From a virus (taxonomy: Duplodnaviria > Caudoviricetes): a stretch of DNA of 56,956 bases. The translations under genes were made by a program, and so were the position numbers. The notes beneath the pieces are model-generated. The model saw nothing but the letters and a program-made list of their open reading frames with translations, ran no database searches and was not told where the DNA came from. How positions within the stretch are numbered: the stretch's first letter is position 1; each line of letters opens with the position of its first letter. Shown here one piece after another: positions 1 through 56,956 of the stretch. The stretch is taken from the IMG/VR virus record IMGVR_UViG_3300036791_000660, positions 1 to 56,956 of that record. One strand, written 5' to 3'.

Positions 1-545
1 CTAGCCCACCCCCGGCACGACACGGCAGGCGCGGCTCGGACTGGCGCGACAAGGATGGCGAGGAACGCGGGGCCGGGTCAGGCAACGCATGGTCTGGCGT
101 GGCAGGCCTGTCGAGTCTTGGCATGCCGAGACTTCTCCGGGCGTGACTTCGCTGCGCGAGGCGGGGCCGGGCATGGCAGGCGTGGCATGGTTTTGCGGGG
201 TTGGGCACGACGAGCCGAGCCAAGGCATGGCTGGTGCGGCTAGGCGAGGAAGCCAAGGGATGGCCAGCAGCGGCGCGGTGAGGCCGGCCACGGCACGGCA
301 GGTGCGGCGGGGCAACCCAAGGCGCGACGGGGGAGGCTTGGCTTCCCACGGTCCGGCACGGTGAGGCAGGCAAGTCGAGGCAAGACACGATGTGACATGG
401 CACGATGCGGTTCGGCAGGCGCGGCTAGGAGTTCGCGACGAGGTAGGCAAGGCGGGGCTGGGTGCGGCAGGTCTGGCGCGTCGAGGCGAGGGTCGCGGGG
501 CGTGGCGGGGCAAGGCACGCAATCACATGGCACGGCAGGCACGAC
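1..545 (+). ncRNA. Array of degenerate GGY-NN pentamer-repeat units (putative multi-guide RNA precursor), truncated by the window start
   Basis: 5-nt periodicity (ggcgc ggctc ggact ggcgc gacaa...). Units are delimited by GGCAGG at 24, 101, 175, 297, 365, 414, 466 and 534 and by GGCTGG at 229. No credible ORF. The repeat is seen directly; RNA status is inferred. Confidence 0.8.
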
Positions 546-548
546 ATC

Positions 549-597
549 TGCCAGTTACTGTCAGGCACTACTGACGGTCTATTGCCAACTTCTGTCA
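549..597. promoter_or_regulatory. Two TGCCA-N5-TGTCA operator-like sites (549-563, 583-597)
   Basis: The motif recurs at about ten intergenic or promoter-proximal positions in the window. Confidence 0.65.
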
Positions 598-610
598 ATA
601 AGCCTATATG
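582..610 (+). promoter_or_regulatory. sigma70-type promoter
   Basis: TTGCCA-17 nt-TATATG upstream of the Gly-rich gene. Confidence 0.65.
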
Positions 611-665
611 CCAAGCTCGCCACGCACAGGCGTTGGCGGTGAACAACCTTTCAGGAGACCTTGTG

Positions 666-1457
666 ATGTTGCGGCGTAAATTGTTGATGGCCGTCCTCGG
701 AGTCGTGGCGGCTGGTGGAGCGATGACGGCGGCCGATGCCCTCGCCAAAGGTGGTGGCGGCGGTTCCGGTGGCGGTGGTTCGGGCGGCGGTGGCGGCTCG
801 GGCGGTGGTGGTTCTGGCGGAGGAGGTTCCGGTGGCGGATCAGGAGGAGGTGGCGGCGGCTCCGGCGGAGGCGGGGGTTCCGGCGGTGGTAGCGGCAGCG
901 GGGGCGGTGGCTCCGGTGGTGGCTCGGGTGGCGGCGGAAGCGGCTCGGGCGGCGGCAGCGGCGGAGGCGGCGGATCGGGCGGTGGCGGCTCGGGCGGTGG
1001 CTCTGGCGGCGGTGGTGGCGGCTCGGGCGGAGGCTCGGGCGGTGGAGGCGGCGGCTCGGGCAGCGGCGGCGGAGGCGGCTCAGGCGGCGGAGGGTCGGGC
1101 GGCGGCAGCGGCGGCGGTGGTTCGGGCGGCGGTGGTAGCGGTTCTGGTGGCGGTGGGTCTGGCGGCGGCGGTGGCGGCTCGGGTGGCGGCTCTGGCGGCA
1201 GCGGTGGCGGTTCTGGTGGTGGCGGTTCCGGTGGCGGTGGCGGTGGCGGATCGGGCTCCGGTGGCGGCGATGCTGGCGGTGGCGGTGGCGGCGGTGCTTC
1301 TGGCGGTGGGAGTGCTGGTGGCGGGTCGAGTGCTGGGTCTAGCTCCGGGTCTGGGGCTGGCGCTGGTGCCGGGGCCTCTGCCTCGGGCGCCTCGGGTCCG
1401 TCAGGAGCCGACGGCGTCAACAACGTGAACGAGTTCTTCCGTTCGCGTCGTCGGTAG
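666..1457 (+). CDS. Exported Gly/Ser-rich low-complexity protein
   Basis: AGGAG RBS. N-terminal MLRRKLLMAVLGVVAAGG...ALA signal peptide, then a long GGGGS-type tract with varied wobble bases. Confidence 0.7.
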   Translation: MLRRKLLMAVLGVVAAGGAMTAADALAKGGGGGSGGGGSGGGGGSGGGGSGGGGSGGGSGGGGGGSGGGGGSGGGSGSGGGGSGGGSGGGGSGSGGGSGGGGGSGGGGSGGGSGGGGGGSGGGSGGGGGGSGSGGGGGSGGGGSGGGSGGGGSGGGGSGSGGGGSGGGGGGSGGGSGGSGGGSGGGGSGGGGGGGSGSGGGDAGGGGGGGASGGGSAGGGSSAGSSSGSGAGAGAGASASGASGPSGADGVNNVNEFFRSRRR

Positions 1458-1483
1458 GCTTGACGAGTCTTGTCAAGGGGCTT

Positions 1484-1511
1484 GATGGTGGGACCGATTT
1501 GTCCCACCATC
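1484..1511 (+). terminator. Hairpin after the Gly-rich gene
   Basis: GATGGTGGGAC-cgattt-GTCCCACCATC, perfect 11-bp stem; no strong U tract. Confidence 0.55.
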
Positions 1512-1516
1512 TTCCC

Positions 1517-1544
1517 TTGCCAACTCCTGTCACCGCCCTATATT
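1517..1544 (+). promoter_or_regulatory. sigma70-type promoter overlapping a TGCCA-N5-TGTCA site
   Basis: TTGCCA-16 nt-TATATT; operator-like site at 1518-1532. Confidence 0.6.
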
Positions 1545-1666
1545 CAGGACATGAACTTACCCCCGCATCTTTACCACGGCACGTCGAGCAGACGATTGCG
1601 CGCCATCCTGAAGCGCGGACGGAGTCCGCGCGGCGAGCGCAAGCCCGTGAAGAAGGAGAGAGCAGC

Positions 1667-1843
1667 ATGACAATCGTTGGCGTTCAAAAGTTGGTCACTG
1701 GCCAATTCGATCTCGTCCTTCGGCTCACCGAGAAGGAAGGCCTCGATCTGGCCAGCCTGATCGTCCAGCAGCAGGAACTCACACAGTCACCCCCACCACC
1801 ACCCTCAACCGAGGGCGGCACATCAGAGGAGCCGAAGTCGTGA
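1667..1843 (+). CDS. Hypothetical protein
   Basis: AGGAGAGAGC leader before ATG; stop overlaps the next start. Confidence 0.6.
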   Translation: MTIVGVQKLVTGQFDLVLRLTEKEGLDLASLIVQQQELTQSPPPPPSTEGGTSEEPKS

Positions 1844-2052
1844 ACATCTTCGCCCGAGGCTCGGACAACGTCCGGCTCAGCCGCAAGCATCGCATCACCA
1901 TCACGTCGGCGCTCAACCTCGCCGCCGACCAGTGGCTCGAAACGGCGGCCAAGGAGACGAACAACAAGGCGACGCTGCTCGCCTTGGCCGGCGAGGCGAA
2001 GGCGCTCGCCATCCTGCTTGAACCCGATGTCGAGGAGGAGCCGCAGTCATGA
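1840..2052 (+). CDS. Hypothetical protein
   Basis: Coupled start/stop overlaps; phage-like codon usage. Confidence 0.6.
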   Translation: MNIFARGSDNVRLSRKHRITITSALNLAADQWLETAAKETNNKATLLALAGEAKALAILLEPDVEEEPQS

Positions 2053-2252
2053 GCGAGTTAGCCCACTGGACGTTCCTGCTGAACATCGTGCTCACCATAG
2101 CCAACGTCGGCCTGACGTGGCGCGCCATACGCGGCGAGAAACAGCTAATTCGCGGCCTGCTGTGGATCATCTGCAAGCGCATCAAAATGGGACAGTTCTA
2201 CTCGCCGTTCGAGAAGACCATCGTCGTCAAGGCCATCGAGTACGTCGGATGA
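2049..2252 (+). CDS. Small membrane-anchored hypothetical protein
   Basis: GGAG RBS, ATGA overlap, N-terminal hydrophobic helix. Confidence 0.55.
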   Translation: MSELAHWTFLLNIVLTIANVGLTWRAIRGEKQLIRGLLWIICKRIKMGQFYSPFEKTIVVKAIEYVG

Positions 2253-2473
2253 GATCGCTCAGACGACACACCCGGCCGCTGCGCGCCGTCACGCCGATAG
2301 CCGCCGAGCTAGGATTCCGCTTCGATGGACTGACCCGGCGCGGCCACTTCAAATGGCGCAACCGCCATGGCTTCATGGTGATCACCGGCTCGAAGTTCGA
2401 TGAGCCGCGCAGCCTCAAGAACGCGACCACGCAATTCCGGCTGGCTGTCCACAGCCAACCTGCCATAAAGTAG
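2249..2473 (+). CDS. Basic hypothetical protein
   Basis: ATGA overlap with the upstream gene. Confidence 0.5.
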   Translation: MRSLRRHTRPLRAVTPIAAELGFRFDGLTRRGHFKWRNRHGFMVITGSKFDEPRSLKNATTQFRLAVHSQPAIK

Positions 2474-2491
2474 CAATCAGGAGCACCCCCG

Positions 2492-3415
2492 ATGATCATC
2501 AGCAAGCCCGGCTTCTACAACGAAGTGCCGGAAACCGACTATCACGGCGACCCCGTGAAAGACCTGTCGCTAAGCTCGGACGTGGTCAAGCTGATGGCCC
2601 TGAAGTCGCCGCGCCACGCCAAGCACGCCCACCCGCGCCTGACCGATCAGCCCAAGAAGGACGCGCCCGACCGCGCCATGTGCATCGGCAGCGCCGCTCA
2701 CAAGAGGCTGCTCGGCCGGGGCCGCCAGATCGACGTGCTGGCCTACGACGACTATCGCAAGAACGACGCCAAGGACCAGCGCGACGCCGCACTGGCAGCC
2801 GGCAACGTGCCGGTGCTGGCCGCCGACATGGAGAAGGTCGAGGCCATGGTGAAGGCGGCCGAAGAACAGCTTGCCGAACTGGGCCACGCCGACATCTTCA
2901 CCGGCGGCCACGCCGAGGTGACGATGGTCTGGCAGGAGAGGAAGAACGGCGTGTGGTGCCGCTCGCGGCCGGACTACATCCACGACGAGGCGCGCAAGGG
3001 CGGCCACATCATCGTGCCCGAACTGAAGACGACCGAGGGCTCGGCCCATCCCGACGACTGGTCCACGACCTGCGCCGGCATGGGCCACGACTATCAGGCC
3101 TGCCTGCGTGAGCGCGGCCTGAAGGCGCTGATCCCCGGCCTCAAGAGCGTCGAGACGCTGTGGGTCGTGCTGGAGCAGAAGCCGCCCTACGGCCTGTCGC
3201 TCGTCACCATGGACAACCAGACGCGGACCGAGATCAGCGACATGGTCGCCCTCGCCATCGAGGCATGGGACGGCTGTCTGAAGACCGGCCAGTGGCCGTC
3301 CTACGAGCGCGGCGTGCTCGACGCCAAGCCGTGGCGCTCGATGTCCACCGAGCTTCGCCGGCAGGCGCTGCTCGACCGTGTCGCCCACTGGCAGCGCCCG
3401 CTGGAGAGCGCGTGA
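2492..3415 (+). CDS. PD-(D/E)XK exonuclease, RecE/ExoVIII (DUF3799)-like
   Basis: YH..LSLSS, GSAAH, CRSRPD..ELKTT and DYQA motifs; followed by an AAA gene. Confidence 0.85.
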   Translation: MIISKPGFYNEVPETDYHGDPVKDLSLSSDVVKLMALKSPRHAKHAHPRLTDQPKKDAPDRAMCIGSAAHKRLLGRGRQIDVLAYDDYRKNDAKDQRDAALAAGNVPVLAADMEKVEAMVKAAEEQLAELGHADIFTGGHAEVTMVWQERKNGVWCRSRPDYIHDEARKGGHIIVPELKTTEGSAHPDDWSTTCAGMGHDYQACLRERGLKALIPGLKSVETLWVVLEQKPPYGLSLVTMDNQTRTEISDMVALAIEAWDGCLKTGQWPSYERGVLDAKPWRSMSTELRRQALLDRVAHWQRPLESA

Positions 3416-3441
3416 ACCTCAACCCGCCGACGGAGACTGTC

Positions 3442-3624
3442 ATGACCGAACAGCAGATCGAGACCGAGATCGACGCTGCCATTGATCAAGTCGAGGAGCG
3501 CTGCACGCCGGACAAGATGAGCAAGAGCGAGGCGGTCGATTACCTCGAAGGCGTGATCGCCCGCCTGCGCACCTCGGTCGAGGCGCTGGAGGAGGAGATC
3601 GGCAACGCAGGAGACGAGGCATGA
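3442..3624 (+). CDS. Small acidic hypothetical protein
   Basis: GGAG RBS; ATGA overlap with the next gene. Confidence 0.6.
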   Translation: MTEQQIETEIDAAIDQVEERCTPDKMSKSEAVDYLEGVIARLRTSVEALEEEIGNAGDEA

Positions 3625-3965
3625 GAAAGAAACGGCAGATGGAAGTCCGCGCGCCCAACGCCATCGAAGACGAGCAACTGGACTCGCTGGCGCAGTATCT
3701 GGCCGACGCCATGGAGCACTGGCGCAAACACCGGCGCCTGCGCGGGCTCGACGCCGACGTGGCGATCAACGCCCACGCCTGCTGCATCGCGCGGATCATC
3801 ACGCACTGCCCCGACGACGAGAAGCGCTCCGCCATGACGGCGTCGCTGCTCTACTTCCTGTGCGCCGAGACCAAGAGCGACATCGGCATGATGCTCGACT
3901 ACGTCAACCTGATGAGCGCGCAGGACAAGGCCCTGCTGCTGCATGGAGTCGTCGGACATGGCTGA
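3621..3965 (+). CDS. Hypothetical protein
   Basis: Coupled ORF in the operon. Confidence 0.6.
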   Translation: MRKKRQMEVRAPNAIEDEQLDSLAQYLADAMEHWRKHRRLRGLDADVAINAHACCIARIITHCPDDEKRSAMTASLLYFLCAETKSDIGMMLDYVNLMSAQDKALLLHGVVGHG

Positions 3966-5067
3966 GATCGCGCACTACAAGTTCAGCCCCGCCAAGCGCG
4001 AGGGCGTCGGTCTGTTCATCGGCTTGGCCGGTGGCACGGGCTCGGGCAAGACCTTCTCTGCGCTCCGTCTGGCGCGCGGCATCGTCGGGCCTGACGGCAA
4101 GATCGCGGCGGCCGACAGCGAGGGCCGACGCATGAGCCACTACGCCGGCATGATGGGCGGCTTCGATGTCACCGACCTCGAACCGCCGTTCCGCCCGGAC
4201 AAGTACGAGCAGGTCGCCAAGGACGCCGAGGCCGCCGGCTACAAGGTGCTTATCGTGGATTCGATGAGCCACGAGTGGTCGGGCGACGGCGGCGTGGTCG
4301 AGTGGCACGACGAAGAACTCGACCGGGCCTACGCCAAGGCGGTGCAGAATGCCCGCGAGGGCGACACCGTCGATGAGGAGAGGGTCCGCAACGCCAACAA
4401 CATGCGCGCGTGGATCAGGCCGAAGACGGCGCACAAGCAGATGGTGCAGAGCTTCCTCCAGCGCCGCATCCCGGTGATCTTCTGCTTCCGCGCCGAGGAG
4501 AAGATCAAGGTGCTGCCCAACGGCCGCATCGAGGCGATGGGCTGGACGCCGATTGGCGACCAGCGGTTCATGTTCGAGTTGACGGTGATGATCACGCTGG
4601 CGAACGACCGGCCGGGCTGCGTCAACTACGACCTGCCGCGCAAGATTCAGGAGCAGCACATGCTGCTGTTCCCCGACAAGAAGCCGATCACCGAGGACGC
4701 TGGGGCCAAGCTGGCGGCATGGGCGCGCGGCGAGGACATCGTGCCGGAGAAGAAGGCCGCGCCGGCCAAGAAGGAGCCCGAGCAGAAGCCGGCGGCAGCC
4801 GCCACGACCAGCGGCGGCGAATTGGCACTGGGCGACAGCGACAAGGCGGCAGCGGCGGCCAAGCGGATTATCGACGGCGTGGCGGCGCTGAAGACGCGCA
4901 TCGCCGAGGCCAAGACCGGCGAGGCCGTGACGGCGATCCTTCAGGAGGCCGAGGTGCGCAAGCAACTGGCGTACCTGTCGAAGAACCGCAAGGACCTCAA
5001 CAAGGAAGTGATCGACGCCGCCAACGCCCGCCGCCGCGCCCTGCGCGACGCGAAGAAGGCGGCATGA
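3958..5067 (+). CDS. AAA-family ATPase (phage recombination, Sak4-like)
   Basis: Walker A GGTGSGKT, Walker B VLIVDSMSHEW; located near the RecE-like nuclease. Confidence 0.8.
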   Translation: MAEIAHYKFSPAKREGVGLFIGLAGGTGSGKTFSALRLARGIVGPDGKIAAADSEGRRMSHYAGMMGGFDVTDLEPPFRPDKYEQVAKDAEAAGYKVLIVDSMSHEWSGDGGVVEWHDEELDRAYAKAVQNAREGDTVDEERVRNANNMRAWIRPKTAHKQMVQSFLQRRIPVIFCFRAEEKIKVLPNGRIEAMGWTPIGDQRFMFELTVMITLANDRPGCVNYDLPRKIQEQHMLLFPDKKPITEDAGAKLAAWARGEDIVPEKKAAPAKKEPEQKPAAAATTSGGELALGDSDKAAAAAKRIIDGVAALKTRIAEAKTGEAVTAILQEAEVRKQLAYLSKNRKDLNKEVIDAANARRRALRDAKKAA

Positions 5068-5204
5068 GCGAAACCAAGAGCCAGCGCCTTTGACCAAGGG
5101 GCGAGGGCGGCCAAGCCGGGGCGAGTAGCCCGCTAACGTGTGAGATGAGGACGTTGCACGGATGCGGTTAGCCCCGGCGGGGTTGCCGAGACAGGGAGAT
5201 AGGC

Positions 5205-5564
5205 ATGAAGTCGGTCGAATTGAGGCTGGTCGTGATCCTGCCCAACAGCGCGCTGGACGAGGTGATGGACATCGCCTGCCCGGTGAACGAGCGCGACGAG
5301 CCCGAGTTCACCAGTCTGCGCGGGCTGATCAAGGCCAAGCTCGATCACGCCGAGTTCGAGCACGTCACCGTTTTCTGGAACGACGAGTACCGCGATATGT
5401 TCGTGGATGACACCGGCGTGCTGAAGGGCCTTCCTATAAATGCGCGGGCCACCGCCATCTACTGGAACAACACGCGCATCCACATGCCGGACGACTACGA
5501 CCCGGAAACCATGGCGATGATCCACGGCCCGGCCGTGCTGTTCGACAAGAAGGTCTGGTTCTGA
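5205..5564 (+). CDS. Hypothetical phage protein (DUF3846-like)
   Basis: MFVDDTG..KGLPINARAT..IHGPAV pattern. Confidence 0.6.
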   Translation: MKSVELRLVVILPNSALDEVMDIACPVNERDEPEFTSLRGLIKAKLDHAEFEHVTVFWNDEYRDMFVDDTGVLKGLPINARATAIYWNNTRIHMPDDYDPETMAMIHGPAVLFDKKVWF

Positions 5565-5833
5565 TGCGCGAGCGCGTGCATGCCCTGAAGCTGCCGAACC
5601 GGACGGCGTGCGGCCGTGAGGGCCGCCTCCAGCGGCTCGGCCATCTCGCCATGCTGCTCACCGAGGCCGATCTCAGCCTGCGCCTCGGCGACCGCAACGA
5701 GGTGACGTGCAAGGACTGCCTCCTCGCCATCGCCAAGCACGGCTACATGATCAACTGGACTGACGTGCCATCCCACGCGGCGAGCGCCGCCAAGGAGAAG
5801 CGGCGACGCCACCGCCGCCGCACGCGGGCATGA
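5564..5833 (+). CDS. Hypothetical protein, possibly Zn-binding
   Basis: HAL..TACG..VTCKDC; coupled ORF. Confidence 0.55.
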   Translation: MRERVHALKLPNRTACGREGRLQRLGHLAMLLTEADLSLRLGDRNEVTCKDCLLAIAKHGYMINWTDVPSHAASAAKEKRRRHRRRTRA

Positions 5834-7617
5834 GCAGCAAGTTCCGGTTCGGCGGCATCACGCTCGACGCGCTCGACATCGGCAGCCGGGCGAACGGCGT
5901 GCTCGGCATCCGCGATTCGGGCAAGTCAGTGACGGCCAAAGCGTTGGCCGAGCACATCCACGACCACGGCATCCCGTTCGTCGGCTTCGATCCGTCGGGC
6001 GTGTGGCGCTTCCTGCGCGTGCCCGGCAAGGGCAAAGGCCGGCCCATCGTCGTGGCCGGTGGCGTCGAGGCCGACCTGCCGCTCAGTCCGGCGAGCGCGC
6101 CGCAGATCGTGGAAGCGGCCATGCAGCAGGGCCTGTCGCTGGTGCTCGACTTCCACGGCGTCGATCTCTCGAAGGCGCAGTGGCGCGCCATCGTGCGCGA
6201 CTGCGTGCAGTTGATGCTGCGCAAGAACCGCCTGCATGGCCTGCGCCATGTCTTCCTCGAAGAAGCCGCCGAATTCGTGCCGCAGCGCGTGATCGACGGG
6301 CTGGTCTACGCCGAGGTCGAGAAGCTGGCGCGCATCGGCGGCAACCAAGGGCTCGGCATCACGCTGATCAACCAGCGCGCCGAGGAAGTGAACAAGGCGG
6401 TGCTGGAGCTTTGCGACAACCTGTTCCTGCACCGTACCAAGGGCAAGAATTCGCTGCAGTCGCTGAACAAGTGGCTGGAGCTTGGCGCGGTCAAAGACGC
6501 CCGAGTCGTTATCGACTCGCTTTCGACTCTGCCGACCGGCGAGTGCTGGGCGTGGCTGCGCGAGGCCAGCCAGCCGGTGCACCTGCACGTCCCGCCGACC
6601 TCATCGTTCCATCCCGACCGGCGGGCGATGCGCGGCGACGTGAAGCTCGCCCACCGCCCGGTGGACGTGAAGGACTTCGTGGCGAAGTTGCTCGGCGAAC
6701 TGCCCAAGATCGAGGAGCAGGCCAAGGCCAACGACCCGGCCGAACTGAAGCGCCGCATCATCGCACTGGAGGCCGAGATCAAGGGCCAGCACGTCTCGCC
6801 GGCCCCGGAGGTGCTGAACGCCGCCCGCGAGGAAGGCTACCGCCAAGGCATGGACGCCTACCGACCGGGCCTGAAGCGGCTGAGCGAAGCCGCCGACAAG
6901 ATCGAGGCCGCGCTTGGTGATCTGCGCAAGGCTGTCGATCAGAAGCTGCTGACGGCTCTGGAACACGCCAAACTCATCGAGCCCGCTCACAGGAACACGA
7001 ATCCTCAGTACCACCGCACCGGGGGAAAAGGTGAGCGGCCGGTGCACTACATCGCCAACGTGACGTGGCCGTCCGGGCGCGTGGAGAGGCTTGAGAGTCA
7101 CCCAACGAAACCTGCTCACCGCATCGAGGAACCAAGTCACCTCACGAAACCGCGCCAGCGCATCCTCGACACGCTGGGCTTCCTCGAAACCATCGGCGAG
7201 CCAACGCCGAGCAAGGTGCAGTTGGCGCTGTGGTGCGGCGCGAGCCCGAAGTCGTCGGCCTACGCGAACAATCTCGGTGCCCTGCGCTCGGAAGGCCTGA
7301 TCGACTATCCGGGCGGGCAGGTGGCGCTGAGCGACGAGGGCCACAAGCTCGCCCATCCGCTGCGCATGTCACAGCCCGAGATGCAGCGCAGCCTGCTCGA
7401 CCGGCTGACCGTGCCGCAGGCCAACATCATGAGCTACCTGCTGGCCGTCTATCCGACGCCGATGGCGCGCGACGCGCTCGCCGAGCAGGTGGCGGCGTCG
7501 GCCAATTCGAGCGCCTACGCCAACAATCTCGGCACGCTGCGCTCGATGGGCGTGCTCGACTATCCGAGCCGGGGCGAGGTCGTGGCCACCAAGATTTGCT
7601 TCATGGGGCGGTCGTGA
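5830..7617 (+). CDS. HerA/FtsK-like (DUF87-type) ATPase with two C-terminal winged-helix-like repeats
   Basis: Walker A GIRDSGKS, Walker B VFLEEA, LINQR motif; duplicated [20 protein letters not shown]. Confidence 0.75.
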
Positions 7618-7913
7618 AGGCGGTCGGCAACGGTCTGGCCTGCCCGAAGTGCGGTGGCCTCGACCTCGACGTGAAGGACAGCCGGGCGGCCAACGGCATG
7701 ATCCGACGACGCAGACGGTGCACGGCGTGCAGCGAGCGCTTCACGACCTATGAAGCGGCGGCTGATGACGATGAACGTGGATCGTCGCTGATGCGGGCGC
7801 TCGACTTGCGGCGCAAGCTCGACGCGCTGCCGCCCAACCTGCGCCCGCTGATCGAGGCGCTGATCGACCGACTGAAGGAAAGCCATGCCACTGAAGATCA
7901 TCCCGACGCCTGA
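7614..7913 (+). CDS. NrdR-like Zn-ribbon protein
   Basis: [28 protein letters not shown]; no full ATP-cone. Confidence 0.75.
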
Positions 7914-8199
7914 CTACATCATCACCAACTACGGCGACGTTGGTGCTGTCTACCTGATCGAGGCCGGGCCGTGGGCGGGCAAGCACGCCTGCTGCCTGTC
8001 GATGATGTTCACCGTCGGCATCGCGGTGATGGATGCCGACCAGTGGTACGCCCGCTGGTGCTACGACAAGCGCATCGAGGCATTGAAGGCGCTCACCGAC
8101 TGGGACGGCATGGGCGATCCGGGCGGCCCGTGGATCAAGTACAAGGGCCGGGGCGGTGAACGCCACGGGCCGGGCTCGACGGCCGAGGTGCGCGAATGA
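7885..8199 (+). CDS. Hypothetical protein
   Basis: AAGGA RBS; RWCY..WDG.GDP pattern. Confidence 0.6.
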
Positions 8200-8420
8200 A
8201 ACTGGTCGATGTCACGTGGGGCGACCCGGTCAACATCCTGACGGTCGAGTGCTGCGGCGAGCAGTTCCGCCGGCCCTCGAACTACAGCCGGGTGCGTTGC
8301 CCTCGCTGCAACAAGATCGAGTTGTGGCATCGCGTGCAGCCGACCAAGCCCGGCAGCGGCTTCTTCGATGATCCGGTGATGGAGCAGCCGACATCACCCT
8401 TGACAAGTGTTGTCAGTTAG
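8196..8420 (+). CDS. Small Zn-finger-like protein
   Basis: ECCG..CPRC; ATGA overlap. Confidence 0.5.
   Translation: MKLVDVTWGDPVNILTVECCGEQFRRPSNYSRVRCPRCNKIELWHRVQPTKPGSGFFDDPVMEQPTSPLTSVVS
8401..8415. promoter_or_regulatory. Perfect TGACA-N5-TGTCA palindrome
   Basis: TGACAagtgtTGTCA; includes TTGACA. Confidence 0.65.
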
Positions 8421-8784
8421 TTCATTGGCCTTTGGTCGGGGAACGAGAGAGGCGCGACCACCTAAATGAATCAGACGGGGAGCCTTGCAGCACGCCGGGC
8501 ATTCAATGAGCAGGTCAGCATCATCGGCACGCTGAGCGGCGATCTCGCGGCGATTAAGCAGACCGTCATCGCGGCGGCGACCGCCGGCATCATCGACATG
8601 CGCCACACTCACAATGTCTACGGCCTTTGGCAGCGCGTGCAGAAGCCGAAGCGTCCGCTGTGGAGCCGGCGCGCGGTCGAGTCGGTGATGGACCAGCGCC
8701 GCGCCCAGCAGGCCGCCGAGTTCAACACCATCAGGCAATGGGTAGAGACCGGCCGCCAGCGCTGGCGGAAAGGACAGGCACGTC

Positions 8785-9009
8785 ATGGCCAAGGCGGAGA
8801 TACCGCAGCACCTGCGCCCGTATCACGAGGCGCGATGGAACGAATGGCAGGAACGGGTGGCCGAGGAGCGCGCCGAAGCCACCCGGCGCAACGTGGCGCG
8901 TGAACAAGAAGACAAGAGGCAGCGACACGACTGCCGCAAGCGAACAGGGAATGCAATCGTCGGCATCTACGAGGTGCTGAAGATGTGGTGCAGATTCGGC
9001 TTCTACTAG
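8785..9009 (+). CDS. Hypothetical protein
   Basis: AGGA RBS; phage-like codon usage. Confidence 0.5.
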   Translation: MAKAEIPQHLRPYHEARWNEWQERVAEERAEATRRNVAREQEDKRQRHDCRKRTGNAIVGIYEVLKMWCRFGFY

Positions 9010-9029
9010 AGAGAGCGGGAGGCTATCAA

Positions 9030-9329
9030 ATGCTATCGTCTGGATTCGGCATGAGCCTGTTGTACGGGCTCGTGATGCTGTTGCTGATGGGCGGCGTGGT
9101 GTGGCTCGGTCAGTACGCCGAGCAGAAGCGGCTGGCGTGGGTGCGCGCGATCTACGATTATTCAGGCGTGCTGCTCGTGGCCGCCCCGATGCTGATCCTG
9201 ATATGGCATCTCTACCTGATGAAGGAGGATCGTCGGGGCCACCTCGCCAATCCGACGCCGGTGGTGGAGGGCGCCACCAAGGCGCTGGTCGGCACACTGC
9301 CGGCCGGCGTCGTGCGCGCCAAGGACTAG
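9030..9329 (+). CDS. Two-TM membrane protein
   Basis: GGAGG RBS; two hydrophobic segments. Confidence 0.55.
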   Translation: MLSSGFGMSLLYGLVMLLLMGGVVWLGQYAEQKRLAWVRAIYDYSGVLLVAAPMLILIWHLYLMKEDRRGHLANPTPVVEGATKALVGTLPAGVVRAKD

Positions 9330-9481
9330 GCGATGAGACCCTTCGAGGTCGTCCTCATGTTGATCTTCTGGCTGATGTGCGCCGCCGTCTTCGCTATCAC
9401 CGGCGTGATCTCGTTCCTCGCGTGGGCAGCCGTCGTGACCGTCCAGAGAGCGCGTGCCCTTGCCCGACATTTCCTCTGACG

Positions 9482-9832
9482 ATGCGAAACCTCGATGAAC
9501 TGAACCACTGCCGCGTGCCACTGCCCGACGTGGTCGGTGGCGGCAACGGCAACTATCGCAACGGCGCGTTCCTGCTGGTGCGCAACGGCGTCGAGCTTCG
9601 CATCATCGCCAGTGCCGGCGGCGGCTGGGACCATGTGTCGGTCTCGACGCCGGACCGCGTGCCAGATTGGAGCGAGATGGAATTTATCAAGCGCACCTTC
9701 TTCAAGGATGACGAGGTGGCGATGCAGCTTCACGTGCCGTCGAAGGACCATATCAACATCAACCCGCGCACGCTTCATCTCTGGAGACCTCGCCTCACCA
9801 AGATTCCGCTGCCGCCCAAGGAGTACGTGTGA
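9482..9832 (+). CDS. Conserved phage hypothetical protein (GWDHVSVS family)
   Basis: GWDHVSVS..PDWSEMEFIK..QLH..HININPRTLHLWRP. Confidence 0.7.
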   Translation: MRNLDELNHCRVPLPDVVGGGNGNYRNGAFLLVRNGVELRIIASAGGGWDHVSVSTPDRVPDWSEMEFIKRTFFKDDEVAMQLHVPSKDHININPRTLHLWRPRLTKIPLPPKEYV

Positions 9833-10006
9833 TGCGTCAGCCCACCCAGAACGACGCCATCGCCATCTGCGAACGGCTCGACCTGTTGATCGAACTGCTG
9901 CGGGAGCGCCTGCCCGTGCCCTGCGAGCACGAGTTCATCGCCGTGCAACACCCTGACCTGCCGAACACGGCTTACAGCGTGTGCTGCAAATGCGGCTATC
10001 GCCCGA

Positions 10007-10219
10007 ATGGCTAAGACCTACATCTGCGCGTCGTGTGGCGGCGAGTTCGAGCAGGGCTGGGCCGACGAGGACGCGCGAGCCGAGCGCGTGGAGAAGTTCG
10101 GCGCACCCAAGCCCGGCGAGGTCGATGACGTGATCTGCGACGATTGCTACGCCGAGTTCATGAAGTGGTTCGAGTCGCTGACGCCGGAGCAGCGTGCGGA
10201 GATCGAGCGCGACCAGTAG
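10007..10219 (+). CDS. Small Zn-finger protein
   Basis: CASC..CDDC. Confidence 0.6.
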   Translation: MAKTYICASCGGEFEQGWADEDARAERVEKFGAPKPGEVDDVICDDCYAEFMKWFESLTPEQRAEIERDQ

Positions 10220-10220
10220 T

Positions 10221-10291
10221 ACCCTCCTTCTAGGGCGACCCTCAACATAGGGCGGATTGACTTTTGCAAACGCCTGTCCTATAATTAGGGC
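10221..10291 (+). promoter_or_regulatory. Strong sigma70 promoter with three CCCT-N6-AGGG-type palindromes
   Basis: TTGACT (10257)-17 nt-TATAAT (10280); palindromes at 10221-10236, 10238-10253 and around the -10 box. Confidence 0.8.
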
Positions 10292-10314
10292 GTTGTCAAT
10301 CACTAGGAGAGAGC

Positions 10315-10638
10315 ATGACACCGAACGACGAACTCCTGATCCCCGCGTTCCTGCGGGCGACAGGACCAGTGAAGAAGGTCCGCGCACCACGCTGGAAGAA
10401 GATGGCCAAGGTCGAGAAGCCGACGGCCGAGCGCTACGAGGACGCCGAACGCTACGAGGTGTTCATCGAGTCCACTGAGACCTTCCTGCGCAAGATCGCC
10501 TGCGGTCTGCGCCGGGTGTGGGTCGCCGAGGACGAGACCGGAGCGCGCAAGGTCTGGCTGCACGACGGCGAGACCGAGCAGAGCCTGCCGATGAGCGAGT
10601 GGCAGCGCATGTCCAACAAGGCGCGGAGGATCGCATGA
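10315..10638 (+). CDS. Hypothetical protein
   Basis: CTAGGAGAGAGC leader. Confidence 0.65.
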   Translation: MTPNDELLIPAFLRATGPVKKVRAPRWKKMAKVEKPTAERYEDAERYEVFIESTETFLRKIACGLRRVWVAEDETGARKVWLHDGETEQSLPMSEWQRMSNKARRIA

Positions 10639-11201
10639 CCGTCGCCGACGCCGTCTATACCGCGACCAACGCGCTGTGGATTCCGGTCGCCGACCAGATC
10701 GGAGTCTTCACGATGGCGGACGGGCTCAAGCTCGCCCGCCACCTGTGGGGCAAGTTCGGCGGGCGCACGGTGCGCTACCCCTACCGCGACGCCAACATGA
10801 TGCGGGGCCGGCGCGTCTGGGCGTCGTCGCCCACGAACCACCGCAGCCTCGCCCGTGGCGCGCGGCGCGTGGTGCACGATGTCAGCCACGCCCTGCATCA
10901 TGCGCGCTCGAACGGCCGCTTGCTCGATCACTGCCTGCCCCACGCCGAGCTTGAACGCGACATGGTGCGCTACGTGATCGAGGCCGGGCTGTACCGCAAG
11001 GTTGTCGAGCCGAAGCCCACCACCGACCAGCGCCGGGCGCGTGAGCTTGGTCGCACCATCGCCGGGATCAGGCGCTGGGAGACCAAGGCCAAGCGCGCCA
11101 ACACGGCCTTGAAAAAGCTGCGCCTCAAGGCGCGTCGGCTCAACGCCCTCGTTGCAGGGTCTGTGCAAGACTGCCAGAAACTGTCCACAGGTCCCTTGTA
11201 A
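10635..11201 (+). CDS. Hypothetical protein with HDVSH..H motif and basic C-terminal helix
   Basis: GGAGG RBS; ATGA overlap. Confidence 0.6.
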   Translation: MTVADAVYTATNALWIPVADQIGVFTMADGLKLARHLWGKFGGRTVRYPYRDANMMRGRRVWASSPTNHRSLARGARRVVHDVSHALHHARSNGRLLDHCLPHAELERDMVRYVIEAGLYRKVVEPKPTTDQRRARELGRTIAGIRRWETKAKRANTALKKLRLKARRLNALVAGSVQDCQKLSTGPL

Positions 11202-11231
11202 ACCCGGAGGTTCCACCCTATATTCAGGGTG
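11196..11231 (+). promoter_or_regulatory. sigma70 promoter with -10 inside CACCCT-N6-AGGGTG
   Basis: TTGTAA-17 nt-TATATT. Confidence 0.75.
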
Positions 11232-11302
11232 TCTCAGAGACACGTCCGACCGGCTATTTCGCCTTAACATCACAGGCATAACGCGAAACGCCCGACCGTC
11301 TC

Positions 11303-11358
11303 CTCGACCCCCAGCCCCGCCCGGCCCTGAAAAGCCGAGGCGGGGTCGGGGCGTTGAG
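11303..11358 (+). repeat. Conserved intergenic hairpin, copy 1
   Basis: GCCCCGCC-CGGC-cctgaaaa-GCCG-a-GGCGGGGT with an extended outer stem. Confidence 0.7.
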
Positions 11359-11407
11359 AGAACCGGCGAAGCAGCCCGAACGTAGGGCACGGCCACTAGG
11401 AGCGAGC

Positions 11408-11884
11408 ATGGCGAACCTTTTTGAGAGCGAGACTTGCAGCCGCTGCGGTGGCACTGGCCACTACAGCTACTGCCAGATGCACGGCACCACGTGCTTCGGT
11501 TGCAGTGGTCGCAAGGTCAAGCTCACCAAGCGCGGCTACGCTGCGCAGCAGTGGCTGATCAAGCAGCAGTCGAAGCCGGTCAGCGAGCTTCAGGTCGGCG
11601 ACCTGATCCGCGAGGAGGATTTCTTTTCGAGCCTGATCGCGTGGATGCGAATCGACAAGATCGAGGTCGATGCCGACGGCAGGTTCAACCTGTCGGTGTC
11701 GTACCAGCGCAAGCACGAGACCACGCGCCGCGAGCTTGGCTTCAACGGCCTCCCGGCGACCGACACCAAGCGGGTCCGGCCCGGCACCAAGGCCGAGCTT
11801 CGCTGGCAGCAGATGGTCGGCCTCGCTTATCAGGCGACGCTCACCAAGGCCGGTACGGTGCGCAAGGCCCGCAAGGCCGCCTAA
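11408..11884 (+). CDS. Zn-finger (CxxCxGxG) hypothetical protein
   Basis: CSRCGGTG..CFGCSG; CTAGGAGCGAGC leader. Confidence 0.7.
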   Translation: MANLFESETCSRCGGTGHYSYCQMHGTTCFGCSGRKVKLTKRGYAAQQWLIKQQSKPVSELQVGDLIREEDFFSSLIAWMRIDKIEVDADGRFNLSVSYQRKHETTRRELGFNGLPATDTKRVRPGTKAELRWQQMVGLAYQATLTKAGTVRKARKAA

Positions 11885-11885
11885 C

Positions 11886-11928
11886 CCTCTAGCCCCGCCT
11901 AGCCCTGAGAAGCTACGCGGGGCAGAGG
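11886..11928 (+). repeat. Conserved intergenic hairpin, copy 2
   Basis: GCCCCGC-c-TAGC-cctgagaa-GCTA-c-GCGGGGC. Confidence 0.7.
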
Positions 11929-11940
11929 AGTCAGAGGGCC

Positions 11941-11976
11941 TTGACAGTCCGGGGTCCACACCCTAAATCAAGGGTG
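11941..11976 (+). promoter_or_regulatory. sigma70 promoter with -10 inside CACCCT-N6-AGGGTG
   Basis: TTGACA-17 nt-TAAATC. Confidence 0.75.
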
Positions 11977-12001
11977 CCAGAAAACAGCAACAGGAGAGCA
12001 A

Positions 12002-12226
12002 ATGCAAGTGTGTGAGATGATCAATCAGGCGACCGACAGCTTCGACAAGGTGCAGTCGTTCGCCAAGGTGCAGAAGGCCATCGAGTTCAAGGAGGCCTAC
12101 AAGCACCGCACCGGCCACCGCCCGAGCCTCGTGAGCATCATCGTTCTGTGGCAGGACGCCGAGGCCAAGTTGGCGGCCCTTCACGCCAAGGTCGCGATGC
12201 TGGAGGCCGCCGGCGGCCCGCTCTAA
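12002..12226 (+). CDS. Hypothetical protein
   Basis: AGGAGAGC leader after the promoter. Confidence 0.65.
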   Translation: MQVCEMINQATDSFDKVQSFAKVQKAIEFKEAYKHRTGHRPSLVSIIVLWQDAEAKLAALHAKVAMLEAAGGPL

Positions 12227-12240
12227 ACGCCACCCGTACA

Positions 12241-12273
12241 GCCCCGCCACGGATTGAGCCCCGTGAGCGGGGC
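12241..12273 (+). repeat. Conserved intergenic hairpin, copy 3
   Basis: GCCCCGC-CACGG-attgagcc-CCGTG-a-GCGGGGC. Confidence 0.7.
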
Positions 12274-12337
12274 CAAGGAGTCGGAAAGGCCTCGATAGTC
12301 GCGGCCTCAACGAGAAGCAAAGGAAGTCGAAATCGCG

Positions 12338-12541
12338 ATGAGAGCCGTACTAATCGCCGTCACGCTGTTGGCGTGCGCGATGTCTACCTCGGGCTGCGCT
12401 GCCCTTGTTGTGGGTTACTTGGTGGGCGATGGCATGGCCCGGTCCGACCGGATCAAGGCGTGCCGCACCAACCTGCAGACCATCAACACGGCGCGGATGG
12501 CCAAGAGCCAAGAGCCGTTCCCCGACCAGTGCGGGGGCTGA
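12338..12541 (+). CDS. Small lipoprotein-like protein
   Basis: Signal peptide with a TSGC lipobox-like motif. Confidence 0.55.
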   Translation: MRAVLIAVTLLACAMSTSGCAALVVGYLVGDGMARSDRIKACRTNLQTINTARMAKSQEPFPDQCGG

Positions 12542-12550
12542 ACCACTCCC

Positions 12551-12583
12551 ACCCCGCCACGCCCTGAGAAGCGTGCGCGGGGT
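12551..12583 (+). repeat. Conserved intergenic hairpin, copy 4
   Basis: ACCCCGC-CACGC-cctgagaa-GCGTG-c-GCGGGGT. Confidence 0.7.
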
Positions 12584-12615
12584 CAAGGCGTCGAGAGACC
12601 CAACTAGGAGAGAGC

Positions 12616-12798
12616 ATGACCCGCAAAGACTTCCAACTGATCGCCGACGTGGTCGCCACGATCACCGACGACGAGACCCGCCGCGCGGTCGCCGACGCCT
12701 TCGTCAAGAAGCTCGAAGCGACCAACCCCCGGTTCAGCCAGATGGCCTTCGAGGTCGCCTGCAAGGTGCCGGTGAGACTCGGCCGGAGGGTCGCGTAA
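12616..12798 (+). CDS. Conserved small phage protein (MTRKDFQLIA...NPRF)
   Basis: CTAGGAGAGAGC leader; common phage N-terminus. Confidence 0.7.
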   Translation: MTRKDFQLIADVVATITDDETRRAVADAFVKKLEATNPRFSQMAFEVACKVPVRLGRRVA

Positions 12799-13451
12799 TG
12801 CCGCGCGTTCATCATGTCCTGAAGGCGCGCAAGGCGCAGCCTGAGAACGGCATCGCGGTCGGCGACTCCTACTTCTGGTGGGAGTTCAAGACCGGGCCGC
12901 GTTCGAGCCGGCGCGTCGTCAGCAAGAAGGCGCCCCGGCCGTCGCAGTTAACGATGTCGGATTTCAAGTCGCAGTGGCGCGGCTTCGCCGAGGAGATGCA
13001 GGACCTCGCGCTGGACGACAGCCTGCACGACGCCTTGCAGGAGATCGCCGGCCGCATCCGCGACCTCGGCTCCGAGCAGGAGGACAAGCTCGGCAACATG
13101 CCCGACGGCCTGCAGCAGTCGCCGACCGGCGAGTTGCTGCAGGAGCGCGTCGATGCCTGCTCGAACTGGGCCGACGAGATCGAGGGGCTGGAGCAGCCCG
13201 AGCTTGAGGAGCCGGAGACACCCGACTTCGAGGACCGCGTCGAGGACGCGACGTACTACACGGCCGAGGTCGGCACCGACTTCGAGACCGCCGAGGACGC
13301 CTATGATGCCATGTACGACGCCGCCCACATCGCGTGGGAGGAGTACGGCACCGAAGTCCTCGATGCCATCGAGCGCGCCCGCGAGGAGTACGACTCCGCG
13401 CTGGAGAGCCTGAAGGAAGACGCCATCAACGCCGATCCGGGCGAGGTCTGA
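12798..13451 (+). CDS. Hypothetical protein with a very acidic C-terminal two-thirds
   Basis: GGAGG RBS, TAATG overlap; D/E-rich. Confidence 0.7.
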   Translation: MPRVHHVLKARKAQPENGIAVGDSYFWWEFKTGPRSSRRVVSKKAPRPSQLTMSDFKSQWRGFAEEMQDLALDDSLHDALQEIAGRIRDLGSEQEDKLGNMPDGLQQSPTGELLQERVDACSNWADEIEGLEQPELEEPETPDFEDRVEDATYYTAEVGTDFETAEDAYDAMYDAAHIAWEEYGTEVLDAIERAREEYDSALESLKEDAINADPGEV

Positions 13452-13452
13452 G

Positions 13453-13665
13453 ATGGCGAAGAAGTTCACCATGACGCAGACGCAGTGGGAGGCACTGGTG
13501 AAGGCCAGCGTCCGGGTCAACAACACGGACGACGTGCCGAAAATCGCCGCCCTGTGCGTCGAGCACGACTGCGGGACGTGGCACGCCGCCGCGATGTTCT
13601 ACGGGCACCTGAACCGCTGCCCGTGCGCCACCTGCATCAAGGCGCGGGCCGAGGCGCTGCGATGA
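13453..13665 (+). CDS. Hypothetical protein
   Basis: GAGG RBS; coupled ORF. Confidence 0.55.
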   Translation: MAKKFTMTQTQWEALVKASVRVNNTDDVPKIAALCVEHDCGTWHAAAMFYGHLNRCPCATCIKARAEALR

Positions 13666-14234
13666 CCCACGACGAACTCGAACGCGGCATCAGGACGAAC
13701 CAGTGGCCGCGCCACACCCACACGCCATGGCCACAGCCGCAGGCTCCCGTCCGCCTGACCAACTCGTGGAACTCGCTGTACTGGCCCGAGGCCAACATGA
13801 GCCGGCCCGATTCGTATTTCGAGGCGCTGGCGCGCGAGGAGCAGCACCTGCGCGAGCAGCGCTACGAGTTGAAGATGAGGGCGCCATGGGCTTTCTGATC
13901 TTCCTCGCCATCCTTTGGCTGCTGGCCGGCACGCGCGTGGGCAACTTCTTGTTCACCGTGCTGGGCGCGGCCATCTGGTTCGGCGTCGCCTACGTGGTGC
14001 TGCACTCATGAGCGGCGGCAAGGCCTGCAAGTGCCCGGAGTCGAAGAAGACGCTGATGCGCTCGCGCAACTGGGTGGTCTACCAGCGCAACTGCAACCAC
14101 TCGGCGTTCAACGGCTACCGCTACACGCCGAGCGACTGGTCGTGCGTCGGCTGCCGCTCGTGTGGCGCGGTGTGGCGGACCAAGGCCAGCTACATCGGCT
14201 TTCTGCTCGACAAACATCAACTGAGGGACCCGTC

Positions 14235-14263
14235 TTGACCGCCGGGTTTCGGCACCCTACTTT
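14235..14263 (+). promoter_or_regulatory. sigma70 promoter
   Basis: TTGACC-17 nt (ending CACCC)-TACTTT. Confidence 0.65.
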
Positions 14264-14284
14264 CATGGCAATAGGAGAGAGCAA

Positions 14285-14884
14285 ATGATACCGACAGAAG
14301 ACGTAGTGGCGGACACGCCCGCCCGGAAGATCGAGGCCGCCATGGCGCGCCACGGCCTCCTGATCACGGCCGAGTTCGTGCCGTACAGCCAGAGCCGCAA
14401 CAAGGACGAGGACAGGCCCTGCCTGAACTGGAAGGTCTCGCTGAAGCGCATGGCGTTCATCGGCGACACGTTCCGGCCGGGCTCGGAGCGCACCATCCTG
14501 ACGACCGACTTCTCGGCCGGCATCGCGCACTGCCCGAGCTACCGCAACAGCCGGCGCGACCAGTCGGTCGATGAGGCCGGCGCCATCGCGTGGGAGTGCG
14601 AGCACGGCCAGAGCCATGGCCTGTACCCGGCCGAAATGGGCAAGGGCTTCAAGCGGCAGGCGATCCTGCCCGACACCGCCAGCGTCATGCACTCGCTGGT
14701 GCTCGACTACGACGTGATGCGCTACCCGACCTACGAGGAGTGGGCACCCGAGGTCGGCTTCGACCCGGACAGCCGCAAGGGCGAGCGCGTCTACAACGCG
14801 GGACGCGAGATCGCGCACAAGATGTACGCCGCGCTCGGCGACAAGGTGATCGAGGACCTGCGCGCCGCCGGGGAGGACCTGTGA
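14285..14884 (+). CDS. Hypothetical phage protein
   Basis: TAGGAGAGAGC leader; YEEW..GFDPDSRKGE motif. Confidence 0.7.
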   Translation: MIPTEDVVADTPARKIEAAMARHGLLITAEFVPYSQSRNKDEDRPCLNWKVSLKRMAFIGDTFRPGSERTILTTDFSAGIAHCPSYRNSRRDQSVDEAGAIAWECEHGQSHGLYPAEMGKGFKRQAILPDTASVMHSLVLDYDVMRYPTYEEWAPEVGFDPDSRKGERVYNAGREIAHKMYAALGDKVIEDLRAAGEDL

Positions 14885-15098
14885 TGTCCGACATCCAGAA
14901 CGGCCTGCACACGGTCGCCGTGCCGGCCTACGAACCACGCCGGCGCTGCTGGGCGGTTACGAACATTCGTCGCTGGAAGATCGGCGACCTCGACCTTGAG
15001 ATTTGCGGGCGCAAGCCGCGCAAGGGCCGCCTGACCTGTGACGCCCACGCCCAGTACGAGGCCGACGCGCAGGCGCTGCGCAAGAAGCGGGGGATCGC

Positions 15099-15332
15099 GT
15101 GATCGAGCACATCCTCTTGGGCATCATCGGCGTCATGGCGGCGATGCTGGTCGCCATGGTCGGCTTCTGGCTCATGCGAGTCGAACGCCTGATCACCAAC
15201 TTCGACGGCAAGTTCGACGGCCTGAGCAATCGGCTCGGCGCGGTCGAGCAGGGCGTCGCCGGGCTGAACGGCCGGATCGACGCCTTCGGCCAGCGGCTCA
15301 ACCGCATGGAAGCCAACGGCAAGGTGACGTGA
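15099..15332 (+). CDS. TM helix plus coiled-coil protein
   Basis: N-terminal hydrophobic helix and heptad repeats; a similar ORF follows (15332-15511). Confidence 0.55.
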   Translation: MIEHILLGIIGVMAAMLVAMVGFWLMRVERLITNFDGKFDGLSNRLGAVEQGVAGLNGRIDAFGQRLNRMEANGKVT

Positions 15333-15662
15333 TGGAATCGGACACCATCAAGTGGGTGATCGGCGGCCTGCTGGCCGTGATCGCCGCCGGGCTGGGCTAC
15401 TTCCTGATCAAGCTCGATGAGGACATCCGCCGGCTGAACAATTCGGTGCACCGCCTCGAAGTGACGTTCGCCAAGGTCGTGAAGCGCAAGCGCTGGAAGG
15501 CTCCCCGATGATGAAGCCGCTCGCGATGATCGTCGGCGTGCTGCTCGTGGGCGTCGGCCTGTGGGGTGACGTGCCCCACTTCGGCGGTCTCCTTGTTGTG
15601 TGGATCGGCCTCGCGCTGATCCTCGGGCCGCTGATCGGCGCGTGGCTCGCCCGGCGGCAGCC

Positions 15663-15926
15663 ATGAAGAAGCTCCTGCTCTGGCTGGCCGTGCTCGGGCT
15701 CGCGGTGGCTCCGGCGGTGGCGCGCACCCAACGCAATCCCGAGGTGCCGCGCCAGTTCCAGCGCTCGCATCCGTGCCCCTCGACCGGCCGCACGACCGGC
15801 GCCTGCCCCGGCTATGTGCGCGACCACATCGTGCCGCTCTGCAAGGGTGGCCCTGACAGCCCGAGCAACATGCAATGGCAGACCGTCAGGGACGGCAAGG
15901 CCAAGGACAAGTGGGAGTGCAAATAG
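15663..15926 (+). CDS. HNH-like nuclease with an N-terminal signal peptide
   Basis: DHIVPLCKGGPDSPSNMQWQT; MKKLLLWLAVLGLAVAPAVA leader. Confidence 0.7.
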   Translation: MKKLLLWLAVLGLAVAPAVARTQRNPEVPRQFQRSHPCPSTGRTTGACPGYVRDHIVPLCKGGPDSPSNMQWQTVRDGKAKDKWECK

Positions 15927-15930
15927 GGGC

Positions 15931-15990
15931 TGCCAGAAATCGTCAATTCGGCCCTTGCAATGGGCTGGGAGATACCCTAAATAGAGGGTG
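15931..15990 (+). promoter_or_regulatory. sigma70 promoter with both operator types
   Basis: TGCCA-N5-CGTCA (15931); TTGCAA (15955)-17 nt-TAAATA; ACCCT-N6-AGGGT (15974-15989). Confidence 0.75.
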
Positions 15991-16029
15991 TCGCCGGGGA
16001 CATTCCCGGTTCTAGGAGAGAGCCAACAA

Positions 16030-17112
16030 ATGCAAAAAGGTCTTACGCTTGTAGAGATGGCCCAGAAGATCGAGGGCCTGAAGACGATGAAGAAGGACTT
16101 CATCGCCGATACGTCCAGCATGGAGATGGTGGTTGCGGACAAGAAGCCCGCGCTGCTGATCCCCTCGCAGGGCCAGTTCCCCGTGCTGCCGCTGGCGCAT
16201 AACCAGATCGCCGCGCGACTCGAAATGCCGGTCAAGTATTACGACCGCATGGCGCACGAAGCTCCCGAGCTTCTGGCGACCAACGTCAACCACTGGTTCA
16301 AGTCGTCCAGCGAGAAGCGGATGGTCCGCACGCTGTCGGGCAACACCCGCGCGTTCCTGTCGAACAAGTACCAGCGCATCGAGAACGAGGAGATCGCGCA
16401 GGTCGCCCTGCCGATCCTCATGAACACGCCCGGCCTCAAGGTCGTGTCGTGCGAGGTCACTGAGCGCCGCCTCTACATTCAGGCGGTCAACACCAACATC
16501 AAGCGCGAGATCAAGAGCAAGCGCGTCGGCGATGTCGTTGAGTCCGGCGTCGTGATCTCGAACTCCGAGGTCGGCCACGGCTCGGTGTCGGTCAGCGAAC
16601 TCGACTGGTATCTCGCCTGCCTGAACGGCATGATTGCCAGCAAGCTGATGCGGGCCAACCATGTCGGCCGGCTGATCGAGGACAACAACGACCTGTGGGC
16701 CGACGACACCAAGAAGGCCGACGACAAGGCGCTGGTGCTCAAGGTCCGCGACATGATCACGGCCGCGATGGACCCGACCCGGTTCAACGCTCGCATGGAC
16801 AAGGTGCAGAGCCTGACCGAGGTCAAGATCACGGGCAGCGTGCAGGCCTCGGTCGAGGTGCTGGGCCAGAAGATCGGTGCCTCGCAGGAGGAGACCGGCA
16901 ACATCCTGAAGGCCCTGATCGAAGGCGGCGACCTGTCCGCGTTCGGCATCCTTCAGGCGGTCACGGCGCAGGCGCACGACGCGCCGAGCTACGACCGGGC
17001 GGTCGAGTTCGAGGCGGCCGGTGGCCAGTTGATCGAACTGCAGCCGAGCGAATGGCGCGAAGTGCTGGAAGCCGACAAGGCTCCGGTGCGTCGCATGAGG
17101 AAGGCGGCCTAG
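16030..17112 (+). CDS. DUF932-family protein
   Basis: RAFLSNKYQRIEN, GVVISNSEVG.GS and CLNGM motifs. Confidence 0.8.
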   Translation: MQKGLTLVEMAQKIEGLKTMKKDFIADTSSMEMVVADKKPALLIPSQGQFPVLPLAHNQIAARLEMPVKYYDRMAHEAPELLATNVNHWFKSSSEKRMVRTLSGNTRAFLSNKYQRIENEEIAQVALPILMNTPGLKVVSCEVTERRLYIQAVNTNIKREIKSKRVGDVVESGVVISNSEVGHGSVSVSELDWYLACLNGMIASKLMRANHVGRLIEDNNDLWADDTKKADDKALVLKVRDMITAAMDPTRFNARMDKVQSLTEVKITGSVQASVEVLGQKIGASQEETGNILKALIEGGDLSAFGILQAVTAQAHDAPSYDRAVEFEAAGGQLIELQPSEWREVLEADKAPVRRMRKAA

Positions 17113-17131
17113 CCTTCCTCCTCTCCCCGAC

Positions 17132-17180
17132 CCCCGTCCCGGCCGCGTACTTGGCCGGGCGGGGCGAAGGAGACGGAAAG
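17132..17180 (+). repeat. Conserved intergenic hairpin, divergent copy 5
   Basis: CCCCGT-c-CCGGCC-gcgtactt-GGCCGG-GCGGGG, then cgaaggagacggaaag (compare ccaaggagtcggaaag after copy 3). Confidence 0.55.
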
Positions 17181-17190
17181 CCGAAACACC

Positions 17191-17535
17191 ATGAAGAAAT
17201 TCATCACCACACTGGCGCTCTGCGCCACACCGCTGGCGGTTCACGCTGGCAATGCCGATCCGGCAAGCGCCGGGCTCGGCTTCCTGACCCTCGGCATCAT
17301 CTTGGCCTGCTACTTCCTGCCCAGCATCATTGCGATGGTGCGGGGCAAGGCCACTGGCACGGGCGGCGTGGTCTTCGTCAACTTCTTCTTGGGCTGGACG
17401 GTGGTCGGCTGGTTCCTCGCCTTCGTGTGGGCGTGCACCGGGCTGACCAACGCCGACAAGGCCCGCGAGCAGCGCCGCCACGAGGAAATGATGGCAGCGG
17501 TGAGCGGCCGGATTCCGCCGAGGGCGCGGTCATGA
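17191..17535 (+). CDS. Superinfection immunity protein (T4 Imm-like)
   Basis: YFLPSIIA..VNFFLGWTVVGW..AFVWA. Confidence 0.85.
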   Translation: MKKFITTLALCATPLAVHAGNADPASAGLGFLTLGIILACYFLPSIIAMVRGKATGTGGVVFVNFFLGWTVVGWFLAFVWACTGLTNADKAREQRRHEEMMAAVSGRIPPRARS

Positions 17536-17909
17536 AGAAGCTCATCCTGCTGCTGGCGCTGGCCGGCGGCGTCGCCGCCTGCGGCGAACCGGACTACAGC
17601 CACACCGGCTGCATCTACGAGAACACCGGCAAGCCATCGCCGGGGCCGTGCACCGAATACGCGACGCCGGCAACCTACGCCAAAATTCAGGCAGCAAAGG
17701 ACCACGAACGCGCGGTCATAGAGGACGACCGCAAGTTCTGGGCGCTGTCGCCCGAGGAACGTCAGCGCGAGGCCGACCGGCGGCAGCGTGCGGCCAATCA
17801 GACAATGGCGCGCATCGACGCGATGAACGCAGCGGTCGGCGCCTGCCGAGAGTGGGTATCGGTGCCGGGCGGCTACCATGGCCTGCCAGAGCCGGTGTGC
17901 GTGCGATGA
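17532..17909 (+). CDS. Lipoprotein
   Basis: MKKLILLLALAGGVAAC lipobox. Confidence 0.6.
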   Translation: MKKLILLLALAGGVAACGEPDYSHTGCIYENTGKPSPGPCTEYATPATYAKIQAAKDHERAVIEDDRKFWALSPEERQREADRRQRAANQTMARIDAMNAAVGACREWVSVPGGYHGLPEPVCVR

Positions 17910-18110
17910 GCAATCCACAGATGACGGTGCGCCAGCTTCACGCGGCGCTCACCAAGATACTGCGCGAGCATGCCGACCGGCCTGTCACCATCTGGCTGCC
18001 GGGCTCGAAGATCGACCTGCATGGGGTGATCGGCCCGATGGCTGAGCCCAGAGGTGGGCCGGTCGAGGTGTTGATCGAAGGCAACCTGCGCGACGGGAGC
18101 GCTCTGGGCA

Positions 18111-18470
18111 ATGAGTAGGAACTACAAGACCAAGATCGGCGTGCAGTGGGGCAGCCTTGCGCTCGCCAGCACGAACCTCTCCGACAAGGCCGAGACCCAG
18201 TTGCGGGTACGCCGGGTGAAGCCTTCGGACGAACCCGAGCACGTGCAGGTCGAGGTCGAGATCGTCCGCGTCGGCGCGATGCGGCGCGCCAGCTATCACG
18301 GCTACATCCAGCTTGACGCCAAGCAGGCCAAGGCACTGGCGACGGCGGTCAGCAAGGTCCAGCCGGACTACGACCGGGACTCGCCGCTCGCCGGCCTGCA
18401 AGCCGATTCGGACAAGGCGTGGGCCGAATTCTACGGCATCGACCCCAAGGATATGGCGAGGTTCCTGTGA
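18111..18470 (+). CDS. Hypothetical protein
   Basis: Coupled ORF. Confidence 0.55.
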   Translation: MSRNYKTKIGVQWGSLALASTNLSDKAETQLRVRRVKPSDEPEHVQVEVEIVRVGAMRRASYHGYIQLDAKQAKALATAVSKVQPDYDRDSPLAGLQADSDKAWAEFYGIDPKDMARFL

Positions 18471-18988
18471 AAAAATGTAACGTGAACCCCAAGCTTCTGA
18501 TCGACTTCTTCGACGGCACCGAGTTCGACTTCCTGTCCAATTTCCACCCGGCCTGCATCACGTGGGAGGGCAAGAAGTGGCCAAGCACCGAGCACGCCTT
18601 TCAGGCGGCCAAGACGACCGACGTGGCCTATGCCGAGCGCATCCGGCGCGCCCTGTCGCCGGGTCACGCCAAGTCGCTCGGCCAGCGGTCCTCGTTCATG
18701 CACTACGGCGTGGCGCTGCGGCCCGACTGGGACACGGTGAAGTACGACATCATGCTCGACCTGCTGCGGCTCAAGTTCGCCATCCCGTCGCTGCGCAAAG
18801 CCCTGCTGGCGACCGGCAACGCCAAGCTGGTTGAGGGCAACAGTTGGAACGACCGTGACTGGGGCGTCTGCGGCGAGGGCGCCAACAACCTCGGCCGCTC
18901 GCTGATGCTGGTGCGCGCCGAGATCAGGGCCGAGATCGCCGAGGCCAATCTGGAATATCTGACAGGAGAGAAGCATGGGACTCTTTAG
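18467..18988 (+). CDS. NADAR (YbiA-like) family ADP-ribose hydrolase
   Basis: FLSNF..STEHAFQAAK..RPDWD..KF..LLATG..LVEG..DRDWG..G.NNLGRSLM.VR. Confidence 0.9.
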   Translation: MKKCNVNPKLLIDFFDGTEFDFLSNFHPACITWEGKKWPSTEHAFQAAKTTDVAYAERIRRALSPGHAKSLGQRSSFMHYGVALRPDWDTVKYDIMLDLLRLKFAIPSLRKALLATGNAKLVEGNSWNDRDWGVCGEGANNLGRSLMLVRAEIRAEIAEANLEYLTGEKHGTL

Positions 18989-19244
18989 ACCGAGTGACGC
19001 TGAACTGGCCTTGCGCGCCGCCGAGGAACGCCGGCGAGTCGAAACCGCCGAGATCGAAATGATGATGGTCGATCCGGCTACCGGCAGCTACATGAAGGTC
19101 AGGCGCTACGCGCCCGGCCATGTCGCCGACCGGGCCATTGCCGTGGCGCTCGACCGCATGGTCAGCGCGCTCAACAATCAACCGGCGCTGCCGGCGCCCG
19201 CGCCCAGTGCCCCGGCACTGCTGACCGACCGCAGGAGCCGCTGA
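18975..19244 (+). CDS. Hypothetical protein
   Basis: AGGAGAGAAGC leader. Confidence 0.55.
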   Translation: MGLFRPSDAELALRAAEERRRVETAEIEMMMVDPATGSYMKVRRYAPGHVADRAIAVALDRMVSALNNQPALPAPAPSAPALLTDRRSR

Positions 19245-19606
19245 TGGATGTCCTGCTGATCTTGGGCGGCGTCTTCGTCGTCTACTTCCTTGCCTTCAAC
19301 AGGGACACGAAGATCAAGAAGACCACGCATGTCGATGCCGATGGAACTCGTCATGAGACGCAAGTCGTGGGCGAGGTGCCTGTCTCGCTGGGCGAGCGCG
19401 CGGGGGTCGCTGCCATCATGACGATCTTCATGCCGTTCGTTGCCCCCTTCCTCGTGCTGGGCTGGCTGTTTGGCGAGCGCAAGCGGCCGACCATCCAAGT
19501 CGAGCACACCATGAGCCGGGACAACGAGAAGATCACGGTGCGCGGCACCGCCGATCCCAAGGCCAACAAGGACGTGATCGACATCCTGAAGCGGAGCGGG
19601 TCGTGA
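19244..19606 (+). CDS. Membrane protein
   Basis: Two hydrophobic segments; AGGAG RBS. Confidence 0.6.
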   Translation: MDVLLILGGVFVVYFLAFNRDTKIKKTTHVDADGTRHETQVVGEVPVSLGERAGVAAIMTIFMPFVAPFLVLGWLFGERKRPTIQVEHTMSRDNEKITVRGTADPKANKDVIDILKRSGS

Positions 19607-19935
19607 AAGGCAAGCTCTACATCTTCAAGCCGGGTCAGCGCGTGCCCGAGACGCGCGACCTGTTCGCGCCGCTCGGCCATCTCGACATCCACGCCATCGT
19701 CGGCGGCCCCATCGAACTGGTGCCGGGCTTCAACGAGTTCGACGGCGAACGCTGCGCGGTCTTCTGCCACGAGGAGGGCAAGCTCATCGACCCGCCGCTG
19801 CCGGCCAACAACGTGGCCACGGCGCTGTGGGCCGACACGCTCGGCATGCCGGTCTACGTGCTGGCTGGGCGCGATTTCCTCGTCGGCACCATCGCCATCG
19901 TGACCGGCGACGATGAACTGATGAACGCGATGTGA
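19603..19935 (+). CDS. DUF3846-like protein
   Basis: IVGGPIE..CHEEGKL..LPANNVAT..LVG.IAIV. Confidence 0.7.
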   Translation: MKGKLYIFKPGQRVPETRDLFAPLGHLDIHAIVGGPIELVPGFNEFDGERCAVFCHEEGKLIDPPLPANNVATALWADTLGMPVYVLAGRDFLVGTIAIVTGDDELMNAM

Positions 19936-19970
19936 TTGACATATCCCGGCAGCATTCCTAAATATAGGGT
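19936..19970 (+). promoter_or_regulatory. sigma70 promoter with a degenerate CCT-N6-AGGG site
   Basis: TTGACA-17 nt-TAAATA. Confidence 0.75.
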
Positions 19971-19994
19971 GTATGAGAAGGAGTATCACCTACG

Positions 19995-20252
19995 ATGACG
20001 ACCAAGCAGGAACGGGACAAGCGCCTGCTCGACCAGATCGGCACCTACCTGTACGGCGAACGCTGGCAGAGCACGCTGGCCGAGCACCTGAAGCTCAATC
20101 CGCGCACCGTGCGCGGCTGGCTCGAAGGCCGCTCGAACATCTTGCCGCCGGTCTGGGAGCAGATCGCGGTACTGGTCGAGAAGAAGGTCTCGCGCGGCCC
20201 AGACGTGGCCGAGCAGATGAAGAAGAAGCTGGCAACACTGGAGGCCGCATGA
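19995..20252 (+). CDS. Cro-like HTH DNA-binding protein
   Basis: LYGERWQSTLAEHLKLNPRTVRGWLEG. Confidence 0.75.
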   Translation: MTTKQERDKRLLDQIGTYLYGERWQSTLAEHLKLNPRTVRGWLEGRSNILPPVWEQIAVLVEKKVSRGPDVAEQMKKKLATLEAA

Positions 20253-20584
20253 AGGTCGCGATGAAGACGCTGGTCGATTTCGACAACGAACCGCTGAAGG
20301 CGGGCACCATCATCCTGACCACGCAGGTGGTGATGGTGAACTGCCTGATGGCCGACGTGCCGCCCAACGTGCCGCGCCGCACCGGGCAGGACGTGGCGAC
20401 GCGCGTGCAGCTTGCCATGGCGATCCACAAGATGAAGGAGGGCGAGGAGATCGAGATCAGCCTCGACACCGCCAAGATGCTGAAGGACGACGTGCTGCGG
20501 CTCTATCCGCCGATCACCAGCCACCAGCTTCTGGCGATGCTCGACCCGGCGCTGTTCTCGCCCGGCAAAGAGAAGGCCAACTGA
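20249..20584 (+). CDS. Hypothetical protein
   Basis: GGAGG RBS; ATGA overlap. Confidence 0.6.
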   Translation: MKVAMKTLVDFDNEPLKAGTIILTTQVVMVNCLMADVPPNVPRRTGQDVATRVQLAMAIHKMKEGEEIEISLDTAKMLKDDVLRLYPPITSHQLLAMLDPALFSPGKEKAN

Positions 20585-20991
20585 TGCAGGCCAAGATTCT
20601 CGAAATCCGCGACAGCGCCACGTACTTCGCCGTGGTGTGCGTCGATATGAACCCCGACATGGACCTGATCGACGTGGTCGCCGAGAAGCCGAGCGACCGC
20701 GTCCGCGAGCGCGCGGATCGCTACGACGCGCAGCGCTATCACCTGCGCCGTCGCGGCTTCCCGTGCGATGGCGTGCCGAATATCGCCATCCACCACATCA
20801 ACTGCGGCGGCGAGGCGGTGTGGAACGACCCCTACGGCTGGAGCCGCGACACACGCACCTACCGGGTGGCACATGAGTACATCTACGACCACTGGGCCGA
20901 GTTGAAGGACGGCGACGTGGTCGATGTCGAGTTCATCCTCGGCGAGACGACCGAGAAGAAAACCAGCGAGAGGATCAGCGACCCGTTATGA
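20584..20991 (+). CDS. Conserved phage hypothetical protein
   Basis: LEIRD.AT..DPYGW..HWAELKDGDVVDVEFILGE. Confidence 0.65.
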   Translation: MQAKILEIRDSATYFAVVCVDMNPDMDLIDVVAEKPSDRVRERADRYDAQRYHLRRRGFPCDGVPNIAIHHINCGGEAVWNDPYGWSRDTRTYRVAHEYIYDHWAELKDGDVVDVEFILGETTEKKTSERISDPL

Positions 20992-21248
20992 CCGACCGCG
21001 AGACCATCCAGCGCACCTACATCCGGGTGTGCGGCGACAGCGGCTTCCGCATGACGGCGGTCGAGGCGGCTGGCTTCACGTCGAAGCTGCTGGACCTCGG
21101 CACTCCCCTGATGGTTTGGCTGGCGCTGGGGCTCGACACCATGGAGGAGATCGCCGTCGGCCGGCACCCGGCGCTGCTCAACCCGCGCTACGCCGACGAG
21201 TGGACGCGCACCCGAGCGAAGACGATTCAACTAGGAGAGAGAGCATGA
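20988..21248 (+). CDS. Hypothetical protein
   Basis: ATGA overlaps at both ends. Confidence 0.5.
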   Translation: MTDRETIQRTYIRVCGDSGFRMTAVEAAGFTSKLLDLGTPLMVWLALGLDTMEEIAVGRHPALLNPRYADEWTRTRAKTIQLGERA

Positions 21249-21514
21249 GCAAGGAACGAGACAGGACGATCTTCAAGCGCCAGACGGTGCACGAGTTCGT
21301 CGGCGGGTTCACCTACGACACGGAAGCCGACGCCGGCTACCTCTACTTGGGCAACAGCGGCGACAGCAAGGTGGCCGTCACCCAGCGCTGCAAGGGCCGG
21401 CGCGATGTCTACCTCGACTTCGATGAGCAGGGCCGCCTGATCGGCATCGAGCTTCTGGGCCGCGATCTGCTCGCCCCGGATTTGATCGAGGCCCTGAAGG
21501 TGACCAGCGAATGA
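21245..21514 (+). CDS. DUF2283-domain protein
   Basis: YDTEADAGYLYL..LDFDEQGRLIGIELL. Confidence 0.75.
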   Translation: MSKERDRTIFKRQTVHEFVGGFTYDTEADAGYLYLGNSGDSKVAVTQRCKGRRDVYLDFDEQGRLIGIELLGRDLLAPDLIEALKVTSE

Positions 21515-21963
21515 ACACGCGCGTCCTCCACATCAGCAACCACGTGCGCGCCGAGATCGCCGCGCTCAAGGCCAAGGCGGCCGAGCCCGGCAACGTCACC
21601 AAGCTCGCGACGGTGGTCGAGATGGCGGGCAAGCAGGCCAAGGGCGAAATCCCCTCCGGCTTCAACGAGGCCCACGTGCCCTTCACCATGGCGATCCCGC
21701 ACGGCTTCTACGTGACCTACACGCACGAGGAGCAGCACCAGTGCACCTGCCGCCACATCAGCGTCAGCGTTGAGTCGGGGCCGGGCAAGGGTCCGCACCC
21801 GACGGCGTTCGGGATGCTGCTGCGCGAGTTCGGTTTCGTGAACACGCTCGACGGCAAGACCAAGCCGTACATCTGGACCAGCACGACGCCGGGCGGCCGG
21901 CTGGTGATCGAGGCCATCGAACCGCTCGACGGCGACATGCACCGCTTACAGAGGAGTGCCTGA
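21511..21963 (+). CDS. Hypothetical protein
   Basis: Coupled ORF; CRHISVSV motif. Confidence 0.6.
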   Translation: MNTRVLHISNHVRAEIAALKAKAAEPGNVTKLATVVEMAGKQAKGEIPSGFNEAHVPFTMAIPHGFYVTYTHEEQHQCTCRHISVSVESGPGKGPHPTAFGMLLREFGFVNTLDGKTKPYIWTSTTPGGRLVIEAIEPLDGDMHRLQRSA

Positions 21964-22232
21964 TGCGCAAGATCATCGCCATCGTCGTCGGCGGCCTGAC
22001 CGGATTCGTGATCGCGCAGGCCGTCTTCCTGCTGATCTCGTCGGCCAACGCCCAGACCGCCTTCGGTTCGGGCCAGAGCACCACCACGAGCACCTGCTAC
22101 AAGCAAGGCAGCGCCCTCGTCTGCGACAACCGGGTCGAGAGCAACACGCCGACGCCCTTTGGCTCGACGCGCAGCAAGACCGTCTGCATCAAGCAGGGCA
22201 GTGCCACCAAGTGCACGACGGAACCGCGATGA
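21963..22232 (+). CDS. Small exported Cys-containing protein
   Basis: Signal peptide; two KQGSA repeats. Confidence 0.55.
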   Translation: MRKIIAIVVGGLTGFVIAQAVFLLISSANAQTAFGSGQSTTTSTCYKQGSALVCDNRVESNTPTPFGSTRSKTVCIKQGSATKCTTEPR

Positions 22233-22690
22233 GTGCCGACATCGCCCGCCTCTACGACATCCTGCGGCGGACCTGTCAGGAGTTCCGCAAGGGCGACGAG
22301 GTGGTGACGAAACAGCAACCCGGCGTCGAGGTGACGGAAGTCTTCATGATGCCGCACGAGAGCGAGGCGCTGCCGGTCTACGAACTGGTGGACCTGCACT
22401 TCATCAAGATCGGCGTGGACAAGGAGACGGCCCCGCTGTTCAAGGACGAGGTGCAGAGCATCCTGAAGGAGCTTGCGCCGCAGTGCCGGCTCGAAGACGG
22501 CCCGAGCTACATCAGTGTGGGGGCCGTGATCGGCGATCAAGGGGCCGCGCTCTGCCTGTTCGCGCTCGGCAAGGTGATGGGTCTGTGGGACATCGTCACG
22601 CCGGCCACGGTCTTCGCCAGCGGCGCCATGGCCGACCAGATGGCGGGCAGCGGCTTCATCATGTGCGCCGGCTGGAGGGCCGACCGTTGA
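22229..22690 (+). CDS. Conserved phage hypothetical protein
   Basis: GPSYISVGAVIGDQGAAL..LG..LWDIVTP. Confidence 0.65.
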   Translation: MSADIARLYDILRRTCQEFRKGDEVVTKQQPGVEVTEVFMMPHESEALPVYELVDLHFIKIGVDKETAPLFKDEVQSILKELAPQCRLEDGPSYISVGAVIGDQGAALCLFALGKVMGLWDIVTPATVFASGAMADQMAGSGFIMCAGWRADR

Positions 22691-22801
22691 ACAGCGACTG
22701 GGAGGAGTGGAAGCGCACCTTGCTGATCGTGACGCTGGGCGGCGTGATCCTGCTGATCGCGATCTCGCTGCTCGGCGACCCCAGTGCGCTGACGATGTGA
22801 C

Positions 22802-23212
22802 ATGATCGAGCAGCCCCGCCGGATGTACTACATCCTCAAGGGGCGCGAGCCAGTCGAGGTGACGTTGGATGAATGGTCGCGCTGGTTCGCGACGAACGAG
22901 CGCCACGTCGCCGACGAGGCGATTGGCAACTTCCGAATCTCGACGGTGTTCCTCGGCATCAACCACAACTTCAGCTTCAGCGGCGACGAGGACGACAGGC
23001 CGCCGATCCTGTTCGAGACCATGATCTTCATGGTCACGGAGGACCAGCAGACGCGCGAGCGCTGGCCCGACTGGGCAAGCACCTACCAGACGCGCTGCGC
23101 GACGTGGTCGGAGGCCGAGACCATGCACCAGATCGCCGTCGCACTAGTCAAGGGCAAGGTCTCGGGCGAGGCCATCCCCGGCCGGCGCGACCTCGAAATG
23201 GGCCTGCTGTAG
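22802..23212 (+). CDS. Conserved phage hypothetical protein
   Basis: ISTVFLGINHNF..LFETMIF..RCATWSEA..H. Confidence 0.65.
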   Translation: MIEQPRRMYYILKGREPVEVTLDEWSRWFATNERHVADEAIGNFRISTVFLGINHNFSFSGDEDDRPPILFETMIFMVTEDQQTRERWPDWASTYQTRCATWSEAETMHQIAVALVKGKVSGEAIPGRRDLEMGLL

Positions 23213-23285
23213 TCCGGGCGACGGTATATATACCTCGCCCGGCGCCATGGTTGACCTGACAGGTTACGGCACTTATGGTCCAGCT

Positions 23286-23570
23286 ATGCTCGACCACGAA
23301 CACAAGCTGCCGATGAATCTGTGCCCGGCCTGCGGCTACGCCGCCGACCGGGCGACCGGCATCACCGGCAAGGAGAAACCCGAGATCGGCGACTACTCGG
23401 TCTGCATCAACTGCGGCGCGCTGCTGCGCTTCGGTGTCGGGTTCACGCTGGAGCACGTCAAAGATGTCAACGATCTCCTGCGCACGTGGAACAAACGGGC
23501 GATCATCAAGGCCAGCCAGTCGTTCATCAGAGCGCGGGGACCGATCCCCAAAAACGAGACGAAACACTAG
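23286..23570 (+). CDS. Zn-finger hypothetical protein
   Basis: CPACG..CINCG. Confidence 0.55.
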   Translation: MLDHEHKLPMNLCPACGYAADRATGITGKEKPEIGDYSVCINCGALLRFGVGFTLEHVKDVNDLLRTWNKRAIIKASQSFIRARGPIPKNETKH

Positions 23571-23581
23571 GAGAGAGCATC

Positions 23582-23818
23582 ATGGGCAGCAAATTGAAAC
23601 CCGGACGGTGGGACTGCTACGCCAACGCCGAGCCCGACGAGCCGATGTTCATCCTGCTGGCGCGCGACAGCAGCGCCCCGACCATGGTGCGGATGTGGGC
23701 GGCGCGCCGGATCAAAGCCATCGAAGTTGGCGAGAAGCCCAAGGACGACGAGCAGCAGATCACCGAGGCGCTCGATCTCGCTGACGCCATGGAAGCGTGG
23801 CGCAAGGAGCACCGATGA
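23582..23818 (+). CDS. Conserved phage hypothetical protein (DEPMFILLARD)
   Basis: CTAGGAGAGAGC leader; family motif. Confidence 0.7.
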   Translation: MGSKLKPGRWDCYANAEPDEPMFILLARDSSAPTMVRMWAARRIKAIEVGEKPKDDEQQITEALDLADAMEAWRKEHR

Positions 23819-23966
23819 CCAAGGCCCAGATGCAGGCGCGCGTCGCCGAACTGGAGGCCTTGCTGCGCCACATCGAGACCGTCATCGAAGCGCTCGGCCC
23901 CAAGGTCATGAAGGAGTTGGCGGCGCTCCGCCGAGAGTGTGACGAGAAGTCGAAGGCCAAGCACCC

Positions 23967-24164
23967 ATGACCGATGACGACCTCACCAAGTTCCTCGGGC
24001 TCACGCCGGCCGAGGCCGAGGTGATTCTGCCCACGCTGACCCAGAGCCTGCGCCAGACCTACGAACGGCTGCACGACGCCGAGATGGCGATCCGGCTGTG
24101 GCAGCAAGGCGTTGCCCCGCTGCCCAAGGGCATCATCGTGCTGCCCGACCGGGGCAACGAATAA
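23967..24164 (+). CDS. Hypothetical protein (last early-arm gene)
   Basis: ORF with phage-like codon usage. Confidence 0.5.
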   Translation: MTDDDLTKFLGLTPAEAEVILPTLTQSLRQTYERLHDAEMAIRLWQQGVAPLPKGIIVLPDRGNE

Positions 24165-24362
24165 ACCCAGCGCGACGCTGGGAAATTGAGGGGGCGCTTC
24201 CGGCCATGATCGTCGGGGCCGGGAGTGTTCAAACTGGGAAGGACGCGCCGGGGGTTCTACCCCACCCGACTGGCCGTCCTTCCCTCTTTTCCCCCGGCCG
24301 ATAGGCCGCCGGGCTCGCCTGACGCGATTCGCGGGGTGGCCAGTTCAGGACCCCAGACGCAG

Positions 24363-24392
24363 AAAAGGCCCCCAGCGGGCGCTGGAGGCCTT
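24363..24392 (-). terminator. Intrinsic terminator of the late arm at the convergence point
   Basis: AAAAGGCCCCCAGC-ggg-CGCTGGAGGCCTT; U tract on the - strand just downstream of the endolysin. Confidence 0.65.
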
Positions 24393-24418
24393 CCTGAAGC
24401 GGTAATTTTATTGCTCCG

Positions 24419-24868
24419 TCAGGCGAAGCCGTAGCGCATGCCCGAGTGGTCGATGGTCATCGCCATGTACCTCGGCGACTCGGCGATGCCGAGATGCACC
24501 CAGCTACCGTGCCCGAAGTGCTCGTGAATCAGTTGGTCGATTCCGAGATCGCGCATCAGCGGCTGCAGCCGCTGGCAGATCGCCAACGGTGAGCCGAAGC
24601 CGGGCGCGATGAAGTCGGCGGCTTGGCCGGTGGCGTGGGCGCTGTTCACCGCGCCGCCGATCTCGGGATGGCTGTTGAGCGCGGGCGAGCGGTAGCCCGA
24701 GGTGATCTGGATGGGGTGACCCAGCACCTCGCGCACGTTCTCCAGACATTGCGCGAGGTCCGTCAAGTTCTCCAGCACCTCGGGCGTCGGGGTGTTGTCG
24801 ATGCCGTGCTTGGCGGCGGTCGCGCTCGCCGTCAATTCTGCCAAGGTGAAATGCGCGGAGAGGTTCAT
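24419..24868 (-). CDS. Endolysin, peptidase M15A family
   Basis: HFTLAEL..ITSGYRSPALN..GGA.NSAH..G.AADF..WVH. Confidence 0.9.
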   Translation of the reverse strand: MNLSAHFTLAELTASATAAKHGIDNTPTPEVLENLTDLAQCLENVREVLGHPIQITSGYRSPALNSHPEIGGAVNSAHATGQAADFIAPGFGSPLAICQRLQPLMRDLGIDQLIHEHFGHGSWVHLGIAESPRYMAMTIDHSGMRYGFA

Positions 24869-25110
24869 GGCTTCTTCACTCCGCCGACCAGCAGCGCCAT
24901 GGCGACCGCCAAGGCGCCGGTCAGCAGGTCGCCCAGTCGGTTGTCGGGGTCACATTTCACGTTGGGATCGCTGATGATCATTGCCGAGTGGATGACGCAC
25001 GCCCCGACCGACGCCAGCACGACGATGCCCTCGACGCCGAGGATCGCTGCCAACAACCAGAACGCTGCTCGCACCAGATCGAACGGCGGGCGGTCATCCA
25101 CACTGGCCAC
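24865..25110 (-). CDS. Two-TM membrane protein (holin candidate)
   Basis: Hydrophobic segments; adjacent to the endolysin. Confidence 0.5.
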   Translation of the reverse strand: MASVDDRPPFDLVRAAFWLLAAILGVEGIVVLASVGACVIHSAMIISDPNVKCDPDNRLGDLLTGALAVAMALLVGGVKKP

Positions 25111-25281
25111 CTAGCCGTGCAATGGCGGGCCGAACACTTTCCAGCCGAGCAGCGCGAGCAGTGCGAACACAAGGATGGTGCCGCCCCACGGGCCGTAGAT
25201 GCCGAGCACGCCGGCATGCCATGCGAGACCGAACACCAGCCAGATCAGCATCAGAATCCAAAATGCGAGACCGAGGCTCAT
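25111..25281 (-). CDS. Small two-TM membrane protein (not in the ORF track)
   Basis: MSLGLAFWILMLIWLVFGLAWH...LLGWKVFGPPLHG; GGAGG RBS. Confidence 0.6.
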   Translation of the reverse strand: MSLGLAFWILMLIWLVFGLAWHAGVLGIYGPWGGTILVFALLALLGWKVFGPPLHG

Positions 25282-25307
25282 GGTGATCCTCCCTTGCTAG
25301 GCCGTGA

Positions 25308-26342
25308 TCATGCTCCGATGACAACACTCGGACCGTTGATCTCGCAGAGCGCTGGGTTGGTGCCGATGAGTTCAACCGACCCGGCCCCCGTCAACTGGGC
25401 GATCTTGGGGTTGCCGCCGCCGTAACCTGTCACATCGCAGGTATCGAGGCGGACCTTGTTGACCACGTAGCCCTGCATCAGCCACGACTGCGGGCCGTAG
25501 GTCGAGCCCGTGCACCGGCGCAGGTAGGCGAAGTTCTCGGCGTAGATCGCCGCCCCGCCGAAGTTGTTCTCGAAGCCGCAGGCATCGACCAGTTCGAGAC
25601 CGCACAAGGCGTTGATGCCGTTCTTGCCGTTCTCGCAGAAGTACAGACCATAGAGCCGCATGTCGTGCGGGCCATCGTAGCCCTCGTAGTAGATGCCATG
25701 GCCGCCGTTCTGGCGCTGCGTGCCACCGAACCAGCGCATCGCCGACATCACGCCGCCTTCGAGATTGGCGAGGTGGATGCCGTCGCCCTTGCAGTTCATC
25801 GTGGACACGCCGTAGAGGTTGCCCTCGAACAGGTCGCCCATCAGCCTGATGCCGACATTGCCTGAGCCTTCGCAGTAGATCGTGCGAAGCTCGGGGTTGA
25901 CCAGCCACTTGTCGGGACGCGCCACGTCGATCTGCAGCAAAGCATCCTCGTTGCCAGCCCCTTGGAACTTGAGGTTGCCGACGAACATCGAGCGCGCACA
26001 CACGCCGGCCGGCACGCTGCTGTCCATGTAGAACCGCAACGCCGGCTGGCCCGACACCCGGCTGTTGATCTTGTGCATGGCGCCATCGAGACCGAACCAG
26101 CCTTGGAAGCTGTCCTTGATCTTGATGGCGACCGGGGCGTCGAGCGTCACGTCGCCGGTCAGCGTCAGCACCGAGTTGTTGTCGATGGCGTTCTGCAACG
26201 CCGTCTGGAAATCGCTGTCGGGGGTCGGTGGCACAGGCGTTCCTCCATTGCTTCCTGATTGAATCATGCTGAGCGCCTTGGCCGATTGGACAGGCGCATC
26301 CTGCAGCCACTTGATGGCGGCATCTTCCTCGGGCGTGCTCAT
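25308..26342 (-). CDS. Right-handed beta-helix (pectin-lyase-like) protein, possible depolymerase
   Basis: Recurrent (N/C)xGxGI turns; position after the tail fibres. Confidence 0.6.
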   Translation of the reverse strand: MSTPEEDAAIKWLQDAPVQSAKALSMIQSGSNGGTPVPPTPDSDFQTALQNAIDNNSVLTLTGDVTLDAPVAIKIKDSFQGWFGLDGAMHKINSRVSGQPALRFYMDSSVPAGVCARSMFVGNLKFQGAGNEDALLQIDVARPDKWLVNPELRTIYCEGSGNVGIRLMGDLFEGNLYGVSTMNCKGDGIHLANLEGGVMSAMRWFGGTQRQNGGHGIYYEGYDGPHDMRLYGLYFCENGKNGINALCGLELVDACGFENNFGGAAIYAENFAYLRRCTGSTYGPQSWLMQGYVVNKVRLDTCDVTGYGGGNPKIAQLTGAGSVELIGTNPALCEINGPSVVIGA

Positions 26343-26514
26343 GGTTTACCCGGCGGATAGTCGCGCGGCTTCGGTTGCGGTAGCGGGTTGGGGATGCCGG
26401 TGTGATGAGGCGGCTCGAACTTCCAGTTCGTCGGCCGAGGCGGCTTGGAGATAGCGGGCTCGGGGGGTTTAACCATTGTCATCCTCCTTGGGTGAACTGC
26501 GCCAGTCTACTCGA

Positions 26515-27867
26515 CTAAGGGAAGACGCTGAACCACGCTTCCGTTTGCGGGTCGATGAACGCGGTGCCGACGTTGTTGAAGATGCCGAAGCTGAACTGGC
26601 TCAGCGTGCGTGGGGCCGCTCCGGCTTGGGTGTACTCGGGCGTCGAGCCGGGGCCGGTGGCTCCCGAGTTCTGAACGCCGATGCTCGTGCGATAGAACAG
26701 GTCGGCCATCGGCGTCGTGAGGTTGACCGTGAACCACGGGCCGACGCTGCCCGACGTTTGCCGGATGATGCTGGCGATGTTGGACGACTTGTTGATCGTC
26801 ACCAGACCGCCCGACACCGAGAAGTTGGCGGCGGCGACCGGGCCGCCGAGACCCGGCGAACCCTGCACGCCGGGCGGTCCCTGCACGCCTTGGCCAAGTT
26901 CCTCGATGCTGAAGATGCACGCTGCGCCGGGCAGGAAGAACGAACTGTTAGTGCTGACGAGGTAGAAGATGCCGCCGTCGTTGGTGCCGCCGCGCACCTC
27001 GAAGGTGTGCGCGCCCGGCGACAGAACGCCTTGCCAGTCCAGAATGATCGCCGTTCCATAGCCGCTGGCACCGGGCGTACAACTGGTAAAGCGGTTGGCG
27101 GTCGCCGCGCCGTCGATGAACAGACCGACGGCGATTTGGTGAGCCGCGTTCGATCCGAAGGCGGCCACCATCCTGACGCGGACTGGGTTCGCCGGGTTGA
27201 GCGCCGTGTAGCTCTGAAAGAACATCCGCGCGCCCGCCGTGATCGGCATGGGCGACGCATTGAACGTCACTGTAGCGGTAACGGACGCTGTCGGGTCGGT
27301 GATCTCCTGACGGAATGGGGCTGCAACCATGGCGGCGGCGGGCTGCTGGAACAGCGAGATCGCCGAGGCCGAGAAGTTCGTGTAGGTGGCGTCGAGGGTC
27401 TGCCCGGCCGACGAACTAATCCACGCCTCGAAGTAGTCGGTGCCGTTGGCGACGACGATGCCCGACACCGTCGCGCCGGTGCTGCCGCCTGATCCGACAT
27501 TGTTGGCGCTGGAGAGGATCGGCGTGGTGACGCTGTTCTTCCTGATCTGCATCACCACGTTCCACGCGACGCCGGTCGCGCCGAGACCGGCGCTCGCCTC
27601 GATGTAGTAGACGCCAGCGGGCGGCGTGAAGCGGCTGGTGCCGGGATTGAAGTAGTTGCCGATGTTGAACAGCGGGGCCTGCAAGGGCAGCAGCGCTGCC
27701 GCAGGCGACAGACCAGCGACGCCGGGCGCGAAGAAGCTCGGCACCTGACCGGGCTGGCCATTGTTGTACGTCACCCAGAGCGTGCCGTTGAACTGGTAGG
27801 TGACGCCTGACGGCGCAACGAACAACTGCCCGGAGGTCGGCGCGTTGGGGAAATTCAGGGCGGCCAT
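26515..27867 (-). CDS. Tail fibre / receptor-binding protein with a C1q-like domain
   Basis: MAALNFP..P..GQ N-terminus; FNPGTSRFTPPAGVYYI; short collagen-like stretch. Confidence 0.7.
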   Translation of the reverse strand: MAALNFPNAPTSGQLFVAPSGVTYQFNGTLWVTYNNGQPGQVPSFFAPGVAGLSPAAALLPLQAPLFNIGNYFNPGTSRFTPPAGVYYIEASAGLGATGVAWNVVMQIRKNSVTTPILSSANNVGSGGSTGATVSGIVVANGTDYFEAWISSSAGQTLDATYTNFSASAISLFQQPAAAMVAAPFRQEITDPTASVTATVTFNASPMPITAGARMFFQSYTALNPANPVRVRMVAAFGSNAAHQIAVGLFIDGAATANRFTSCTPGASGYGTAIILDWQGVLSPGAHTFEVRGGTNDGGIFYLVSTNSSFFLPGAACIFSIEELGQGVQGPPGVQGSPGLGGPVAAANFSVSGGLVTINKSSNIASIIRQTSGSVGPWFTVNLTTPMADLFYRTSIGVQNSGATGPGSTPEYTQAGAAPRTLSQFSFGIFNNVGTAFIDPQTEAWFSVFP

Positions 27868-27874
27868 CAGACCC

Positions 27875-28948
27875 TCACTGGTAGACTGTCACGGTGTAGC
27901 GAGCGGCATCAGCGAGTGCGGAACTACCATTCACACTGGCAACGGAAATTGCGGTCGCTGACGGGGCCGCACCAGCGGCAAGAAAACCGATGAAGCCATT
28001 GCCCGCCAGACTTTGGATCGTCAGTGAGACCTGTGGAGCGGGCGGGAAGGTGCCGTTGAGAGTGAACTGACCCGCGCTGGTCTTGGTGACGCTCGATGCC
28101 GAGTAGCCACCCGCGTTAATCTGCTGGAGGATCGTACCCGTGTTGTCGAATGTGCAAACGACGACAGGGAAAGTCGAGCCACCGGCTGGCCCGATCGGAC
28201 CCTGCGGTCCCTGCGCGCCGACGCCGATCTCCTTGATCGTCATCGTCGTCCGCATCGCGCCGCCGCCAACGCGACCACCGGGCATACCGTTCAGGGCCGC
28301 AGCGGTGCTGCCGCTGCTGCTGGCGAGCCGGACCGAGAACGTGTGCGGTCCCGGCGACAGTACACCTTGCCAGTAGACGCGAAGGTCATTGCCCGTCGAG
28401 GCGTTGATATTCTGGCCCTTCTGCGCCACGGCATTGGCCGCGCCGTCGATGAACAAGGCAAGCTGCGCCCACACCCCGGTGGTGCCGACTCCCATGAAGC
28501 CCGAAATATCGACTTCGATGGGATGCGCCGGATCGACGGCGGTGAAGCTGCGGCTGAACACCTGCGTGCCGTTGGTGATCTGCAACGGCGTATCGACGTT
28601 GCCACCCGTGCCGCTGACATCGGTCAGCAGCGTGTTGAAGATGTCGTAGGTCGGCGTCGCGACGGGAGCCGGGCCTTGCGCCGCTGGCGCGGCCGGGACC
28701 CACTGGGTGGAATCGGCGTCCTGAAAGTAAATGTAGAGTTGGCCGCCGCCCGGCGACGTGTCGTTGGAGTTCCACCACAACTGGTTCACGACCGGCGACG
28801 CGGGCGGCGTCGTGCCGACATAGATCACGGGCGTGCCCGCGATGGGCAGCCAGATGCCGGGCGCGGCCTTGAACTGATAGATCGTGCCGTTCGGCGCGAC
28901 GAACTGCTGGCCGTCGGTCGGAGAGGCCGGGAAGTCGATGGCTGCCAT
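27875..28948 (-). CDS. Tail fibre protein
   Basis: MAAIDFPASP N-terminus; LWWNS..LYIYF.D.DSTQWV module; collagen-like stretch. Confidence 0.7.
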   Translation of the reverse strand: MAAIDFPASPTDGQQFVAPNGTIYQFKAAPGIWLPIAGTPVIYVGTTPPASPVVNQLWWNSNDTSPGGGQLYIYFQDADSTQWVPAAPAAQGPAPVATPTYDIFNTLLTDVSGTGGNVDTPLQITNGTQVFSRSFTAVDPAHPIEVDISGFMGVGTTGVWAQLALFIDGAANAVAQKGQNINASTGNDLRVYWQGVLSPGPHTFSVRLASSSGSTAAALNGMPGGRVGGGAMRTTMTIKEIGVGAQGPQGPIGPAGGSTFPVVVCTFDNTGTILQQINAGGYSASSVTKTSAGQFTLNGTFPPAPQVSLTIQSLAGNGFIGFLAAGAAPSATAISVASVNGSSALADAARYTVTVYQ

Positions 28949-28955
28949 CAGACCC

Positions 28956-30260
28956 TCACTGGTAGATTGCGGCGTAGTAGCGACCGCAATCAGCAAAGCC
29001 GAAGCTCGAATTAAGGGAGTTGATGATGATGGTGGTGGCTGACGGCACCGTGCCCTGCTGGACGTAGCCAAAAAGACCAGCCCCCGATCCAGCCAGAAAT
29101 GACAGCATCACCTGCGGGTTGGCCGGGAAAGTGCCGTTGAGCGTGTAGTTGCCCACGCTGTTCTTGGTGATGCTCGTCACCGAGAAGCCGCCCGTGCTGG
29201 TCTGCTTGAGGATCGTGCCGGTGTTGTCGAAGCTGACGACGACCGACGGAATGGTCGTGGGCAGCGTGGGTGTCGTGCCGTTCGTTCCGTTCGTGCCCGG
29301 CGGGCCTTGTGGCCCCACCTGACTGATGGCGGCCGGGACCCACTGCGAGGTGTTCGGGTCGGTGTACCAGAGATAGAGGATGCCGCCGCCGGGCGTGCCG
29401 TCGGAGTACCACCACAGCGAGCCGTTGTTGGGCGACGCGGGCGGGGTGACGCCGACCACCGCGCCGCCCGGATTGGCGGCGATGGCGGCGGCGACGAACG
29501 CCGTGGTCGCCCCGAGGGTCGTGTTGTTGCCGGGCGCTTGCGTGGCGAAGCTGACGTTGGCGTCGGCTCCTGCCGAGACGGTCCTGAACGCCGCCTGACC
29601 GTTGGTGGCGAAGTCGATCACGATGCCCGCGTTGGCGGCGGCGTTGGCGAAGCGAAGCTGCTGCGCGCCGAGCCGCGACACCGTGGTATCGACCGGGCTG
29701 CCGAACTGGAGCACCTGCCCGGCCATGCCGAGCGGGCCAGCCATGGTGCCGCCTGAGAGCGCCAGCGCGCCGATGGCGCTGGGCGTGATCAGCGTCGAGG
29801 CGGCGGCGGTGAGGCGGCCCTGCGCATCGACCGTGATCGAGGAGGTGTGGGCGTTGTCGCCGTAACTGCCCGCCGACACCGCCGTGTTGGCGAGCGAGAT
29901 GCTGCCCGAGCCGGTGATCGGGTTGGGCGACAGCACGATGCCGACGCCCTGCGTGAGGTTGCTGACGCCGGTCGAGGGGACCGCCTGAACGCCTGCGAGG
30001 GTCAGTTGGCCGCGCGCATTGACGGTGAAGGTCGGGTAATTCAGCGCGTCGCCGTAGGCTCCTGCCGTGACGCCGGTCGGCGCGGTGATCTGCACGCCCG
30101 CCTCGTAGACGCCCACGGCGTTGATCGTGCCCGGTCCCTTGTCGCCACCGGCCACGCCGGCCGGCAGCGTGACGCCGCCGTCGTTGTAGGAGAGCGTCGG
30201 CCCGGCTTGAGTCCACGGGCTCGACAGCGGCTGTGGGCCGGGATTGGTGAGATCAACCAT
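28956..30260 (-). CDS. Tail fibre protein
   Basis: GVTAGAYG..TVNARGQLT repeats; LSGGTMAGPL; ATTAFV motif. Confidence 0.75.
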   Translation of the reverse strand: MVDLTNPGPQPLSSPWTQAGPTLSYNDGGVTLPAGVAGGDKGPGTINAVGVYEAGVQITAPTGVTAGAYGDALNYPTFTVNARGQLTLAGVQAVPSTGVSNLTQGVGIVLSPNPITGSGSISLANTAVSAGSYGDNAHTSSITVDAQGRLTAAASTLITPSAIGALALSGGTMAGPLGMAGQVLQFGSPVDTTVSRLGAQQLRFANAAANAGIVIDFATNGQAAFRTVSAGADANVSFATQAPGNNTTLGATTAFVAAAIAANPGGAVVGVTPPASPNNGSLWWYSDGTPGGGILYLWYTDPNTSQWVPAAISQVGPQGPPGTNGTNGTTPTLPTTIPSVVVSFDNTGTILKQTSTGGFSVTSITKNSVGNYTLNGTFPANPQVMLSFLAGSGAGLFGYVQQGTVPSATTIIINSLNSSFGFADCGRYYAAIYQ

Positions 30261-30266
30261 CGGGGA

Positions 30267-30575
30267 TCACCAGTAGATCACTGAAAAGCGATGCCCTGAA
30301 GTCAGGGCGTTCACCGAGGTCGGCGTCGTCTGGCCGGGGATGATCGTCCACGATTCGCCGGGTCGCAGCGCGAACGTCGTGCCGTTGGCGATCAGCGCGG
30401 CCGGGCCGACGGCGTTGATGTAAAGCGGCTCGGCCGGCGTCGGGCTGATGCCCTGATCGCCCGGCGTCGCCGGGTTGGTGATCAGGCCGCCGTTCACGTT
30501 GGCGGGTACAGCATTGACGGCGCTGCCGCCGGTCGTGACGACCGAAGTGAGTCCTGCGACGGGAGTGGCGGCCAT
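30267..30575 (-). CDS. Small virion-associated beta protein
   Basis: Paralogous to the N-terminal domain of 31739-32842. Confidence 0.6.
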   Translation of the reverse strand: MAATPVAGLTSVVTTGGSAVNAVPANVNGGLITNPATPGDQGISPTPAEPLYINAVGPAALIANGTTFALRPGESWTIIPGQTTPTSVNALTSGHRFSVIYW

Positions 30576-30588
30576 GGTGCTGCTCCTC

Positions 30589-31725
30589 TCAGGTCTTGAT
30601 CAGCCAGTAGATGCCGGCCGACGGCTGGAGGTTGTTGTGCGGCAGGTCGCCGCCGGTCGGGCTGGTGGTGCCCGGATTGTTGACGCCGGGTGCGCCGCCA
30701 CCGGATGCGGCGTTGTTGACGTTGTTCAGGCCGACGTAGGCGTGGGTGTGCGATGGCATCTCAGGAACGGTCAGTTGGTGCTTGGCCTCGCCGACCTCTT
30801 GGCCGAGCGCGAAGGCGGCTCCCATCACGGTGCCGGCGGTATCGACGCCGGCCAGCACGCGGCCGACGAGGTTGGGCAGGTTGAAGGTGGTCGAGCCGTC
30901 GCCGACGCCCCACGTCGTGCCGATCACGGTGAACAGGTTGGCCTGCGCCGAGCGCGAGACTTGCGAACCGTCGCACAGCAGGAAGCCCGACGCCGGGAAG
31001 TGTGTGGGCGATCCGGCGAACGGCACGATCATGCCGGTCGAGACCGAGGTCACGGCGGCGGCGAACTGATGGGGCGTGATGAAGCTGTAGGCGTCGGTGC
31101 CGGCAGCGAGGGCCGCTGCGGTGGCCGGGGCGGCGTTGTCCTTGCGCCACTGCGTGCCGGTCCATGTGAGCCACGGCGCGTCGCCGGCGATCATCTCGCC
31201 GCCGATGAAGGCCGAGCCGTCGGAGCGCACGATGGGCGCGGCTCCCGTGCCGGGATCGAAGGTCGAGGGGCCGGTGTTGGTGTTGGCGATCAGCAGGCGC
31301 ACCGCCATGCCCTGCACGTTGGCCGTCAGCACCGGGTTGAGGACGCAGCGGTAGGCGTTGGCGATGCCGGTATCGACGCCGAAGGTCGAGGCGCCGGATT
31401 GCTCGTCGCCGTTCTGGAGCATCGTGGCGCACTGGCCGGCGGTCCACAGTTCGGCGATCAGGTCGTTGGCCGCCCACGTCTTGGGCGTGGTGCCTTCCTG
31501 ACCGCGCACGATGGTCAGGGTGTCGCCGACCACGGCCGTCACCCAGATGATCTCGTCCAGCAGGCCGGTGGCGGCGTCGATCAGGGTGCCGACCCAGTAT
31601 TGGCCGGCCGCCGGCACGGCGAACAGGATGCCGGTGCCAGCCGCCACGTTGAGCGAGGTCGCGGTCGCGCTGATCGAGCCGGCCAGCGTGCTCTGCGCAT
31701 TGTTTCTGAAGATCAGCTTCGCCAT
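30589..31725 (-). CDS. Tail fibre protein with a tail-collar domain
   Basis: GFLLCDGS.VSR..LF.VIGTTWG.GDGSTTFNLPNL.GR. Confidence 0.85.
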   Translation of the reverse strand: MAKLIFRNNAQSTLAGSISATATSLNVAAGTGILFAVPAAGQYWVGTLIDAATGLLDEIIWVTAVVGDTLTIVRGQEGTTPKTWAANDLIAELWTAGQCATMLQNGDEQSGASTFGVDTGIANAYRCVLNPVLTANVQGMAVRLLIANTNTGPSTFDPGTGAAPIVRSDGSAFIGGEMIAGDAPWLTWTGTQWRKDNAAPATAAALAAGTDAYSFITPHQFAAAVTSVSTGMIVPFAGSPTHFPASGFLLCDGSQVSRSAQANLFTVIGTTWGVGDGSTTFNLPNLVGRVLAGVDTAGTVMGAAFALGQEVGEAKHQLTVPEMPSHTHAYVGLNNVNNAASGGGAPGVNNPGTTSPTGGDLPHNNLQPSAGIYWLIKT

Positions 31726-31738
31726 GGTCCCCTCATCT

Positions 31739-32842
31739 TCAATTCGTGTTGACGATGAACTTGAACTGGAACGGCACTTCGAGAACGCCCGCGTCCATCG
31801 CCGCCTTGAAGATCGGCGCGAGTGGGTTGACCGGGAAGTTGGTCGAGGTGGTGTCGAACTCGTTGAGCGCGAAGGTGTTGAGCGGGCGCGTGTTGAGCAG
31901 CGCGCCGCCGACGAAGCGCCGCTTGGTGGTCTGGAGGTTGATGTTGACCTCGTTGTTCGCGCCGAAGGTGACGCTCACGTCGTAGGTCTGGTCAGGCTGG
32001 TAGGGGATCGGCGCGCCGCTCCTGCCGTTCTCGTAGCGCAGGAATCGCTCGACCCGTCGCTTCAGCCAGCGGATGTCGAAGACCTTGCCGTCTTCCTTGT
32101 AGAAGTGCCACGTGATGATGCGCTTGAAGATGTCATCGCTGGTCGCGTAGTAGCTGGCCGGCGGGATGTTGCGCAGCACGTTGAGCGCCAGCGTGTTGAG
32201 CGCGTAGGTGTTGAGCGGGCCGATGGTACGCGCCCGACCGGCGGGCAGCGCCGGGCGCTTGATGCCGTAGAGACCCGCCGCCACCCAGTCGAGCAGCGAG
32301 CCCGTGATCGTGTCGGCGGTGTAGACCGGCAGTTCGATGTAGGCGAACCACGAGATGTACTGCTGCATCAGGTTGTTGAACGACGTGACGAACGCCTGCA
32401 GGTCGTCGTCGTCGCTATACTGCTGGTAGAGGTACGACGGGATCGTCTTGCTGAGCGTCGTCGGAATCAGGTTGCCGTTGGCATCTGTCAGCGGGAAGTC
32501 GCCCGGCTTGGGCTTGGGCGGCGGCACCCGCACCTCGGTGAAGAACAGACCGGCGAACGAGTGGCCCGTGGTGGCGGCGTTGACGCTGACCTGCCCGGTG
32601 AAGCCCGCCGGCACCGGGAAGCTCTGGCCCGGCTGGAGCTTGAAGGTGGTGGCGCTCTCGATCAGGCCGGCCGGATGCACGAGGTCGATGAACAGCGTCT
32701 CGCTCACGGCGATGGTCTGGTCGGCCGCCTTCTCCGGGTTGACGATGAAGCCGCCCAGCACTGGGCCGAAGATCGCCGTGACCGGCGTGCCGCCGACACC
32801 GATGCGCGCCAGCGACAGCGGCCAGAGTTGGACCTGCGCCAT
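31739..32842 (-). CDS. Baseplate wedge protein with an extra N-terminal domain
   Basis: IPSYLYQQYSDDDDLQAFV..LLDWVA.GLYG..RP; follows the baseplate J gene. Confidence 0.7.
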   Translation of the reverse strand: MAQVQLWPLSLARIGVGGTPVTAIFGPVLGGFIVNPEKAADQTIAVSETLFIDLVHPAGLIESATTFKLQPGQSFPVPAGFTGQVSVNAATTGHSFAGLFFTEVRVPPPKPKPGDFPLTDANGNLIPTTLSKTIPSYLYQQYSDDDDLQAFVTSFNNLMQQYISWFAYIELPVYTADTITGSLLDWVAAGLYGIKRPALPAGRARTIGPLNTYALNTLALNVLRNIPPASYYATSDDIFKRIITWHFYKEDGKVFDIRWLKRRVERFLRYENGRSGAPIPYQPDQTYDVSVTFGANNEVNINLQTTKRRFVGGALLNTRPLNTFALNEFDTTSTNFPVNPLAPIFKAAMDAGVLEVPFQFKFIVNTN

Positions 32843-32845
32843 CGC

Positions 32846-34534
32846 CTAGCCCTGCACCACGGAGATTTGCGAAGTCGAGGTGAAGAAGTACGACTGCGGA
32901 TCGCCGAAGATCAGGAAGGTGCCGGCGCTGGGCAGCGTGCCGATGCCGTTGATCGACACCGCGAAGGTCAGCACCGAGATGAAGGTCGGGCCGAGCACGT
33001 TCTCGACGGCGGTCTGGAACACGTCCTCCATCACCAAGACGTTGAGCGGCTGGCCGACGATCACCGAGTTCACGTAGTCGGCGAGCGCCGGGGCGGCGAG
33101 TTGGGCGATGGCGGCGGCCGAGATGAAGTTCGGCGAGTCGGTGTTCCACGTCACCGTCATCGTCACCGTCTGCTGCGGCGGCACGACGAAGTTCACCACG
33201 TAGGTGTCGGGGTAGTCGGTGATCGTGACCGCGAGGTTGCGGTTGTTGGGCGTCACCACGCCGCCCGACACGTAGGCCGGCAGGCCGGTCGAATCGAAGT
33301 TGGCGATGCCCGCCTGAAGCTGGCCGAGCACCGTCTCGGCGCCGGGATTGGTGGCCAGCGGGAAAGTGATGGTGGTGCCCGACGCGGTGGTCGCCACGAA
33401 GGTGCCGTTCCAGCCGGCCGGCGTCGAGCCCGCCAGCGCGAAGGTCGAGCCCGGCGTCACGTTGTGCGCCACCAAGGTGGTCGCCGTGGCGACGCCAGCG
33501 GCCCACGCCAGCGACGCCAACTGGTTGGCCGGATAGGCCGTGCCAAGCTGGAAAGTCTTCTCCGAGGGCACCGCGAGGATGGCGTGGTTGCCGTTGAAGC
33601 CCACCGGGTTGACGCCGGCGAGCGTGATCGGCTGGCCGACCAGATAGCCGTGGTTGAGGTCGGTCGTGACCACCGCCGGGTTGGCGTTGGTGATGTTGGT
33701 GACGCTGACCGTCGAGCCGACCAAGTTCGAGATGTCGAACAGCGCAGTGTAGATCGCGTTGGCGACATCGTAGGGATCGCCGCCGCCCACGATGATCATC
33801 CAGCCACCGGCCGGGCCGGGCTGCTGCTGGATTCCAATCAGGCGCGATTGGACTCCGGGCACGTTCTCCAACAGCGTGCGCAGGTAGCGCGGCATGCCCT
33901 GTGAGGCCGCCAGCCCCGCCTGAAGCACCCGCGCCCGGTACATGCTCTCGGTCTCGGCGTCGGTGCCGGGGACGCCGGCCTCGGGATTAACGACGGTCAG
34001 CGTGAAGCCGGTCGGCGGCGGCGTGATCAGTTGCGTCACCACCCCCGGCGGCACGCTGAAAGAGCCGGCCTGCGTGGCGAGGGCGAACAGCGGATCGCTC
34101 TGGCCGGACTGGCCGATGATGCCGCCATCCCGCAGCGCATATTGGAAGTTGCCGTCGGAGACGATGAAGCCCTTGCCGATCACGAAGCCCGGCAGGCCGG
34201 AGAACACCACCAAGACGCTGGTGTTGCTGGCCGTACCGGGAACTACGCCATAGACCTCGCCAAGCTCGGCGAGGATGAAGGCGTTGCAGCCGAACGGCGT
34301 CAGCGAGTTGACGGTCTCGACGCGCGCCAGATCGGCCAGCACCAGCGACTGCACGTCGGTGCTGACGATGTCCTCGACCAGCGAGCCCGGCAAATTTCCG
34401 CTGAAACCCGGATTCGTCGCCGACACGCCGGACACCACCTCCTCGCGCAGCGTGAGAGGCGGCGTCGGCACCAGCCCGGCCGGGCCGATGACAGTCGGAA
34501 GTTCGCTCCCCGATGGCGGGATCGGATCGGCCAT
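32846..34534 (-). CDS. Baseplate J-like protein
   Basis: NLPGSLVEDI, AETESMYRARVLQA and GGGDPYDVA.AI motifs; synteny. Confidence 0.8.
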   Translation of the reverse strand: MADPIPPSGSELPTVIGPAGLVPTPPLTLREEVVSGVSATNPGFSGNLPGSLVEDIVSTDVQSLVLADLARVETVNSLTPFGCNAFILAELGEVYGVVPGTASNTSVLVVFSGLPGFVIGKGFIVSDGNFQYALRDGGIIGQSGQSDPLFALATQAGSFSVPPGVVTQLITPPPTGFTLTVVNPEAGVPGTDAETESMYRARVLQAGLAASQGMPRYLRTLLENVPGVQSRLIGIQQQPGPAGGWMIIVGGGDPYDVANAIYTALFDISNLVGSTVSVTNITNANPAVVTTDLNHGYLVGQPITLAGVNPVGFNGNHAILAVPSEKTFQLGTAYPANQLASLAWAAGVATATTLVAHNVTPGSTFALAGSTPAGWNGTFVATTASGTTITFPLATNPGAETVLGQLQAGIANFDSTGLPAYVSGGVVTPNNRNLAVTITDYPDTYVVNFVVPPQQTVTMTVTWNTDSPNFISAAAIAQLAAPALADYVNSVIVGQPLNVLVMEDVFQTAVENVLGPTFISVLTFAVSINGIGTLPSAGTFLIFGDPQSYFFTSTSQISVVQG

Positions 34535-34569
34535 GGACAATACCTGTCAATTCGTGTTTGGTGGGTGAA

Positions 34570-34651
34570 GCCGCGCCACGGCAAGTCCCGGCGGGGCTAG
34601 GCACGTCGAGGCAAGGTCTGGCCCGGCGGGGTTCGGCAAGGCACGGCAGGC
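34570..34651 (+). ncRNA. Stand-alone GGY-NN repeat cassette A (putative guide RNA)
   Basis: 15 in-phase pentamers ending GGCAGGC; intergenic and antisense to the late genes. Confidence 0.8.
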
Positions 34652-35044
34652 TTAGAGTGGGATCGGCACGCTCACGTCGATCTTCAGGCCAGCATGAGTG
34701 ACGATGTTGATGCGGTAGACCGGCGTCGTCGGATCAGGGACTTTGGCGATGATCAGCGAGGCGAACTGCGCAGCGAATCGCTTCTGGGTCATCACGACTT
34801 CAAAATCGGGGAAGACCTGCTGCAACACGCTGTAGGCCGCCGCGATGCCCCAGTCGGCATAAAACGGGCTCTCGCCTGCGTTCAGCAGCAGCACCTGCGC
34901 CAGCGCCGTCAGCATCACCATGTCGTTGAAGCCCTTGGCATCGGTCGTGACCACGACCCACTTCTTCGGCCCCTTGTTGAAGCTGATGTTGCTGCCGGGT
35001 GGACCGCCGAGCGGCGTGGCCGGGATGCGGCCGTAGGTCCTCAT
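34652..35044 (-). CDS. Baseplate wedge subunit (gp25-like)
   Basis: MRTYGR..L.LN.GESPFYADWGI; between spike and J. Confidence 0.65.
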   Translation of the reverse strand: MRTYGRIPATPLGGPPGSNISFNKGPKKWVVVTTDAKGFNDMVMLTALAQVLLLNAGESPFYADWGIAAAYSVLQQVFPDFEVVMTQKRFAAQFASLIIAKVPDPTTPVYRINIVTHAGLKIDVSVPIPL

Positions 35045-35706
35045 GGGACGACCGGGCCGCTGGTGCCCGAGCCGGGCTGCACATTCTGGTGGGTGTGCGC
35101 CGGGAAGACGTGGGTGATGTTGTCGATCAGGGTGCCAGCGGACGTGATGTCGAGGCCCATGCCTTGGAAGTTGAGGTGGAAGCCGCTGTCATCGACCCGC
35201 ATCAACACCTGCCCCTTCCATGTGACGGTGAGGCCGGTCTTGGTGTCGAGGTTGAAGATGATCTGCGAGTTCTCGTCGCGCAGGATCACGCCGTTGGGGC
35301 CGTAGATCAGCGTCTTCTCGGGATCGTCGGTCGGCGTGAAGTTGACGTTGCCACACGGGAAGAACACGCCGGTCGAGAGGTTGCCCGGCGGCGCGTAGGA
35401 CGCCTTGCCTTTGCCGAGCCCCGACATCTCGCCCATGTAGTAGTCGGCGCTGAGCACCAAGCCCTTGGTGCCCTTCTTCAGAGGCCAGCGACAGAACTCC
35501 GGGCCGTACACCGGCATCTTGATCTTGGGCAGCGTCCACTGCGACACGGTCTCGAACTTCACCGTGACGATGGTGCCGGTGGGATCGACCTCATCGACCG
35601 ACGCCGGGTGCGACTTCTGGAGCGCCTGATGGAAGCCGCTCAGCCGGTTGTCGGTGAGGCGGTTCAGACCTTGGATGGCTGGAAAGCGCTGTTGCGTCAG
35701 GTTCAT
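35041..35706 (-). CDS. Baseplate central spike
   Basis: OB-like N-terminus; C-terminal HxH (AHTHQNVQPGSGTSG) metal-binding tip. Confidence 0.8.
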   Translation of the reverse strand: MNLTQQRFPAIQGLNRLTDNRLSGFHQALQKSHPASVDEVDPTGTIVTVKFETVSQWTLPKIKMPVYGPEFCRWPLKKGTKGLVLSADYYMGEMSGLGKGKASYAPPGNLSTGVFFPCGNVNFTPTDDPEKTLIYGPNGVILRDENSQIIFNLDTKTGLTVTWKGQVLMRVDDSGFHLNFQGMGLDITSAGTLIDNITHVFPAHTHQNVQPGSGTSGPVVP

Positions 35707-35715
35707 GGTTCTACC

Positions 35716-36849
35716 TCAGAGGGTGGTGCCCTGCTGGACCGGCGGCGCGTCCTGCTTGGTCAGCGCGAACAGGTCGAAGGCCGTGGTCCACGCCTCGCCG
35801 GTGGCCTGCCGGAAGCGGCCGTTGTGGTGCATCTCCTGCACCCGCCAGACGCCTTGGAAGACCGACTTGTCGCGCGACGGCGTCTGGATCGCGGCGATGC
35901 CGGCGGCCTTGGGGTTCGGCGTGGTCGTGTAGGGCTGTTGCAATTCCGTCGGCAGCTTCACGAAGTCGAGGCACTGGATGTCGCCGCGCATCATGGTGAT
36001 GATGCTGATCGTGTAGGCGTTCTTCCATGCCGGCTGGCCGATCAGGTCGTTGAACACGATCTGCTTCGGCTTATCGACGCTGCTGCCGCCGGTCGGCGAC
36101 TCGTTCTGGGCGGCGTCGCTGACATAGATCGTCTTATCCTGCGTGAGGAACTGCACGCCGTAGTAGGGCGAGCCGTTGACGCCCTTCAGGCTGGAGAACG
36201 GACTGCCGGGCAGGGTGCCGTTGGTGTACTTCCTGATCCAGTCGCCCATCTCCGACAGGTTCTGGGCCTGATGGAGGACTTGCCCCGGTGTCTGGAGGTC
36301 GTCGCTGACCTTGCCTTTCACCGTGTACGCACCCGCGCCATAGGTGCCATCGACCATCTGCCGGATCGCGCCGACGAAGTCGAAACCGGGACTCCAGTTG
36401 AAGGTCAGCGGCTGGCCGACGAAGCTCTTGGGGTCGATGCTGTCGGCGATCAGCGGCACGATGGTGAAGTCGATGAAGGTCTGGTTGCCGACCCAGTTGC
36501 CCGAGCTTTGCCAGATCGTGCCCTTGACCAAGAGGTCGGGCAGGTACTGGAGCGACAGCGGAAAGTCGCCCTTGGTCATGCCGGCCCAGATCGAGATGGT
36601 CGCGCCTTGCAGGTCGGTGTCCTGCGCCACCTCCCGAATATCGACGCCATAGATGCGAATCCGTCCGCCTTGGCGCGGCAGGTCGTAGGTAAAGACCGGC
36701 AGGTCGATCACGATGTCGAGCGCCGACGAGTTCGGGCTGCCGTTGATCACCGAGGTGTAGGACGCATCCTTGACGCTGGCGGGAAGCGACGACGACTGCC
36801 AGACCTCGGTCTGGCCGTGCTTGGTTATCGCAATTTTGTAATATCTCAC
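35716..36849 (-). CDS. Baseplate hub protein
   Basis: GTG start overlapping the upstream stop; DLIGQPAW, MRGDI and H.GRFRQ..W.T motifs; synteny. Confidence 0.7.
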   Translation of the reverse strand: MRYYKIAITKHGQTEVWQSSSLPASVKDASYTSVINGSPNSSALDIVIDLPVFTYDLPRQGGRIRIYGVDIREVAQDTDLQGATISIWAGMTKGDFPLSLQYLPDLLVKGTIWQSSGNWVGNQTFIDFTIVPLIADSIDPKSFVGQPLTFNWSPGFDFVGAIRQMVDGTYGAGAYTVKGKVSDDLQTPGQVLHQAQNLSEMGDWIRKYTNGTLPGSPFSSLKGVNGSPYYGVQFLTQDKTIYVSDAAQNESPTGGSSVDKPKQIVFNDLIGQPAWKNAYTISIITMMRGDIQCLDFVKLPTELQQPYTTTPNPKAAGIAAIQTPSRDKSVFQGVWRVQEMHHNGRFRQATGEAWTTAFDLFALTKQDAPPVQQGTTL

Positions 36850-37340
36850 GGGCTGATCTCGAACTGGTTGTTGGGCAGCCGGTAGATCAGCGAAGACTCG
36901 AAGAACGGCTTGGCGAGATCGAGCATGGCCGAGATCGTCCCGAGCAGAGTCGCTTGGCCGGGATTGGCCGCCAGTTGGTACTGGAAGGTGGTCGGGCCGG
37001 TGATGAAGACCATCGCGTCGGCCACGTTGTAGGCATCGGGCAGGCAGCCGGCGATGGTGAGCCTGAAGGTGTCGCCGATGCGCAGGTCCTGCGGCACCTC
37101 GGTGGTGCCCGAGACGCGGCCGTTGGCCCACGCCAGCGTCTGAATCTGCAGCCCGGTGCGCGTGCCGGTGAGCGCGCGATGGAAGATCAGGTTGCCGCCG
37201 AGGTCTTGCAGCGTGAGATACCAGCGCTGGCCGAAGATGTTCCACGTCACGCTGGCCGAGTAGACCTGCCCGTCGAGCGTCGGGTTGAAGGCGAACGGCG
37301 GGGCGCCGGGGCCGGGCTGGAAGTCGATGATCGTGGCCAT
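36846..37340 (-). CDS. Baseplate protein with an inserted beta module
   Basis: F.F.PTLDG..Y...VTWNIFGQRWY. Confidence 0.65.
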   Translation of the reverse strand: MATIIDFQPGPGAPPFAFNPTLDGQVYSASVTWNIFGQRWYLTLQDLGGNLIFHRALTGTRTGLQIQTLAWANGRVSGTTEVPQDLRIGDTFRLTIAGCLPDAYNVADAMVFITGPTTFQYQLAANPGQATLLGTISAMLDLAKPFFESSLIYRLPNNQFEISP

Positions 37341-38092
37341 CAGTGCGCCGCCGAATAGGACGGAGTGCCGACGACGGGCAGCGGCGTGTTGGTCGCGACC
37401 GGCACGATGGCCGACGTGCCCGGCGGGGCGCCTCCGGCGACGGCGCTGGTCTGCAGGCCGCTGAGCGGCGGCTGGCCGATCACCTGCTTGCCGCCGTTGG
37501 CGGCGTCGAGGATGTCGTTCAACTGGCTGGTGATGCCCTGCGCGTCGTCCAGCGTGATCAGCGGCTTCTCGAAGTCGAGCGCCCACGAGGTCTGCACCTG
37601 CTTGGTGCCCGACGAGGAAGTATCACGCATCGAGCGCATCACGCAGTTGGCGTAGAGGAACGACGGCGTCAGGCAGTGATAGAGGCCGCCTTGGCGGTTG
37701 TGCTGCTCGAACGCCGTCTGCAACAGCATCATCACCGGCAGCTTGGTGAACATGCCGAGCGCACCGCGTGCCGGGCAGATCATCTGGTAGGTGATCGACA
37801 GCGGCTTGGTCAGCGCCGAGTTGGCGGCCGTCACTTGATTTGCGAACGGGTAGTGGGCGATGTCCTGATCAATCATCGTCGCGCCGGGCATCGGCGTGTA
37901 ATGGCAGAAGCAGTTGTCGAGGCTGATGCCCTCGGGCGCGGTCAGCAGGCCCGTCGCGAAGTTGACGGCTTCTGTCAGCGCGATGATCGGCATCATCTGG
38001 AACGGAAAGTTCTTGAAGATGCCGCCCTTGAAGATGATCGGCGAAAGCTCGAAGGCGAGCTTCCATGCGTTGTAGCCCACGGTGCCAGCCAT
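37340..38092 (-). CDS. Tail-tube initiator / Dit-like protein
   Basis: Immediately after the tape measure; YPFANQVTAAN and W.LDFEKPLI motifs. Confidence 0.65.
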   Translation of the reverse strand: MAGTVGYNAWKLAFELSPIIFKGGIFKNFPFQMMPIIALTEAVNFATGLLTAPEGISLDNCFCHYTPMPGATMIDQDIAHYPFANQVTAANSALTKPLSITYQMICPARGALGMFTKLPVMMLLQTAFEQHNRQGGLYHCLTPSFLYANCVMRSMRDTSSSGTKQVQTSWALDFEKPLITLDDAQGITSQLNDILDAANGGKQVIGQPPLSGLQTSAVAGGAPPGTSAIVPVATNTPLPVVGTPSYSAAH

Positions 38093-38100
38093 CGCTCACC

Positions 38101-39972
38101 TCACAGCGGGAACGGTGGCGGCGCGAACGCCGCCTGTTCGAGCGACGCCACGACCGAGCCGCCAGTGGCATCGTTGATCGTGACGCCGGCACCGCCGGCC
38201 GGCGCGCCGCCGGCGTACATGTTGCCGCCGAGCGCACGCTCGCGCTGGGCCACCATCTGGGCGACGCTGACGCCGGATACCTTATCGGCCCAGCGTGACG
38301 ACACGCTGTAGGGCTGGCCGCTAGCCCACATCGAGAACACGTCGCGGCTGGTGTGATACTTGTTGAGATATTCGTTCACCATGGCGGACGCGATCTGGTC
38401 CTGCATGCCGGGGTTCGACAGGTACTCTTGCGGCGACACGGTGCGGCCGAGCACGCGGCGGCTCATGGTGGCCAGCGTGCCCGGCATCAGTTGATAGGCG
38501 CCGAGCGCACGGCCTTGCCCCGGCACGTTCGCGCCGAGGATGCCGTAGTTGCCGCTGCTCTCGAACTGCTTGATGACCTGAAGAATCTTCTCCGGGCTGG
38601 CGACGATCTCGCCCTCGTGGACGCGGGCGTCCATGTCGTGCGGCACCACGCCGCCTTCTTGGTAGGCCCCGGTCGTGCCGCCCGACGAACTCGACGGCTG
38701 ACCCGACGCCAGCCAGTCCTGATAGGGCATCGGATTGATGCCGAGCTTCATCGACTCCCGCTGGTAGGCGTCATAGCGCCGCTTGTTGATGCGGTCGCGC
38801 TGCCAGCCCGGCATCTCCTCGGTGGTCGGCATGAAGCCGGGATTGCTGCGCAGCAGGTCGGGCGTGCTGGTGGGCGCGGCCGGCGGCGTGCCCGGCGCAC
38901 CCGTGAACCGCGCGATGAACTCGTAGATCGCCTTGCCGGCCTCAAACAGGCCCTTGGCGAACTTCTCGATGTAGTCCGGCAGCTTCTCCATGAACTCCTT
39001 GAACTCGGGCCGCTGCACCCACTCGCCGATCTTCTTCACGAACACCTCGGCGAAATGCTCCAGCGCCGGCAGGAGCGGCGTCAGGCCCTCGGCGATCAGC
39101 TTCCGCAACCGGCCGGTCACATCTTCCAGCGCGTCCTTGAACTCGCTCCACGCCTTCTCGGCGCCCTCGCGGATGCCGTACTTGCCGACGCCCGCCGTGA
39201 CGCTCTGTTCCTGCTTGGTGATGTCGGCGTCGCTCATGCCGACGGCGCGCTGGACATCCTGCGTGCTCAGCACGCCGCTCAGCCCCATCGCCTCCAGTTG
39301 CCCGGCCCACATGCCCTTGTTGACGCCGCCGAACTTGGACTTCAGCGCCCGGTTGAGGCCCCGGATGTTCTGGAACGCGCCGGCCTCGGGATTGAGCCCG
39401 AGCGCCCGCATGCCGATGTAGGCCGGGCTGCCGATGTCGGCCTGCGCGCCCGCGAAGGCGTCCATCAGCCCTTCGACGTTCATGCCGGTGCCGCCCAAGC
39501 CGATGCGCAGTGACTCGATCTGGCCGGGCGCCATGCCGAGCCCGGCGCGCGTCGCCCGCGTGCCCCGGATCGCATCGGCGAGCTTGTCGAGGCCAAATAG
39601 CAGGCCGCCGCCACCAACCGCACCCGAGATGCCGGCCCACCGCATGAAGCCGAGGCTGGCGTCCTTGATGTGGATCGCGAAGCTCTTGGCGTGCTCGCGC
39701 AGCTTGCCCCACGACACCACCGAATCGCGGGCGTGCACCGCCACGTCCTTGTGGTGGGCGACGATCTGGCGGCCGAGGCTGGCCTGCGCCGTCATCGCCG
39801 CCGTCATCCTCGACATATTTTCCATCGCCGCGCGCTGCTCGGCGGTGACGTTCTTCCAGTCCTTCGGCGTCTGCGCCAGCATCTTGGAGTATTTGGCGAA
39901 GGCGTCTTGGAAGCGCTTGAACTGTTGCTCGTTGACTTCAATGTCAACGACTGATTTTGCGTTTACTGCCAC
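38101..39972 (-). CDS. Tape measure protein with a C-terminal lysozyme-like domain
   Basis: GTG start 5 nt after GGAGG; helical body; FESSGNY..ALGAYQLMP.T..QD motif. Confidence 0.8.
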   Translation of the reverse strand: MAVNAKSVVDIEVNEQQFKRFQDAFAKYSKMLAQTPKDWKNVTAEQRAAMENMSRMTAAMTAQASLGRQIVAHHKDVAVHARDSVVSWGKLREHAKSFAIHIKDASLGFMRWAGISGAVGGGGLLFGLDKLADAIRGTRATRAGLGMAPGQIESLRIGLGGTGMNVEGLMDAFAGAQADIGSPAYIGMRALGLNPEAGAFQNIRGLNRALKSKFGGVNKGMWAGQLEAMGLSGVLSTQDVQRAVGMSDADITKQEQSVTAGVGKYGIREGAEKAWSEFKDALEDVTGRLRKLIAEGLTPLLPALEHFAEVFVKKIGEWVQRPEFKEFMEKLPDYIEKFAKGLFEAGKAIYEFIARFTGAPGTPPAAPTSTPDLLRSNPGFMPTTEEMPGWQRDRINKRRYDAYQRESMKLGINPMPYQDWLASGQPSSSSGGTTGAYQEGGVVPHDMDARVHEGEIVASPEKILQVIKQFESSGNYGILGANVPGQGRALGAYQLMPGTLATMSRRVLGRTVSPQEYLSNPGMQDQIASAMVNEYLNKYHTSRDVFSMWASGQPYSVSSRWADKVSGVSVAQMVAQRERALGGNMYAGGAPAGGAGVTINDATGGSVVASLEQAAFAPPPFPL

Positions 39973-39992
39973 GACACCCTCCATTGAGGGCA

Positions 39993-40094
39993 GAGGATGG
40001 CAGCCGTGAAGCCACCATCCTCCCTTGCCGTGCCTCGACATGCCTCAACACGACACGCCCTGCATTGCAGCGCCTTGCCACGTCGCGCCATGTC
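39993..40094 (-). ncRNA. Stand-alone GGY-NN repeat cassette B (putative guide RNA) with 3' hairpin
   Basis: 14 in-phase pentamers (40094 down to 40025), then a GAGGATGG...CCATCCTC hairpin; TTGACA at 40129-40124. Confidence 0.8.
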
Positions 40095-40255
40095 TGATGC
40101 CAGAGACCGCATTGGACAGGAGGTGTCAATCATGGCCTACCCCCGACGTAGCAGTGCCACGAGATGGCGGTGCCGGTAGTCGTGCGCGGTGCGCCACTCG
40201 AACTCGGGCGTGCGGTCGGCGAACACGTCCACGAAGCCCTCGGTGACGATCCAGT

Positions 40256-40831
40256 CTAAACAGGAATGGAAGACGGATTCGCCGTCTCGCCAATACTCAC
40301 GGCCGGCGTCGATGTCGGCAAAGAACTGCGGTAGTCCGTACAGGTGGAGGAGGTGATCCGCGAACCGGACGCCGCGAACAGCGGGTAGATCATGTCCCGG
40401 CGCTCCGAGGGCGTGTGCGCCCACGAAGCTCCCGTAAAAAAAACCAGTTGGTTCCTGATGTTCTGCGCGTCGTCGTCGTTGATCAGCTTGTCGCTGATCG
40501 ACTTCTCGAAGGGCAGCATCTGCCAGCCGCCGCTGCCATCCGGGGCAAGGACGTTGGTCAGTCGCCAGATTTCGGCAAGGAGGTGTTGCTCGACGTTCGG
40601 GCGGTTCATCTTGGCCGCCGCGTCTTGCAGCATCAGGAGGCCCACGCGGGGCATCATGAAGGGGGCGATGCCTTCCTCGTACATGGCCGACATCATGCGG
40701 CTCAGCACGAGGAAGTTCGCCTCGTAAATCTCGCGCCTGACCGGCGTCGAGTGGACGAAGATGTCTTGGCCTTTTTCGTCCGTCACCGTGAAGACGATGT
40801 TCAGCTTGCGGTCGATCTGCGGGTCTGCCAT
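40256..40831 (-). CDS. Tail assembly chaperone
   Basis: Between tube and tape measure; a -1-frame ORF (to 40137) overlaps its 3' part. Confidence 0.7.
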   Translation of the reverse strand: MADPQIDRKLNIVFTVTDEKGQDIFVHSTPVRREIYEANFLVLSRMMSAMYEEGIAPFMMPRVGLLMLQDAAAKMNRPNVEQHLLAEIWRLTNVLAPDGSGGWQMLPFEKSISDKLINDDDAQNIRNQLVFFTGASWAHTPSERRDMIYPLFAASGSRITSSTCTDYRSSLPTSTPAVSIGETANPSSIPV

Positions 40832-40887
40832 GGGGTCTGCCTTTCTGTCTATGCCCTCATTTGAGGGCGTACCTAACTAGAGTCTAA

Positions 40888-41340
40888 TTAGGTCTCCCAC
40901 AGGAGCGAGTTGATCAGGACGTAGCCGCGCATCGAGACGCGGAAGCCGGCATCGGTGCCGGAGAACGCCTGCTCGGCGACGTTCTCGATGGCGCAGTTGA
41001 TCAGTTGGTAGATGCCGATGCCGGGCGAGTTGAGCGGCACGTCGGGGTGAACCTGCCCGTCGCCGATCATCGCATCGCTCTCCATCTTGGCCTTGTAGAG
41101 TTGGGCAAGCTGCTGGGTCTTCAGCAGCGCCATCGTCATGGTGAACATCTGGTAGGGCTCGGGGCTGGTGACCGCGCCGGTCATCGACGGCAGGAACACC
41201 GTGGTGCCGCCGTCGAGCGCGAGCCGGATGCCTTCGGCCCCCAGATAGGACGCCGTGACGTTAAGGTCGGGGAAGTCGGGCCAGATGACCGACGCCCGCA
41301 GCCGGTTCAGCGAGCCTTGCGCAACAAGCGGATTCGCCAT
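40888..41340 (-). CDS. Tail tube protein
   Basis: MANPLVAQGSLNRLRAS..LP.MTG.VTSPEPY; follows the sheath. Confidence 0.75.
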   Translation of the reverse strand: MANPLVAQGSLNRLRASVIWPDFPDLNVTASYLGAEGIRLALDGGTTVFLPSMTGAVTSPEPYQMFTMTMALLKTQQLAQLYKAKMESDAMIGDGQVHPDVPLNSPGIGIYQLINCAIENVAEQAFSGTDAGFRVSMRGYVLINSLLWET

Positions 41341-41358
41341 GTCTGTCTCCCTTCAGCC

Positions 41359-43008
41359 CTACGCCGCCGCGACGAAGTCGGTGACGTTGATGTGAAAGAT
41401 GATGTGCTCGAAGCCCCGCGCCGGCGTGTAGACCATGGTCAGCCCGCCGTACTTGCCGATCTTGTAGTCGCCGGGGTTCTTCGACAGGTACGAGGTGAAG
41501 GGGTCGGCATCGACCGCCACCTGCCCGGCGTAGAGGCCCTTGTTCACGTTGATGATGAACTGGTCCTCGGGCAGCGTGAGCGGGATCACCCGGCCGATGG
41601 CGAGGCCGACCGAGATCGCGGTGGCCCCGGTCGAGGCGGCGACCGCCAGCAGGCGGTTGATGCCGTCCTGATTGTAGTAGAGCGGGTTCACCGTGGTGTT
41701 GCTGCCATTGATGATGGCGTTGCTGATGTTCAGGTCGATGTTGATCTGCATCCAATCGACGGAATACCAGTAGTTGAACGGCCGGGCGTCCAGCGTGTGG
41801 CCGAACTTCAGGATGTTGTCGCTGATGCCGCCCTCGGCGCCGAAGCCGACGATGTTGATGCTGGCCGCCTCCAGTGCGTCCATCACCGCTTGGTTGCCCG
41901 GTGACGGGAACGTCGTGACGCCGAACAGGAACGAGTAGCTGTAGGGCGGCACGCGGCTCGTGGAGGACGGGCTGTAGTTCAGCGTCACCCACCACGCGGC
42001 GGCCATCGAGAACTCGGTCGGCGGCACGCCGGCTGACGGATAGACCTGCTGTTGCAGGAAGCCCAGCGTGGTCTCTGCCCCCGGATTGGCGTCGAGCGCG
42101 TAGACCAGCGCCGTGCCGGTGGTGCCGGGTTGGGCGACGAAGGTGCCGTTGTAGGCCGCCGGCACCATGCCGATCACGGTGAAGGTCTGGCCGGGCTTGA
42201 CGGTGTGGTTGGTGGTGGTCTGCAGCGTGACCAGTCCGGCCGACCACGCGGCGCTGACGATGGCGTTGCGCGGCCACGCGCCGTAGCTCGGGGCCTCGAT
42301 CAGGGCGACCACGTCCTTCATCAGCGGCGTGTACGCGGTGTAGCTGCCGAGCGTGGTGGTGACGAAGAAGTAGGTCTTGCCGGTCGGGCTCTCGAACTGG
42401 GCGATCAGCGACAGGAACTCCGGCACCCCGTCCCATTCGCGCGGCACGAGGTAGCTGTAGAACATCTGCGCGTTGTCGTTCATGAACTGCTGGAGGTTGG
42501 CGACGCCCTGCGCCGGCGTGCCAGCCCCCAGTTCGAGCACGTAGCAGCCCTGCTGGAAGCCCTGCGCGAAGAACGTGTTCACCATCGCCTGAAGCTCGCC
42601 GGCGGCCGGCGACGTGAAGGTGCCGACTGTCGTCACCGTGCCCGGATTGGTGGCGAGGTAGTAGGTGAAGGACGAGGCACCGCTGGCCTGTGCCATGAAC
42701 TGGCCGTTGTACTGGGCCGGCACGACGCCCGCGATGGTCACCGGGAACAGGTCGCCGATCTCTGCGCCATGCGGCAGCGTGGTGTTGACCGTCACCTGCC
42801 CGCCATAGGCGGCGCTCCAAGCGAGCGAGGCCATGGCGGCCGGTGGCGCGATGATGTTGGTGAGGTCGGACGGCTGCTGAAGCAGCGTCGTGGAGCCGAC
42901 CGGCAGGACGGTGCCGCCTTGGCTCAGCATCGCTCCCATCTTCTGGAGCGTGTTGGGCGTCGGGGCCTGCGTCTGCGTGACATCGACAAGGACAATGGGA
43001 TTCGCCAT
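41359..43008 (-). CDS. Tail sheath protein
   Basis: FNYWYSVDWMQIN..SNAIINGSN..NPLYYNQDGINRL. Confidence 0.8.
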   Translation of the reverse strand: MANPIVLVDVTQTQAPTPNTLQKMGAMLSQGGTVLPVGSTTLLQQPSDLTNIIAPPAAMASLAWSAAYGGQVTVNTTLPHGAEIGDLFPVTIAGVVPAQYNGQFMAQASGASSFTYYLATNPGTVTTVGTFTSPAAGELQAMVNTFFAQGFQQGCYVLELGAGTPAQGVANLQQFMNDNAQMFYSYLVPREWDGVPEFLSLIAQFESPTGKTYFFVTTTLGSYTAYTPLMKDVVALIEAPSYGAWPRNAIVSAAWSAGLVTLQTTTNHTVKPGQTFTVIGMVPAAYNGTFVAQPGTTGTALVYALDANPGAETTLGFLQQQVYPSAGVPPTEFSMAAAWWVTLNYSPSSTSRVPPYSYSFLFGVTTFPSPGNQAVMDALEAASINIVGFGAEGGISDNILKFGHTLDARPFNYWYSVDWMQINIDLNISNAIINGSNTTVNPLYYNQDGINRLLAVAASTGATAISVGLAIGRVIPLTLPEDQFIINVNKGLYAGQVAVDADPFTSYLSKNPGDYKIGKYGGLTMVYTPARGFEHIIFHINVTDFVAAA

Positions 43009-43027
43009 GGAGGAGGTCTCCTGTCGA

Positions 43028-43309
43028 TCACGAGAAGACGACGTTGTAACTGCCCGTCAGCGGTGCCTTGACCGAGATGCCGACCGACGCCGAGGAGTTG
43101 AGCGGCAGCAACTGCCCGGCCACCATGGTGGCGGGGAAGCCCGCGATGGCGAGACCCGCGCCGCCGGTCGTGACATCGTTGATCAGGTCGATGGTGCCCG
43201 GCGTCAGGCAGAGCACGCTGACGACGGTGCCGGGCTTGGCCTTCAGCACCTGCACCGTGTTGAGGCCGCGCTTGATGCCGGCGGTCAGGAACATCTGGTT
43301 CTGCGGCAT
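43028..43309 (-). CDS. Small virion-associated protein
   Basis: AGGAG RBS; beta-rich. Confidence 0.6.
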   Translation of the reverse strand: MPQNQMFLTAGIKRGLNTVQVLKAKPGTVVSVLCLTPGTIDLINDVTTGGAGLAIAGFPATMVAGQLLPLNSSASVGISVKAPLTGSYNVVFS

Positions 43310-43327
43310 GGCTTCGTTCTCCTGCTT

Positions 43328-44389
43328 TTAAGGAACGGGGATGGGCACCTGTTCGAGGAAGGTGTCCTGCGCGTAGACCTTCGCGAACGCCTCGGTGATC
43401 AGTTGCCGGGCGATCTGGCGCATGGCGAACTGGTTGTAGGACACGTCGAGGATGATGTGCTTGCGCTCGGCGAGAACCAGCATCTCGGTCTGGAACTTCT
43501 TGTCGTCGCGGATCACGCCCATGACCCCCGCGATGCCGAACAGTTCGGTGTCGAGCGTGTACTGGTAGAGCGCGGCGAGGAAGTCCTGCGCCATCCGGTT
43601 GGTCGCCCCGTAGAGCGTGATGGTGACGCGATCCTGCGCAAGCTGGAGCGACGACATCGTGTCATCGAACGCCGGGGCCATCTGGAGGGCGACCGTCGAG
43701 TCGGGCTCGATGTGCACCGTGCCGAACGGCGGGCGCAGGTTCAGCCCGGACAGGAACGACGGGTAGAGCGTGATCGACGGGAACGGGATCAGCACCGGAT
43801 AGAGCGGCGCATAGCGGTTGATGGCGAGGAACGCCGGCAGCGAGTTCGAGACGATCAGCGCGTCCACGTCGAAGCCCGACGGGTCGTCAATGATCTGCGA
43901 CTCCATGTCGGCGTTGATCGCCTGTCCGACATAGTGGTGCAGGTTCGACTGCTGGAAGTAGCTGCCGCGCGCCGAGAAGGCGAAGCGGATGCCGTCGAAG
44001 GCGCCGATGTAAAGCTGGTTCGGGCTGATGACGTTGAAGTCTTGGATCGGGTCCTCGGCCGAGAAGATCACCCGGTTGGTCGCGTAGTTCTCGTCCAAGG
44101 TCTGGTGCAGGTCGGTGATGTAGTGCACCGCGCCCATGATGGTCTTGGTCGGCGCCGGCACCGTGACCGAGGCCGCCTGATTGAGCGCGAACGTGTTGAG
44201 CGGCCCGCCCTTGCCGAGCACCGCGCCCATGTTGACGGTCGCGGCCTTGATCCAGAACACGAAGCCGTCGGCCGGCAGCACGAGCCGATTGTAGAGCGTA
44301 AAAACAATCTCCTGATCGAGGTCGAGCGTGTCGAGGCCGGCTTTGAGCGCATTGCCCATCGCTGTTCGGATGCCGTCGTCAATCGCCAC
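43328..44389 (-). CDS. Head-tail joining / tail completion protein
   Basis: RLVLP.DGFVFWI and YFQQSNLHHY.G motifs; synteny. Confidence 0.6.
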   Translation of the reverse strand: MAIDDGIRTAMGNALKAGLDTLDLDQEIVFTLYNRLVLPADGFVFWIKAATVNMGAVLGKGGPLNTFALNQAASVTVPAPTKTIMGAVHYITDLHQTLDENYATNRVIFSAEDPIQDFNVISPNQLYIGAFDGIRFAFSARGSYFQQSNLHHYVGQAINADMESQIIDDPSGFDVDALIVSNSLPAFLAINRYAPLYPVLIPFPSITLYPSFLSGLNLRPPFGTVHIEPDSTVALQMAPAFDDTMSSLQLAQDRVTITLYGATNRMAQDFLAALYQYTLDTELFGIAGVMGVIRDDKKFQTEMLVLAERKHIILDVSYNQFAMRQIARQLITEAFAKVYAQDTFLEQVPIPVP

Positions 44390-44390
44390 G

Positions 44391-44720
44391 TCAGACCTGC
44401 ACCTTCCAGCCGTAGGCCGCCAAGTAGGCCGCCGTGTAGGCGATGCGATGGCCCTGCATGGGCGAGATCGGTGCCCACTGCTTGCTCGCCTTTTCCCAGC
44501 GCATCAACTTGCGCTCGTCGCCGCCCGGCGTGATCAGCCACATCATCGCGCCGTCCTCGGTGCCCTCGGGCGGCAGGCACTTGCTCTCCGGGTTGATCGT
44601 CACGGTCGGCATGGGCAGCGCGCCCGCGCGAATGTGGCCAACTCCCGGCACAAACATATGCTCGGTCTTGGCGGCCATCGCCTGCGCGTGCGGGCTCAGG
44701 ATTCGCGAGAGGTCAGGCAT
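44391..44720 (-). CDS. Hypothetical protein
   Basis: GAGG RBS; ORF between structural genes. Confidence 0.55.
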   Translation of the reverse strand: MPDLSRILSPHAQAMAAKTEHMFVPGVGHIRAGALPMPTVTINPESKCLPPEGTEDGAMMWLITPGGDERKLMRWEKASKQWAPISPMQGHRIAYTAAYLAAYGWKVQV

Positions 44721-44768
44721 CACTGCACCTCATTGACAAATGTTGGCGGATGCGGTCAGTCGTCGGCA

Positions 44769-44899
44769 GCCACGGCCAGTCGCGGGATGGCAAGGCCTGT
44801 CACGGCAGCGCTAGGCAGCGCCCGTCGTGGCTCGCCACGGCAAGGCGAGTCGGGGAAGGCACGGCACGGGGAGGGACGGCTCAGCGATGGGCCGTCCCT
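44769..44899 (+). ncRNA. Stand-alone GGY-NN repeat cassette C (putative guide RNA) with 3' hairpin
   Basis: 17 in-phase pentamers (44769-44853), a short tail, and an AGGGACGGC...GCCGTCCCT hairpin; TTGACA at 44733. Confidence 0.8.

Positions 44900-56956: not shown

What the first reader, a model, noticed from the sequence alone, without database searches (positions are those of the whole stretch)
1..545. Multi-guide array with a GGCAGG phase-shift delimiter; effector gene probably just upstream of the window
Seen: GGCAGG/GGCTGG (a 4-nt GGCA or GGCT unit that breaks the 5-nt phase) recurs every 49-77 nt (spacings 77, 74, 54, 68, 68, 49, 52, 68). This gives 8 complete units of 9-15 pentamers, with occasional 4-nt GG-NN units inside them. 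Cassette A ends in the same GGCAGGC. Inference: the delimiter is a processing or boundary signal, like a CRISPR repeat. The array runs off position 1 and I recognise no RAMP/Cas7-like ORF in the window, so the promoter and effector should lie 5' of it.
Basis: partly seen in the sequence, partly recalled or inferred. Interest (0 to 1): 0.85.

Follow-up and report, generated by a model that had tools for sequence, protein, structure and literature searches.

The report
VIPR guide RNA arrays in phage
This stretch is an array of short guide RNAs of the recently described phage VIPR system, and four smaller copies elsewhere in the genome seem aimed at the tail and baseplate genes of related rival phages.

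Summary
Four shorter cassettes lie at about 34.6, 40.0, 44.8 and 49.6 kb. This is the vrRNA class of VIPR systems, described in 2026 bioRxiv preprints. The 4-nt unit matches their "staggered arrays", in which neighbouring vrRNAs overlap by 1 nt. In 30 long arrays beside vipr genes, 218 of 289 four-nt units are GGCA.

The window is the whole virus record, so no upstream flank exists. A Vipr profile that finds the solved SUSP1 Vipr (E 3.5e-34) finds nothing in the window. Elsewhere, 26 of 28 long arrays with enough flank have vipr within 3 kb. The gene may therefore lie off the record's left end, or the phage may be VIPR-null.

New here: under the published 1-nt-skip rule, cassettes C34 and C44 match conserved, wobble-aligned sites in related phages well above shuffled guides. 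Each site lies in the homologue of the gene beside the cassette, and the phage's own copy matches less well. No target was found for the long array or for C49.

The parts
14..545 (+). Long staggered vrRNA array (A1). GGYNN pentamers. A short leader (14-28) is followed by eight vrRNA-sized units bounded by the shared G of the GGC[AT]|GG junctions at 28, 105, 179, 233, 301, 369, 418, 470 and 538. Unit lengths are 78, 75, 55, 69, 69, 50, 53 and 69 nt.
   Evidence: G 44.5%, C 26.9% on the + strand.
2..4 (+). TAG lying 9 nt before the first GGC. It may be the stop codon of a gene cut off by the record's end. This is inference only, by analogy with vipr-vap-array loci.
   Evidence: In L129 the vap-like ORF stops 7 nt before its array.
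34570..34651 (+). Cassette C34: a single vrRNA of 16 units ending in the same constant GGCAA/GGCAC/GGCAG units as the long array. It has no hairpin and abuts the stop codon of gene 34652-35044 (-).
   Evidence: fold z -0.4.
34374..34420 (-). The phage's own copy of the C34 target, in the Baseplate_J gene (32846-34534, -). It matches 22 of 32 guide positions and is the unique best match in the whole window.
40008..40103 (-). Cassette C40: a single vrRNA, G-rich on the - strand (18 units parsed), directly upstream of gene 38101-39972 (-).
40124..40129 (-). TTGACA box upstream of C40 on its own strand.
39993..40022 (-). 13-bp hairpin at the 3' end of C40.
   Evidence: z -3.08; 2 of 200 shuffles fold as well.
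39923..39975 (-). The phage's own copy of the C40 match, covering the first codons of gene 38101-39972. It matches 24 of 36 positions and is the unique best in the window. It differs from the guide at the start codon (GTG, not ATG) and at a serine codon of the other codon family.
44733..44738 (+). TTGACA box upstream of C44.
44764..44872 (+). Cassette C44: a single vrRNA (17 units used as guide), antisense to the structural operon.
44870..44901 (+). 14-bp hairpin at the 3' end of C44. It overlaps the stop codon of gene 44900-45406 (-).
   Evidence: z -2.60; 0 of 200 shuffles fold as well.
44904..44953 (+). The phage's own copy of the C44 target: the last 17 codons of gene 44900-45406, read on the antisense strand. 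It matches 22 of 34 positions and is the unique best in the window.
49518..49523 (+). TTGACA box upstream of C49.
49558..49622 (+). Cassette C49: a single vrRNA (12 units). It lies in an insertion that splits a protease-scaffold gene which is one ORF in the closest relative.
49623..49646 (+). 10-bp hairpin at the 3' end of C49. Its stem resembles the C44 stem.
   Evidence: z -1.97; 8 of 200 shuffles fold as well.

Best explanation
Bases 14-545 encode a staggered array of about eight VIPR guide RNAs (vrRNAs). Four single-vrRNA cassettes lie in intergenic gaps of the structural operon.

The mechanism below comes from the preprints and was not shown here. Vipr, a small RAMP protein, polymerises along the RNA. 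Each protomer holds one GGY, and the two variable bases of each pentamer are exposed. These NN pairs read double-stranded DNA with every third base skipped, so the complex sits on a coding sequence regardless of wobble changes and blocks transcription. The 4-nt GGCA unit is the junction where two vrRNAs share one G.

Inferred here: cassettes C34 and C44, and perhaps C40, are aimed at conserved sites in a baseplate-J gene, a head-tail-region gene and a long tail-region gene of related phages that lack the cassettes. This phage's own alleles carry mismatches.

Inferred, with odds near even: the vipr-vap genes that load these RNAs lie just beyond the record's left end. Otherwise the RNAs use a Vipr made by another element in the same cell.
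For: Repeat form:
- GGYNN with conserved GGY and variable NN, 10-16 units per vrRNA, against the published 9-16 YNNGG definition.

The same class occurs elsewhere next to Vipr:
- 43 of those 75 carry one protein family within 2.5 kb. That family has a C-terminal glycine loop, and its profile hits PDB 36pp_D 'SUSP1 Vipr protein' at E 3.5e-34.
- 53 of 54 arrays near vipr are on its strand.

Delimiter:
- 218 of 289 four-nt units in 30 long vipr-linked arrays are GGCA, with a median of 8 pentamers between them.
- The staggered-array legend describes a 1-nt overlap between neighbouring vrRNAs.

Targets for C44:
- Best match is 28 of 34 under the 1-nt skip, against 21-22 under skips of 0, 2 or 3. 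In 200 unit-order shuffles the maximum is 24.
- All 12 hits of 24 or more lie at one homologous site in relatives. That site is the 3' end of the homologue of gene 44900-45406.
- One 9-unit stretch matches 18 of 18.

Targets for C34:
- Best match is 25 of 32 in 8 whole relatives, against a maximum of 23 in 300 shuffles.
- In 25 further loci the score is 26 of 32 in three, and the nine best hits all lie 81-88 nt into the baseplate-J match. Of 200 shuffles, 1 reached 26 and the rest were 23 or lower.

Codon phase and position:
- In both C34 and C44 the skipped base falls on the wobble position.
- For C34, C40 and C44 the unique best match in the whole window lies 150 nt or less from the cassette.
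Against: - No vipr and no vap1-like gene is in the record. Six-frame profile search: 0 hits at E<=10. Local hmmsearch: best E 0.39. hhalign: best probability 2.5%. The vap-like profile's best hit is E 0.0058.
- The arrays are degenerate. Only 94 of 160 pentamers are strict GGY, and 7 extra 4-nt units inside the long array would break a guide's register.
- None of the 9 segments of the long array, nor C49, has a match above shuffles in about 2 Mb of related and unrelated phage DNA.
- C40 is not above its shuffles (23-24 of 36 against a null maximum of 25-26), and its best match is the phage's own gene.
- If the constant 3' units are left out, the self-matches of C34 (22 of 26) and C40 (21 of 24) exceed the preprints' 80% line, so self-silencing is not excluded.
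- Consensus scans find no sigma-70 promoter or intrinsic terminator at any cassette.
- There is no RNA evidence.
Confidence: 0.8

Rival explanations
1. VIPR-null phage. The record is complete, the phage has no vipr, and all its vrRNAs are 'solo' guides. They load onto the Vipr of a co-infecting phage or resident prophage and turn it against rivals or decoys, as reported for satellites and 346 Enterobacteriaceae phages.
For: - No Vipr or Vap in the record, and CheckV rates it 100% complete.
- Solo vrRNAs are described in print.
- 19 of 40 short arrays with 1.5 kb or more of upstream flank have no vipr within 3 kb.
- The four cassettes are far from any possible vipr locus.
Against: - 26 of 28 long arrays with enough flank do have vipr within 3 kb, and this one starts 10 nt from the record's end.
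- A Logan contig runs 31 nt past position 1. Its depth is 4.9, against 11.6 for the unique sequence nearby, which suggests a branch in the assembly there.
- None of the 8 whole-genome relatives has vipr, so the likely victims would not supply it.
Confidence: 0.35
2. Self-regulation. The dispersed cassettes repress this phage's own neighbouring late genes (baseplate J, gene 38101-39972, gene 44900-45406) to time or dose them.
For: - Each cassette's best match in its own genome is the gene next to it.
- C40's overall best match is its own gene start.
- The self-matches of C34 and C40 are 85-88% once the constant units are dropped.
Against: - Relatives match better than self for C44 (28, 27 and 26 against 22 of 34) and for C34 (26 and 25 against 22 of 32).
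- Own alleles differ by changes that keep or nearly keep the protein: GTG in place of ATG at the start, and switches of serine and leucine codon family. That looks like avoidance.
- The preprints report no self-targeting at 80% or more.
Confidence: 0.1
3. Not guides at all. They are protein-sponge or leader RNAs that wrap a ring-shaped RNA-binding protein (TRAP-like, one triplet every 5 nt), or DNA-level repeats such as binding arrays, G-quadruplex tracts or Chi-like decoys.
For: - The period of 5 with a conserved triplet resembles TRAP sites (recalled knowledge, not tested).
- The strand is G-rich.
- One array is at a record end.
Against: - The code-specific target matches appear only under the 1-nt skip.
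- The same arrays co-occur with Vipr in 43 of 75 array-bearing loci.
- No such binding protein is evident. The only Anti-TRAP hit is a weak zinc-ribbon match below Pfam's cut-off.
Confidence: 0.03
4. A decaying relic. After loss of vipr-vap the long array is drifting and no longer functions.
For: - Only 94 of 160 units are strict GGY, and there are 7 extra phase shifts inside A1.
- No A1 target was found.
Against: - The conserved junction motif is kept at all nine boundaries.
- The preprint notes frequent internal degeneracy in working vrRNAs.
- The sister cassettes still carry near-perfect guides.
- Targets could be searched in only about 2 Mb.
Confidence: 0.15

Closest known systems
VIPR vrRNA arrays, 'staggered' architecture (bioRxiv 10.64898/2026.04.26.720920; I read Results, Discussion, three methods sections and figure legends)
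   Same: - GGY/NN pentamers, 9-16 per guide.
- Successive guides share 1 nt, seen here as the GGCA|GG unit.
- Arrays lie on the vipr strand, mostly downstream of vipr-vap.
- Targets are read with a 1-nt skip that falls on the wobble base.
   Different: - No vipr or vap in this record.
- More degenerate units.
- The host is probably an alphaproteobacterium from soil, not E. coli or Pseudomonas.
- Which of the seven VIPR types this is cannot be told without the protein.
Solo (orphan) vrRNAs of satellites and VIPR-null SUSP1-like phages (bioRxiv 10.64898/2026.10.15.759431; I read sections 7, 8 and 17 and searched passages)
   Same: - Guide genes without vipr on the same element.
- Self-match is lower than the match to rivals.
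- Targets are wobble-aligned.
   Different: - Those solo guides sit at the former VIPR locus or in one conserved satellite region. They carry the SUSP1 pseudoknot tail and target vipr, other vrRNAs, satellites or REP elements.
- Here four cassettes are scattered through the structural operon with simple hairpin tails or none. The predicted targets are structural genes of relatives, each the homologue of the gene next door.
Free-standing homing endonuclease genes of T-even phages ('intronless homing', marker exclusion). Recalled knowledge; no call.
   Same: A small cassette sits in an intergenic gap next to a conserved gene. Its recognition site lies tens to hundreds of bp away in relatives that lack the cassette. 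The carrier's own allele is made resistant by a few substitutions.
   Different: - The aiming part here is an RNA guide rather than a nuclease.
- Characterised VIPR (type II) silences and does not cut.
- No evidence of gene conversion or cassette spread was obtained.
CRISPR arrays with class 1 (Cas7 backbone) effectors
   Same: - Multi-guide transcript.
- A RAMP protein polymerises on the guide.
- Periodic unpaired positions.
   Different: - No repeat-spacer structure, no cas genes and no adaptation module.
- The guide information is interleaved at 2 of every 5 nt.

Membership tests
VIPR vrRNA | Tandem GGYNN (YNNGG) units, at least 4 in a row and 9-16 per vrRNA | tested here: met
   The long array has 109 parsed units, with 10-16 units between junctions. 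The cassettes have 12-18 units. Strict runs are short: the longest run of canonical units is 8, in C34.
VIPR vrRNA | GGY conserved and NN hypervariable | tested here: met
   Position frequencies are G 0.87, G 0.72 and C+T 0.93. Position 4 is A 0.38 / G 0.37, and at position 5 no base exceeds 0.34. The parse is scored on GGY, so it is partly circular.
VIPR vrRNA | A vipr (minimal RAMP) gene beside the array | tested here: not met
   0 hits at E<=10 in six frames of the record. The same profile finds Vipr in G004 and G005 (E 5.6e-68 and 4.3e-55) and the solved SUSP1 Vipr. The published 'solo vrRNA' subclass does not require a vipr gene. The record may also be cut at the array.
VIPR vrRNA | Target recognised by NN pairs with a 1-nt skip aligned to the codon wobble position | tested here: met
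   Met for C44 and C34. Inconclusive for C40. Not found for C49 or for 9 segments of the long array.
VIPR vrRNA | A constant 3' part (tail or handle) after the variable repeats | tested here: inconclusive
   C40, C44 and C49 end in 10-14-bp hairpins. C34 and every unit of the long array end in constant GGCA(A/C/T)-GGCAG units that never match targets. No pseudoknot tail of the SUSP1 kind was looked for.
VIPR vrRNA | Expressed as small RNAs that co-purify with Vipr | not testable with these tools
   No RNA run holds the stretch.
Staggered vrRNA array | Neighbouring vrRNAs overlap by 1 nt, so the pentamer phase shifts by -1 at each boundary | tested here: met
   There are nine GGC[AT]|GG junctions. 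The same unit makes up 218 of 289 phase shifts in 30 vipr-linked arrays. Actual processing at these points was not tested.
CRISPR array | Direct repeats of about 23-50 nt alternating with unique spacers, with cas genes nearby | tested here: not met
   No such repeats appear in the TRF output. PHROG and Pfam scans of 40 window proteins named no Cas protein. No dedicated Cas library was run.
Homing (selfish) cassette | Target in cassette-free relatives close to the insertion point, and own allele resistant | tested here: met
   The sites lie 32, 33 and 150 nt from C44, C40 and C34. Relatives lack the cassettes. Self-scores are lower than the best relatives for C34 and C44.
Homing (selfish) cassette | DNA break or recombination at the target that copies the cassette | not testable with these tools
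   No evidence either way.

The most novel reading that the evidence does not exclude
The dispersed cassettes are RNA-guided counterparts of free-standing homing genes. Each vrRNA gene is kept next to the resistant allele of the very gene it attacks in related phages. In a mixed infection the guide silences, or through a nuclease-type Vap damages, the rival's sensitive allele. Only recombinants that take over both the cassette and the linked resistant allele escape. The cassette would then spread through the phage population like a natural gene drive, or at least be held in place by poison-antidote linkage.
Probability: 0.15. Interest if true: 0.85.

Novelty: new variant of a known kind. Interest (0 to 1): 0.55.

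Why it matters
The array itself is another example of a class published in 2026, so on that count it is ordinary. What the record adds:

1. It extends VIPR guides to a high-GC soil myovirus whose relatives are seen mostly in alphaproteobacterial assemblies.
2. It gives a case where single guides are scattered through the structural operon rather than kept at a VIPR locus.
3. It gives concrete, testable guide-target pairs in which the target is the homologue of the neighbouring gene. The carrier's own allele is recoded at the start codon and at serine and leucine codons, the only kinds of synonymous change that a wobble-skipping code cannot ignore.

If the linkage is real, it bears on how such guides arise, move and avoid self-harm. 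The preprints leave that question open.

Tried and rejected
Readings considered before the literature search and dropped:
- TRAP-like ring binding.
- Rho-utilisation sites on the C-rich strand.
- G-quadruplex tracts.
- Packaging or Chi-type DNA repeats.
- sRNA sponges.
None explains the skip-1 target matches or the Vipr co-occurrence.

Steps that led nowhere:
- Rfam had no family and there are no tRNAs.
- TRF does not report the array.
- INPHARED has no close relative.
- Consensus promoter and terminator scans were blank at the cassettes. The TTGACA boxes rest on a count only: 5 of the 12 in the window lie within about 60 nt of an array. Two of those five (593-598 and 34545-34550) point away from the G-rich strand.
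- RNA evidence: no RNA holder was listed. Only short DNA contigs could be laid.
- Two exact scans of metagenome contigs for the array's flank found 0.
- The search for related loci found nothing with the 627-aa tail protein or the AAA_24 protein, and found one locus with the exonuclease.
- An ESM Atlas look at the unannotated 188-aa protein 10635-11201 gave only viral hypothetical clusters and no RAMP lead.

Test of generality: in 194 guides from the motif-ascertained loci, the best self-match lies within 400 nt of the array no more often than expected (Vipr-linked, 18 against 16.7 expected; solo, 1 against 2.6 expected). Adjacency is therefore not a general VIPR property in that sample.

Period-5 windows flagged in relatives: 7 of 10 were not GGY arrays. 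The other three are near-identical contigs with one GGT-type cassette for which no target was found.

Not done:
- A collection-wide search for targets of the long array.
- Structure prediction of window proteins.
- Reading the supplements of the preprints, which are closed. Their data S3/S4 and tables may already list this contig or this arrangement.

Statement on print: I did not find 'guide next to its own resistant allele' in the parts of the four preprints that I read, or in the passages found.

Full report
WHAT IS THERE. The window is a complete IMG/VR virus record of 56,956 bp. It is classed 'linear', with CheckV completeness 100%. Plus-strand early genes run from about 660 to 24,164. 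A minus-strand structural operon runs from 56,752 down to 24,419 and holds capsid, sheath, baseplate and fibre genes. It is a myovirus. Its capsid relatives in genome assemblies are mostly alphaproteobacterial: 6 of 7 loci, the seventh a Limnocylindrus MAG. The DNA is held by soil-metagenome runs.

THE OBSERVATION. Bases 14-545 are 5-nt periodic. Identity at lag 5 is 0.48-0.52, against 0.20-0.31 at neighbouring lags, and the eight strongest period-5 windows of the genome all lie here. Four more period-5 tracts lie at 34570-34651 (+), 40008-40103 (G-rich on -), 44764-44872 (+) and 49558-49622 (+). A parse into units gives G, G, C/T at positions 1-3 (87%, 72%, 93%) and mixed bases at positions 4-5. 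Only 94 of 160 pentamers are strict GGY. Bases 1-13 are not part of the array, so it does not run off the record.

WHAT CLASS IT IS. A full-text search for pentanucleotide repeats in phages led to a 2026 preprint on VIPR systems. These comprise a small RAMP protein, Vipr, and vrRNAs of 9-16 YNNGG repeats. The NN pairs read DNA with one base skipped per unit. A figure legend describes 'staggered arrays', in which neighbouring vrRNAs overlap by 1 nt. That is what a GGCA unit followed by GG amounts to.

I tested the link independently of the paper. A 16-nt array motif found 120 viral loci, and 75 of these have period-5 arrays, some longer than 1.5 kb, at G+C from 0.37 to 0.71. Clustering the ORFs within 2.5 kb of those arrays gave one family present in 43 loci, with a C-terminal glycine-rich loop. 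Its profile matches the solved 'SUSP1 Vipr protein' at E 3.5e-34. Of 54 arrays near vipr, 53 are on its strand, 43 of them downstream. In 30 long vipr-linked arrays, 218 of 289 four-nt units are GGCA, typically 7-12 pentamers apart.

THE EFFECTOR. The same profile finds nothing in the window in six frames at E<=10. It does recover Vipr in two control records. Local hmmsearch (best E 0.39) and hhalign against 68 window proteins (best probability 2.5%) agree. The accompanying vap-like family is also absent (best E 0.0058).

Eight whole-genome relatives have no Vipr. No relative's locus has six canonical GGY units in a row. That strict test would also miss most of the window's own arrays.

Against calling the phage VIPR-null, 26 of 28 long arrays with at least 1.5 kb of upstream flank have vipr within 3 kb. 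This array starts 10 nt from the record's end, just after a TAG, much as arrays follow the vap stop codon elsewhere. A 177-nt contig in run X1 extends 31 nt beyond position 1. Its depth is 4.9, against 11.6 for nearby unique sequence. I could not read what lies there, and two metagenome scans for the flank found nothing. The two possibilities remain near even.

PREDICTED TARGETS. I built the guides from the window by coordinates and scanned them as NN-skip-NN patterns over fetched DNA.

C44:
- The best match is 28 of 34, and all 12 hits of 24 or more lie at one site in relatives.
- That site is the last 17 codons of the homologue of gene 44900-45406.
- Skips of 0, 2 or 3 give 21-22. In 200 unit-order shuffles the maximum is 24. 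The phage's own site scores 22.
- A 9-unit stretch matches 18 of 18.

C34:
- The scores are 25, 24, 24, 23, 22 and 22 of 32 at one site in six whole genomes. In 300 shuffles the maximum is 23, and the phage's own site scores 22.
- In 25 further loci the nine best hits (26, 26, 26, 25, 25, 24, 24, 23, 23) all lie 81-88 nt into the Baseplate_J match. One of 200 shuffles reached 26.
- The last three units, which are constant in all these vrRNAs, never match. Without them the best relatives match 25 of 26.

C40:
- The best match anywhere is the first codons of its own downstream gene (24 of 36). One relative reaches 23. This is not above shuffles.
- The phage's own gene differs from the guide at a GTG start, where relatives have ATG, and at a serine codon of the other codon family.

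In all three the skipped base is the wobble base. For all three the single best match in the 57-kb genome lies 150 nt or less from the cassette. By my arithmetic the chance of that is about 0.7% each.

C49 and the nine regular segments of the long array gave nothing above shuffles in about 2 Mb.

ANATOMY OF THE CASSETTES. Relatives have 27-135-nt gaps where this phage has 110-175-nt cassettes. At C49 the closest relative has one fused protease-scaffold ORF. C40, C44 and C49 have a TTGACA box 25-40 nt upstream on the G-rich strand and end in 10-14-bp hairpins. Consensus scans call no promoter or terminator there. C34, C44 and C49 are antisense to the operon.

COMPARISON WITH WHAT IS KNOWN. The class is published, including solo vrRNAs on satellites and on 346 VIPR-null enterobacterial phages. 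A language-model survey also recovered 99 period-5 clusters. What I did not find in the parts I read is single guides scattered through a structural operon, each beside the homologue of its target. That arrangement is not general: 194 guides from other loci show no such adjacency. It resembles free-standing homing endonuclease genes (recalled knowledge). Alternatively it could reflect selection to keep a guide linked to its resistant allele.

VERDICT. The effector's place is unresolved. The array is a new member of a known class. The dispersed, neighbour-targeting cassettes are the part worth following up.

Noticed in passing
window 666-1457 (+): The first gene after the array encodes a signal-peptide-like N-terminus followed by about 230 residues of almost pure Gly/Ser repeats. 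It has no Pfam family. Contig joints in the runs suggest length variation in this repeat.
   Followed up: partly
L270 (Mycobacterium phage Donkeykong, record 36.85-38.44 kb): The CDS annotated as gene 48 'hypothetical protein' is a canonical staggered GGYNN array. Gene 49 matches my Vipr profile (E 4e-69) and gene 50 the vap-like profile (E 6.5e-30). They sit next to the repressor/antirepressor region. This is a culturable VIPR phage of M. smegmatis.
   Followed up: partly
window 49491-49648, against L002 6001-7782: The C49 insertion adds about 20 new codons, a stop, a hairpin, the array, a Shine-Dalgarno sequence and an ATG. It splits what is a single 593-aa protease-scaffold ORF in the closest relative.
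   Followed up: yes
window 39972: Gene 38101-40041, as listed by ORF length, probably starts at GTG 39972. A GGAGG lies 5 nt upstream, and this start agrees with the MAVNAK start of relatives. The ATG at 39984 is the less likely start.
   Followed up: partly
window 593-598 (-), 34545-34550 (-): Two of the five array-flanking TTGACA boxes point away from the G-rich strand. One lies only 10 nt before the baseplate-J start codon. A CTGTCA/TTGACA-like motif recurs in these gaps and may be a protein-binding site rather than a -35 box.
   Followed up: no
L258:11261-11440, L259:12681-12860, L260:9161-9340: Three near-identical relatives carry a short GGT-type pentamer cassette followed by a hairpin and a T-run. 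It is antisense to the tail-fibre region. No target was found.
   Followed up: partly
L160:2161-2320; L107:7541-9220; L135:1961-3560: Other viral contigs show extremes of the class: eleven perfect GGCAG units in a row in an AT-rich phage, and arrays of 1.6-1.7 kb.
   Followed up: no
window 18419-18988 (+), 11354-11884 (+), 2492-3415 (+), 3943-5067 (+): The early region encodes a NADAR-domain protein, a protein with a CxxC zinc-ribbon (weak Anti-TRAP-like match below cut-off), a PDDEXK exonuclease and an AAA_24 recombinase-like protein.
   Followed up: no
window 1-146, run X1: Contig depth over the first 100 bases is 4.9, against 11.6 for 1401-2700. A strain variant with five substitutions covers 544-599. 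The sample therefore holds more than one version of this end.
   Followed up: no

Follow-up and report, generated by a model that had tools for sequence, protein, structure and literature searches.

What do the short repeats at the left end of this phage genome encode, and at what might the first complete guide among them be directed? The window, by which we mean the whole stretch of DNA analysed, is a single virus contig of 56,956 bp with 65.7% GC. The original prediction, made from the letters and their open reading frames, held that the first array unit spells in its variable dinucleotides the recognition helix of an XRE-family helix-turn-helix (HTH) protein, that this spelling is compatible with the peptide A-S-L-A-N-I-E-K-G-R-Q-N-I-L-V, and that the target would be a prophage repressor or a defence-island regulator.

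The repeats resemble the vrRNAs of VIPR, which was first described in 2026. As set out in the text of one preprint (bioRxiv 10.64898/2026.04.26.720920), a vrRNA consists of 9-16 GGY/NN repeats, its NN letters pair with DNA while one base, mostly at a wobble position, is skipped between dinucleotides, and a natural target is accepted at an NN match of at least 80% without gaps. An array of this type is further expected to lie beside a vipr (RAMP) gene and to give small RNAs that co-purify with Vipr. The VIPR preprints further describe a coat in which GGY is hidden and both variable bases are free to pair, with one Vipr protomer per repeat (bioRxiv 10.64898/2026.04.26.720927), and a Vipr-vrRNA complex that binds double-stranded DNA and blocks transcription on either strand (10.64898/2026.04.26.720920, 10.64898/2026.04.26.720927). 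Satellites, prophage switches, REP elements and other VIPR systems are the reported natural targets.

A phage genome with GGCNN arrays

The - strand of the window is a myovirus-type late region, and the early region on the + strand carries an exonuclease VIII-like gene and an AAA/recombinase-like gene (Table 1). The closest relatives of the capsid protein lie in prophage-like loci of Alphaproteobacteria MAGs (63-67% identity). One capsid relative with 64% identity (L003) bears the title Candidatus Limnocylindrus, and further relatives occur in 2 Saccharibacter genomes (43%) and in enterobacterial myoviruses (45-57%). None of the relatives collected through the exonuclease gene (1 locus) or the capsid gene (7 loci) contains arrays. 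The record yielded neither an HTH_3 gene nor a tyrosine integrase. It is listed as linear in IMG/VR, and CheckV puts its completeness at 100, a value that may be too high because no terminase or portal like those of its relatives, namely resembling those of Pantoea phage PdC23, was found in it.

Several features of the genome deserve mention in their own right. A 1614-aa ORF (50808-55652, - strand) occupies the position of the relatives' portal/minor head genes; it has a weak PHROG match only (phrog_2859) and no Pfam family. The first ORF after the main array (666-1457, + strand) encodes a signal-peptide-like N-terminus followed by ~230 residues that are almost all Gly or Ser. No Pfam family matches it, its DNA consists almost entirely of GGY and TCN/AGC triplets, and the Logan contigs over it show the numerous joints and high depth typical of repeats. 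A promoter-like motif, TTGCCAAC-N16-TATAT, is present in two copies at the start of the early region (584-612 and 1517-1544), and the consensus scan called the second copy only.

Table 1. Coordinates of the arrays, guides, 4-nt units, hairpins and late genes in the window
Feature	Position	Strand	Remarks
Main array	14..545	+	~112 GGCNN units, vrRNA-type, phase-locked
G0 (partial)	14-27	+	GGCA-delimited
G1	28-104	+	GGCA-delimited, 16 units
GGAT, 4-nt unit of G1	53..56	+	AT pairs in phase with target Ile codon ATA
GGAA, 4-nt unit of G1	62..65	+	sole G1 unit mismatched, AA vs GT (Val)
GGCA, 4-nt unit of G1	101..104	+	G1 end; CA pairs with His codon CAC
G2	105-178	+	GGCA-delimited
G3	179-300	+	GGCA-delimited
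G4	301-368	+	GGCA-delimited
G5	369-417	+	GGCA-delimited
G6	418-469	+	GGCA-delimited
G7	470-537	+	GGCA-delimited
Hairpin	556..582	+	directly 3' of main array, 5' of the next gene's promoter-like TTGCCA..TATATG
Array A	34575..34648	+	15 units, ends GGCAC GGCA; in gap between - strand late genes
Array B	44766..44901	+	~23 units, repeats 44766-44876, then hairpin 44870-44901
Array C	49560..49646	+	11-12 units, repeats 49560-49612, then hairpin 49623-49646
Baseplate wedge	32846-34540	-	late region
Baseplate hub	35716-37245	-	late region
Tail sheath	41359-43008	-	late region
Major capsid	46872-47894	-	late region

The main array keeps a 5-nt phase, with a lag-5 identity of 0.505 over positions 1-540 compared with 0.236 in a control stretch (2000-2540). 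Segmentation of positions 1-560 gave 115 units, 94 of them 5 nt and 17 of them 4 nt long. Their heads are GGC (56), GGT (13), GGA (5) and, for the remainder, one-letter variants; degenerate heads such as GAC, CGC, GTC and GCC are frequent. Units of 4 nt that read GGCA partition the array into guides of 10-25 units each, where a vrRNA array needs at least 4 units and a guide typically has 9-16. All closed guides (G1-G7), and likewise array A of the late region, terminate in GGCA, with GGCAC GGCA as the ending in G3, G7 and A. The NN positions are hypervariable and comprise 14 distinct dinucleotides over all guides.

Positions 538-600, which include the hairpin 3' of the main array, fold at -18.7 kcal/mol (z -2.4). 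Consensus scans called no promoters or terminators at the arrays; no promoter is visible for the main array because the contig has only 13 nt upstream of it. A search of positions 1-3000 against Rfam at E ≤ 1 returned 0 matches, and an exact 57-nt stretch 3' of the main array had no match in viral_contigs. A second soil run carries positions 137-390 with 5 differences in 254 letters, and no RNA run is listed as containing positions 1-3000. Readings of the repeats as TRAP-like RNA-binding sites, a centromere/pac site, a telomere-like end or G-quadruplexes were abandoned after the VIPR check.

Three shorter, solitary GGCNN arrays (A, B and C) lie on the + strand in intergenic gaps of the late operon, to which they are antisense. 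Arrays B and C end in hairpins (-28.1 kcal/mol, z -3.6, and -23.7 kcal/mol, z -3.2, respectively) and not in GGCA. No targets of the three arrays were found in the five target loci discussed below (L012-L016), and the exact patterns of guide G2 and array A gave 0 matches in viral_contigs. Array C (49560) is flanked by two ORFs that correspond to the N- and C-terminal halves of a single PHROG, phrog_6216 (48546-50623, - strand). Of these two, the N-terminal ORF alone had a match in the Nudix-domain gene of PdC23 (residues 3-286 of 553). To judge by this layout, array C may be an insertion within a head-module gene or between its parts.

Guide G1 and its matching site

The letters originally read for unit 1 at positions 28-100, GC TC CT GC AA AT GA AA GG CG CA AA AT CT GT, are correct. 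From position 28 onward, the units are GGCGC GGCTC GGACT GGCGC GACAA GGAT GGCGA GGAA CGCGG GGCCG GGTCA GGCAA CGCAT GGTCT GGCGT. The closing GGCA pairs with the target as well (CA against a His codon), so the corrected end of the guide is position 104 and G1 has 16 units. Its NN letters read A S L A N/K I/M D/E N/K G R H/Q N/K I/M L V H/Q, with two residues possible at 8 of the 16 positions.

For the search, the NN letters of unit 1 were written as NN-x-NN-x with the two 4-nt units left free, which gives 26 specified letters. Across the metagenome collection, this pattern matches exactly at a single site, L012 3427-3470, and the gapped unit-1 pattern has no match in viral_contigs. About 5e-4 chance sites are expected for 26 letters if ~1e12 bases and both strands are assumed, a figure that is only indicative given that the size of the collection is unstated. 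The site reads GCG TCT CTC GCT AAT ATA GAG GTG GGA CGC CAG AAA ATT CTC GTG and encodes ASLANIEVGRQKILV in frame; the match lies in frame in a 119-aa ORF, with the peptide ISRASLANIEVGRQKILVHQL. Every skipped base is codon position 3 (wobble) on the sense strand of the target. When the comparison is extended to the whole of G1 and the capH-type codons at L012 3427-3474 (ASLANIEVGRQKILVH, in frame with G1), 30 of 32 letters (94%) and 15 of 16 dinucleotides match over 16 units. The pattern leaves out six letters, those of the closing GGCA and of both unconstrained 4-nt units, and four of them match too.

The prediction of an XRE-family recognition helix was borne out, as the sole exact match lies in an HTH_3 gene and in codon phase, rather than in a non-HTH gene or out of phase. 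The predicted peptide stood in part: the target helix is present in frame, and residue 8 is V, not K. A similar qualification applies to the proposal that 4-nt units be read as GG-NN. Two of the three such units in G1 pair in phase, namely GGAT (AT, for Ile), whose match is independent of the search because its position was left free (N) in the pattern, and GGCA; at GGAA the proposal fails, with AA against GT (Val). This mismatch falls on the single variable residue of the family motif (V/T/N/S/R/I). That the match ends right after GGCA fits a guide boundary at this position.

G1 scores 28 on L012, against a best score of 14 in 80 unit-order shuffles (20 rounds x 4 arrays). Nine other guides reach 50-75% in L012-L016, none above shuffle level. 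In the phage's own genome, the best site of G1 matches 19 of 32 letters and the other guides stay at ≤70%, compared with the ≥80% criterion for a target. The absence of a match from the window had also been noted correctly, with 0 matches of the gapped pattern at ≤3 mismatches. The search that had been proposed as a check, of alphaproteobacterial genomes, came back empty at ≤3 mismatches (0/5 and 0/401). The peptide reading of G1 is far beyond chance.

The proposed target gene, its family and its neighbours

The target ORF matches Pfam HTH_3 over residues 18-68 (E 8.6e-9, 35.8 bits, cut-off 23), and its best PADLOC model is capH (E 7.4e-9). G1 covers residues 37-52, which form the recognition helix and the following turn. 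Directly downstream of capH in L012 is a gene for a putative M78 (ImmA/IrrE-like) metallopeptidase, which matches Peptidase_M78 (E 3.3e-21) and PADLOC capP (E 2.6e-30), and the gene after capP, the third in this row, encodes an SbcB-like exonuclease. Divergent upstream genes comprise a Prok-E2_E-like gene (a weak match of 20.1 bits, below the cut-off of 25), a JAB+ThiF(E1) gene (ThiF E 9.8e-38) and a DUF6527 gene. By these domain matches, the target is a predicted capH-type repressor paired with a capP-type M78 peptidase. Between the two kinds of target originally proposed, the defence-island regulator fits because a capP-type gene lies next to the target and E2-like and JAB+ThiF(E1) genes diverge from it.

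Homologues of the target fall into 67 clusters at E ≤ 0.001, 2 of which are named Bradyrhizobium by source. All 67 carry SRA[ST][LI]A[NS][IMV]E.GRQ..[LPQ][VL]H or a close variant. Compatibility with G1 extends to 15 of 16 residues in 14 clusters, to 14 residues in 18, to 13 in 31 and to 12 in 4; none of the 67 clusters fits all 16 residues.

We also surveyed 301 genomes that share an order with G001, a MAG whose title is uncultured Rhizobiales bacterium. A homologue is present in four of them, at 40-48% protein identity. At the homologous site, G1 matches 26, 27, 28 and 28 of 32 letters (81-88%) in these genomes, on the sense strand and in frame in every case, and the next-best G1 sites in the same four loci reach 17-20. 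Peptidase_M78 is encoded directly downstream in all four (L013-L016; E 1.8e-23 to 4.8e-27) and thus in 5/5 loci when L012 is included. The divergent, facing genes encode Prok-E2_E in L013, Patatin in L014, Multiubiquitin and Prok-E2_E in L015 and an SMODS/DncV-like protein in L016. Judged from these genes, the neighbours of family members appear to be CBASS-like and ubiquitin-like predicted defence operons.

In 3 of the 5 loci, the gene after capH-capP encodes a DEDDh-type exonuclease (L012 4203-5612, L014 2388-3302 and L016 2383-3204). The L012 exonuclease is the SbcB-like one (PADLOC 'RTasSbcB', E 5.5e-82), and those of L014 and L016 were called by eye from an N-terminus resembling that of L012. 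This arrangement suggests that capH, capP and the exonuclease gene form a conserved three-gene module.

Possible action, alternatives and known systems

Taken together, these results make it probable that positions 28-104 constitute a VIPR-type guide directed at capH-type genes. In the mechanism that we propose, the main array would be transcribed into RNA that is cleaved at or close to its GGCA units, and G1 would be loaded onto and coated by a Vipr. The guide would then pair with the capH template strand, to which it is complementary across the HTH recognition-helix codons (ASLANIE.GRQKILVH). A Vipr-vrRNA roadblock ~110-155 bp inside capH would turn off transcription of the capH-capP operon, which is predicted to control the adjacent CBASS-like or ubiquitin-like defence operons, and in some loci it would also silence the downstream SbcB-like exonuclease gene. 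One guide could cover many diverged family members, given that the code reads codon positions 1 and 2 alone and that the helix hardly varies.

The net effect could be either of two: loss of CapP would blunt the induction of defence triggered by DNA damage, or loss of CapH would derepress defence. Blunted induction would suit a phage that, like this one, shows no lysogeny genes. How the phage would benefit is not evident, because silencing of the repressor alone would derepress defence. Our fullest reading is that a lytic soil phage carries a VIPR anti-defence guide against the CapH helix, which hits capH-capP of many Rhizobiales immune operons (CBASS, ubiquitin-like and others) and so blocks DNA-damage-triggered immunity; we advance it tentatively and give it somewhat less than even weight.

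A Vipr for the array would be either encoded beyond the left contig end or supplied in trans. Searches of the 56,956-bp record by phmmer with the SUSP1 Vipr, by two profiles, by hhalign and by motif regexes found no Vipr homologue. The best hmmsearch E values over 521 six-frame ORFs were 0.17 with the first profile, built from 120 homologues, and 1.2 with the broader one, built from 83 viral Viprs. None of 84 gene products exceeded an hhalign probability of 4.1%, compared with 98.5% for gp49 of Mycobacterium phage Donkeykong, which served as positive control, and the window ORFs showed no similarity to 80 Vipr loci. ORF 14285-14884 was considered and rejected as a Vipr: it has a short MRY.P.YEEW stretch like the thumb motif and no G-loop, its hhalign value is 4.1%, and its structural neighbours in the Atlas are viral proteins without a name. 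Contigs of the run that contains the sequence extend only 31 nt to the left of window position 1.

The phage could instead carry guides only, in which case its orphan vrRNAs would be loaded onto a Vipr from another element, co-resident or co-infecting, and would either redirect this Vipr to capH-type loci as decoys or put it to use for the phage itself. We consider this possible, if on balance unlikely. VIPR-null phages and satellites carrying vrRNAs are described in a preprint (bioRxiv 10.64898/2026.10.15.759431), and the lack of a Vipr homologue in a linear record with a CheckV completeness of 100, together with the three further arrays dispersed in the late region, is consistent with such a lifestyle. 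However, only 13 nt separate the main array from the contig end, just where a flanking vipr would be lost, and the terminase and portal that were not found suggest that completeness is perhaps overestimated. Moreover, 30 of 31 Vipr loci with >58% GC have GGY arrays on the vipr strand (within ~12 kb around the gene), and most arrays in these high-GC loci begin within a few hundred bp of vipr.

A second alternative concerns the target, which might be an ImmR/ImmA-type repressor of a competing prophage, ICE or plasmid, so that silencing would force the mobilisation or induction of the rival. Farther along, L012 encodes a relaxase (E 3.3e-24) and a NikA-like protein, and the target therefore sits on a mobilisable element. 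As described in the text of bioRxiv 10.1101/2022.04.27.489752, pairs of XRE and M78 proteins regulate CBASS and other immune operons and control mobile elements too, and lysis-lysogeny regulators are among the published VIPR targets, with lambda cI shown (10.64898/2026.04.26.720920). Against this, in all five loci the genes opposite the XRE-M78 pair are of defence type (E2/E1/JAB, Multiubiquitin, Patatin, SMODS), and no phage structural or integrase genes are adjacent to this pair within the 3.2-8.3 kb stretches. We therefore regard a rival element as an improbable target.

Less likely still is a decaying or silent relic that has gone out of use. The many degenerate heads, the 17 of 115 units with 4 nt and the missing vipr gene would be expected of one, yet in G1 all but one of the 16 dinucleotides still fit a conserved target, comparable degeneracy occurs in arrays beside intact vipr genes (Donkeykong and locus L017), and positions 137-390 are kept in the second soil run with the few differences given above. 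A chance spelling of a common HTH motif by a GC-rich repeat is hardly credible: XRE genes are very common, half of the peptide positions are ambiguous and the collection size is unstated, but the match is exact over 26 letters and continues into those left out of the pattern, the shuffles and the nine sister guides fall far behind it, and the gene family, helix and codon phase had been predicted beforehand.

If a VIPR-type guide against capH-type regulators is indeed what G1 represents, it would be the first natural VIPR guide against a host immune regulator rather than a rival virus, and 4-nt GG-NN units would work within the code. The target family was predicted from raw guide sequence, and the prediction held. 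An active guide would mean that phages are able to direct programmable silencing against the regulatory layer of bacterial immunity, where the wobble-skipping code would give a single guide reach over a whole diverged gene family. The range of VIPR would also extend to soil Alphaproteobacteria phages, with arrays partly made of 4-nt units.

Among known systems, VIPR type II (Escherichia phage SUSP1 and a Pseudomonas fulva prophage) shares with the main array tandem GGY-NN repeats, a 1-nt skip on wobble positions, a regulator as target, the lack of a self-target and carriage by a phage. In the SUSP1 locus, a 195-aa Vipr (agp039) has YNNGG arrays in both flanking gaps. In contrast, the array studied here has no vipr in the record, forms one ~530-nt block without pseudoknot tails, uses GGC rather than GGT and 4-nt GGCA dividers, pairs through 4-nt GG-NN units in phase and appears to target a capH-type regulator of defence operons. 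The word 'CapH' occurs 0 times in the text of 10.64898/2026.04.26.720920 and 10.64898/2026.10.15.759431, whose supplements may list such targets or this type of array.

The orphan ('solo') vrRNAs described in part of 10.64898/2026.10.15.759431 resemble the window in that no vipr lies on the element and a conserved coding target is aligned on its wobble positions. They differ in coming from Enterobacteriaceae and in their reported targets, which comprise REP elements, vipr genes, vrRNAs and satellite genes but no immune regulators; the absence of vipr here may, moreover, be a mere matter of the contig end.

The closest likeness in array style is found in Donkeykong, whose gp49 is a Vipr homologue (profile E 2.9e-15; hhalign 98.5%), and in the IMG/VR locus L017. 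Both have GGCNN arrays with guides of ~10-16 units closed by GGCAY GGCA and with degenerate heads, and gp48 of Donkeykong shares with the main array the 4-nt GGCA boundaries and the GGCAC GACAT GGCA junctions. Both of these arrays adjoin a Vipr homologue, unlike the window array, which has none in the record. The legend of Fig. S18 in 10.64898/2026.04.26.720920 mentions staggered arrays with guides that overlap by 1 nt, and because the arrays of Donkeykong and L017 fit this description, we assign the window array, on its anatomy, to what are probably tail-less 'staggered' vrRNA arrays. As a separate observation, the 'gp48' CDS of Donkeykong (L011 3793-4892) is a GGCNN vrRNA array, and public annotation lists gp48 and gp49 as hypothetical proteins. 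Guides at three other Vipr loci (L072 5480-7200, L074 5450-6010 and L096 5450-6010) are separated by modules with a T-arm-like GGTTCGA..CC, one of which ARAGORN calls 'tRNA-Pro' (L074 5842-5934); such tRNA-like tails might serve processing.

On the side of the target, the CapH/CapP pair, as described in part of 10.1101/2022.04.27.489752, resembles the genes identified here in combining an XRE HTH protein with an M78 peptidase and in diverging from CBASS-like or ubiquitin-like operons. Cleavage of the repressor by the peptidase on DNA damage is a further mark of CapH/CapP-type regulators. This likeness concerns the predicted target and not the element in the window. The kind of array, VIPR vrRNA, is known, and the class of target appears to be new.

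What the first reader, a model, noticed from the sequence alone, without database searches (positions are those of the whole stretch)
105..174. Array unit 2 spells the N-terminal motif of CapW/BrxR-like WYL regulators
14 perfectly phased pentamers give CT GA TT AT GA TT CG GT TT TG GA GG CG AT, compatible with L-E-F-I-E-F-R-V-F-W-E-G-R-I. This is close to the RLEFI[ED]FRL[FY]WEG.[IV]NR motif I recall for WYL-domain regulators that head CBASS, BREX and R-M defence operons. Inference: binding in the first gene of a defence operon could block transcription of the whole operon.
Basis: partly seen in the sequence, partly recalled or inferred. Interest (0 to 1): 0.88.

Follow-up and report, generated by a model that had tools for sequence, protein, structure and literature searches.

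The report
Phage VIPR guide aimed at WYL regulators
The repeat at the left end of this soil phage genome is a VIPR guide-RNA array, a kind of system first described in 2026, and one of its guides reads, two bases per codon, onto the most conserved stretch of the CapW/BrxR regulators that control bacterial anti-phage defence genes.

Summary
Window 105-174 holds 14 in-phase pentamers, with a 15th (GGCAG) at 175-179. C is at position 3 in 15 of 15, and the dinucleotides are as listed.

The reading is real. A codon-spaced pattern of 20 of these bases found 39 viral contigs, and 39 of 39 were in frame in ~300-aa genes carrying RLEFIEFRLFWEG. Their proteins are WYL-domain proteins (7 of 7 tested). 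The one protein searched against solved structures matches CapW and BrxR. The best natural gene matches 27 of 28 guide bases.

The thing is not new in kind. Window 14-545 has the grammar of a staggered VIPR array: GGY/NN pentamers and junctions that overlap by 1 nt. I first found this grammar in mycobacteriophages and at least 120 viral contigs. In 67 of 122 loci it lies beside a ~200-aa protein family whose profile matches the solved SUSP1 Vipr protein.

Preprints from 2026 show that Vipr filaments present the NN bases, pair them with DNA while skipping every third base (the wobble position), and silence transcription.

What may be new:
- A WYL defence regulator as the target; it is absent from the four main texts I checked.
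- No vipr gene on this contig.
- An eroded G-N-Y scaffold.

The effect on defence is inferred.

The parts
14..545 (+). Staggered VIPR-type vrRNA array: pentamers G-N-Y + NN on the G-rich strand, broken into units by 4-nt steps (GGCA followed by GG)
   Evidence: Lag-5 identity is 0.504. GGCAGG lies at 24, 101, 175, 297, 365, 414, 466 and 534. Outside unit 2, of 84 pentamers, G1 is G in 76, G2 is G in 63, and position 3 is a pyrimidine in 80. The same grammar is found in vipr-linked arrays. The legend of fig. S18 of 10.64898/2026.04.26.720920 describes staggered arrays with 1-nt overlaps.
101..105 (+). GGCAG, last pentamer of unit 1; its final G (105) is also the first G of unit 2 (1-nt overlap junction)
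   Evidence: fig. S18 legend.
105..174 (+). Unit 2 guide region: 14 pentamers whose NN bases are CT GA TT AT GA TT CG GT TT TG GA GG CG AT
   Evidence: The best natural match under the 1-nt skip rule is 27 of 28 bases (L052), against a best of 19 of 28 on reversed-sequence decoys.
175..179 (+). GGCAG, terminal pentamer of unit 2; G179 is shared with the first pentamer of unit 3
179..233 (+). Unit 3a: 11 in-phase pentamers (NN = GT AT TT GG TG AC GA GA AA AT TG); target unknown
   Evidence: The exact codon-spaced pattern had 0 hits in viral contigs. The best local match, 16 of 22, is at decoy level.
369..418 (+). Unit 5: 9 pentamers plus a terminal GGCAG, scaffold G-N-Y; target unknown
   Evidence: The single exact hit in viral contigs is out of frame in an AT-rich contig, about what chance gives for 18 fixed bases.
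534..547 (+). Last junction and the element GGCAC GACAT that closes the array; the related GGCAC GACAC lies at 14-23
   Evidence: The same 14 letters occur in the Donkeykong array. GGCAC GACAC occurs in L119.

Best explanation
Window 14-545 is a staggered array of VIPR guide RNAs (vrRNAs), transcribed from the G-rich + strand. Unit 2 (105-179) is one vrRNA.

Shown by others for the SUSP1 and P. fulva systems, and inferred here by likeness: Vipr, a Cas7-like RAMP protein, binds one protomer per pentamer. It buries the G-G-Y bases and presents the 14 NN dinucleotides. These pair with double-stranded DNA while every third target base is skipped. The bound filament blocks transcription much as CRISPRi does.

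Shown here: the 28 guide bases of unit 2 fit codon positions 1-2 of the stretch L-E-F-I-E-F-R-V-F-W-E-G-R-I in the winged-helix domain of CapW/BrxR-type WYL regulators, which sit beside defence systems.

Inferred:
- During infection the guide parks a Vipr filament about 45-90 bp inside such a regulator gene.
- Where defence genes follow in the same operon, this would cut their expression.
- Where they are divergent, it would lower the repressor instead.
- The Vipr protein must come from DNA upstream of the contig start or from another element in the cell.
For: Register and repeat count:
- There are 14 pentamers plus a terminal one, within the published 9-16. Position 3 is a pyrimidine in 15 of 15.
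- The junctions at 101-106 and 175-180 overlap by 1 nt, as in the legend of fig. S18.

Target:
- A codon-spaced pattern of 20 guide bases hit 39 viral contigs, and 39 of 39 were in frame.
- The same 20 bases at pentamer spacing hit 0 viral contigs and 2 AT-rich genome contigs without a scaffold, which is chance level.
- A 24-base pattern that includes the Val codon hit 3 metagenome genes, 3 of 3 in frame and all WYL.
- The best match is 27 of 28, against 19 of 28 for decoys.
- The chance of 12 such dinucleotides in a row, given array-like composition, is 10^-14 to 10^-16 per position.
- There is no self-target in the window at up to 3 mismatches.

Class:
- The same grammar is found in at least 120 viral contigs.
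- 67 of 122 loci carry one ~200-aa family within 3 kb, and in 51 it lies upstream on the G-rich strand.
- Its profile hits PDB 36pp 'SUSP1 Vipr protein' at E 3.3e-39.
- The structural model has pLDDT 89, and its top folds are Csm3/Cas7.

Mechanism: from 10.64898/2026.04.26.720920 (Results) and 10.64898/2026.04.26.720927 (abstract and section 5).

Naked RNA pairing does not pick out the site. The motif window is the best-binding window in only 2 of 39 genes, so a protein that sets the register is needed.
Against: - No vipr or c1-family gene is on the 56,956-base contig, by tblastn with 67 and 27 family members or by profile search. CheckV rates the record 100% complete.
- The scaffold of unit 2 is eroded. 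Full GGY is present in only 7 of 15 repeats and G2 is G in 9 of 15. Among 202 runs from 67 vipr-linked arrays, only 1 has G2 at or below 0.6. In SUSP1, perturbing GGY abolished silencing.
- No natural gene matches all 28 bases: 0 hits in genome contigs and 0 in viral contigs.
- No other unit of this array, and none of 125 other arrays, matched WYL genes above decoy level.
- Only two other units were scanned in a public collection, and only for exact matches.
- There is no evidence on expression or processing.
Confidence: 0.72

Rival explanations
1. Orphan ('solo') vrRNA array in a VIPR-null phage. The phage carries guides but no Vipr, and uses or misdirects the Vipr of another element in the same cell, sending it to WYL regulator genes. 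This is a variant of the main reading, not a denial of it.
For: No vipr is on the contig, and CheckV completeness is 100. VIPR-null phages with solo vrRNAs (346 de-replicated Enterobacteriaceae phages) and satellite solo vrRNAs that redirect Vipr are described in 10.64898/2026.10.15.759431 (abstract, section 8).
Against: The array starts 13 nt from the contig end. A contig of run X1 runs on past window position 1. In 51 of the 67 loci with the family, vipr lies just upstream of the array. So the gene may simply be cut off.
Confidence: 0.3
2. Decaying, non-functional remnant of a VIPR array. The match of unit 2 is a fossil of a former guide.
For: GGY is eroded in 8 of 15 repeats of unit 2. Most other units are short or out of register. 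No vipr was found.
Against: The erosion is not even. Position 3 is intact in 15 of 15 and the NN bases fit a natural gene at 27 of 28, while G1 and G2 carry 9 changes in 30 positions. Neutral decay should hit the NN bases as well. Non-canonical trinucleotides beside Vipr-like folds are reported in 10.64898/2026.10.21.760802 (passages).
Confidence: 0.15
3. Binding array for an oligomeric RNA- or DNA-binding protein that reads only the constant triplets, as TRAP reads GAG triplets with 2-3 nt spacers (recalled from knowledge). The spacers would be free to drift and the WYL reading would be chance.
For: The NN bases are close to uniform over all 16 dinucleotides (2.6-11% each of 3,529 counted), with almost no words shared between contigs. 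Only 1 of 126 arrays matches WYL genes.
Against: The chance of the match is 10^-14 to 10^-16 per position. 42 of 42 database hits are in frame in one gene family. The array-linked protein is Vipr, for which NN-guided DNA binding has been shown.
Confidence: 0.02
4. The repeat is a protein-coding gene for a repetitive Gly/Arg/Ala-rich protein, as annotated for Donkeykong gene 48.
For: Long open frames cross the arrays. It is annotated as a CDS in many of the 27 mycobacteriophage records found.
Against: A 5-nt period with 4-nt steps keeps no frame. In 3 of 6 related mycobacteriophage arrays, the frame from the shared GTG has an internal stop. Their lengths (350, 237, 251, 254, 197 and 256 nt) differ by non-multiples of 3. 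Several records leave the region unannotated.
Confidence: 0.01

Closest known systems
VIPR (Viral Interference Programmable Repeat) systems, type II of phage SUSP1 and a Pseudomonas fulva prophage (bioRxiv 10.64898/2026.04.26.720920 and 10.64898/2026.04.26.720927)
   Same: Pentamer repeats of a constant trinucleotide plus a variable NN. There are 9-16 repeats per guide. The target is read with every third base skipped, and the skipped base falls on the wobble position. The system is phage-borne, and natural targets are often regulator genes.
   Different: There is no vipr or vap gene on the contig. There is no conserved 3' tail between units. The middle G of GGY is weakly kept (9 of 15 in unit 2; 63 of 84 elsewhere in the array). 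The inferred target is a WYL defence regulator, not a satellite recombinase or a lysis-lysogeny regulator.
Staggered vrRNA arrays (legend of fig. S18 of 10.64898/2026.04.26.720920; the figure itself was not seen)
   Same: Neighbouring guides overlap by 1 nt. Here GGCAG shares its last G with the next GGCNN, giving a 4-nt step.
   Different: I could not see the figure or the supplementary tables. So I cannot say which VIPR type this is, or whether these very loci are already listed.
VIPR-null phages and satellites with solo vrRNAs (bioRxiv 10.64898/2026.10.15.759431)
   Same: Guides without a vipr gene on the same element. Codon periodicity is used to hold on to a conserved gene.
   Different: Those are Enterobacteriaceae phages with 1-2 tailed vrRNAs aimed at vipr genes, vrRNAs or satellites. 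This is a soil phage of about 65% GC with a multi-unit staggered array.
Class 1 CRISPR effector backbones (Cas7/Csm3)
   Same: A RAMP filament on the guide, with thumb-induced breaks in pairing. The fold of the array-linked family matches Csm3/Cas7.
   Different: Pairing is 2 of every 5 guide bases, not 5 of 6. There is no spacer-repeat array and there are no cas genes.

Membership tests
VIPR vrRNA | Tandem pentamers with a pyrimidine at position 3 and hypervariable NN at positions 4-5 | tested here: met
   Unit 2 has C at position 3 in 15 of 15. The rest of the array has a pyrimidine in 80 of 84. Lag-5 identity is 0.504.
VIPR vrRNA | Both guanines of GGY conserved | tested here: not met
   In unit 2, G1 is G in 12 of 15, G2 is G in 9 of 15, and full GGY is present in 7 of 15. 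Only 1 of 202 runs in 67 vipr-linked arrays has G2 at or below 0.6. 'A related consensus' and non-canonical trinucleotides are reported for other VIPR types.
VIPR vrRNA | 9-16 repeats per guide | tested here: met
   14 guide pentamers plus a terminal GGCAG.
VIPR vrRNA | Guide boundary: a conserved 3' tail, or staggered junctions with 1-nt overlap | tested here: met
   There is no tail. GGCAG|G junctions lie at 101-106 and 175-180, matching the fig. S18 legend.
VIPR system | vipr (RAMP) gene beside the array | tested here: not met
   tblastn with 67 family members gave only array-translation artefacts. The profile of A1 gave 0 candidates. The contig ends 13 nt upstream of the array, and a soil contig runs on past that end.
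VIPR system | Natural target at 80% or more NN match under the 1-nt skip rule, with the skip base on the wobble position | tested here: met
   27 of 28 bases (96%) match L052. L015, L050 and L051 match 27-28 of the 30 bases counted with the terminal pentamer. 42 of 42 hits are in frame.
VIPR system | The vrRNA is expressed, processed and bound by Vipr; the RNP binds double-stranded DNA | not testable with these tools
   Only DNA contigs of two soil runs could be laid.
CapW/BrxR wHTH-WYL-WCX regulators (the inferred target) | WYL domain, and homology to solved CapW/BrxR structures | tested here: met
   Pfam WYL is present in 7 of 7 proteins tested. The L001 protein matches 9c5g and 7tb6 (CapW) at E 3e-68 and 2.8e-65, and 7t8k (BrxR) at E 2e-44.
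CapW/BrxR wHTH-WYL-WCX regulators (the inferred target) | Encoded beside defence systems | tested here: met
   PADLOC hits flank the WYL gene in 5 of 5 loci examined: MzaA/B/C, a type I restriction enzyme, cyclase plus E2, and E1-E2/JAB. 9 of 10 flanking proteins had a hit.

The most novel reading that the evidence does not exclude
A phage uses VIPR against bacterial immunity itself rather than only against rival phages and satellites. One guide, locked onto codon positions 1-2 of the near-invariant wHTH motif of CapW/BrxR regulators, could reach WYL-headed BREX, CBASS, restriction and Mza islands in many hosts whatever their synonymous drift. It would shut down operons led by the regulator, or force derepression where the regulator is divergent. 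The weakly kept middle G (G-N-Y) would also mean a Vipr lineage with a relaxed scaffold code.
Probability: 0.3. Interest if true: 0.7.

Novelty: new member of a known kind. Interest (0 to 1): 0.45.

Why it matters
VIPR was described only in 2026, and the natural targets named in the texts I read are satellites, prophage lysis-lysogeny regulators, other VIPR systems and host repeats.

A guide aimed at the WYL regulators of defence islands would link VIPR directly to control of host or prophage immunity. It also shows why a wobble-skipping code is useful: it holds a protein motif that cannot change.

The guide gives a concrete, testable pair of guide and target. It also gives a natural case of a degraded GGY scaffold with which to probe how strict Vipr's reading of the repeat is.

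In addition, arrays annotated as 'hypothetical protein' genes in Cluster F-like (Cheoctovirus) mycobacteriophages are VIPR arrays next to a Vipr homologue. This offers a culturable system in Mycobacterium smegmatis.

Tried and rejected
Exact and control scans:
- The full 28-base codon-spaced pattern gave 0 hits in genome contigs and 0 in viral contigs.
- The same motif at pentamer spacing, to find other arrays with this guide, gave 0 in viral contigs, 2 chance hits in genome contigs and, with the C scaffold added, 0 in metagenome contigs.

Other units:
- Unit 3a gave 0 exact hits in viral contigs.
- Unit 5 gave 1 hit, out of frame in a contig of 39% GC.
- Windows of 8 pentamers against L001-L039 gave one 16/16 hit, in a wrong-frame Arg/Pro-rich ORF.
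- All units against 3.15 Mb of held sequence were at decoy level, except unit 2.
- Exact 10-codon look-ups for 122 arrays against all held loci gave 3 hits, all from unit 2, against 2 on decoys.

Simple antisense RNA: RNAduplex does not prefer the motif site (best window in 2 of 39 genes). Unit 2 is not unusually structured (z -1.64 on the + strand, +0.88 on the - strand).

Readings I considered and dropped:
- The base after each dinucleotide, or the variable scaffold base, as a third codon letter. This gives W>C, F>L and I>M, a worse fit than ignoring it.
- Five-base decoding, a tRNA sponge, a G-quadruplex, a TRAP-like binding array, and an origin or packaging repeat. All were dropped once the Vipr link was found.

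Other tools:
- Rfam gave no family at gathering score. There are no tRNA genes.
- There is no WYL gene, integrase or resolvase on the contig.
- The one phage relative found through the PDDEXK protein (L042) has no array in 21 kb.
- blastn with the Donkeykong array found nothing, not even itself, because of the low-complexity filter.
- Pfam and NCBIfam gave nothing for the Vipr family (5 of 5 proteins). Donkeykong gp49 alone gave no PDB hit.
- No RNA holder was listed among public runs.
- Variant contigs in run X1 showed no clear sparing of NN positions: 7 of 24 substitutions fall in NN by my own count, against about 9.6 expected.

Literature:
- Searches for pentanucleotide repeats in phages found nothing on this. 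The search for 'Vipr' and 'SUSP1' found it.
- The supplements of the VIPR papers were closed. They may already list this locus, the mycobacteriophage systems or WYL targets.

Full report
**What the window is.** The window is the whole of an IMG/VR virus record of 56,956 bases. It is linear and CheckV rates it 100% complete. Pfam gave hits above the curated cut-off for baseplate J, tail collar, NUDIX and a PDDEXK domain, and hits below it for a major capsid family and AAA_24; 6 of the 20 proteins scanned had a hit. The capsid protein is 45-57% identical to those of Klebsiella, Yersinia and Pantoea phages. GC is about 65%. Genes run on the + strand to about 23 kb and on the - strand after that. 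The finding lies in a non-coding, G-rich stretch at the very left end.

**The observation.** Window 105-174 is 14 pentamers in one phase, and a 15th (GGCAG) follows at 175-179.
- Position 3 is C in 15 of 15, position 1 is G in 12 of 15, and position 2 is G in 9 of 15.
- Over 1-545, identity at lag 5 is 0.504, against 0.245-0.305 at lags 1-4 and 6-8, and 0.263 at lag 5 for the whole window.
- GGCAGG recurs at 24, 101, 175, 297, 365, 414, 466 and 534. At each, GGCAG shares its last G with the next GGNNN, a 4-nt step that shifts the phase.
- Contigs of two public soil runs cover the stretch: 1-146 with no difference and 137-390 with 5 differences. Variant contigs differ by indels of 5, 5 and 10 nt, that is, whole pentamers. 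The main holder may be the source sample.

**Is the reading real?**
- The full 28-base pattern, written as codon positions 1-2 with N at position 3, has no exact match in genome contigs or viral contigs.
- Relaxed to E-F-I-E-F-R-x-F-W-E-G (20 fixed bases), it hit 39 viral contigs. In 39 of 39 the match is in frame in an ORF reading ...RLEFI[ED]FRL[FL]WEG..., and most of these ORFs are about 290-330 aa.
- As a control, the same 20 bases at pentamer spacing hit 0 viral contigs and 2 AT-rich Bacteroidota contigs with no scaffold, about what chance gives.
- 4 of 4 proteins tested carry Pfam WYL. One of them matches solved CapW (9c5g, 7tb6, 7tb5) and BrxR (7t8k, 7qfz) at E 3e-68 to 7e-36.
All 3 are in frame and all 3 are WYL. 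They read RLEFIEFRVFWEGGIRR or RLEFIEFRVFWDGGVNR.
- Against 3.15 Mb of held sequence, the 14 dinucleotides match L052 at 27 of 28. Reversed-sequence decoys reach 19 of 28.
- With dinucleotide frequencies taken from other arrays, 12 such dinucleotides in a row have a probability of 10^-14 to 10^-16 per position.
- A codon-spaced pattern is its own mirror on the other strand, so the same scans cover the reverse-strand reading. No other gene family appeared.

**What the array is.** I reached this from the sequence before I found the literature.
- A weak blastn hit led to Mycobacterium phage Donkeykong. Its 'gene 48 hypothetical protein' is the same kind of array: GGCNN pentamers cut by GGCA steps, sharing even GGCAGGCACGACAT with the window.
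- 27 mycobacteriophage records carry relatives. Some leave the region unannotated.
- In the mycobacteriophage arrays read, the flanks and the last unit are the same and the middle units differ. In the six compared, no reading frame is kept.
The listed loci range from 0.37 to 0.71 GC.
- In these arrays the NN positions use all 16 dinucleotides at 2.6-11% each, and words are almost never shared between contigs.
- Clustering 2,848 flanking ORFs showed one ~200-aa family within 3 kb in 67 of 122 loci. In 51 it lies upstream on the G-rich strand. A second family of about 160 aa is found in 27 loci.
- The first family has no Pfam or NCBIfam hit. A profile of 38 members hits PDB 36pp, 'SUSP1 Vipr protein', at E 3.3e-39.
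- Its model (pLDDT 89) matches Csm3/Cas7 RAMPs best.
- Donkeykong gp49 belongs to the family: it is 59% identical to the L059 member, E 5e-74.

**What is known.** A search for 'Vipr' found four 2026 preprints.

From 10.64898/2026.04.26.720920 (Results read):
- VIPR systems are mostly phage-borne.
- vrRNAs hold 9-16 repeats of conserved GGY and hypervariable NN.
- The NN bases specify a double-stranded DNA target with one base skipped between them.
- The skipped base falls 'overwhelmingly' on the wobble position of codons.
- Binding represses transcription on either strand.
- Natural targets are satellites, prophage lysis-lysogeny regulators and other VIPRs.
- Some arrays are 'staggered', with guides overlapping by 1 nt.

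From 10.64898/2026.04.26.720927 (abstract and section 5):
- One Vipr protomer binds each repeat.
- G1, G2 and Y3 are buried, and the Y3 pocket excludes purines.
- The target is bound as an R-loop triplex.

From 10.64898/2026.10.15.759431 (abstract, section 8 and passages):
- Codon periodicity prevents escape by mutation.
- Satellites and hundreds of VIPR-null phages carry solo vrRNAs.

From 10.64898/2026.10.21.760802 (passages): non-canonical trinucleotides occur beside Vipr-like folds.

**Where this case departs.**
1. No vipr or second-family gene is on the contig. The array starts 13 nt from the contig end, and a soil contig runs on past that end. So either the gene is cut off or the phage is VIPR-null.
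2. The scaffold is G-N-Y rather than GGY. Full GGY is present in 7 of 15 repeats in unit 2 and 57 of 84 elsewhere. Only 1 of 202 runs in vipr-linked arrays has so weak a middle G. Position 3 and the NN bases are intact, which argues against plain decay.
3. The target is new to the texts I read. None of the four main texts contains WYL, CapW or BrxR.

**How it most likely works, and what is inferred.**
- The + strand RNA carries the sense dinucleotides, so it would pair with the template strand of the WYL gene. For SUSP1, both strands work.
- The site lies at about codons 16-30.
- Defence genes flank the WYL gene in 5 of 5 loci examined: MzaA/B/C, a type I restriction enzyme, cyclase plus E2, and E1-E2/JAB.
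- They follow in the same direction in L001 and L006. They are divergent in L021, L050 and L051.
- A roadblock would cut defence expression in the first layout. In the second it would lower a repressor.
- The abstract of PMC9122589 reports that deleting the brxR gene reduces restriction while a premature stop does not. So the coding DNA itself matters in cis, which makes the first outcome plausible.
- All 39 relaxed-pattern hits are in viral contigs, so the targets may sit on rival prophages.
- Neither outcome is shown.
- Naked RNA pairing does not single out the site, so the register must be set by a protein.

**Verdict.** The thing is a new member of a known kind, VIPR. It has a target class that may be unreported, an orphan or truncated locus, and a non-canonical scaffold.

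Noticed in passing
L044:1293-2862 (Mycobacterium phage Donkeykong, NC_051648.1 36870-38439); also L053-L056: 'Gene 48 hypothetical protein' is a staggered GGCNN array, not a gene. The next gene, gp49 (phrog_4652, unknown function), is a Vipr homologue, and gp50 belongs to the second array-linked family. 27 mycobacteriophage records carry relatives. In the arrays read, the flanks and the last unit are the same and the middle units differ. 'Mycobacter' does not occur in the main text of the VIPR discovery preprint.
   Followed up: partly
A ~160-aa family with the motif PLH..F.WDD.EAA..R...A..LIR lies beside the array in 27 loci. It has no Pfam or NCBIfam name and is a candidate Vipr accessory protein.
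   Followed up: partly
window 107, 232, 296 (variants in soil run X1): Variant contigs differ from the window's array by a 5-nt deletion, a 5-nt insertion and a 10-nt deletion, that is, whole pentamers. One variant of unit 2 lacks only the first (Leu) pentamer.
   Followed up: no
window 665-1457 (+): The first gene after the array encodes a signal-peptide-like N-terminus followed by about 230 residues of almost pure Gly/Ser repeats. Many unrelated soil contigs pile up on it.
   Followed up: no
window 551-610: Between the array and the first gene lie inverted repeats (CTGTCAG ... CTGACGG, and CAGTtACTG) and a TTGCCA-17-TATATG promoter-like pair, seen by eye. The consensus scan did not list it and found only a site at 1517-1544.
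   Followed up: no
window 112-134: Inside unit 2, GAGTCTTGGCATGCCGAGACTTC is a near-perfect palindrome. It is made partly by the E-F-I-E-F dinucleotides and partly by the variable scaffold base. The fold of unit 2 is not significantly stable (z -1.64).
   Followed up: partly
window 50808-55652 (-): A 1,614-aa protein with no Pfam hit lies in the structural module, next to a NUDIX-domain protein at 49649-50623.
   Followed up: no
window 14-23 and 538-547; L044; L119: The element GGCAC GACAY recurs at or near array ends in the window, in Donkeykong and in L119. It may be a conserved end or processing signal of staggered arrays.
   Followed up: no

Follow-up and report, generated by a model that had tools for sequence, protein, structure and literature searches.

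We identified a putative RNA guide, encoded at the left end of a soil phage genome record, that resembles the type I restriction-modification gene hsdM far beyond chance. The guide, designated unit 5 (positions 304–367, plus strand), consists of 13 units and was found by parsing and pattern scans to match hsdM at the codons for AGKKAGEFFTPxE. It lies in a long array (positions 1–545, plus strand) that is probably a staggered VIPR-type guide array directing the protein Vipr to silence hsdM, an hmaA-like operon and a WYL regulator, and which would thus form an RNA-programmed anti-defence battery. Read under the published code, unit 5 and two neighbouring guides are shown here to be complementary to motifs of hsdM, of an HmaA-like helicase gene and of genes for WYL-domain regulators.

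The 2026 preprint on VIPR presents it as a weapon that viruses use against one another (10.64898/2026.04.26.720920). According to the main text of that preprint, the systems comprise a RAMP-like protein of about 20 kDa (Vipr) and vrRNAs of 9–16 YNNGG repeats, in which a target in double-stranded DNA is specified by nothing but the NN pairs, with one base passed over from each pair to the next. This base falls mostly on the codon wobble position, and binding represses transcription. Within the non-coding repeats the constant part is conserved and the NN hypervariable; the tract is followed by an invariable structured 3' tail, and the Vipr gene sits next to the vrRNAs, usually together with a vap gene. 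Natural targets, called from ungapped matches at NN identities of at least 80%, are described there as satellites, prophages and other VIPR systems; types III and V are also said to target viruses (10.64898/2026.04.26.720920). Vipr protomers are reported to coat the RNA, to hold each constant GGY triplet and to present the NN pairs (10.64898/2026.04.26.720920, 10.64898/2026.04.26.720927), and in SUSP1 silencing is abolished when the GGY is perturbed (10.64898/2026.04.26.720920). In the staggered vrRNA arrays of fig. S18 there is no tail between guides, and the end of one guide is the start of the next (10.64898/2026.04.26.720920).

The phage record and its probable guide array

The window referred to throughout is the whole stretch of DNA analyzed, 56,956 bases, which is the complete IMG/VR record IMGVR_UViG_3300036791_000660 (class 'linear', CheckV completeness estimate 100%, G+C content 66%). 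The minus strand carries tail sheath, baseplate, tape measure and DUF2184-type capsid genes of this myovirus-like soil phage, and the plus strand carries recombination and other early genes.

The array at positions 1–545 is non-coding and is broken off at the left end of the record. It consists of about 112 NN+GGY-like units, each made of two variable bases (NN) and a constant triplet, and its autocorrelation at a lag of five nucleotides is 0.50 compared with 0.25–0.27 in three control stretches. The triplet is GGC or GGT in 57 of 112 units; the others are mostly G-N-C variants, and 16 units are irregular. A 4-nt unit, aGGC or aGGT, is found at nine places (positions 27, 104, 178, 300, 368, 417, 445, 469 and 537). 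Guides of 13–14 units, at least nine in total, lie between these aGGY units and are separated by nothing else, with no tail in between. We took the aGGY units as guide boundaries because every target match that we found ends exactly there.

The sequence 3' of the last guide (positions 546–625, plus strand) is predicted to fold into a small hairpin, GUCAG..CUGAC, and is possibly a tail or a terminator; no consensus terminator was called in this region. At the other end, a 177-nt contig from the soil sequencing run that holds 97% of the stretch (run X1) covers window positions 1–146 and extends 31 nt beyond position 1. Because this contig passes position 1, the record is incomplete at its left and the DNA continues. 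A leftward extension was sought with the 40-mer of window positions 31–70, which had no match in the metagenome and viral collections, and a search for related loci by means of the phage exonuclease returned just one distant relative.

Several other identities were considered for the array. A coding array was rejected, as there is no long frame and no 3-nt period, and a known RNA family or tRNA was rejected on the absence of Rfam and ARAGORN matches. A TRAP-like protein-binding RNA, a G-quadruplex, a pac site and iterons were dropped once the NN strings had been decoded to real genes.

Unit 5 and the hsdM motif

Unit 5 parses as GCggc GGggc AAccc AAggc GCgac GGgg GAggc TTggc TTccc ACggt CCggc ACggt GAggc, which under the skip-one-base rule reads AGKKAGEFFTPTE. 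The parse reproduces the NN string given in an earlier note on this DNA (GC GG AA AA GC GG GA TT TT AC CC AC GA), there placed at 301–364. The constant triplet is GGY in 9 of the 13 units. The single 4-nt unit that had been claimed is also present, as 'gggg' at positions 329–332 (plus strand), where it stands for one target codon (Gly). Taking the first two bases of 'gggg' as its NN, 'GG', is a choice of parse. That the unit equals exactly one codon follows from its flanks, both of which align to hsdM in a single frame, and the 4-nt unit tCGC in the guide at 473–536 likewise stands for one codon.

The guide is bounded by an aGGT unit on the left (positions 300–303, plus strand) and an aGGC unit on the right (positions 368–371, plus strand), and the match to hsdM covers the whole guide and ends at both. 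Upstream of the residues AG, hsdM encodes F-A-S-D and the array has CG, AC and AC together with the aGGT unit (compared by eye); the match ends at 300–303 because the array departs from hsdM there. After the final E, hsdM continues with V-S and the array with aGGC, AA and GA.

Three collections, namely 185,579 species genomes, the contigs of JGI metagenomes and the viral contigs of IMG/VR, contain no exact copy of the 13-unit pattern (26/26 NN bases). The nine-unit core of the guide, which specifies 18 bases, occurs at no fewer than 120 places in species-representative genomes, compared with about 17 expected over 1.2e12 positions. We listed 120 of these matches; two lie at locus edges, and the remaining 118 were scored over all 13 units. 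Among the scored sites, 36 match at 25 of the 26 NN bases, 17 at 24, 21 at 23, 34 at 22 and 6 at 21, with a low tail of two sites at 20/26 and one each at 19/26 and 18/26.

The earlier note had proposed that unit 5 spells the HsdM motif at codon positions 1 and 2, and 110 of the 118 scored sites indeed fall in an open hsdM frame in codon phase, as called by our own heuristic, which asks for an open reading frame carrying G[ED]FFTP upstream of motif I. Many hsdM genes thus agree with most of the dinucleotides in phase, at 22–25/26. The proposed frame, with NN at codon positions 1 and 2 and a skipped base at the wobble position, is the published 1-nt skip rule of VIPR. At these sites the frame reads ...FASDAGKKAGEFFTPxEVS..., and the D-P of the SAM-binding motif I follows about 20 residues downstream. 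All five genes submitted to Pfam contain HsdM_N and N6_Mtase (E 1e-75 to 1e-100), and a sixth matched gene was called a type I MTase by PADLOC (5e-134). The matched site lies where the N6_Mtase domain begins, ahead of motif I, and corresponds in one gene (locus L238) to codon 179 of 508.

Scoring unit 5 against the 120 hsdM loci was rejected as a form of support, being circular, as the loci were picked with the guide's own core. We also searched an unselected sample of 401 alphaproteobacterial genomes, 18 of which match unit 5 with at most three mismatches in 26 (best 24/26). The chance expectation for the pattern in this sample is 0.04, and the reversed pattern used as a control matched 0 of the 401 genomes.

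The guide fits cellular hsdM rather than phages, because the phage lacks a site of its own and only two hsdM genes are found among the viral matches. The best score of unit 5 on the phage's own genome is 17/26, equal to that of shuffled guides, and its core has six matches in 2.9 million viral contigs, two of them in hsdM. The excess in bacterial genomes supports the suggestion of the earlier note that the guide is aimed at a host defence gene and not at another phage, and the two further guides described below, which match an HmaA/DrmD-like helicase and a WYL regulator, also back it. Matches of unit 5 to hsdM genes from the Bacteroidota, Actinomycetota and Alphaproteobacteria score 22–25/26. 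A single guide can fit hsdM of so many lineages (85–96%) because the wobble base is skipped.

The hope that a gapped hsdM search would also identify the host was disappointed, as matches at 22–25/26 occur in many phyla. The G+C content of the target-bearing loci, 60–65% compared with 66% in the phage, says nothing firm on the host. No homologue of the capsid was found in five genomes carrying the targets, and the relatives of the phage capsid protein are all metagenome proteins.

Further guides in the array and in the structural module

Five guides of the long array, unit 5 included, were tested in bacterial genomes. The guide at positions 473–536 (plus strand) has 13 units, one of them of 4 nt and treated in the genome scan as a free codon, and matches LADDPGAGKTIMA, which is helicase motif I of HmaA/DrmD-like SNF2 proteins. 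With at most three mismatches it was found in 7 of 101 alphaproteobacterial genomes, and the reversed control in none. All three target genes tested with PADLOC were identified as HmaA (E 1e-296, 1e-301 and 1e-142) and also score as DrmD and BrxH, and their Pfam domains are SNF2-rel_dom, ResIII and Helicase_C. The 12-unit pattern of this guide has no exact match in the viral contig collection.

A genome scan matched the 14-unit guide at positions 108–177 (plus strand) to LEFIEFRLFWEG[HR]V, a stretch close to the N-terminus in defence-operon regulators that have a WYL domain. Matches with three mismatches or fewer occur at five places in 4 of 101 genomes, and none were found with the reversed control. 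The score is 25/28 in three loci, compared with a maximum of 20 for shuffled guides. A WYL domain is present in all three genes tested, and the site extends from codons 6–16 to about codons 20–30. In one genome (G075) the WYL gene is directly upstream of the target hmaA gene on the same strand, overlapping it by a few bases, with the two sites about 1.2 kb apart; the same genome contains an hsdM site at 23/26.

In five defence loci, unit 5 and the guides at 108 and 473 alone exceed the shuffled controls. Translation in the frame of the pattern gives AGKKAGEFFTP, LADDPGAGKTIMA and LEFIEFRLFWEG inside long ORFs, with the skipped base at the wobble position. Reversed-pattern controls gave no match in any genome searched. 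The guide at 182 had no match in 101 genomes and the guide at 31 none in 61 genomes, and for the guides at 255 and 372 nothing above shuffles was found in local databases.

Four short arrays of the same kind are located in intergenic gaps of the structural module, and three of them end in a G+C-rich hairpin. The first of these solitary vrRNA genes (positions 34558–34651, plus strand) has 18 units and resembles the adjacent baseplate-wedge gene. Scored over all 18 units, its highest self match (23/36) falls on the baseplate gene; shuffled guides reach no more than 22. In a count made by eye, 13 units match this gene at 23/26, and 11 match the allele of the closest relative (G001) at 21/22, for which the scan gave at least 20/22. 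The second (positions 40017–40124, minus strand) consists of a 14-unit guide, running from 40086 down to 40017, followed by a hairpin. This guide matches the first codons of the adjacent tape-measure gene. Its score is 22/28 on the phage's own gene at 39969 (minus strand), where shuffled guides reach 19 at most; for a relative (L008) it is 23/28.

The remaining two solitary genes share a type of 3' hairpin, GGGACGGC...GCCGTCCC, that differs from the hairpin of the 40086 gene. The gene at 44743–44899 (plus strand, about 27 units) has no target in local databases, with nothing above shuffles. For that at 49543–49646 (plus strand, about 16 units) no convincing target was found in local databases, the sole match being partial (locus L073). 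The closest relative of the phage (86% capsid identity) lacks arrays altogether; at the places that hold solitary vrRNA genes in the present phage, its genes directly adjoin one another. Promoter calling gave no sigma-70 consensus next to the solitary genes (34,558–49,646), and the upstream region of the main array lies off the record. A ATTGACAAATG box is present upstream of two solitary genes, without a matching -10. Judged from their guides, the solitary genes appear to behave as the preprints describe for inter-phage conflict.

All five decoded guides (unit 5, 108, 473, 34558 and 40086) have the sense of the coding strand, and therefore could pair with DNA but not with mRNA.

The resemblance to hsdM could in principle be due to chance, or the array could be a relic that no longer works or a repeat at the DNA level that guides nothing. 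The degenerate scaffold with its 4-nt units, the lack of an exact target in the three collections and the failure to find an effector in the record are in keeping with such an explanation. However, it is already disfavoured, and we consider it very improbable: 18 genomes match where 0.04 would be expected and the reversed control matches 0 of 401, three guides each match a defence gene from end to end, their limits falling at the punctuation units, and a fourth matches the adjacent tape-measure gene at 22/28 where shuffled guides reach at most 19.

Alternatively, the guides could in truth be aimed at defence modules that reside on rival mobile elements (prophages, islands or plasmids, for example), in which case the array would serve ordinary VIPR warfare between elements rather than shield the phage from its host. 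Type I restriction-modification, Hma and WYL-regulated systems are often found in mobile defence islands, which counts for this explanation, as do the two hsdM matches on viral contigs and the resemblance of solitary guides 34558 and 40086 to phage structural genes. The natural targets named in the main text of the VIPR preprint, namely satellites, prophages and other VIPR systems, point the same way (10.64898/2026.04.26.720920). Nevertheless, the two hsdM core matches in 2.9 million viral contigs compare with at least 110 in bacterial genomes. Moreover, silencing a rival's defence cargo would bring no obvious gain unless that cargo acts on the phage, which amounts to the same function as the one proposed here. 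We therefore regard competing elements as rather unlikely to be the true targets, and host defence genes as the probable ones.

Effector, proposed mechanism and comparison with known systems

We searched the 56,956-base record for a vipr homologue by several methods. The best hits had E values of 0.38 with tblastn, of 0.44 in a blastp search with the SUSP1 195-aa protein, and of 0.33 with hmmsearch --max using a 116-sequence family profile against all six-frame ORFs of at least 50 aa; the best hhalign probability was 4%. No RAMP-like protein was found by Pfam and PHROGs searches of 38 window proteins, and none of the genes missing from array-less relatives is RAMP-like in appearance. However, vipr may lie just beyond the end of the record, because the record starts inside the array and the DNA continues to the left.

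In SUSP1 (KT454805), GGT-NN arrays flank genes of 195 and 146 aa, and these genes fall inside the vipr-vap1 deletion interval given in the text of 10.64898/2026.10.15.759431. Among 80 capsid relatives of the phage, one locus (L070/L208) has arrays, with NN-CGC units flanking 195-aa and 173-aa proteins. Its 195-aa protein resembles the SUSP1 195-aa protein along the glycine-rich loop at the C-terminus (blastp E 1e-5) and is a member of a family with at least 396 metagenome proteins. Neither of the two 195-aa proteins, nor the profile of this family, picked up anything in the window. The effector of the present phage may be either encoded to the left of the broken end of the record or borrowed from another element.

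If the effector is borrowed, the guides might be 'guns for hire' or decoys, that is, orphan vrRNAs that load the Vipr of a resident prophage, satellite or co-infecting phage. The main gain would then be that a rival's effector is drawn off the phage and parked on conserved host genes, with defence silencing a side effect or absent. [quoted passage not shown] The decoys described there (10.64898/2026.10.15.759431) are multi-copy REP elements, whereas the sites here are in single-copy defence genes, in or before the first genes of operons. The break of the record inside the array also weakens the argument from a missing vipr. On balance, we think it unlikely that the guides act chiefly as decoys, and return to the reading of the array as an anti-defence battery.

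By analogy with the published systems, Vipr would coat the vrRNA so that the NN pairs bind double-stranded DNA with every third base skipped, and transcription would be repressed. The NN string of unit 5, corresponding to codon positions 1 and 2 of AGKKAGEFFTPxE, would lead the effector to the template strand inside hsdM and would block transcription of hsdM and the genes downstream. The neighbouring guides would act likewise on the HmaA/DrmD-like helicase operon and its WYL regulator. In an infected or lysogenic cell, the guides may in this way shut down type I restriction-modification and Hma-type operons.

Some observations count against an anti-defence array. No vipr homologue was found in the record and no 26/26 target in the three collections; the scaffold is degenerate, with 9/13 GGY and a 4-nt unit in unit 5; and two of the five tested guides have no match at all (0/101 and 0/61 genomes). 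Silencing of transcription cannot remove restriction enzyme that is already present when the phage DNA enters. Any benefit would have to come later, for example once the phage is a lysogen, against defences whose target is replicating DNA, or to the advantage of co-infecting relatives.

A more general possibility, to which we give somewhat less than even chances, is that VIPR arrays are a broad-spectrum RNA-programmed anti-defence weapon with guides directed to the wobble-skipped signatures of conserved catalytic motifs in defence proteins. Examples here would be the HsdM motif that precedes the SAM pocket, helicase motif I in SNF2 proteins of the Hma/DISARM/BREX type and, as a third, the DNA-binding helix at the N-terminus of those WYL regulators that stand first in defence operons. 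A single guide could then silence a gene family across many hosts, and synonymous change would give no escape.

If phages do direct VIPR at host immunity genes, the array would represent the first RNA-guided transcriptional anti-defence system directed against restriction-modification and helicase-based defences. The skip-wobble code would have a use beyond escape-proofing, in that a conserved amino-acid motif is read in DNA and one guide serves for a gene family across phyla. In addition, vrRNA arrays decoded against catalogues of defence genes could reveal which host defences matter to uncultured phages, and the natural guides would suggest designs for the broad silencing of defence systems in laboratory strains.

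The array shares several features with VIPR as described in the main text of the preprints. Its tandem NN+GGY pentanucleotides are the SUSP1 type of unit, its guides of 13–14 units are within the published range of 9–16, it is phage-borne, and its guides have no self-match except for the two solitary guides that resemble adjacent genes. The NN identities of unit 5 (22–25/26), guide 473 (22/24) and guide 108 (25/28) all lie at or above the 80% used to call natural targets. It differs in that no vipr or vap gene is found within the phage record, in its more degenerate scaffold (57/112 GGY), and in that three of its guides match host defence genes (hsdM, an HmaA-like helicase and a WYL regulator). 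As in staggered arrays, the guides abut without a tail and the three target matches end exactly at aGGY units; from comparison with the published figure legend, we infer that the aGGY unit may correspond to the 1-nt overlap of such arrays.

The phage also resembles the carriers of solo vrRNAs, as no vipr was detected in the record and self scores are below the scores on relatives' alleles (10.64898/2026.10.15.759431). The solo cases described in that text are of one or two vrRNAs at a deleted vipr-vap1 locus in SUSP1-like enterobacterial phages, and they target vipr, vrRNAs, satellites and REP decoys (10.64898/2026.10.15.759431). In contrast, we find a long array of at least nine guides and four solitary genes in the structural module of a phage with 66% G+C. 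Host defence genes are not among the targets reported in the text of the VIPR preprints considered here. The type of system is known from three preprints of 2026, and guides against conserved host-defence motifs are the new element, not reported within that scope. A literature search found no report of RNA-guided phage anti-defence by transcriptional repression of hsdM.

The Vibrio phage ICP1 reportedly encodes a CRISPR-Cas system that targets the PLE defence island of its host, and the array described here would similarly be an RNA-guided phage weapon aimed at a host defence element. Ocr, ArdA and DarA/B are protein anti-restriction factors, of which Ocr and ArdA neutralise type I restriction. 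The ICP1 system uses contiguous spacers and cleaves a specific island, and Ocr and ArdA, as protein mimics of DNA, take immediate effect on the enzyme. Unlike any of these, the gapped guide of the present array would read a conserved protein motif in DNA and act on transcription.

Defence guides and their short units

All three of the defence guides that were decoded have sites in one alphaproteobacterial genome (G075; loci L237, L238 and L239), where the target genes are two WYL genes, hmaA and hsdM. This triple overlap was unexpected, because the guides match 4, 7 and 6 of the first 101 sampled genomes. A homologue of the phage capsid protein was looked for in G075 and none was found.

Two independent guides contain an internal 4-nt unit (329-332 and 493-496), and each of these units corresponds to exactly one target codon. 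Unlike the internal units, the 4-nt aGGY units fall at the ends of target matches. This difference suggests that the short units are of two classes, one a shortened scaffold and the other punctuation.

Part of the array is also present in a second soil metagenome. A 254-nt contig from this run (X2) spans positions 137-390, covering guides 3-5, and differs from the window at five positions, NN and scaffold positions counted together.

Solitary vrRNA genes and their neighbours

Two of the four solitary vrRNA genes lie at 34558-34651 (+) and 40017-40124 (-). In both cases the vrRNA gene lies immediately upstream of the gene with codons resembling the guide (32846-34540 (-) and 38101-40041 (-), respectively). 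The phage's own alleles mismatch these guides at a few units; for example, a Ser codon TCA is found against AG, and F-S-G against Y-T-D/E. The insert carrying a solitary vrRNA gene is absent from the closest relative. Judging from sequence, each pair looks like a guide coupled to a resistant allele, an arrangement that by analogy would recall free-standing homing endonucleases and marker exclusion.

Other encoded proteins

Directly 3' of the long array is an ORF (664-1457 (+)) whose product has a signal-peptide-like N-terminus followed by approximately 230 residues of Gly/Ser repeats. The ORF is preceded by a TTGCCA-N17-TATAT box, a second copy of which is found at 1517-1544. A 1,614-aa protein encoded at 50808-55652 (-) has no match in a Pfam search, and a ParB-like DGHHR motif was seen in it by eye. 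It is conserved in the relatives at 30-41%; a role as a large virion protein or a polyvalent protein is possible. Its gene lies on one side of the gene for a 324-aa protein with an N-terminal NUDIX domain (49649-50623 (-)), and the scaffold and capsid genes lie on the other.

A VIPR-like locus in a distant relative

A full VIPR-like locus is found in a distant capsid relative (L070 1-1600, equivalent to L208 440-2500; IMGVR_UViG_3300015371_000016), where four arrays of NN-CGC/CTC units surround proteins of 195 and 173 aa. The 195-aa protein is similar to the 195-aa protein of phage SUSP1, which has a published vipr-vap1 locus, and carries the glycine-rich loop GLGRGRPANAGSNGRF. The constant triplet of these arrays (CGC/CTC) differs from that of the GGY-type vrRNAs.

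What the first reader, a model, noticed from the sequence alone, without database searches (positions are those of the whole stretch)
470..533. Array unit 8 spells the SNF2-helicase Walker A motif LADEVG.GKTI
NN = CT GC GA GA GT GG GT GG AA AC AT AT AC, compatible with L-A-D-E-V-G-V-G-K-T-I (one 4-nt unit, gggt). LADEVGLGKT is motif I of SNF2-like ATPases, which include RapA and defence-system helicases such as DISARM DrmD and Zorya ZorD. With units 2 and 5, this suggests the array is a panel of anti-defence guides aimed at the most conserved coding motifs.
Basis: partly seen in the sequence, partly recalled or inferred. Interest (0 to 1): 0.87.

Follow-up and report, generated by a model that had tools for sequence, protein, structure and literature searches.

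The report
Phage guide-RNA repeats matching helicase motif
The repeats at the start of this soil phage genome look like the newly described VIPR guide RNAs, which read DNA two letters at a time and skip the third, and one of them does match the most conserved motif of SNF2 helicase genes.

Summary
Observation confirmed.

The "array" is real. Window 1-~545 is a period-5 GGY/NN array. A GGCA|GG punctuation splits it into 8 units of 10-16 pentamers. Four solitary arrays lie in late-gene gaps.

I tested the rule here. Two solitary guides hit conserved coding sites in related phages at up to 28/32 and 26/32. This happens only with a 1-nt skip and not after shuffling.

Unit 8 hits SNF2 motif I in phase:
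- 29 of 80 viral loci reach 21/26 or more.
- 12 of 27 and 3 of 10 bacterial loci do so.
- The best match is 25/28.

No perfect target was found. Hits include DrmD, BrxHI and HmaA as well as a plain phage-type helicase, so the anti-defence reading is open, not shown. No vipr gene was found in the contig, which begins inside the array.

The parts
1..545 (+). Staggered vrRNA-type array: about 111 pentamers GGY/NN, cut by GGCA|GG punctuation into a partial unit 0 (4-27) and units 1-8. Units: 28-104, 105-178, 179-232, 233-300, 301-368, 369-417, 418-469, 470-537. The contig begins inside it.
   Evidence: A Logan unitig of run X1 covers 1-146 and has 31 further letters, so the DNA goes on to the left.
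470..537 (+). Unit 8, the finding. It has 14 NN and decodes to LA[DE][DE]VGVG[KN]T[IM][IM]T[HQ]. It matches SNF2 motif I in phase under the 1-nt skip.
538..600 (+). End of the array with two short possible hairpins, followed by a sigma-70-like promoter (TTGCCA, 17 nt, TATATG) for the next gene.
   Evidence: Read directly. Its twin at 1517-1544 was found by the scan.
34570..34652 (+). Solitary vrRNA-type array of 16 pentamers, ending in GGCAGGC. It lies in the 116-nt gap upstream of the baseplate wedge gene.
   Evidence: The guide hits the sense strand of wedge homologues (ATNPGYTANLPGS) at up to 26/32.
34374..34421 (-). Own allele of the site targeted by the 34570 guide (codons about 38-53 of the wedge gene). 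It matches the guide at only 22/32.
39992..40130 (-). Solitary vrRNA-type gene on the minus strand: ATTGACA motif (40130-40124), about 17 pentamers (40110-40020) and a 13-bp hairpin (40023-39992).
   Evidence: The guide matches the first codons of its own downstream gene (39929-39979) at 25/34.
44732..44898 (+). Solitary vrRNA-type gene: ATTGACA motif (44732-44738), about 22 pentamers (44760-44875) and a hairpin with stem GGGACGG/CCGTCCC (44873-44898).
   Evidence: The guide hits the antisense of the last ~16 codons of phrog_6560 homologues at up to 28/32.
44906..44953 (+). Own allele of the site targeted by the 44769 guide, at the 3' end of gene 44900-45406(-). It matches at 22/32 and lies about 10 nt beyond the hairpin.
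49517..49646 (+). Solitary vrRNA-type gene: ATTGACA motif (49517-49523), about 13 pentamers (49549-49619) and a hairpin with the same stem GGGACGG/CCGTCCC (49623-49646). It sits between two genes that together match one PHROG profile.
   Evidence: No significant target was found.

Best explanation
The window is a ~57-kb soil myophage. Its left end carries a staggered array of at least eight VIPR-type guide RNAs (vrRNAs), and four more solitary vrRNA genes lie between late genes.

Mechanism as inferred. Each vrRNA is a run of 10-17 pentamers. The GGY triplets would be held by a Cas7-like Vipr protein. The two variable letters would pair with double-stranded DNA, skipping one target base per repeat, the codon wobble. 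The guide therefore reads the first two letters of consecutive codons and tolerates synonymous escape. Binding would silence the target.

What is shown:
- The repeat architecture.
- The specificity of the 1-nt skip.
- Wobble phasing.
- Absence of self-targets.
- Targets of two solitary guides in structural genes of related phages.

What is inferred: transcription, processing, Vipr binding and repression.

Unit 8 is one such guide. Its 13-14 NN spell SNF2 helicase motif I. Its natural target is most likely an SNF2-family helicase gene on a competing phage, prophage or defence island of the unknown host. Which one could not be settled.

No vipr gene was recognised in the contig. It either lies in unassembled DNA left of base 1 or is supplied in trans.
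For: (1) Architecture.
- Period 5 and GGY/NN.
- Units of 10-16 pentamers separated by 4-nt GGCA|GG joints. The paper describes 9-16 repeats and 1-nt-overlapping staggered arrays.
- Hairpins follow three solitary arrays, and two of them share a stem.

(2) Rule tested on 97 sequences (2.08 Mb) of related phages.
- Guide 44769: maximum 28/32, 9 sites at 80% or more, 31 sites at 24/32 or more.
- Guide 34570: maximum 26/32, 3 sites at 80% or more, 28 sites at 24/32 or more.
- Skips of 0, 2 and 3 nt give maxima of 20-22 and no such site.
- 100 shuffles each give maxima of 23 and 24.
- The skipped base is the wobble in both cases.

(3) None of 12 guides reaches 80% on the own contig; the maximum is 74%. 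The paper reports the same for its systems.

(4) Unit 8 reaches 21/26 or more at motif I in:
- 29 of 80 IMG/VR SNF2 loci,
- 12 of 27 SNF2 loci chosen by Pfam family from 151 genomes,
- 3 of 10 further bacterial loci.
Shuffled guides reach at most 19, other skip rules at most 17, and units 1-7 reach 80% in 0 of 80 loci. 0 of 4,000,000 random guides reach the observed match.

(5) The same array type sits next to a Vipr relative elsewhere.
- Eight fetched Cluster F mycobacteriophage records carry it, with the same GGCAGGC punctuation, directly upstream of gp49.
- The gp49 family profile hits PDB 36pp 'SUSP1 Vipr protein' at E=0.0044.
- Its model (pLDDT 84) matches Csm3/Cas7 subunits at Foldseek E down to 2.8e-6.
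Against: - No vipr was found. An HMM of 150 family representatives gave a best E of 1.5 on 613 window ORFs. HHalign on 331 ORFs gave a best probability of 5%.
- Three window-specific ORFs gave no Vipr hit in PDB sequences.
- The one window ORF I folded gave an unusable model, pLDDT 42.6.
- No RNA data exist, so transcription, strand and processing are unproven.
- For unit 8 the 80 viral loci were fetched through a peptide pattern of motif I itself. Their match rate is therefore not an unbiased hit rate.
- The best match is 25/28, not perfect. It lies on a contig of 50% G+C, against 66% for this phage.
- Units 1-7 do not converge on the same contigs.
- Two of unit 8's letters depend on how the 4-nt unit is read.
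- Two solitary guides (40104, 49550) and all 12-unit windows of the main array gave no significant hit in the related-phage set.
- GGY is kept in only 62% of units.
Confidence: 0.78

Rival explanations
1. Anti-defence reading. Unit 8 directs Vipr to motif I of a host defence helicase gene (DISARM DrmD, BREX BrxHI, Hma HmaA, Zorya ZorD) and silences it, so the phage escapes defence.
For: Several ORFs matching unit 8 at 22-23 of 26 are full-length PADLOC matches:
- HmaA: 1670 bits (G012) and 1247 bits (L128).
- BrxHI: 1431 bits (G014, 67% G+C).
- DrmD: 1086 bits (G015 provirus) and 588 bits (G013).
A guide on a universally conserved, wobble-tolerant site would be hard for a host to escape.
Against: - The same 80-85% match is given by RapA-like housekeeping genes (L127 and seven of the 27 loci).
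- The best match is a 563-aa helicase with only generic SNF2 scores.
- The two guides with clear targets aim at rival phages, not at defence genes.
- The paper's natural targets are other mobile elements.
- The host is unknown.
Confidence: 0.2
2. Unit 8 is a real vrRNA, but its likeness to SNF2 motif I is coincidental or a decayed remnant. Its true target, if any, is another gene.
For: - No perfect match was found.
- The NN pool is rich in GA, AC, GC, AA, AT and GG, which are the letters of acidic residues, Gly, Lys and Thr.
- The parse has one irregular unit.
Against: - 0 of 4,000,000 random guides from the same NN pool reach the observed match; the maximum is 20/26.
- Shuffles reach at most 19.
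- 10 consecutive codons agree.
Confidence: 0.12
3. The arrays are not guides. They are repeated binding sites on RNA or DNA for a multimeric protein, for example a TRAP-like ring, an RNA sponge, a centromere or a packaging site.
For: - The 5-nt period with a fixed triplet resembles TRAP's triplet-plus-spacer sites (recalled knowledge).
- The main array lies at a contig end.
- No vipr was found.
Against: A pure binding array does not predict that the variable letters match coding sequences of related phages. Yet they do so in codon phase, only at a 1-nt skip. No TRAP-like protein was found: the only Pfam hint was a sub-threshold Anti-TRAP zinc-ribbon match of 19.3 bits against a cut-off of 32.
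Confidence: 0.04
4. The arrays are protein-coding, giving pentapeptide-like repeats, as GenBank annotators assumed for the mycobacteriophage copies.
For: The arrays are open in several frames. Some phage records annotate a 'hypothetical protein' over them.
Against: - A 5-nt period with 4-nt units shifts the frame every few repeats.
- Annotation differs from record to record: no gene in Brocalys and Quico, different ORFs in Zizzle, Philus and DRBy19.
- Lengths differ by blocks of pentamers among phages with 94-98% identical flanks.
Confidence: 0.01

Closest known systems
VIPR systems (Viral Interference Programmable Repeat), bioRxiv 10.64898/2026.04.26.720920. I read the abstract, Results, Discussion, Methods parts 1-2 and figure legends by search; supplements are closed.
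   Same: - Pentamer GGY/NN vrRNAs of 9-16 repeats, carried by a phage.
- A 1-nt-skip code with the skip at the wobble base.
- Targets in competing phages.
- No self-targets.
- Staggered arrays with 1-nt overlap, and loci with single vrRNAs, are both mentioned.
   Different: - No vipr or vap gene was recognised in this contig.
- Four vrRNA genes are scattered through the structural module. Three of them lie next to the phage's own, poorly matching copy of a guide-matching site; for two of these the site is a demonstrated target in related phages.
- GGY is kept in only 62% of units.
- The experimentally studied type II RNAs have a ~40-nt conserved pseudoknotted tail. Here the main array has no tails between units, and the solitary genes end in simple hairpins.
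Cluster F mycobacteriophage loci (Donkeykong gp48/gp49 region and relatives)
   Same: - The same GGCNN array with GGCAGGC punctuation and a CACGACA-type irregular stretch.
- Variable length of 206-350 nt.
   Different: - There the array lies directly upstream of a ~200-aa Cas7-like Vipr relative. No such gene is in the window.
- The hosts and phage types are unrelated (siphophage of Mycobacterium against a soil myophage).
- Whether the paper's 664 loci include these phages could not be checked, because the supplements are closed. The word 'mycobacter' does not occur in its main text.
Class 1 CRISPR crRNA-Cas7 filaments (recalled, and cited in the paper)
   Same: A RAMP backbone holds the guide and periodically takes bases out of pairing. 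The gp49-family model matches Csm3/Cas7.
   Different: - In CRISPR one base in six is flipped out and the spacer is contiguous. Here three of five guide bases do not pair, and one target base in three is skipped.
- There are no CRISPR repeats and no cas genes.
Free-standing homing endonuclease genes of T-even phages (recalled; an analogy of arrangement only)
   Same: A selfish targeting gene sits beside the phage's own resistant allele and attacks the sensitive allele of related phages.
   Different: Here the agent would be an RNA guide with a DNA-binding protein. Neither cleavage nor gene conversion is shown.

Membership tests
VIPR system | vrRNA made of 9-16 tandem pentamers with conserved GGY and hypervariable NN | tested here: met
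   Units 1-8 have 10-16 pentamers and the solitary arrays 13-22. GGY occurs in 65 of 105 units, and the others are mostly one-letter variants. The paper notes frequent internal degeneracy.
VIPR system | NN specify targets by the 1-nt-skip rule and not by 0-, 2- or 3-nt skips | tested here: met
   Met for 2 of 4 solitary guides on 2.08 Mb of related phages, and for unit 8 on 80 SNF2 loci. Two solitary guides and the other main-array units had no significant hit in what I could search.
VIPR system | The skipped target base falls on the codon wobble position | tested here: met
   The hits translate in frame to ATNPGYTANLPGS (sense) and SFVDTGLYESSFIAWV (antisense), and to LAD.. G.GKT for unit 8.
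VIPR system | No self-target at 80% NN match or more | tested here: met
   For 12 guides on the own contig with the arrays masked, the maximum is 74%.
VIPR system | A vipr gene (~20-kDa RAMP with RRM core, thumb and G-loop) beside the vrRNAs | tested here: not met
   No window ORF matches the gp49/Vipr family or the SUSP1 Vipr in PDB sequences (3 ORFs). Limits: the contig starts inside the array and the DNA continues leftwards; a divergent RAMP would escape sequence profiles; the only fold of a window ORF failed.
VIPR system | A vap accessory gene | not tested
   The vap families are defined in supplements that I could not read. The window-specific ORFs next to the array are tiny or glycine-rich.
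VIPR system | An invariant, structured 3' tail after the repeats | tested here: inconclusive
   Three solitary arrays end in 10-14-bp hairpins, and two share the stem GGGACGG/CCGTCCC. Units of the main array follow each other without tails, as in the paper's staggered arrays.
VIPR system | vrRNAs are transcribed, processed and bound by Vipr | not testable with these tools
   Only two DNA runs kept as contigs were offered.
SNF2 helicase motif I as the target of unit 8 | In-phase NN match of 80% or more at the LAD(D/E)xGxGKT site of genes carrying PF00176 | tested here: met
   3 of 10, 29 of 80 and 12 of 27 loci. The best is 25/28. The window itself has no PF00176 match.
Defence-system helicase (DrmD, BrxHI, HmaA, ZorD) as the target of unit 8 | The best-matching genes classify as defence helicases rather than other SNF2 proteins | tested here: inconclusive
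   PADLOC results for 8 ORFs:
- HmaA: two strong matches, one full length (2-1172/1176) and one over a partial ORF cut by the locus end (1-854/1176).
- BrxHI: one full-length match.
- DrmD: one full-length match and two partial matches.
- A RapA-like ORF gave only weak hits.
- The best NN match (G011, 563 aa) scored only as a generic SNF2.

The most novel reading that the evidence does not exclude
Two linked readings that the data leave open.

(a) Unit 8 is an anti-defence guide. The phage would aim a wobble-skipping VIPR guide at the invariant SNF2 motif I of host defence helicase genes (DISARM DrmD, BREX BrxHI, Hma HmaA) and shut them off. That would be a use of VIPR against host immunity, which the parts of the preprint I read do not describe.

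(b) The solitary vrRNA genes are selfish 'allele-killer' cassettes. Each sits within about 10-150 nt of the phage's own diverged, immune copy of a site it attacks in related phages. They could then spread with that allele by recombination, as free-standing homing endonuclease genes do.
Probability: 0.2. Interest if true: 0.85.

Novelty: new variant of a known kind. Interest (0 to 1): 0.66.

Why it matters
VIPR was described only in June 2026. This window gives an independent, purely computational confirmation of its 1-nt-skip code in an unrelated soil myophage.

It adds three things that I did not see in the parts of the preprint I could read:
- Guide genes scattered among structural genes, next to the phage's own escape alleles.
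- A guide aimed at the universally conserved SNF2 motif I. That makes the question "do phages use VIPR against host defence helicases?" directly testable.
- Guide arrays in a contig with no recognisable vipr, which may act in trans.

It also flags that the Cluster F mycobacteriophage records fetched here, from a well-studied culture collection with an easy host, carry the same arrays next to a Cas7-like protein. Those arrays are currently annotated as hypothetical proteins or left blank.

Tried and rejected
- **First ideas, dropped.** I considered a TRAP-like or CsrA-like protein-binding RNA, Rho rut sites on the opposite strand, R-loop origins, primase sites, centromere or pac repeats, and decayed microsatellites. 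I dropped them once the NN were found to match coding DNA in phase.
- **Rfam and tRNA.** Rfam gave no match in 1-3000 at E up to 1. There are no tRNAs.
- **Promoter and terminator scans.** Only the 1517-1544 promoter was found in 1-2000. None was found in 33000-51000. The ATTGACA motifs upstream of three solitary arrays lack a good -10, so their promoter role is a guess.
- **BLAST of phage collections.** Megablast of window 1-25000 against phages found nothing. Blastn of the Donkeykong array found nothing, not even itself, presumably because of the low-complexity filter.
- **Related-locus searches.** The search for related loci with the Sak4-like protein found nothing. With the G011 helicase it found only itself.
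- **Six-frame peptide matching.** Unit 8 against the window plus 80 loci gave no match of 8/11 or more, the same as shuffles.
- **Main-array 12-unit windows.** Against related phages the maximum was 20/24, versus 19 for random guides. A 20/24 self match at 35306-35341 spans units 5 and 6. It disappears when whole units are used, so I treat it as marginal.
- **Literature.** Searches for pentanucleotide or GGC repeats in phages found nothing. The Tweety paper (passages only) describes 12-bp coding repeats, a different feature.
- **Sequencing runs.** No RNA holder was listed. The laid contigs are short unitigs in the array.
- **Metagenome-contig scan.** An exact 30-mer gave 0 hits.
- **Structure.** The model of window 14285-14884 had pLDDT 42.6, so it was not searched. 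An ESM Atlas look-up of the same ORF gave only unnamed viral clusters.

Full report
**What the window is**

The assembly held for this window is a single virus record of 56,956 bases. IMG/VR classes it as linear and CheckV estimates it as complete. G+C is 65.7%.

PHROG matches to tail sheath, baseplate wedge and baseplate hub show a myophage. Early genes lie on the + strand at the left. They include a PDDEXK exonuclease and an AAA_24 (Sak4-like) ATPase. Late genes lie on the - strand at the right.

The nearest sheath proteins in 5.8 billion proteins are 69% identical, so there is no close relative in the databases. Two soil-metagenome runs hold the sequence, and one of them is probably the source.

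**The observation**

Positions 1-~545 have a 5-nt period. Identity at lag 5 is 0.505, against 0.245-0.304 at the neighbouring lags.

A parse gives 111 units, 95 of 5 nt and 16 of 4 nt. 55 of them begin with GGC, and the fourth position is mostly a purine.

Seven of the 4-nt units read GGCA followed by GG. Together with a GGCT joint at 229 they cut the array into a partial unit 0 and units 1-8, each of 10-16 pentamers.

Four shorter arrays of the same kind lie in gaps between late genes:
- 34570-34652 (+)
- 44760-44875 (+)
- 49549-49619 (+)
- 40110-40020 (-)

Three of them have an ATTGACA motif upstream and a 10-14-bp G+C-rich hairpin downstream. Two of the hairpins share the stem GGGACGG/CCGTCCC.

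**The arrays are special to this phage**

None of 80 related IMG/VR loci carries such an array. Neither do five whole related genomes. The two regions flagged there are proline-rich coding sequence.

In the nearest relative the corresponding gaps are about 10-60 nt. The solitary arrays are therefore insertions.

**What they are**

A blastn of the array found one similar stretch, in Mycobacterium phage Donkeykong. That phage and seven other fetched Cluster F records carry a 206-350-nt GGCNN array with the same GGCAGGC punctuation. Its length varies by blocks of pentamers between phages whose flanks are 94-98% identical. It is annotated inconsistently.

[quoted passage not shown] I read its abstract, Results, Discussion, two parts of the Methods and several figure legends.

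The preprint describes VIPR systems as follows:
- A ~20-kDa Cas7-like Vipr protein works with vrRNAs of 9-16 GGY/NN pentamers.
- The NN pair with double-stranded DNA while one target base per repeat is skipped, usually the codon wobble.
- Natural targets are competing phages, satellites and prophages.
- No guide matches its own contig at 80% or more.
- Array types include staggered arrays whose vrRNAs overlap by 1 nt, and loci with a single vrRNA.

**Testing the rule here**

I did not type derived patterns. Scripts took the NN from the window by position and compared them with stored DNA. The comparison set was 97 sequences (2.08 Mb) of related phages.

| Guide | Skip | Maximum match | Sites at 80% or more | Sites at 24/32 or more |
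|---|---|---|---|---|
| 44769 (16 NN) | 1 nt | 28/32 | 9 | 31 |
| 34570 (16 NN) | 1 nt | 26/32 | 3 | 28 |
| both | 0, 2, 3 nt | 20-22 | 0 | 0 |

A hundred shuffles of each guide reached at most 23 and 24.

Both sets of hits are homologous, conserved coding sites:
- Guide 44769 hits the antisense of the last ~16 codons of homologues of gene 44900-45406 (phrog_6560).
- Guide 34570 hits the sense strand of codons ~38-53 of the baseplate wedge gene.

In both the skipped base falls on the wobble.

The phage's own copies of these sites match at only 22/32. One lies about 10 nt from its array's hairpin and the other about 150 nt from its array. A third guide (40104) matches the first codons of its own downstream gene at 25/34. 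The fourth (49550) has no significant hit.

None of the 12 guides reaches 80% on the own contig.

These results fit guides aimed at close competitors, with the phage's own alleles escaping.

**Unit 8**

The window has no SNF2 domain, and unit 8 has no hit in the related phages.

Against SNF2 genes, its best site is always motif I, in codon phase:

| Set of SNF2 loci | Loci at 21/26 or more | Note |
|---|---|---|
| 10 bacterial loci | 3 | 22, 22, 21, then 20, 20 in five true SNF2 genes |
| 80 IMG/VR loci | 29 | best 24/26 and 23/26 |
| 27 loci chosen by Pfam family from 151 genomes of one class | 12 | maximum 22/26 |

With the fourteenth NN included, the best match is 25/28.

Controls:
- Shuffles of unit 8 reach at most 19.
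- Skips of 0, 2 and 3 nt reach at most 17.
- Units 1-7 never reach 80% on the same loci.
- No random guide out of 4,000,000 drawn from the NN of units 0-7 reaches the observed match.

Caveats:
- The 80 viral loci were retrieved through a peptide pattern of motif I itself.
- No perfect match was found.
- The best-matching contig has 50% G+C.
- The other units do not converge on any of the five contigs fetched whole.
- Two letters depend on the 4-nt unit.

**Defence or phage helicase?**

I ran PADLOC on eight matching ORFs:
- HmaA: two strong matches, one full length and one over a partial ORF.
- BrxHI: one full-length match.
- DrmD: one full-length match and two partial matches.
- One RapA-like gene gave only weak hits.
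- The best NN match (a 563-aa ORF) scored only as a generic SNF2.

Motif I is too conserved for an 80-89% match to tell these apart.

**The missing protein**

The gene after the Cluster F array, gp49, belongs to a family with 3,906 representatives at E of 0.001 or better.
- Its profile hits PDB 36pp, "SUSP1 Vipr protein", at E=0.0044 over collinear positions.
- Its model (pLDDT 84.3) matches Csm3/Cas7 subunits, with 76 matches at E of 0.001 or better.

In those phages, then, the same array type sits beside a Vipr.

In the window I found no such gene:
- HMMs of the family give nothing on 613 ORFs.
- HHalign gives nothing on 331 ORFs.
- Three window-specific ORFs give no Vipr hit.
- The one fold of a window ORF failed.

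The contig begins inside the array, and a unitig of the source run extends 31 nt further left. The gene may therefore lie in unassembled DNA, or Vipr may come from another element. The preprint mentions satellites that carry their own vrRNAs.

**Verdict**

The thing is a VIPR-type guide array.

The reading of unit 8 as an SNF2 motif I guide is well supported. Its use against host defence is open.

Because vipr, a defining part, was tested and not found, I file this as something that works like VIPR guide RNAs. It is a variant whose protein partner is unseen, not a complete VIPR system.

My novelty claims are limited by the closed supplements of the preprint.

Noticed in passing
L081:1310-1660 (Mycobacterium phage Donkeykong) and L082-L088: Eight fetched Cluster F mycobacteriophage records carry a 206-350-nt GGCNN array directly upstream of a ~200-aa Cas7-like protein (gp49, phrog_4652). 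Records annotate the array as a hypothetical protein, extend the next gene over it, or leave it blank. DosHalletts (L089) lacks the array and has a ParB-like nuclease domain gene there instead.
   Followed up: partly
window 49488-49650: The solitary array at 49.5 kb sits between two genes (49649-50623 and 48546-49490). These match positions 6-308 and 317-544 of one PHROG profile (phrog_6216, with weak protease, portal and NUDIX hints). The insertion lies between the two halves of what is a single family elsewhere.
   Followed up: no
window 666-1457 (+): An ORF of 263 aa with a signal-peptide-like start, followed by almost pure Gly/Ser repeats (period 3). It has no Pfam or PHROG match and no homologue in five related genomes. 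It attracts many unrelated metagenome contigs when reads are laid.
   Followed up: no
window 137-390: A contig from a second soil study (run X2) covers array units 2-5 with only 5 differences in 254 nt. Its other pieces on 2333-3558 differ more, for example 15 in 264. The array may be better conserved than its neighbourhood, or may be shared between strains.
   Followed up: no
window 575-603, 1517-1544, about 11205-11230: Early-region promoters share more than the hexamers: TTGCCAACT.CTGTCA... then CCTATAT. The -10 context CCCTATATTCAGG recurs at 1535 and 11215.
   Followed up: no
window 330-405 against 35306-35347 (-): Twelve-unit windows spanning units 5 and 6 match the phage's own baseplate gene 35041-35706 collinearly at up to 20/24, against a random maximum of 18. 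The signal vanishes for whole single units. It may be chance or a trace of the guides' origin.
   Followed up: partly
window 11354-11884 (+): A window-specific ORF with a Cys-rich zinc-ribbon start. It gives sub-threshold matches to Anti-TRAP: Pfam 19.3 bits against a cut-off of 32, and PDB 2bx9 at E=0.059. This is probably just a DnaJ-like zinc finger.
   Followed up: partly
window 18419-18988, 23247-23570, 24419-24868: A NADAR domain protein (E=9e-24), a Lar-like restriction-alleviation zinc protein (sub-threshold, 24.6 bits against 28.6) and a Peptidase_M15 endolysin.
   Followed up: no

What the first reader, a model, noticed from the sequence alone, without database searches (positions are those of the whole stretch)
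34382..34651. Cassette A encodes a variant of the adjacent baseplate-J motif
NN = GC AC AA CC GG TA AC GA AA CT CC GG TC (then AA AC tail) = A-T-N-P-G-Y-T-[DE]-N-L-P-G-S. The phage's own J gene at 34420-34382 reads GCG ACG AAT CCG GGT TTC AGC GGA AAT TTG CCG GGC TCG (ATNPGFSGNLPGS). 9/13 dinucleotides match and the four mismatches are single-base changes clustered centrally (Y/F, T/S, D/G, Leu CTn/TTG). Inference: the guide targets the homologous gene of related competing phages while self escapes.
Basis: partly seen in the sequence, partly recalled or inferred. Interest (0 to 1): 0.9.

Follow-up and report, generated by a model that had tools for sequence, protein, structure and literature searches.

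The report
Phage guide RNA beside its target
A short repeat cassette wedged between two tail genes of a soil phage looks like a recently described VIPR guide RNA, aimed at the version of a baseplate gene that related phages carry, while the phage's own copy next door is altered just enough not to match.

Summary
The 13 variable dinucleotides at 34570-34634 (+) match the first two bases of J codons 39-51 (34420-34382, -) at 9/13 dinucleotides and 22/26 bases. It is the only such hit in the window (next best 6/13; 0 of 1000 shuffled guides reach 22).

The cassette has the form of a vrRNA of the VIPR systems (2026 preprints): GGY/NN pentamers that read DNA as NNx, skipping the wobble base.

All 52 J-homologue rows match the guide better than they match this phage's J (up to 12/13). 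The family consensus is ATNPGYTANLPGS; only this phage has F-S-G and Leu TTG at the centre.

Beyond the published main texts I read, three solitary cassettes (A, B, D) each nearly match a gene segment 7-150 bp away; a fourth (C) does so only suggestively. Cassette D matches 10/11 units, and its one miss is a serine codon-family switch (AGY vs TCA). The peptide spelled by cassette B fits 15/17 residues, and four of its six misses are Ser/Leu family switches. Relatives have no spacer where A and B sit.

No vipr gene is in the record, which starts inside a vrRNA array. Expression and binding are untested.

Verdict: a new variant of a known kind.

The parts
34560..34649 (+). Cassette A repeat tract: 18 pentamers of the form G-K/C-Y-N-N. 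The 13-unit guide core is 34570-34634. The last units, GGCAC GGCAG, are a motif that recurs at array ends.
   Evidence: 9 of the 13 core units are exact GGY; the others are GCC x2 and GTC x2.
34536..34550 (.). Partly palindromic box (TTGACA-N5-TGKC on the - strand; GGACAATACCTGTCAA on the + strand) just 5' of cassette A. It abuts the J start codon at 34534-34532. Inferred to be a promoter or operator.
   Evidence: 6 boxes in the window against 0.55 expected (0 of 100 shuffles reach 6). 5 of the 6 lie beside arrays.
34649..34690 (+). Weak 3' hairpin after cassette A, with an inner stem starting GGGAUCGG. It overlaps the 3' end of the upstream (- strand) gene.
   Evidence: predicted stem, but the whole-cassette z-score is only -1.19 (25 of 200 shuffles fold as well).
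34382..34420 (-). Near-target of guide A inside the phage's own J gene (codons 39-51, ATNPGFSGNLPGS).
   Evidence: Relatives carry ATNPGYTANLPGS here.
32846..34534 (-). Baseplate J-like gene (562 aa).
   Evidence: PF04865, E 7.3e-10; homologues at 41-59% identity.
34652..35044 (-). Upstream baseplate gene (130 aa, no family hit). In relatives its stop usually overlaps the J start.
   Evidence: the stop overlaps the J start by 4 nt in 28 of 50 rows, and the gap is 10 nt or less in 45 of 50. Here the gap is 117 nt and is filled by cassette A.
40025..40089 (-). Cassette D: 11 guide units (40089-40035; NN = GC GT AA GC AA AG GT GT GA AT GA), then GGCAC GGCAA. Its box lies at 40129-40115 and a 14-bp hairpin follows to about 39993.
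   Evidence: (z -4.84).
39937..39969 (-). Near-target of guide D: codons 2-12 (AVNAKSVVDIE) of the adjacent gene 38101-39972, which is tape-measure-like by position.
   Evidence: 10/11 dinucleotides, 20/22 bases, 11/11 residues compatible. The only miss is AG (guide) against TCA, both serine. 0 of 1000 shuffles reach it.
44769..44853 (+). Cassette B: 17 guide units. Box at 44733-44747, GGCAC GGCAC at 44858-44867, and a 14-bp hairpin plus CUU at about 44870-44901.
   Evidence: (z -3.73).
44906..44956 (-). Near-target of guide B: the last 17 codons but one (PSFVDTGLYLSSFRAWV) of ORF 44900-45406 (phrog_6560), 7 nt beyond the cassette's hairpin.
   Evidence: 11/17 dinucleotides, 24/34 bases (next best in the window 20; 0 of 1000 shuffles). 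15/17 residues are compatible. Four of the six misses are Ser or Leu codon-family switches. The skipped base falls on the wobble position of the - strand codons.
49555..49619 (+). Cassette C: 13 units. Box at 49518-49532, then a 10-bp hairpin 49623-49646 followed by TCTT.
   Evidence: (z -2.06).
49452..49490 (-). Possible near-target of guide C: the start codon and first 12 codons (MAEKDKDKPKVAA) of gene 48546-49490. Suggestive only.
   Evidence: 16/26 ungapped, which is not above shuffles (909 of 1000 reach the window maximum of 17). By eye 10 of 11 units fit if two indels are allowed, but the sequence is of low complexity.
1..541 (+). Long vrRNA-type array cut by the contig end. A 4-nt unit GGCA followed by GG recurs at about 27, 101, 176, 297, 367, 414, 470 and 534, which suggests at least 8 consecutive guides of the staggered-array kind.
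   Evidence: No match in the window to any of its 45 sliding 9-unit guides (best 7/9 residues).

Best explanation
Cassette A is a solitary vrRNA gene of a VIPR system. Its parts are a promoter-like box, about 16 GGY/NN pentamers and a 3' hairpin. It sits inserted into the normally overlapping junction of two baseplate genes.

In VIPR, one Vipr protomer holds each GGY and presents the NN pair. The NN pairs base-pair with DNA read as NNx, so the wobble base is skipped. The bound filament represses transcription. All of this is shown for the SUSP1 and P. fulva systems in the preprints, not here.

Guide A spells A-T-N-P-G-Y-T-[D/E]-N-L-P-G-S, which is the family-consensus motif of baseplate J. It would therefore bind J of related phages or satellites (inferred). 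The phage's own J, 150 bp away, differs at four central units: Y to F, T to S, A/D to G, and Leu CTN to TTG. The own copy should then be bound poorly or not at all (inferred).

Cassettes B and D are built the same way against the neighbouring genes, and cassette C probably is too. The self copies are recoded largely by switches between the two codon families of Ser and Leu. Those switches are the only synonymous changes a wobble-blind guide can see.

Each cassette and its recoded neighbour thus form a tightly linked guide-plus-immune-allele pair. The Vipr protein must come from a gene lost at the contig's left end or from another element in the cell (inferred).
For: (1) Anatomy. Five period-5 GGYNN tracts. 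Four are solitary, each beside a TTGACA-N5-TGKC box (6 in the window against 0.55 expected). B, C and D each have a strong 3' hairpin (z -3.7, -2.1, -4.8).

(2) Rule. With one skipped base, guides A, B and D each have a single outlying hit in the window (22/26, 24/34 and 20/22 bases). 0 of 1000 shuffles reach any of them. Spacings of 0 or 2 give nothing comparable. The skipped base falls on the wobble position in all three.

(3) Each outlying hit lies 7-150 bp from its own cassette.

(4) Relatives match guide A better than they match self in 52 of 52 rows, reaching 12/13. Ten-unit windows of A reach 19/20 in many relatives, against a shuffled-guide maximum of 17.

(5) Recoding signature. Of the 11 mismatched units in A, B and D, 6 are synonymous Ser/Leu family switches. 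In an unrelated complete phage (L145), 2 of 3 mismatches are Leu and Arg family switches.

(6) Insertion. Relatives have overlapping or abutting genes where A and B sit.

(7) Class. In 120 IMG/VR loci fetched by a GGCNN x7 pattern, one protein family (phrog_4652) occurs in 78. Its profile matches the solved 'SUSP1 Vipr protein' (PDB 36pp_D) at E 5.4e-21.

(8) Published mechanism, and phages that carry solo vrRNAs without vipr: passages and sections read.
Against: No vipr (phrog_4652) and no phrog_15946 (a candidate vap) is found in six frames of the record at E up to 10. An hmmsearch and an hhalign of 48 ORFs also find nothing; the best hhalign probability is 3.9%. CheckV rates the record 100% complete.

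By the identity score the preprints use to call targets (at least 0.8), D (0.91) and the 13-unit core of A (0.85) would count as self-targets. The first preprint reports no self hits at that level in its systems.

Cassette A has the weakest tail (z -1.19), and its box is best on the opposite strand.

Guide unit GA disagrees with the consensus GC, and no exact target was found in IMG/VR.

For B, only 2 of 4 relatives match the guide better than they match self: 12 v 9 twice (near-identical sequences), 10 v 12, and 10 v 10. For D, the relatives are too distant to judge (23-27% identity). C is not significant ungapped.

Structural proteins act in trans, so it is unclear how silencing a rival's J gene would harm the rival in a mixed infection.

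There are no expression data. No Rfam family matches.
Confidence: 0.68

Rival explanations
1. Self-regulation. The cassettes guide Vipr to the phage's own late genes. Partial matches tune the strength of binding, for example to time or damp tail-gene expression, or to keep the late operon silent in a lysogen.
For: Every clear near-target is in the phage's own late operon, within 150 bp of its guide. D scores 0.91 and the core of A scores 0.85, above the 0.8 used in the preprints to call targets. D and C point at the first codons of a gene, a good place for a transcriptional roadblock.
Against: A regulator should keep a good match. Here the misses are concentrated in the middle of the guide. 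Six of 11 are synonymous codon-family switches, which cost the protein nothing and serve only to break pairing. Relatives without cassettes match guide A better than self in 52 of 52 rows. The self-type F-S-G occurs in no relative.
Confidence: 0.15
2. Relics. The cassettes are decaying remnants of vrRNA genes in a phage that has lost vipr. The near-matches record past targeting of an ancestor's or relative's genes and have no present function.
For: There is no vipr in a record rated complete. Many units depart from GGY: GCC, GTC, CGC, TGC. Cassette A lacks a convincing tail.
Against: B, C and D keep a box, a tract and strong hairpins. The record starts inside an array, and in other loci vipr lies directly upstream of such arrays. 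Phages without vipr that keep solo vrRNAs are reported as common, and satellite solo vrRNAs are reported to act in trans (abstract and section 8 of 10.64898/2026.10.15.759431). The paper also states that vrRNAs are 'frequently' internally degenerate.
Confidence: 0.12
3. Coincidence, or a compositional artefact of a G+C-rich genome.
For: One of 1000 shuffles reaches 9/13 dinucleotides for A. Guide C alone is not above shuffles.
Against: 0 of 1000 shuffles reach the base-level score for A, B or D. In three independent cassettes the single top hit lies within 150 bp of the cassette. Wrong-spacing controls are empty.
Confidence: 0.01

Closest known systems
VIPR systems (Vipr RAMP protein plus vrRNA; SUSP1 and P. 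fulva type II and six other types), bioRxiv 10.64898/2026.04.26.720920 and 10.64898/2026.04.26.720927
   Same: Tandem GGY/NN pentamers with a 3' structured tail. NN read against DNA with one skipped base that falls on the codon wobble position. Targets lie on either strand, in genes of related mobile elements, including tape-measure and baseplate homologues. The array-associated protein family in IMG/VR loci is homologous to the solved SUSP1 Vipr.
   Different: No vipr or vap in the record. The cassettes are scattered singly through the structural operon instead of flanking vipr. Each lies next to a near-copy of its own target. Self scores of 0.85 and 0.91 exceed the level at which the paper found no self hits. 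The tails are simple hairpins starting GGGA; a pseudoknot was not tested.
VIPR-null phages and satellites with solo (orphan) vrRNAs, bioRxiv 10.64898/2026.10.15.759431
   Same: vrRNAs without vipr in the same genome. Guides aimed at relatives, with self-match lower than non-self match to avoid autoimmunity.
   Different: Those solo vrRNAs sit in place of a deleted vipr-vap1 segment in Enterobacteria phages. They target vipr, other vrRNAs, satellites or host REP elements (section 8). Here they are inserted between structural genes of a soil phage and target the flanking structural genes. The own alleles are recoded by codon-family switches, which that paper's main text does not describe (term searches). 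Its supplementary tables could not be seen.
Free-standing homing endonucleases and marker exclusion in T-even phages (recalled, not tested here)
   Same: A selfish unit inserted between conserved genes. It attacks the neighbouring sequence of relatives that lack it, while the carrier's own copy is polymorphic and immune, so weapon and immunity are inherited together.
   Different: The recognition module is an RNA guide, not a protein. No nuclease is associated here. Published type II VIPR represses rather than cuts, so gene conversion into the rival is only a conjecture.
Class 1 CRISPR crRNA-Cas7 filaments and phage-borne mini-arrays (recalled)
   Same: A RAMP filament on a guide RNA, with periodic unpaired positions. 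Phage-encoded guides are used against competing elements.
   Different: Pentamer repeats carry only 2 informative bases per unit. There are no spacers or repeats of CRISPR type, no adaptation genes and no PAM.
TRAP-binding sites in trp leader RNA (GAG/UAG triplets with 2-3 nt spacers; recalled)
   Same: The same 3+2 pentamer periodicity, wrapped by a protein oligomer. This was my first working idea.
   Different: The variable bases carry no information in TRAP sites. Here they spell neighbouring codons. The idea was dropped.

Membership tests
VIPR vrRNA | Tract of about 9-16 tandem pentamers with a conserved GGY and variable NN | tested here: met
   Cassette A has 18 units in register. In its 13-unit core, 9 units are GGY and 4 are GCC or GTC. 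B has 17 units, C 13 and D 11 or more. The paper accepts internal degeneracy.
VIPR vrRNA | NN positions match a DNA target with exactly one skipped base per unit, and the skip falls on the codon wobble position | tested here: met
   Unique outlying hits occur only at skip 1 (A 22/26, B 24/34, D 20/22; 0 of 1000 shuffles). The wobble alignment holds in all three.
VIPR vrRNA | Conserved structured 3' tail after the repeat tract | tested here: inconclusive
   B, C and D have 10-14 bp hairpins that start GGGA. A has only a weak one (z -1.19). There are too few copies for a covariation test. The pseudoknot of the SUSP1 clade was not examined.
VIPR system (complete) | A vipr gene (small RAMP, about 20 kDa) in the same element | tested here: not met
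   No match to phrog_4652, or to the 78-member profile, in six frames at E up to 10. That profile does match PDB 36pp_D 'SUSP1 Vipr' at 5.4e-21. Caveat: the contig begins inside an array, and in other loci vipr lies just upstream of arrays.
VIPR-null solo-vrRNA phage | vrRNA present and vipr absent; guide matches non-self better than self | tested here: met
   For A, 52 of 52 rows match the guide better than self. For B, only 2 of 4 do. D and C could not be tested for lack of close relatives.
VIPR vrRNA | Transcribed as a discrete small RNA that co-purifies with Vipr | not testable with these tools
   No RNA run is listed for this sequence. The runs that were laid are DNA contigs only.
Homing / marker-exclusion element | A site-specific nuclease that cuts the cassette-less allele | tested here: not met
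   No nuclease gene adjoins any cassette. The ORFs beside them are structural genes or genes of unknown family. The likeness is in layout only.

The most novel reading that the evidence does not exclude
The solitary cassettes are selfish guide-plus-immunity modules. Each is an RNA-guided counterpart of a homing or marker-exclusion element. It is inserted beside a conserved structural gene, aims Vipr at the unrecoded allele carried by relatives, and rides with a recoded immune allele, so that in mixed infections the pair spreads by recombination.

The Ser/Leu/Arg codon-family switches would then be the first natural record of how a genome escapes a wobble-blind guide without changing its protein. 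That is contrary to the published expectation that such guides cannot be escaped by synonymous change.
Probability: 0.3. Interest if true: 0.8.

Novelty: new variant of a known kind. Interest (0 to 1): 0.62.

Why it matters
VIPR was described only in 2026, and its natural biology is known mainly from one E. coli phage-satellite pair.

This phage gives a natural experiment in self versus non-self discrimination. The guide and the immune copy of its target lie side by side, so the changes that confer immunity can be read directly. They are central, conservative amino-acid changes, plus synonymous switches between the two codon families of six-fold degenerate amino acids. This bears on the published claim that skipping the wobble base blocks escape by synonymous mutation.

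It also gives concrete target and escape pairs for measuring mismatch tolerance. And it suggests that vrRNA genes can move as small insertions coupled to an immune allele, which would be a route to their spread and diversification.

Tried and rejected
My first idea, an RNA wrapped by a TRAP-like ring protein, was dropped once the VIPR preprint was found.

Searches that found nothing relevant:
- Rfam at gathering thresholds: no family.
- The simple promoter/terminator scan lists nothing at the cassettes. The B and C hairpins fail its T-run rule.
- TRF reports only part of cassette C as period 5.
- Pfam, PHROGs and NCBIfam on about 30 ORFs gave no RAMP-like hit.
- Exact degenerate-pattern scans of IMG/VR for guides D and A: 0 hits each.
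- The 45 sliding guides of the terminal array find nothing in the window (best 7/9).
- In 72 related loci, only guides from A and B score 17/20 or more.

Relatives. J-protein searches found no relative closer than about 59% identity: genome contigs gave 2 loci and metagenome contigs 35. Tape-measure homologues in five related records are only 23-27% identical, so guide D could not be tested against relatives.

Sequencing runs. No RNA holder is listed. X1 may be the source sample. X2 holds only short near-identical fragments, none of the listed pieces over a cassette. At 80% likeness, most of what was laid belongs to other organisms.

Is adjacency general? Among 208 arrays in 120 other IMG/VR loci, 9 have a flank match of 7/8 residues or more, against 0 of 208 mismatched controls. 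My re-implementation did not reproduce several of those scores. On inspection, only L145, L066 and perhaps L141 look convincing. In L145 the array lies about 500 bp downstream of that phage's own vipr, so it is not a remote solitary cassette.

The control genomes that 'ring' for phrog_4652 did so only at E up to 10, and none rang. I draw nothing from them.

Their target tables (data S3; Supplementary Tables 13-18) may already list cases like this one.
Full report
**What is there**

The window is the whole held record: a 56,956-bp linear phage contig with 66% G+C. CheckV rates it 100% complete.

Early genes run on the + strand from about 2 to 24 kb. The late (structural) operon runs on the - strand from about 56 down to 24 kb.

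The finding lies at the junction of two baseplate genes. Gene 32846-34534 (-) is a Baseplate_J protein (PF04865, E 7.3e-10). Gene 34652-35044 (-) precedes it. The 117 bp between them hold a tract of pentamers that read G-G/K-Y-N-N on the + strand.

**The observation**

The match to J codons 39-51 is 9/13 dinucleotides and 22/26 bases. The four misses are each one base. This is the only place on either strand above 6/13.

Shuffling the unit order 1000 times never gave 22/26 anywhere in the window. It gave 9/13 once. Models with 0 or 2 skipped bases reach only 18 and 17 of 26.

**What kind of thing it is**

The window holds five such tracts:
- A long one at 1-541, cut by the contig end.
- Four solitary ones: A (34560-34649, +), B (44769-44853, +), C (49555-49619, +) and D (40089-40025, -).

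Rfam knows none of them.

A full-text search for pentanucleotide repeats in phage intergenic regions led to the VIPR preprint, 10.64898/2026.04.26.720920. I read its Results, Discussion and Methods sections 18, 20, 26 and 27. It describes:
- vrRNAs of 9-16 YNNGG repeats plus a 3' tail.
- vrRNAs bound by a small RAMP protein, Vipr.
- Double-stranded DNA recognised through the NN pairs with one skipped base per unit.
- The skipped base usually falling on the codon wobble position.
- Targets lying in competing phages and satellites.

A companion cryo-EM preprint shows one protomer per repeat and stepwise unwinding (10.64898/2026.04.26.720927, passages only).

I checked independently that GGCNN arrays go with Vipr:
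- One ORF family occurs in 78 of the 120.
- That family is phrog_4652 (5 of 5 members tested).
- A 12-member profile of it matches PDB 36pp chain D, 'SUSP1 Vipr protein', at E 5.4e-21.

**Anatomy of the cassettes**

Each solitary tract sits beside a TTGACA-N5-TGKC box. There are 6 boxes in the window against 0.55 expected. Five lie beside arrays. The sixth, at 8400, precedes an ordinary gene, so the box is probably this phage's promoter type.

B, C and D end in 10-14 bp hairpins that start GGGA and are followed by (U)CUU. A, B and D carry GGCAC GGCA(N) GG just before the hairpin.

Cassette A is the least canonical. Its box reads better on the opposite strand, and its hairpin is weak and lies inside the end of the upstream gene.

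**The surroundings change the picture**

I ran all guides against the whole window under the one-skip rule. The single top hit for D, B and A is always the neighbouring gene.

Guide D (GC GT AA GC AA AG GT GT GA AT GA) faces codons 2-12 of the next gene (GCA GTA AAC GCA AAA TCA GTC GTT GAC ATT GAA). Ten of 11 units are identical. The one miss is AG against TCA, which are the two codon families of serine. At residue level the fit is 11/11.

Guide B, read on the opposite strand, spells P-S-F-V-D-T-G-L-Y-L-V-[S/R]-F-[I/M]-A-W-V. The last residues of ORF 44900-45406 are PSFVDTGLYLSSFRAWV, only 7 nt beyond the cassette's hairpin. The fit is 11/17 units and 15/17 residues. Of the six misses, two are Ser and two are Leu family switches.

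In A, one of the four misses is Leu CTN against TTG. The others are Y/F, T/S and [D/E]/G.

Guide C begins AT GC GA, the same as the ATG GCT GAA that starts the adjacent gene. It needs two indels to continue, and it is not significant ungapped. I treat it as suggestive only.

J homologues (41-59% identity) were collected from IMG/VR (25 loci), from metagenome contigs (35 loci) and from one Acetobacteraceae genome bin (2 loci). Several metagenome rows are the same contigs as IMG/VR rows.

In every row where the site is covered, it matches the guide better than it matches this phage's J. That is 24 of the 25 IMG/VR loci and 28 of the other 37. The consensus is ATNPGYTANLPGS. Seven loci give 12/13 against the guide and 9/13 against self. 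No row has F, S or G at positions 6-8.

Ten-unit windows of guide A reach 19/20 in many relatives. Windows of B reach 18/20 in L176 and 17/20 in L190 and L191. Shuffled guides reach at most 17.

None of these relatives has an array in the fetched stretch. In the relatives, the upstream gene's stop overlaps the J start by 4 nt in 28 of 50 rows, and the gap is 10 nt or less in 45 of 50. The gene before B's position ends in TGATG, overlapping the next start, in the four relatives found. Cassettes A and B are therefore insertions.

For B, the guide-versus-self comparison is mixed: 12 v 9 twice, 10 v 12, and 10 v 10.

**Where is Vipr?**

It is not in the record:
- hmmsearch with the 78-member profile finds nothing real.
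- hhalign against 48 ORFs gives a best probability of 3.9%.
- A six-frame search with phrog_4652 at E up to 10 finds nothing.
- The frequent neighbour family phrog_15946 is also absent.

The contig starts inside the long array. In other loci the order is vipr, then often phrog_15946, then the arrays. In one case these are followed by the same PDDEXK exonuclease family that lies at 2492-3415 here. So vipr may lie just off the left end.

Alternatively, this is a VIPR-null phage with solo vrRNAs. An October 2026 preprint reports that class for 346 Enterobacteria phages, and for satellites whose solo vrRNAs act through a helper's Vipr. It notes that self-match scores are lower than non-self (10.64898/2026.10.15.759431; abstract, sections 8, 17 and 25 and passages read).

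**What is new**

Neither preprint's main text mentions guides lying next to their own near-targets, or escape by codon-family switching. I checked this with term searches for homing, adjacent, neighbor, self-target, synonymous and escape. The supplements could not be read.

The first preprint reports no self hits at 80% or more. Here D scores 0.91 and the core of A scores 0.85. Both preprints argue that wobble skipping blocks synonymous escape. The six-fold degenerate codons are the exception, and this phage uses them.

A first look at generality:
- L145, a complete 56.5-kb phage with terminal repeats, has a guide matching codons 4-15 of the gene just downstream at 9/12. Two of its three misses are Leu and Arg family switches. 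That array lies about 500 bp from the phage's own vipr.
- L066 shares this phage's 1614-aa protein at 50% identity. It has a solitary tract with a 7/9 flank match plus one Ser switch.
- Overall, 9 of 208 arrays have a flank match of 7/8 or more, against 0 of 208 controls. Most of the nine do not hold up on inspection.

**Mechanism and its weak points**

Shown here: the sequence relations, the insertions and the recoding signature. Taken from the preprints: how Vipr and vrRNA bind and repress.

Inferred: that these RNAs are made, that they are loaded, that central mismatches stall filament completion, and that silencing a rival's tail gene pays off even though tail proteins act in trans.

The layout, a weapon inserted beside an immune allele, resembles free-standing homing endonucleases of T-even phages (recalled). 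No nuclease is present.

**Verdict**

The element is a vrRNA of the recently described VIPR kind, in a new arrangement. Confidence in the main reading is 0.68. Self-regulation is at 0.15 and relics at 0.12.

Noticed in passing
window 584-598, 8400-8414, 34536-34550, 40115-40129, 44733-44747, 49518-49532: A partly palindromic box, TTGACA-N5-TGKC, occurs 6 times against 0.55 expected. Five copies lie beside vrRNA tracts and one lies before an ordinary early/middle gene at 8466. It is probably this phage's promoter or operator type.
   Followed up: partly
window 1-541: The long array is punctuated by a 4-nt unit GGCA followed by GG, every 55-120 nt. The same punctuation is seen in 25 of the 120 IMG/VR array loci, and 20 of those 25 carry the Vipr family. 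It may mark the 1-nt-overlapping 'staggered' vrRNA boundaries mentioned in the preprint.
   Followed up: partly
window 664-1457 (+): An ORF with a signal-peptide-like start, followed by about 230 residues of almost pure Gly/Ser repeats, directly after the terminal array. Function unknown. TRF lists the region as many overlapping repeats of period 6-78.
   Followed up: no
window 50808-55652 (-) and 49649-50623 (-): A 1614-aa ORF with no Pfam hit sits in the head module. Its only relative seen is in L066, at about 50% identity over 254 aa. The next gene fuses a NUDIX domain (E 2.3e-15) to a weak DUF2213-like part.
   Followed up: no
L066:10438-10586 (- strand): A fragmentary relative of this phage's head module carries a solitary GGCNN tract. 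One of its guides fits codons TCG ACC GGC ACG TGG AAC TAC AGC GGC, 218 nt away, at 7/9 units plus one Ser family switch.
   Followed up: partly
L145:11448-11726 (contig 53787-54065 of a 56.5-kb genome with terminal repeats): The array downstream of that phage's vipr ends in a guide that fits codons 4-15 of the next gene (MSQSSVFPIFLRAEYR...) at 9/12. Its misses are V/I, Leu TTG against CT, and Arg CGA against AG.
   Followed up: yes
window 18419-18988 (+), 2492-3415 (+), 3943-5067 (+): The early region encodes a NADAR-domain protein (E 9e-24), a PDDEXK/DUF3799 exonuclease and an AAA_24 ATPase. The last two families recur near VIPR loci in several IMG/VR contigs.
   Followed up: no
coded run X2 laid on window 31000-50500: A second soil metagenome, from another study, holds short low-depth contigs (223-375 nt) with 0-16 differences from this phage. 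A close relative therefore exists in the wild, but none of the listed pieces covers a cassette.
   Followed up: partly
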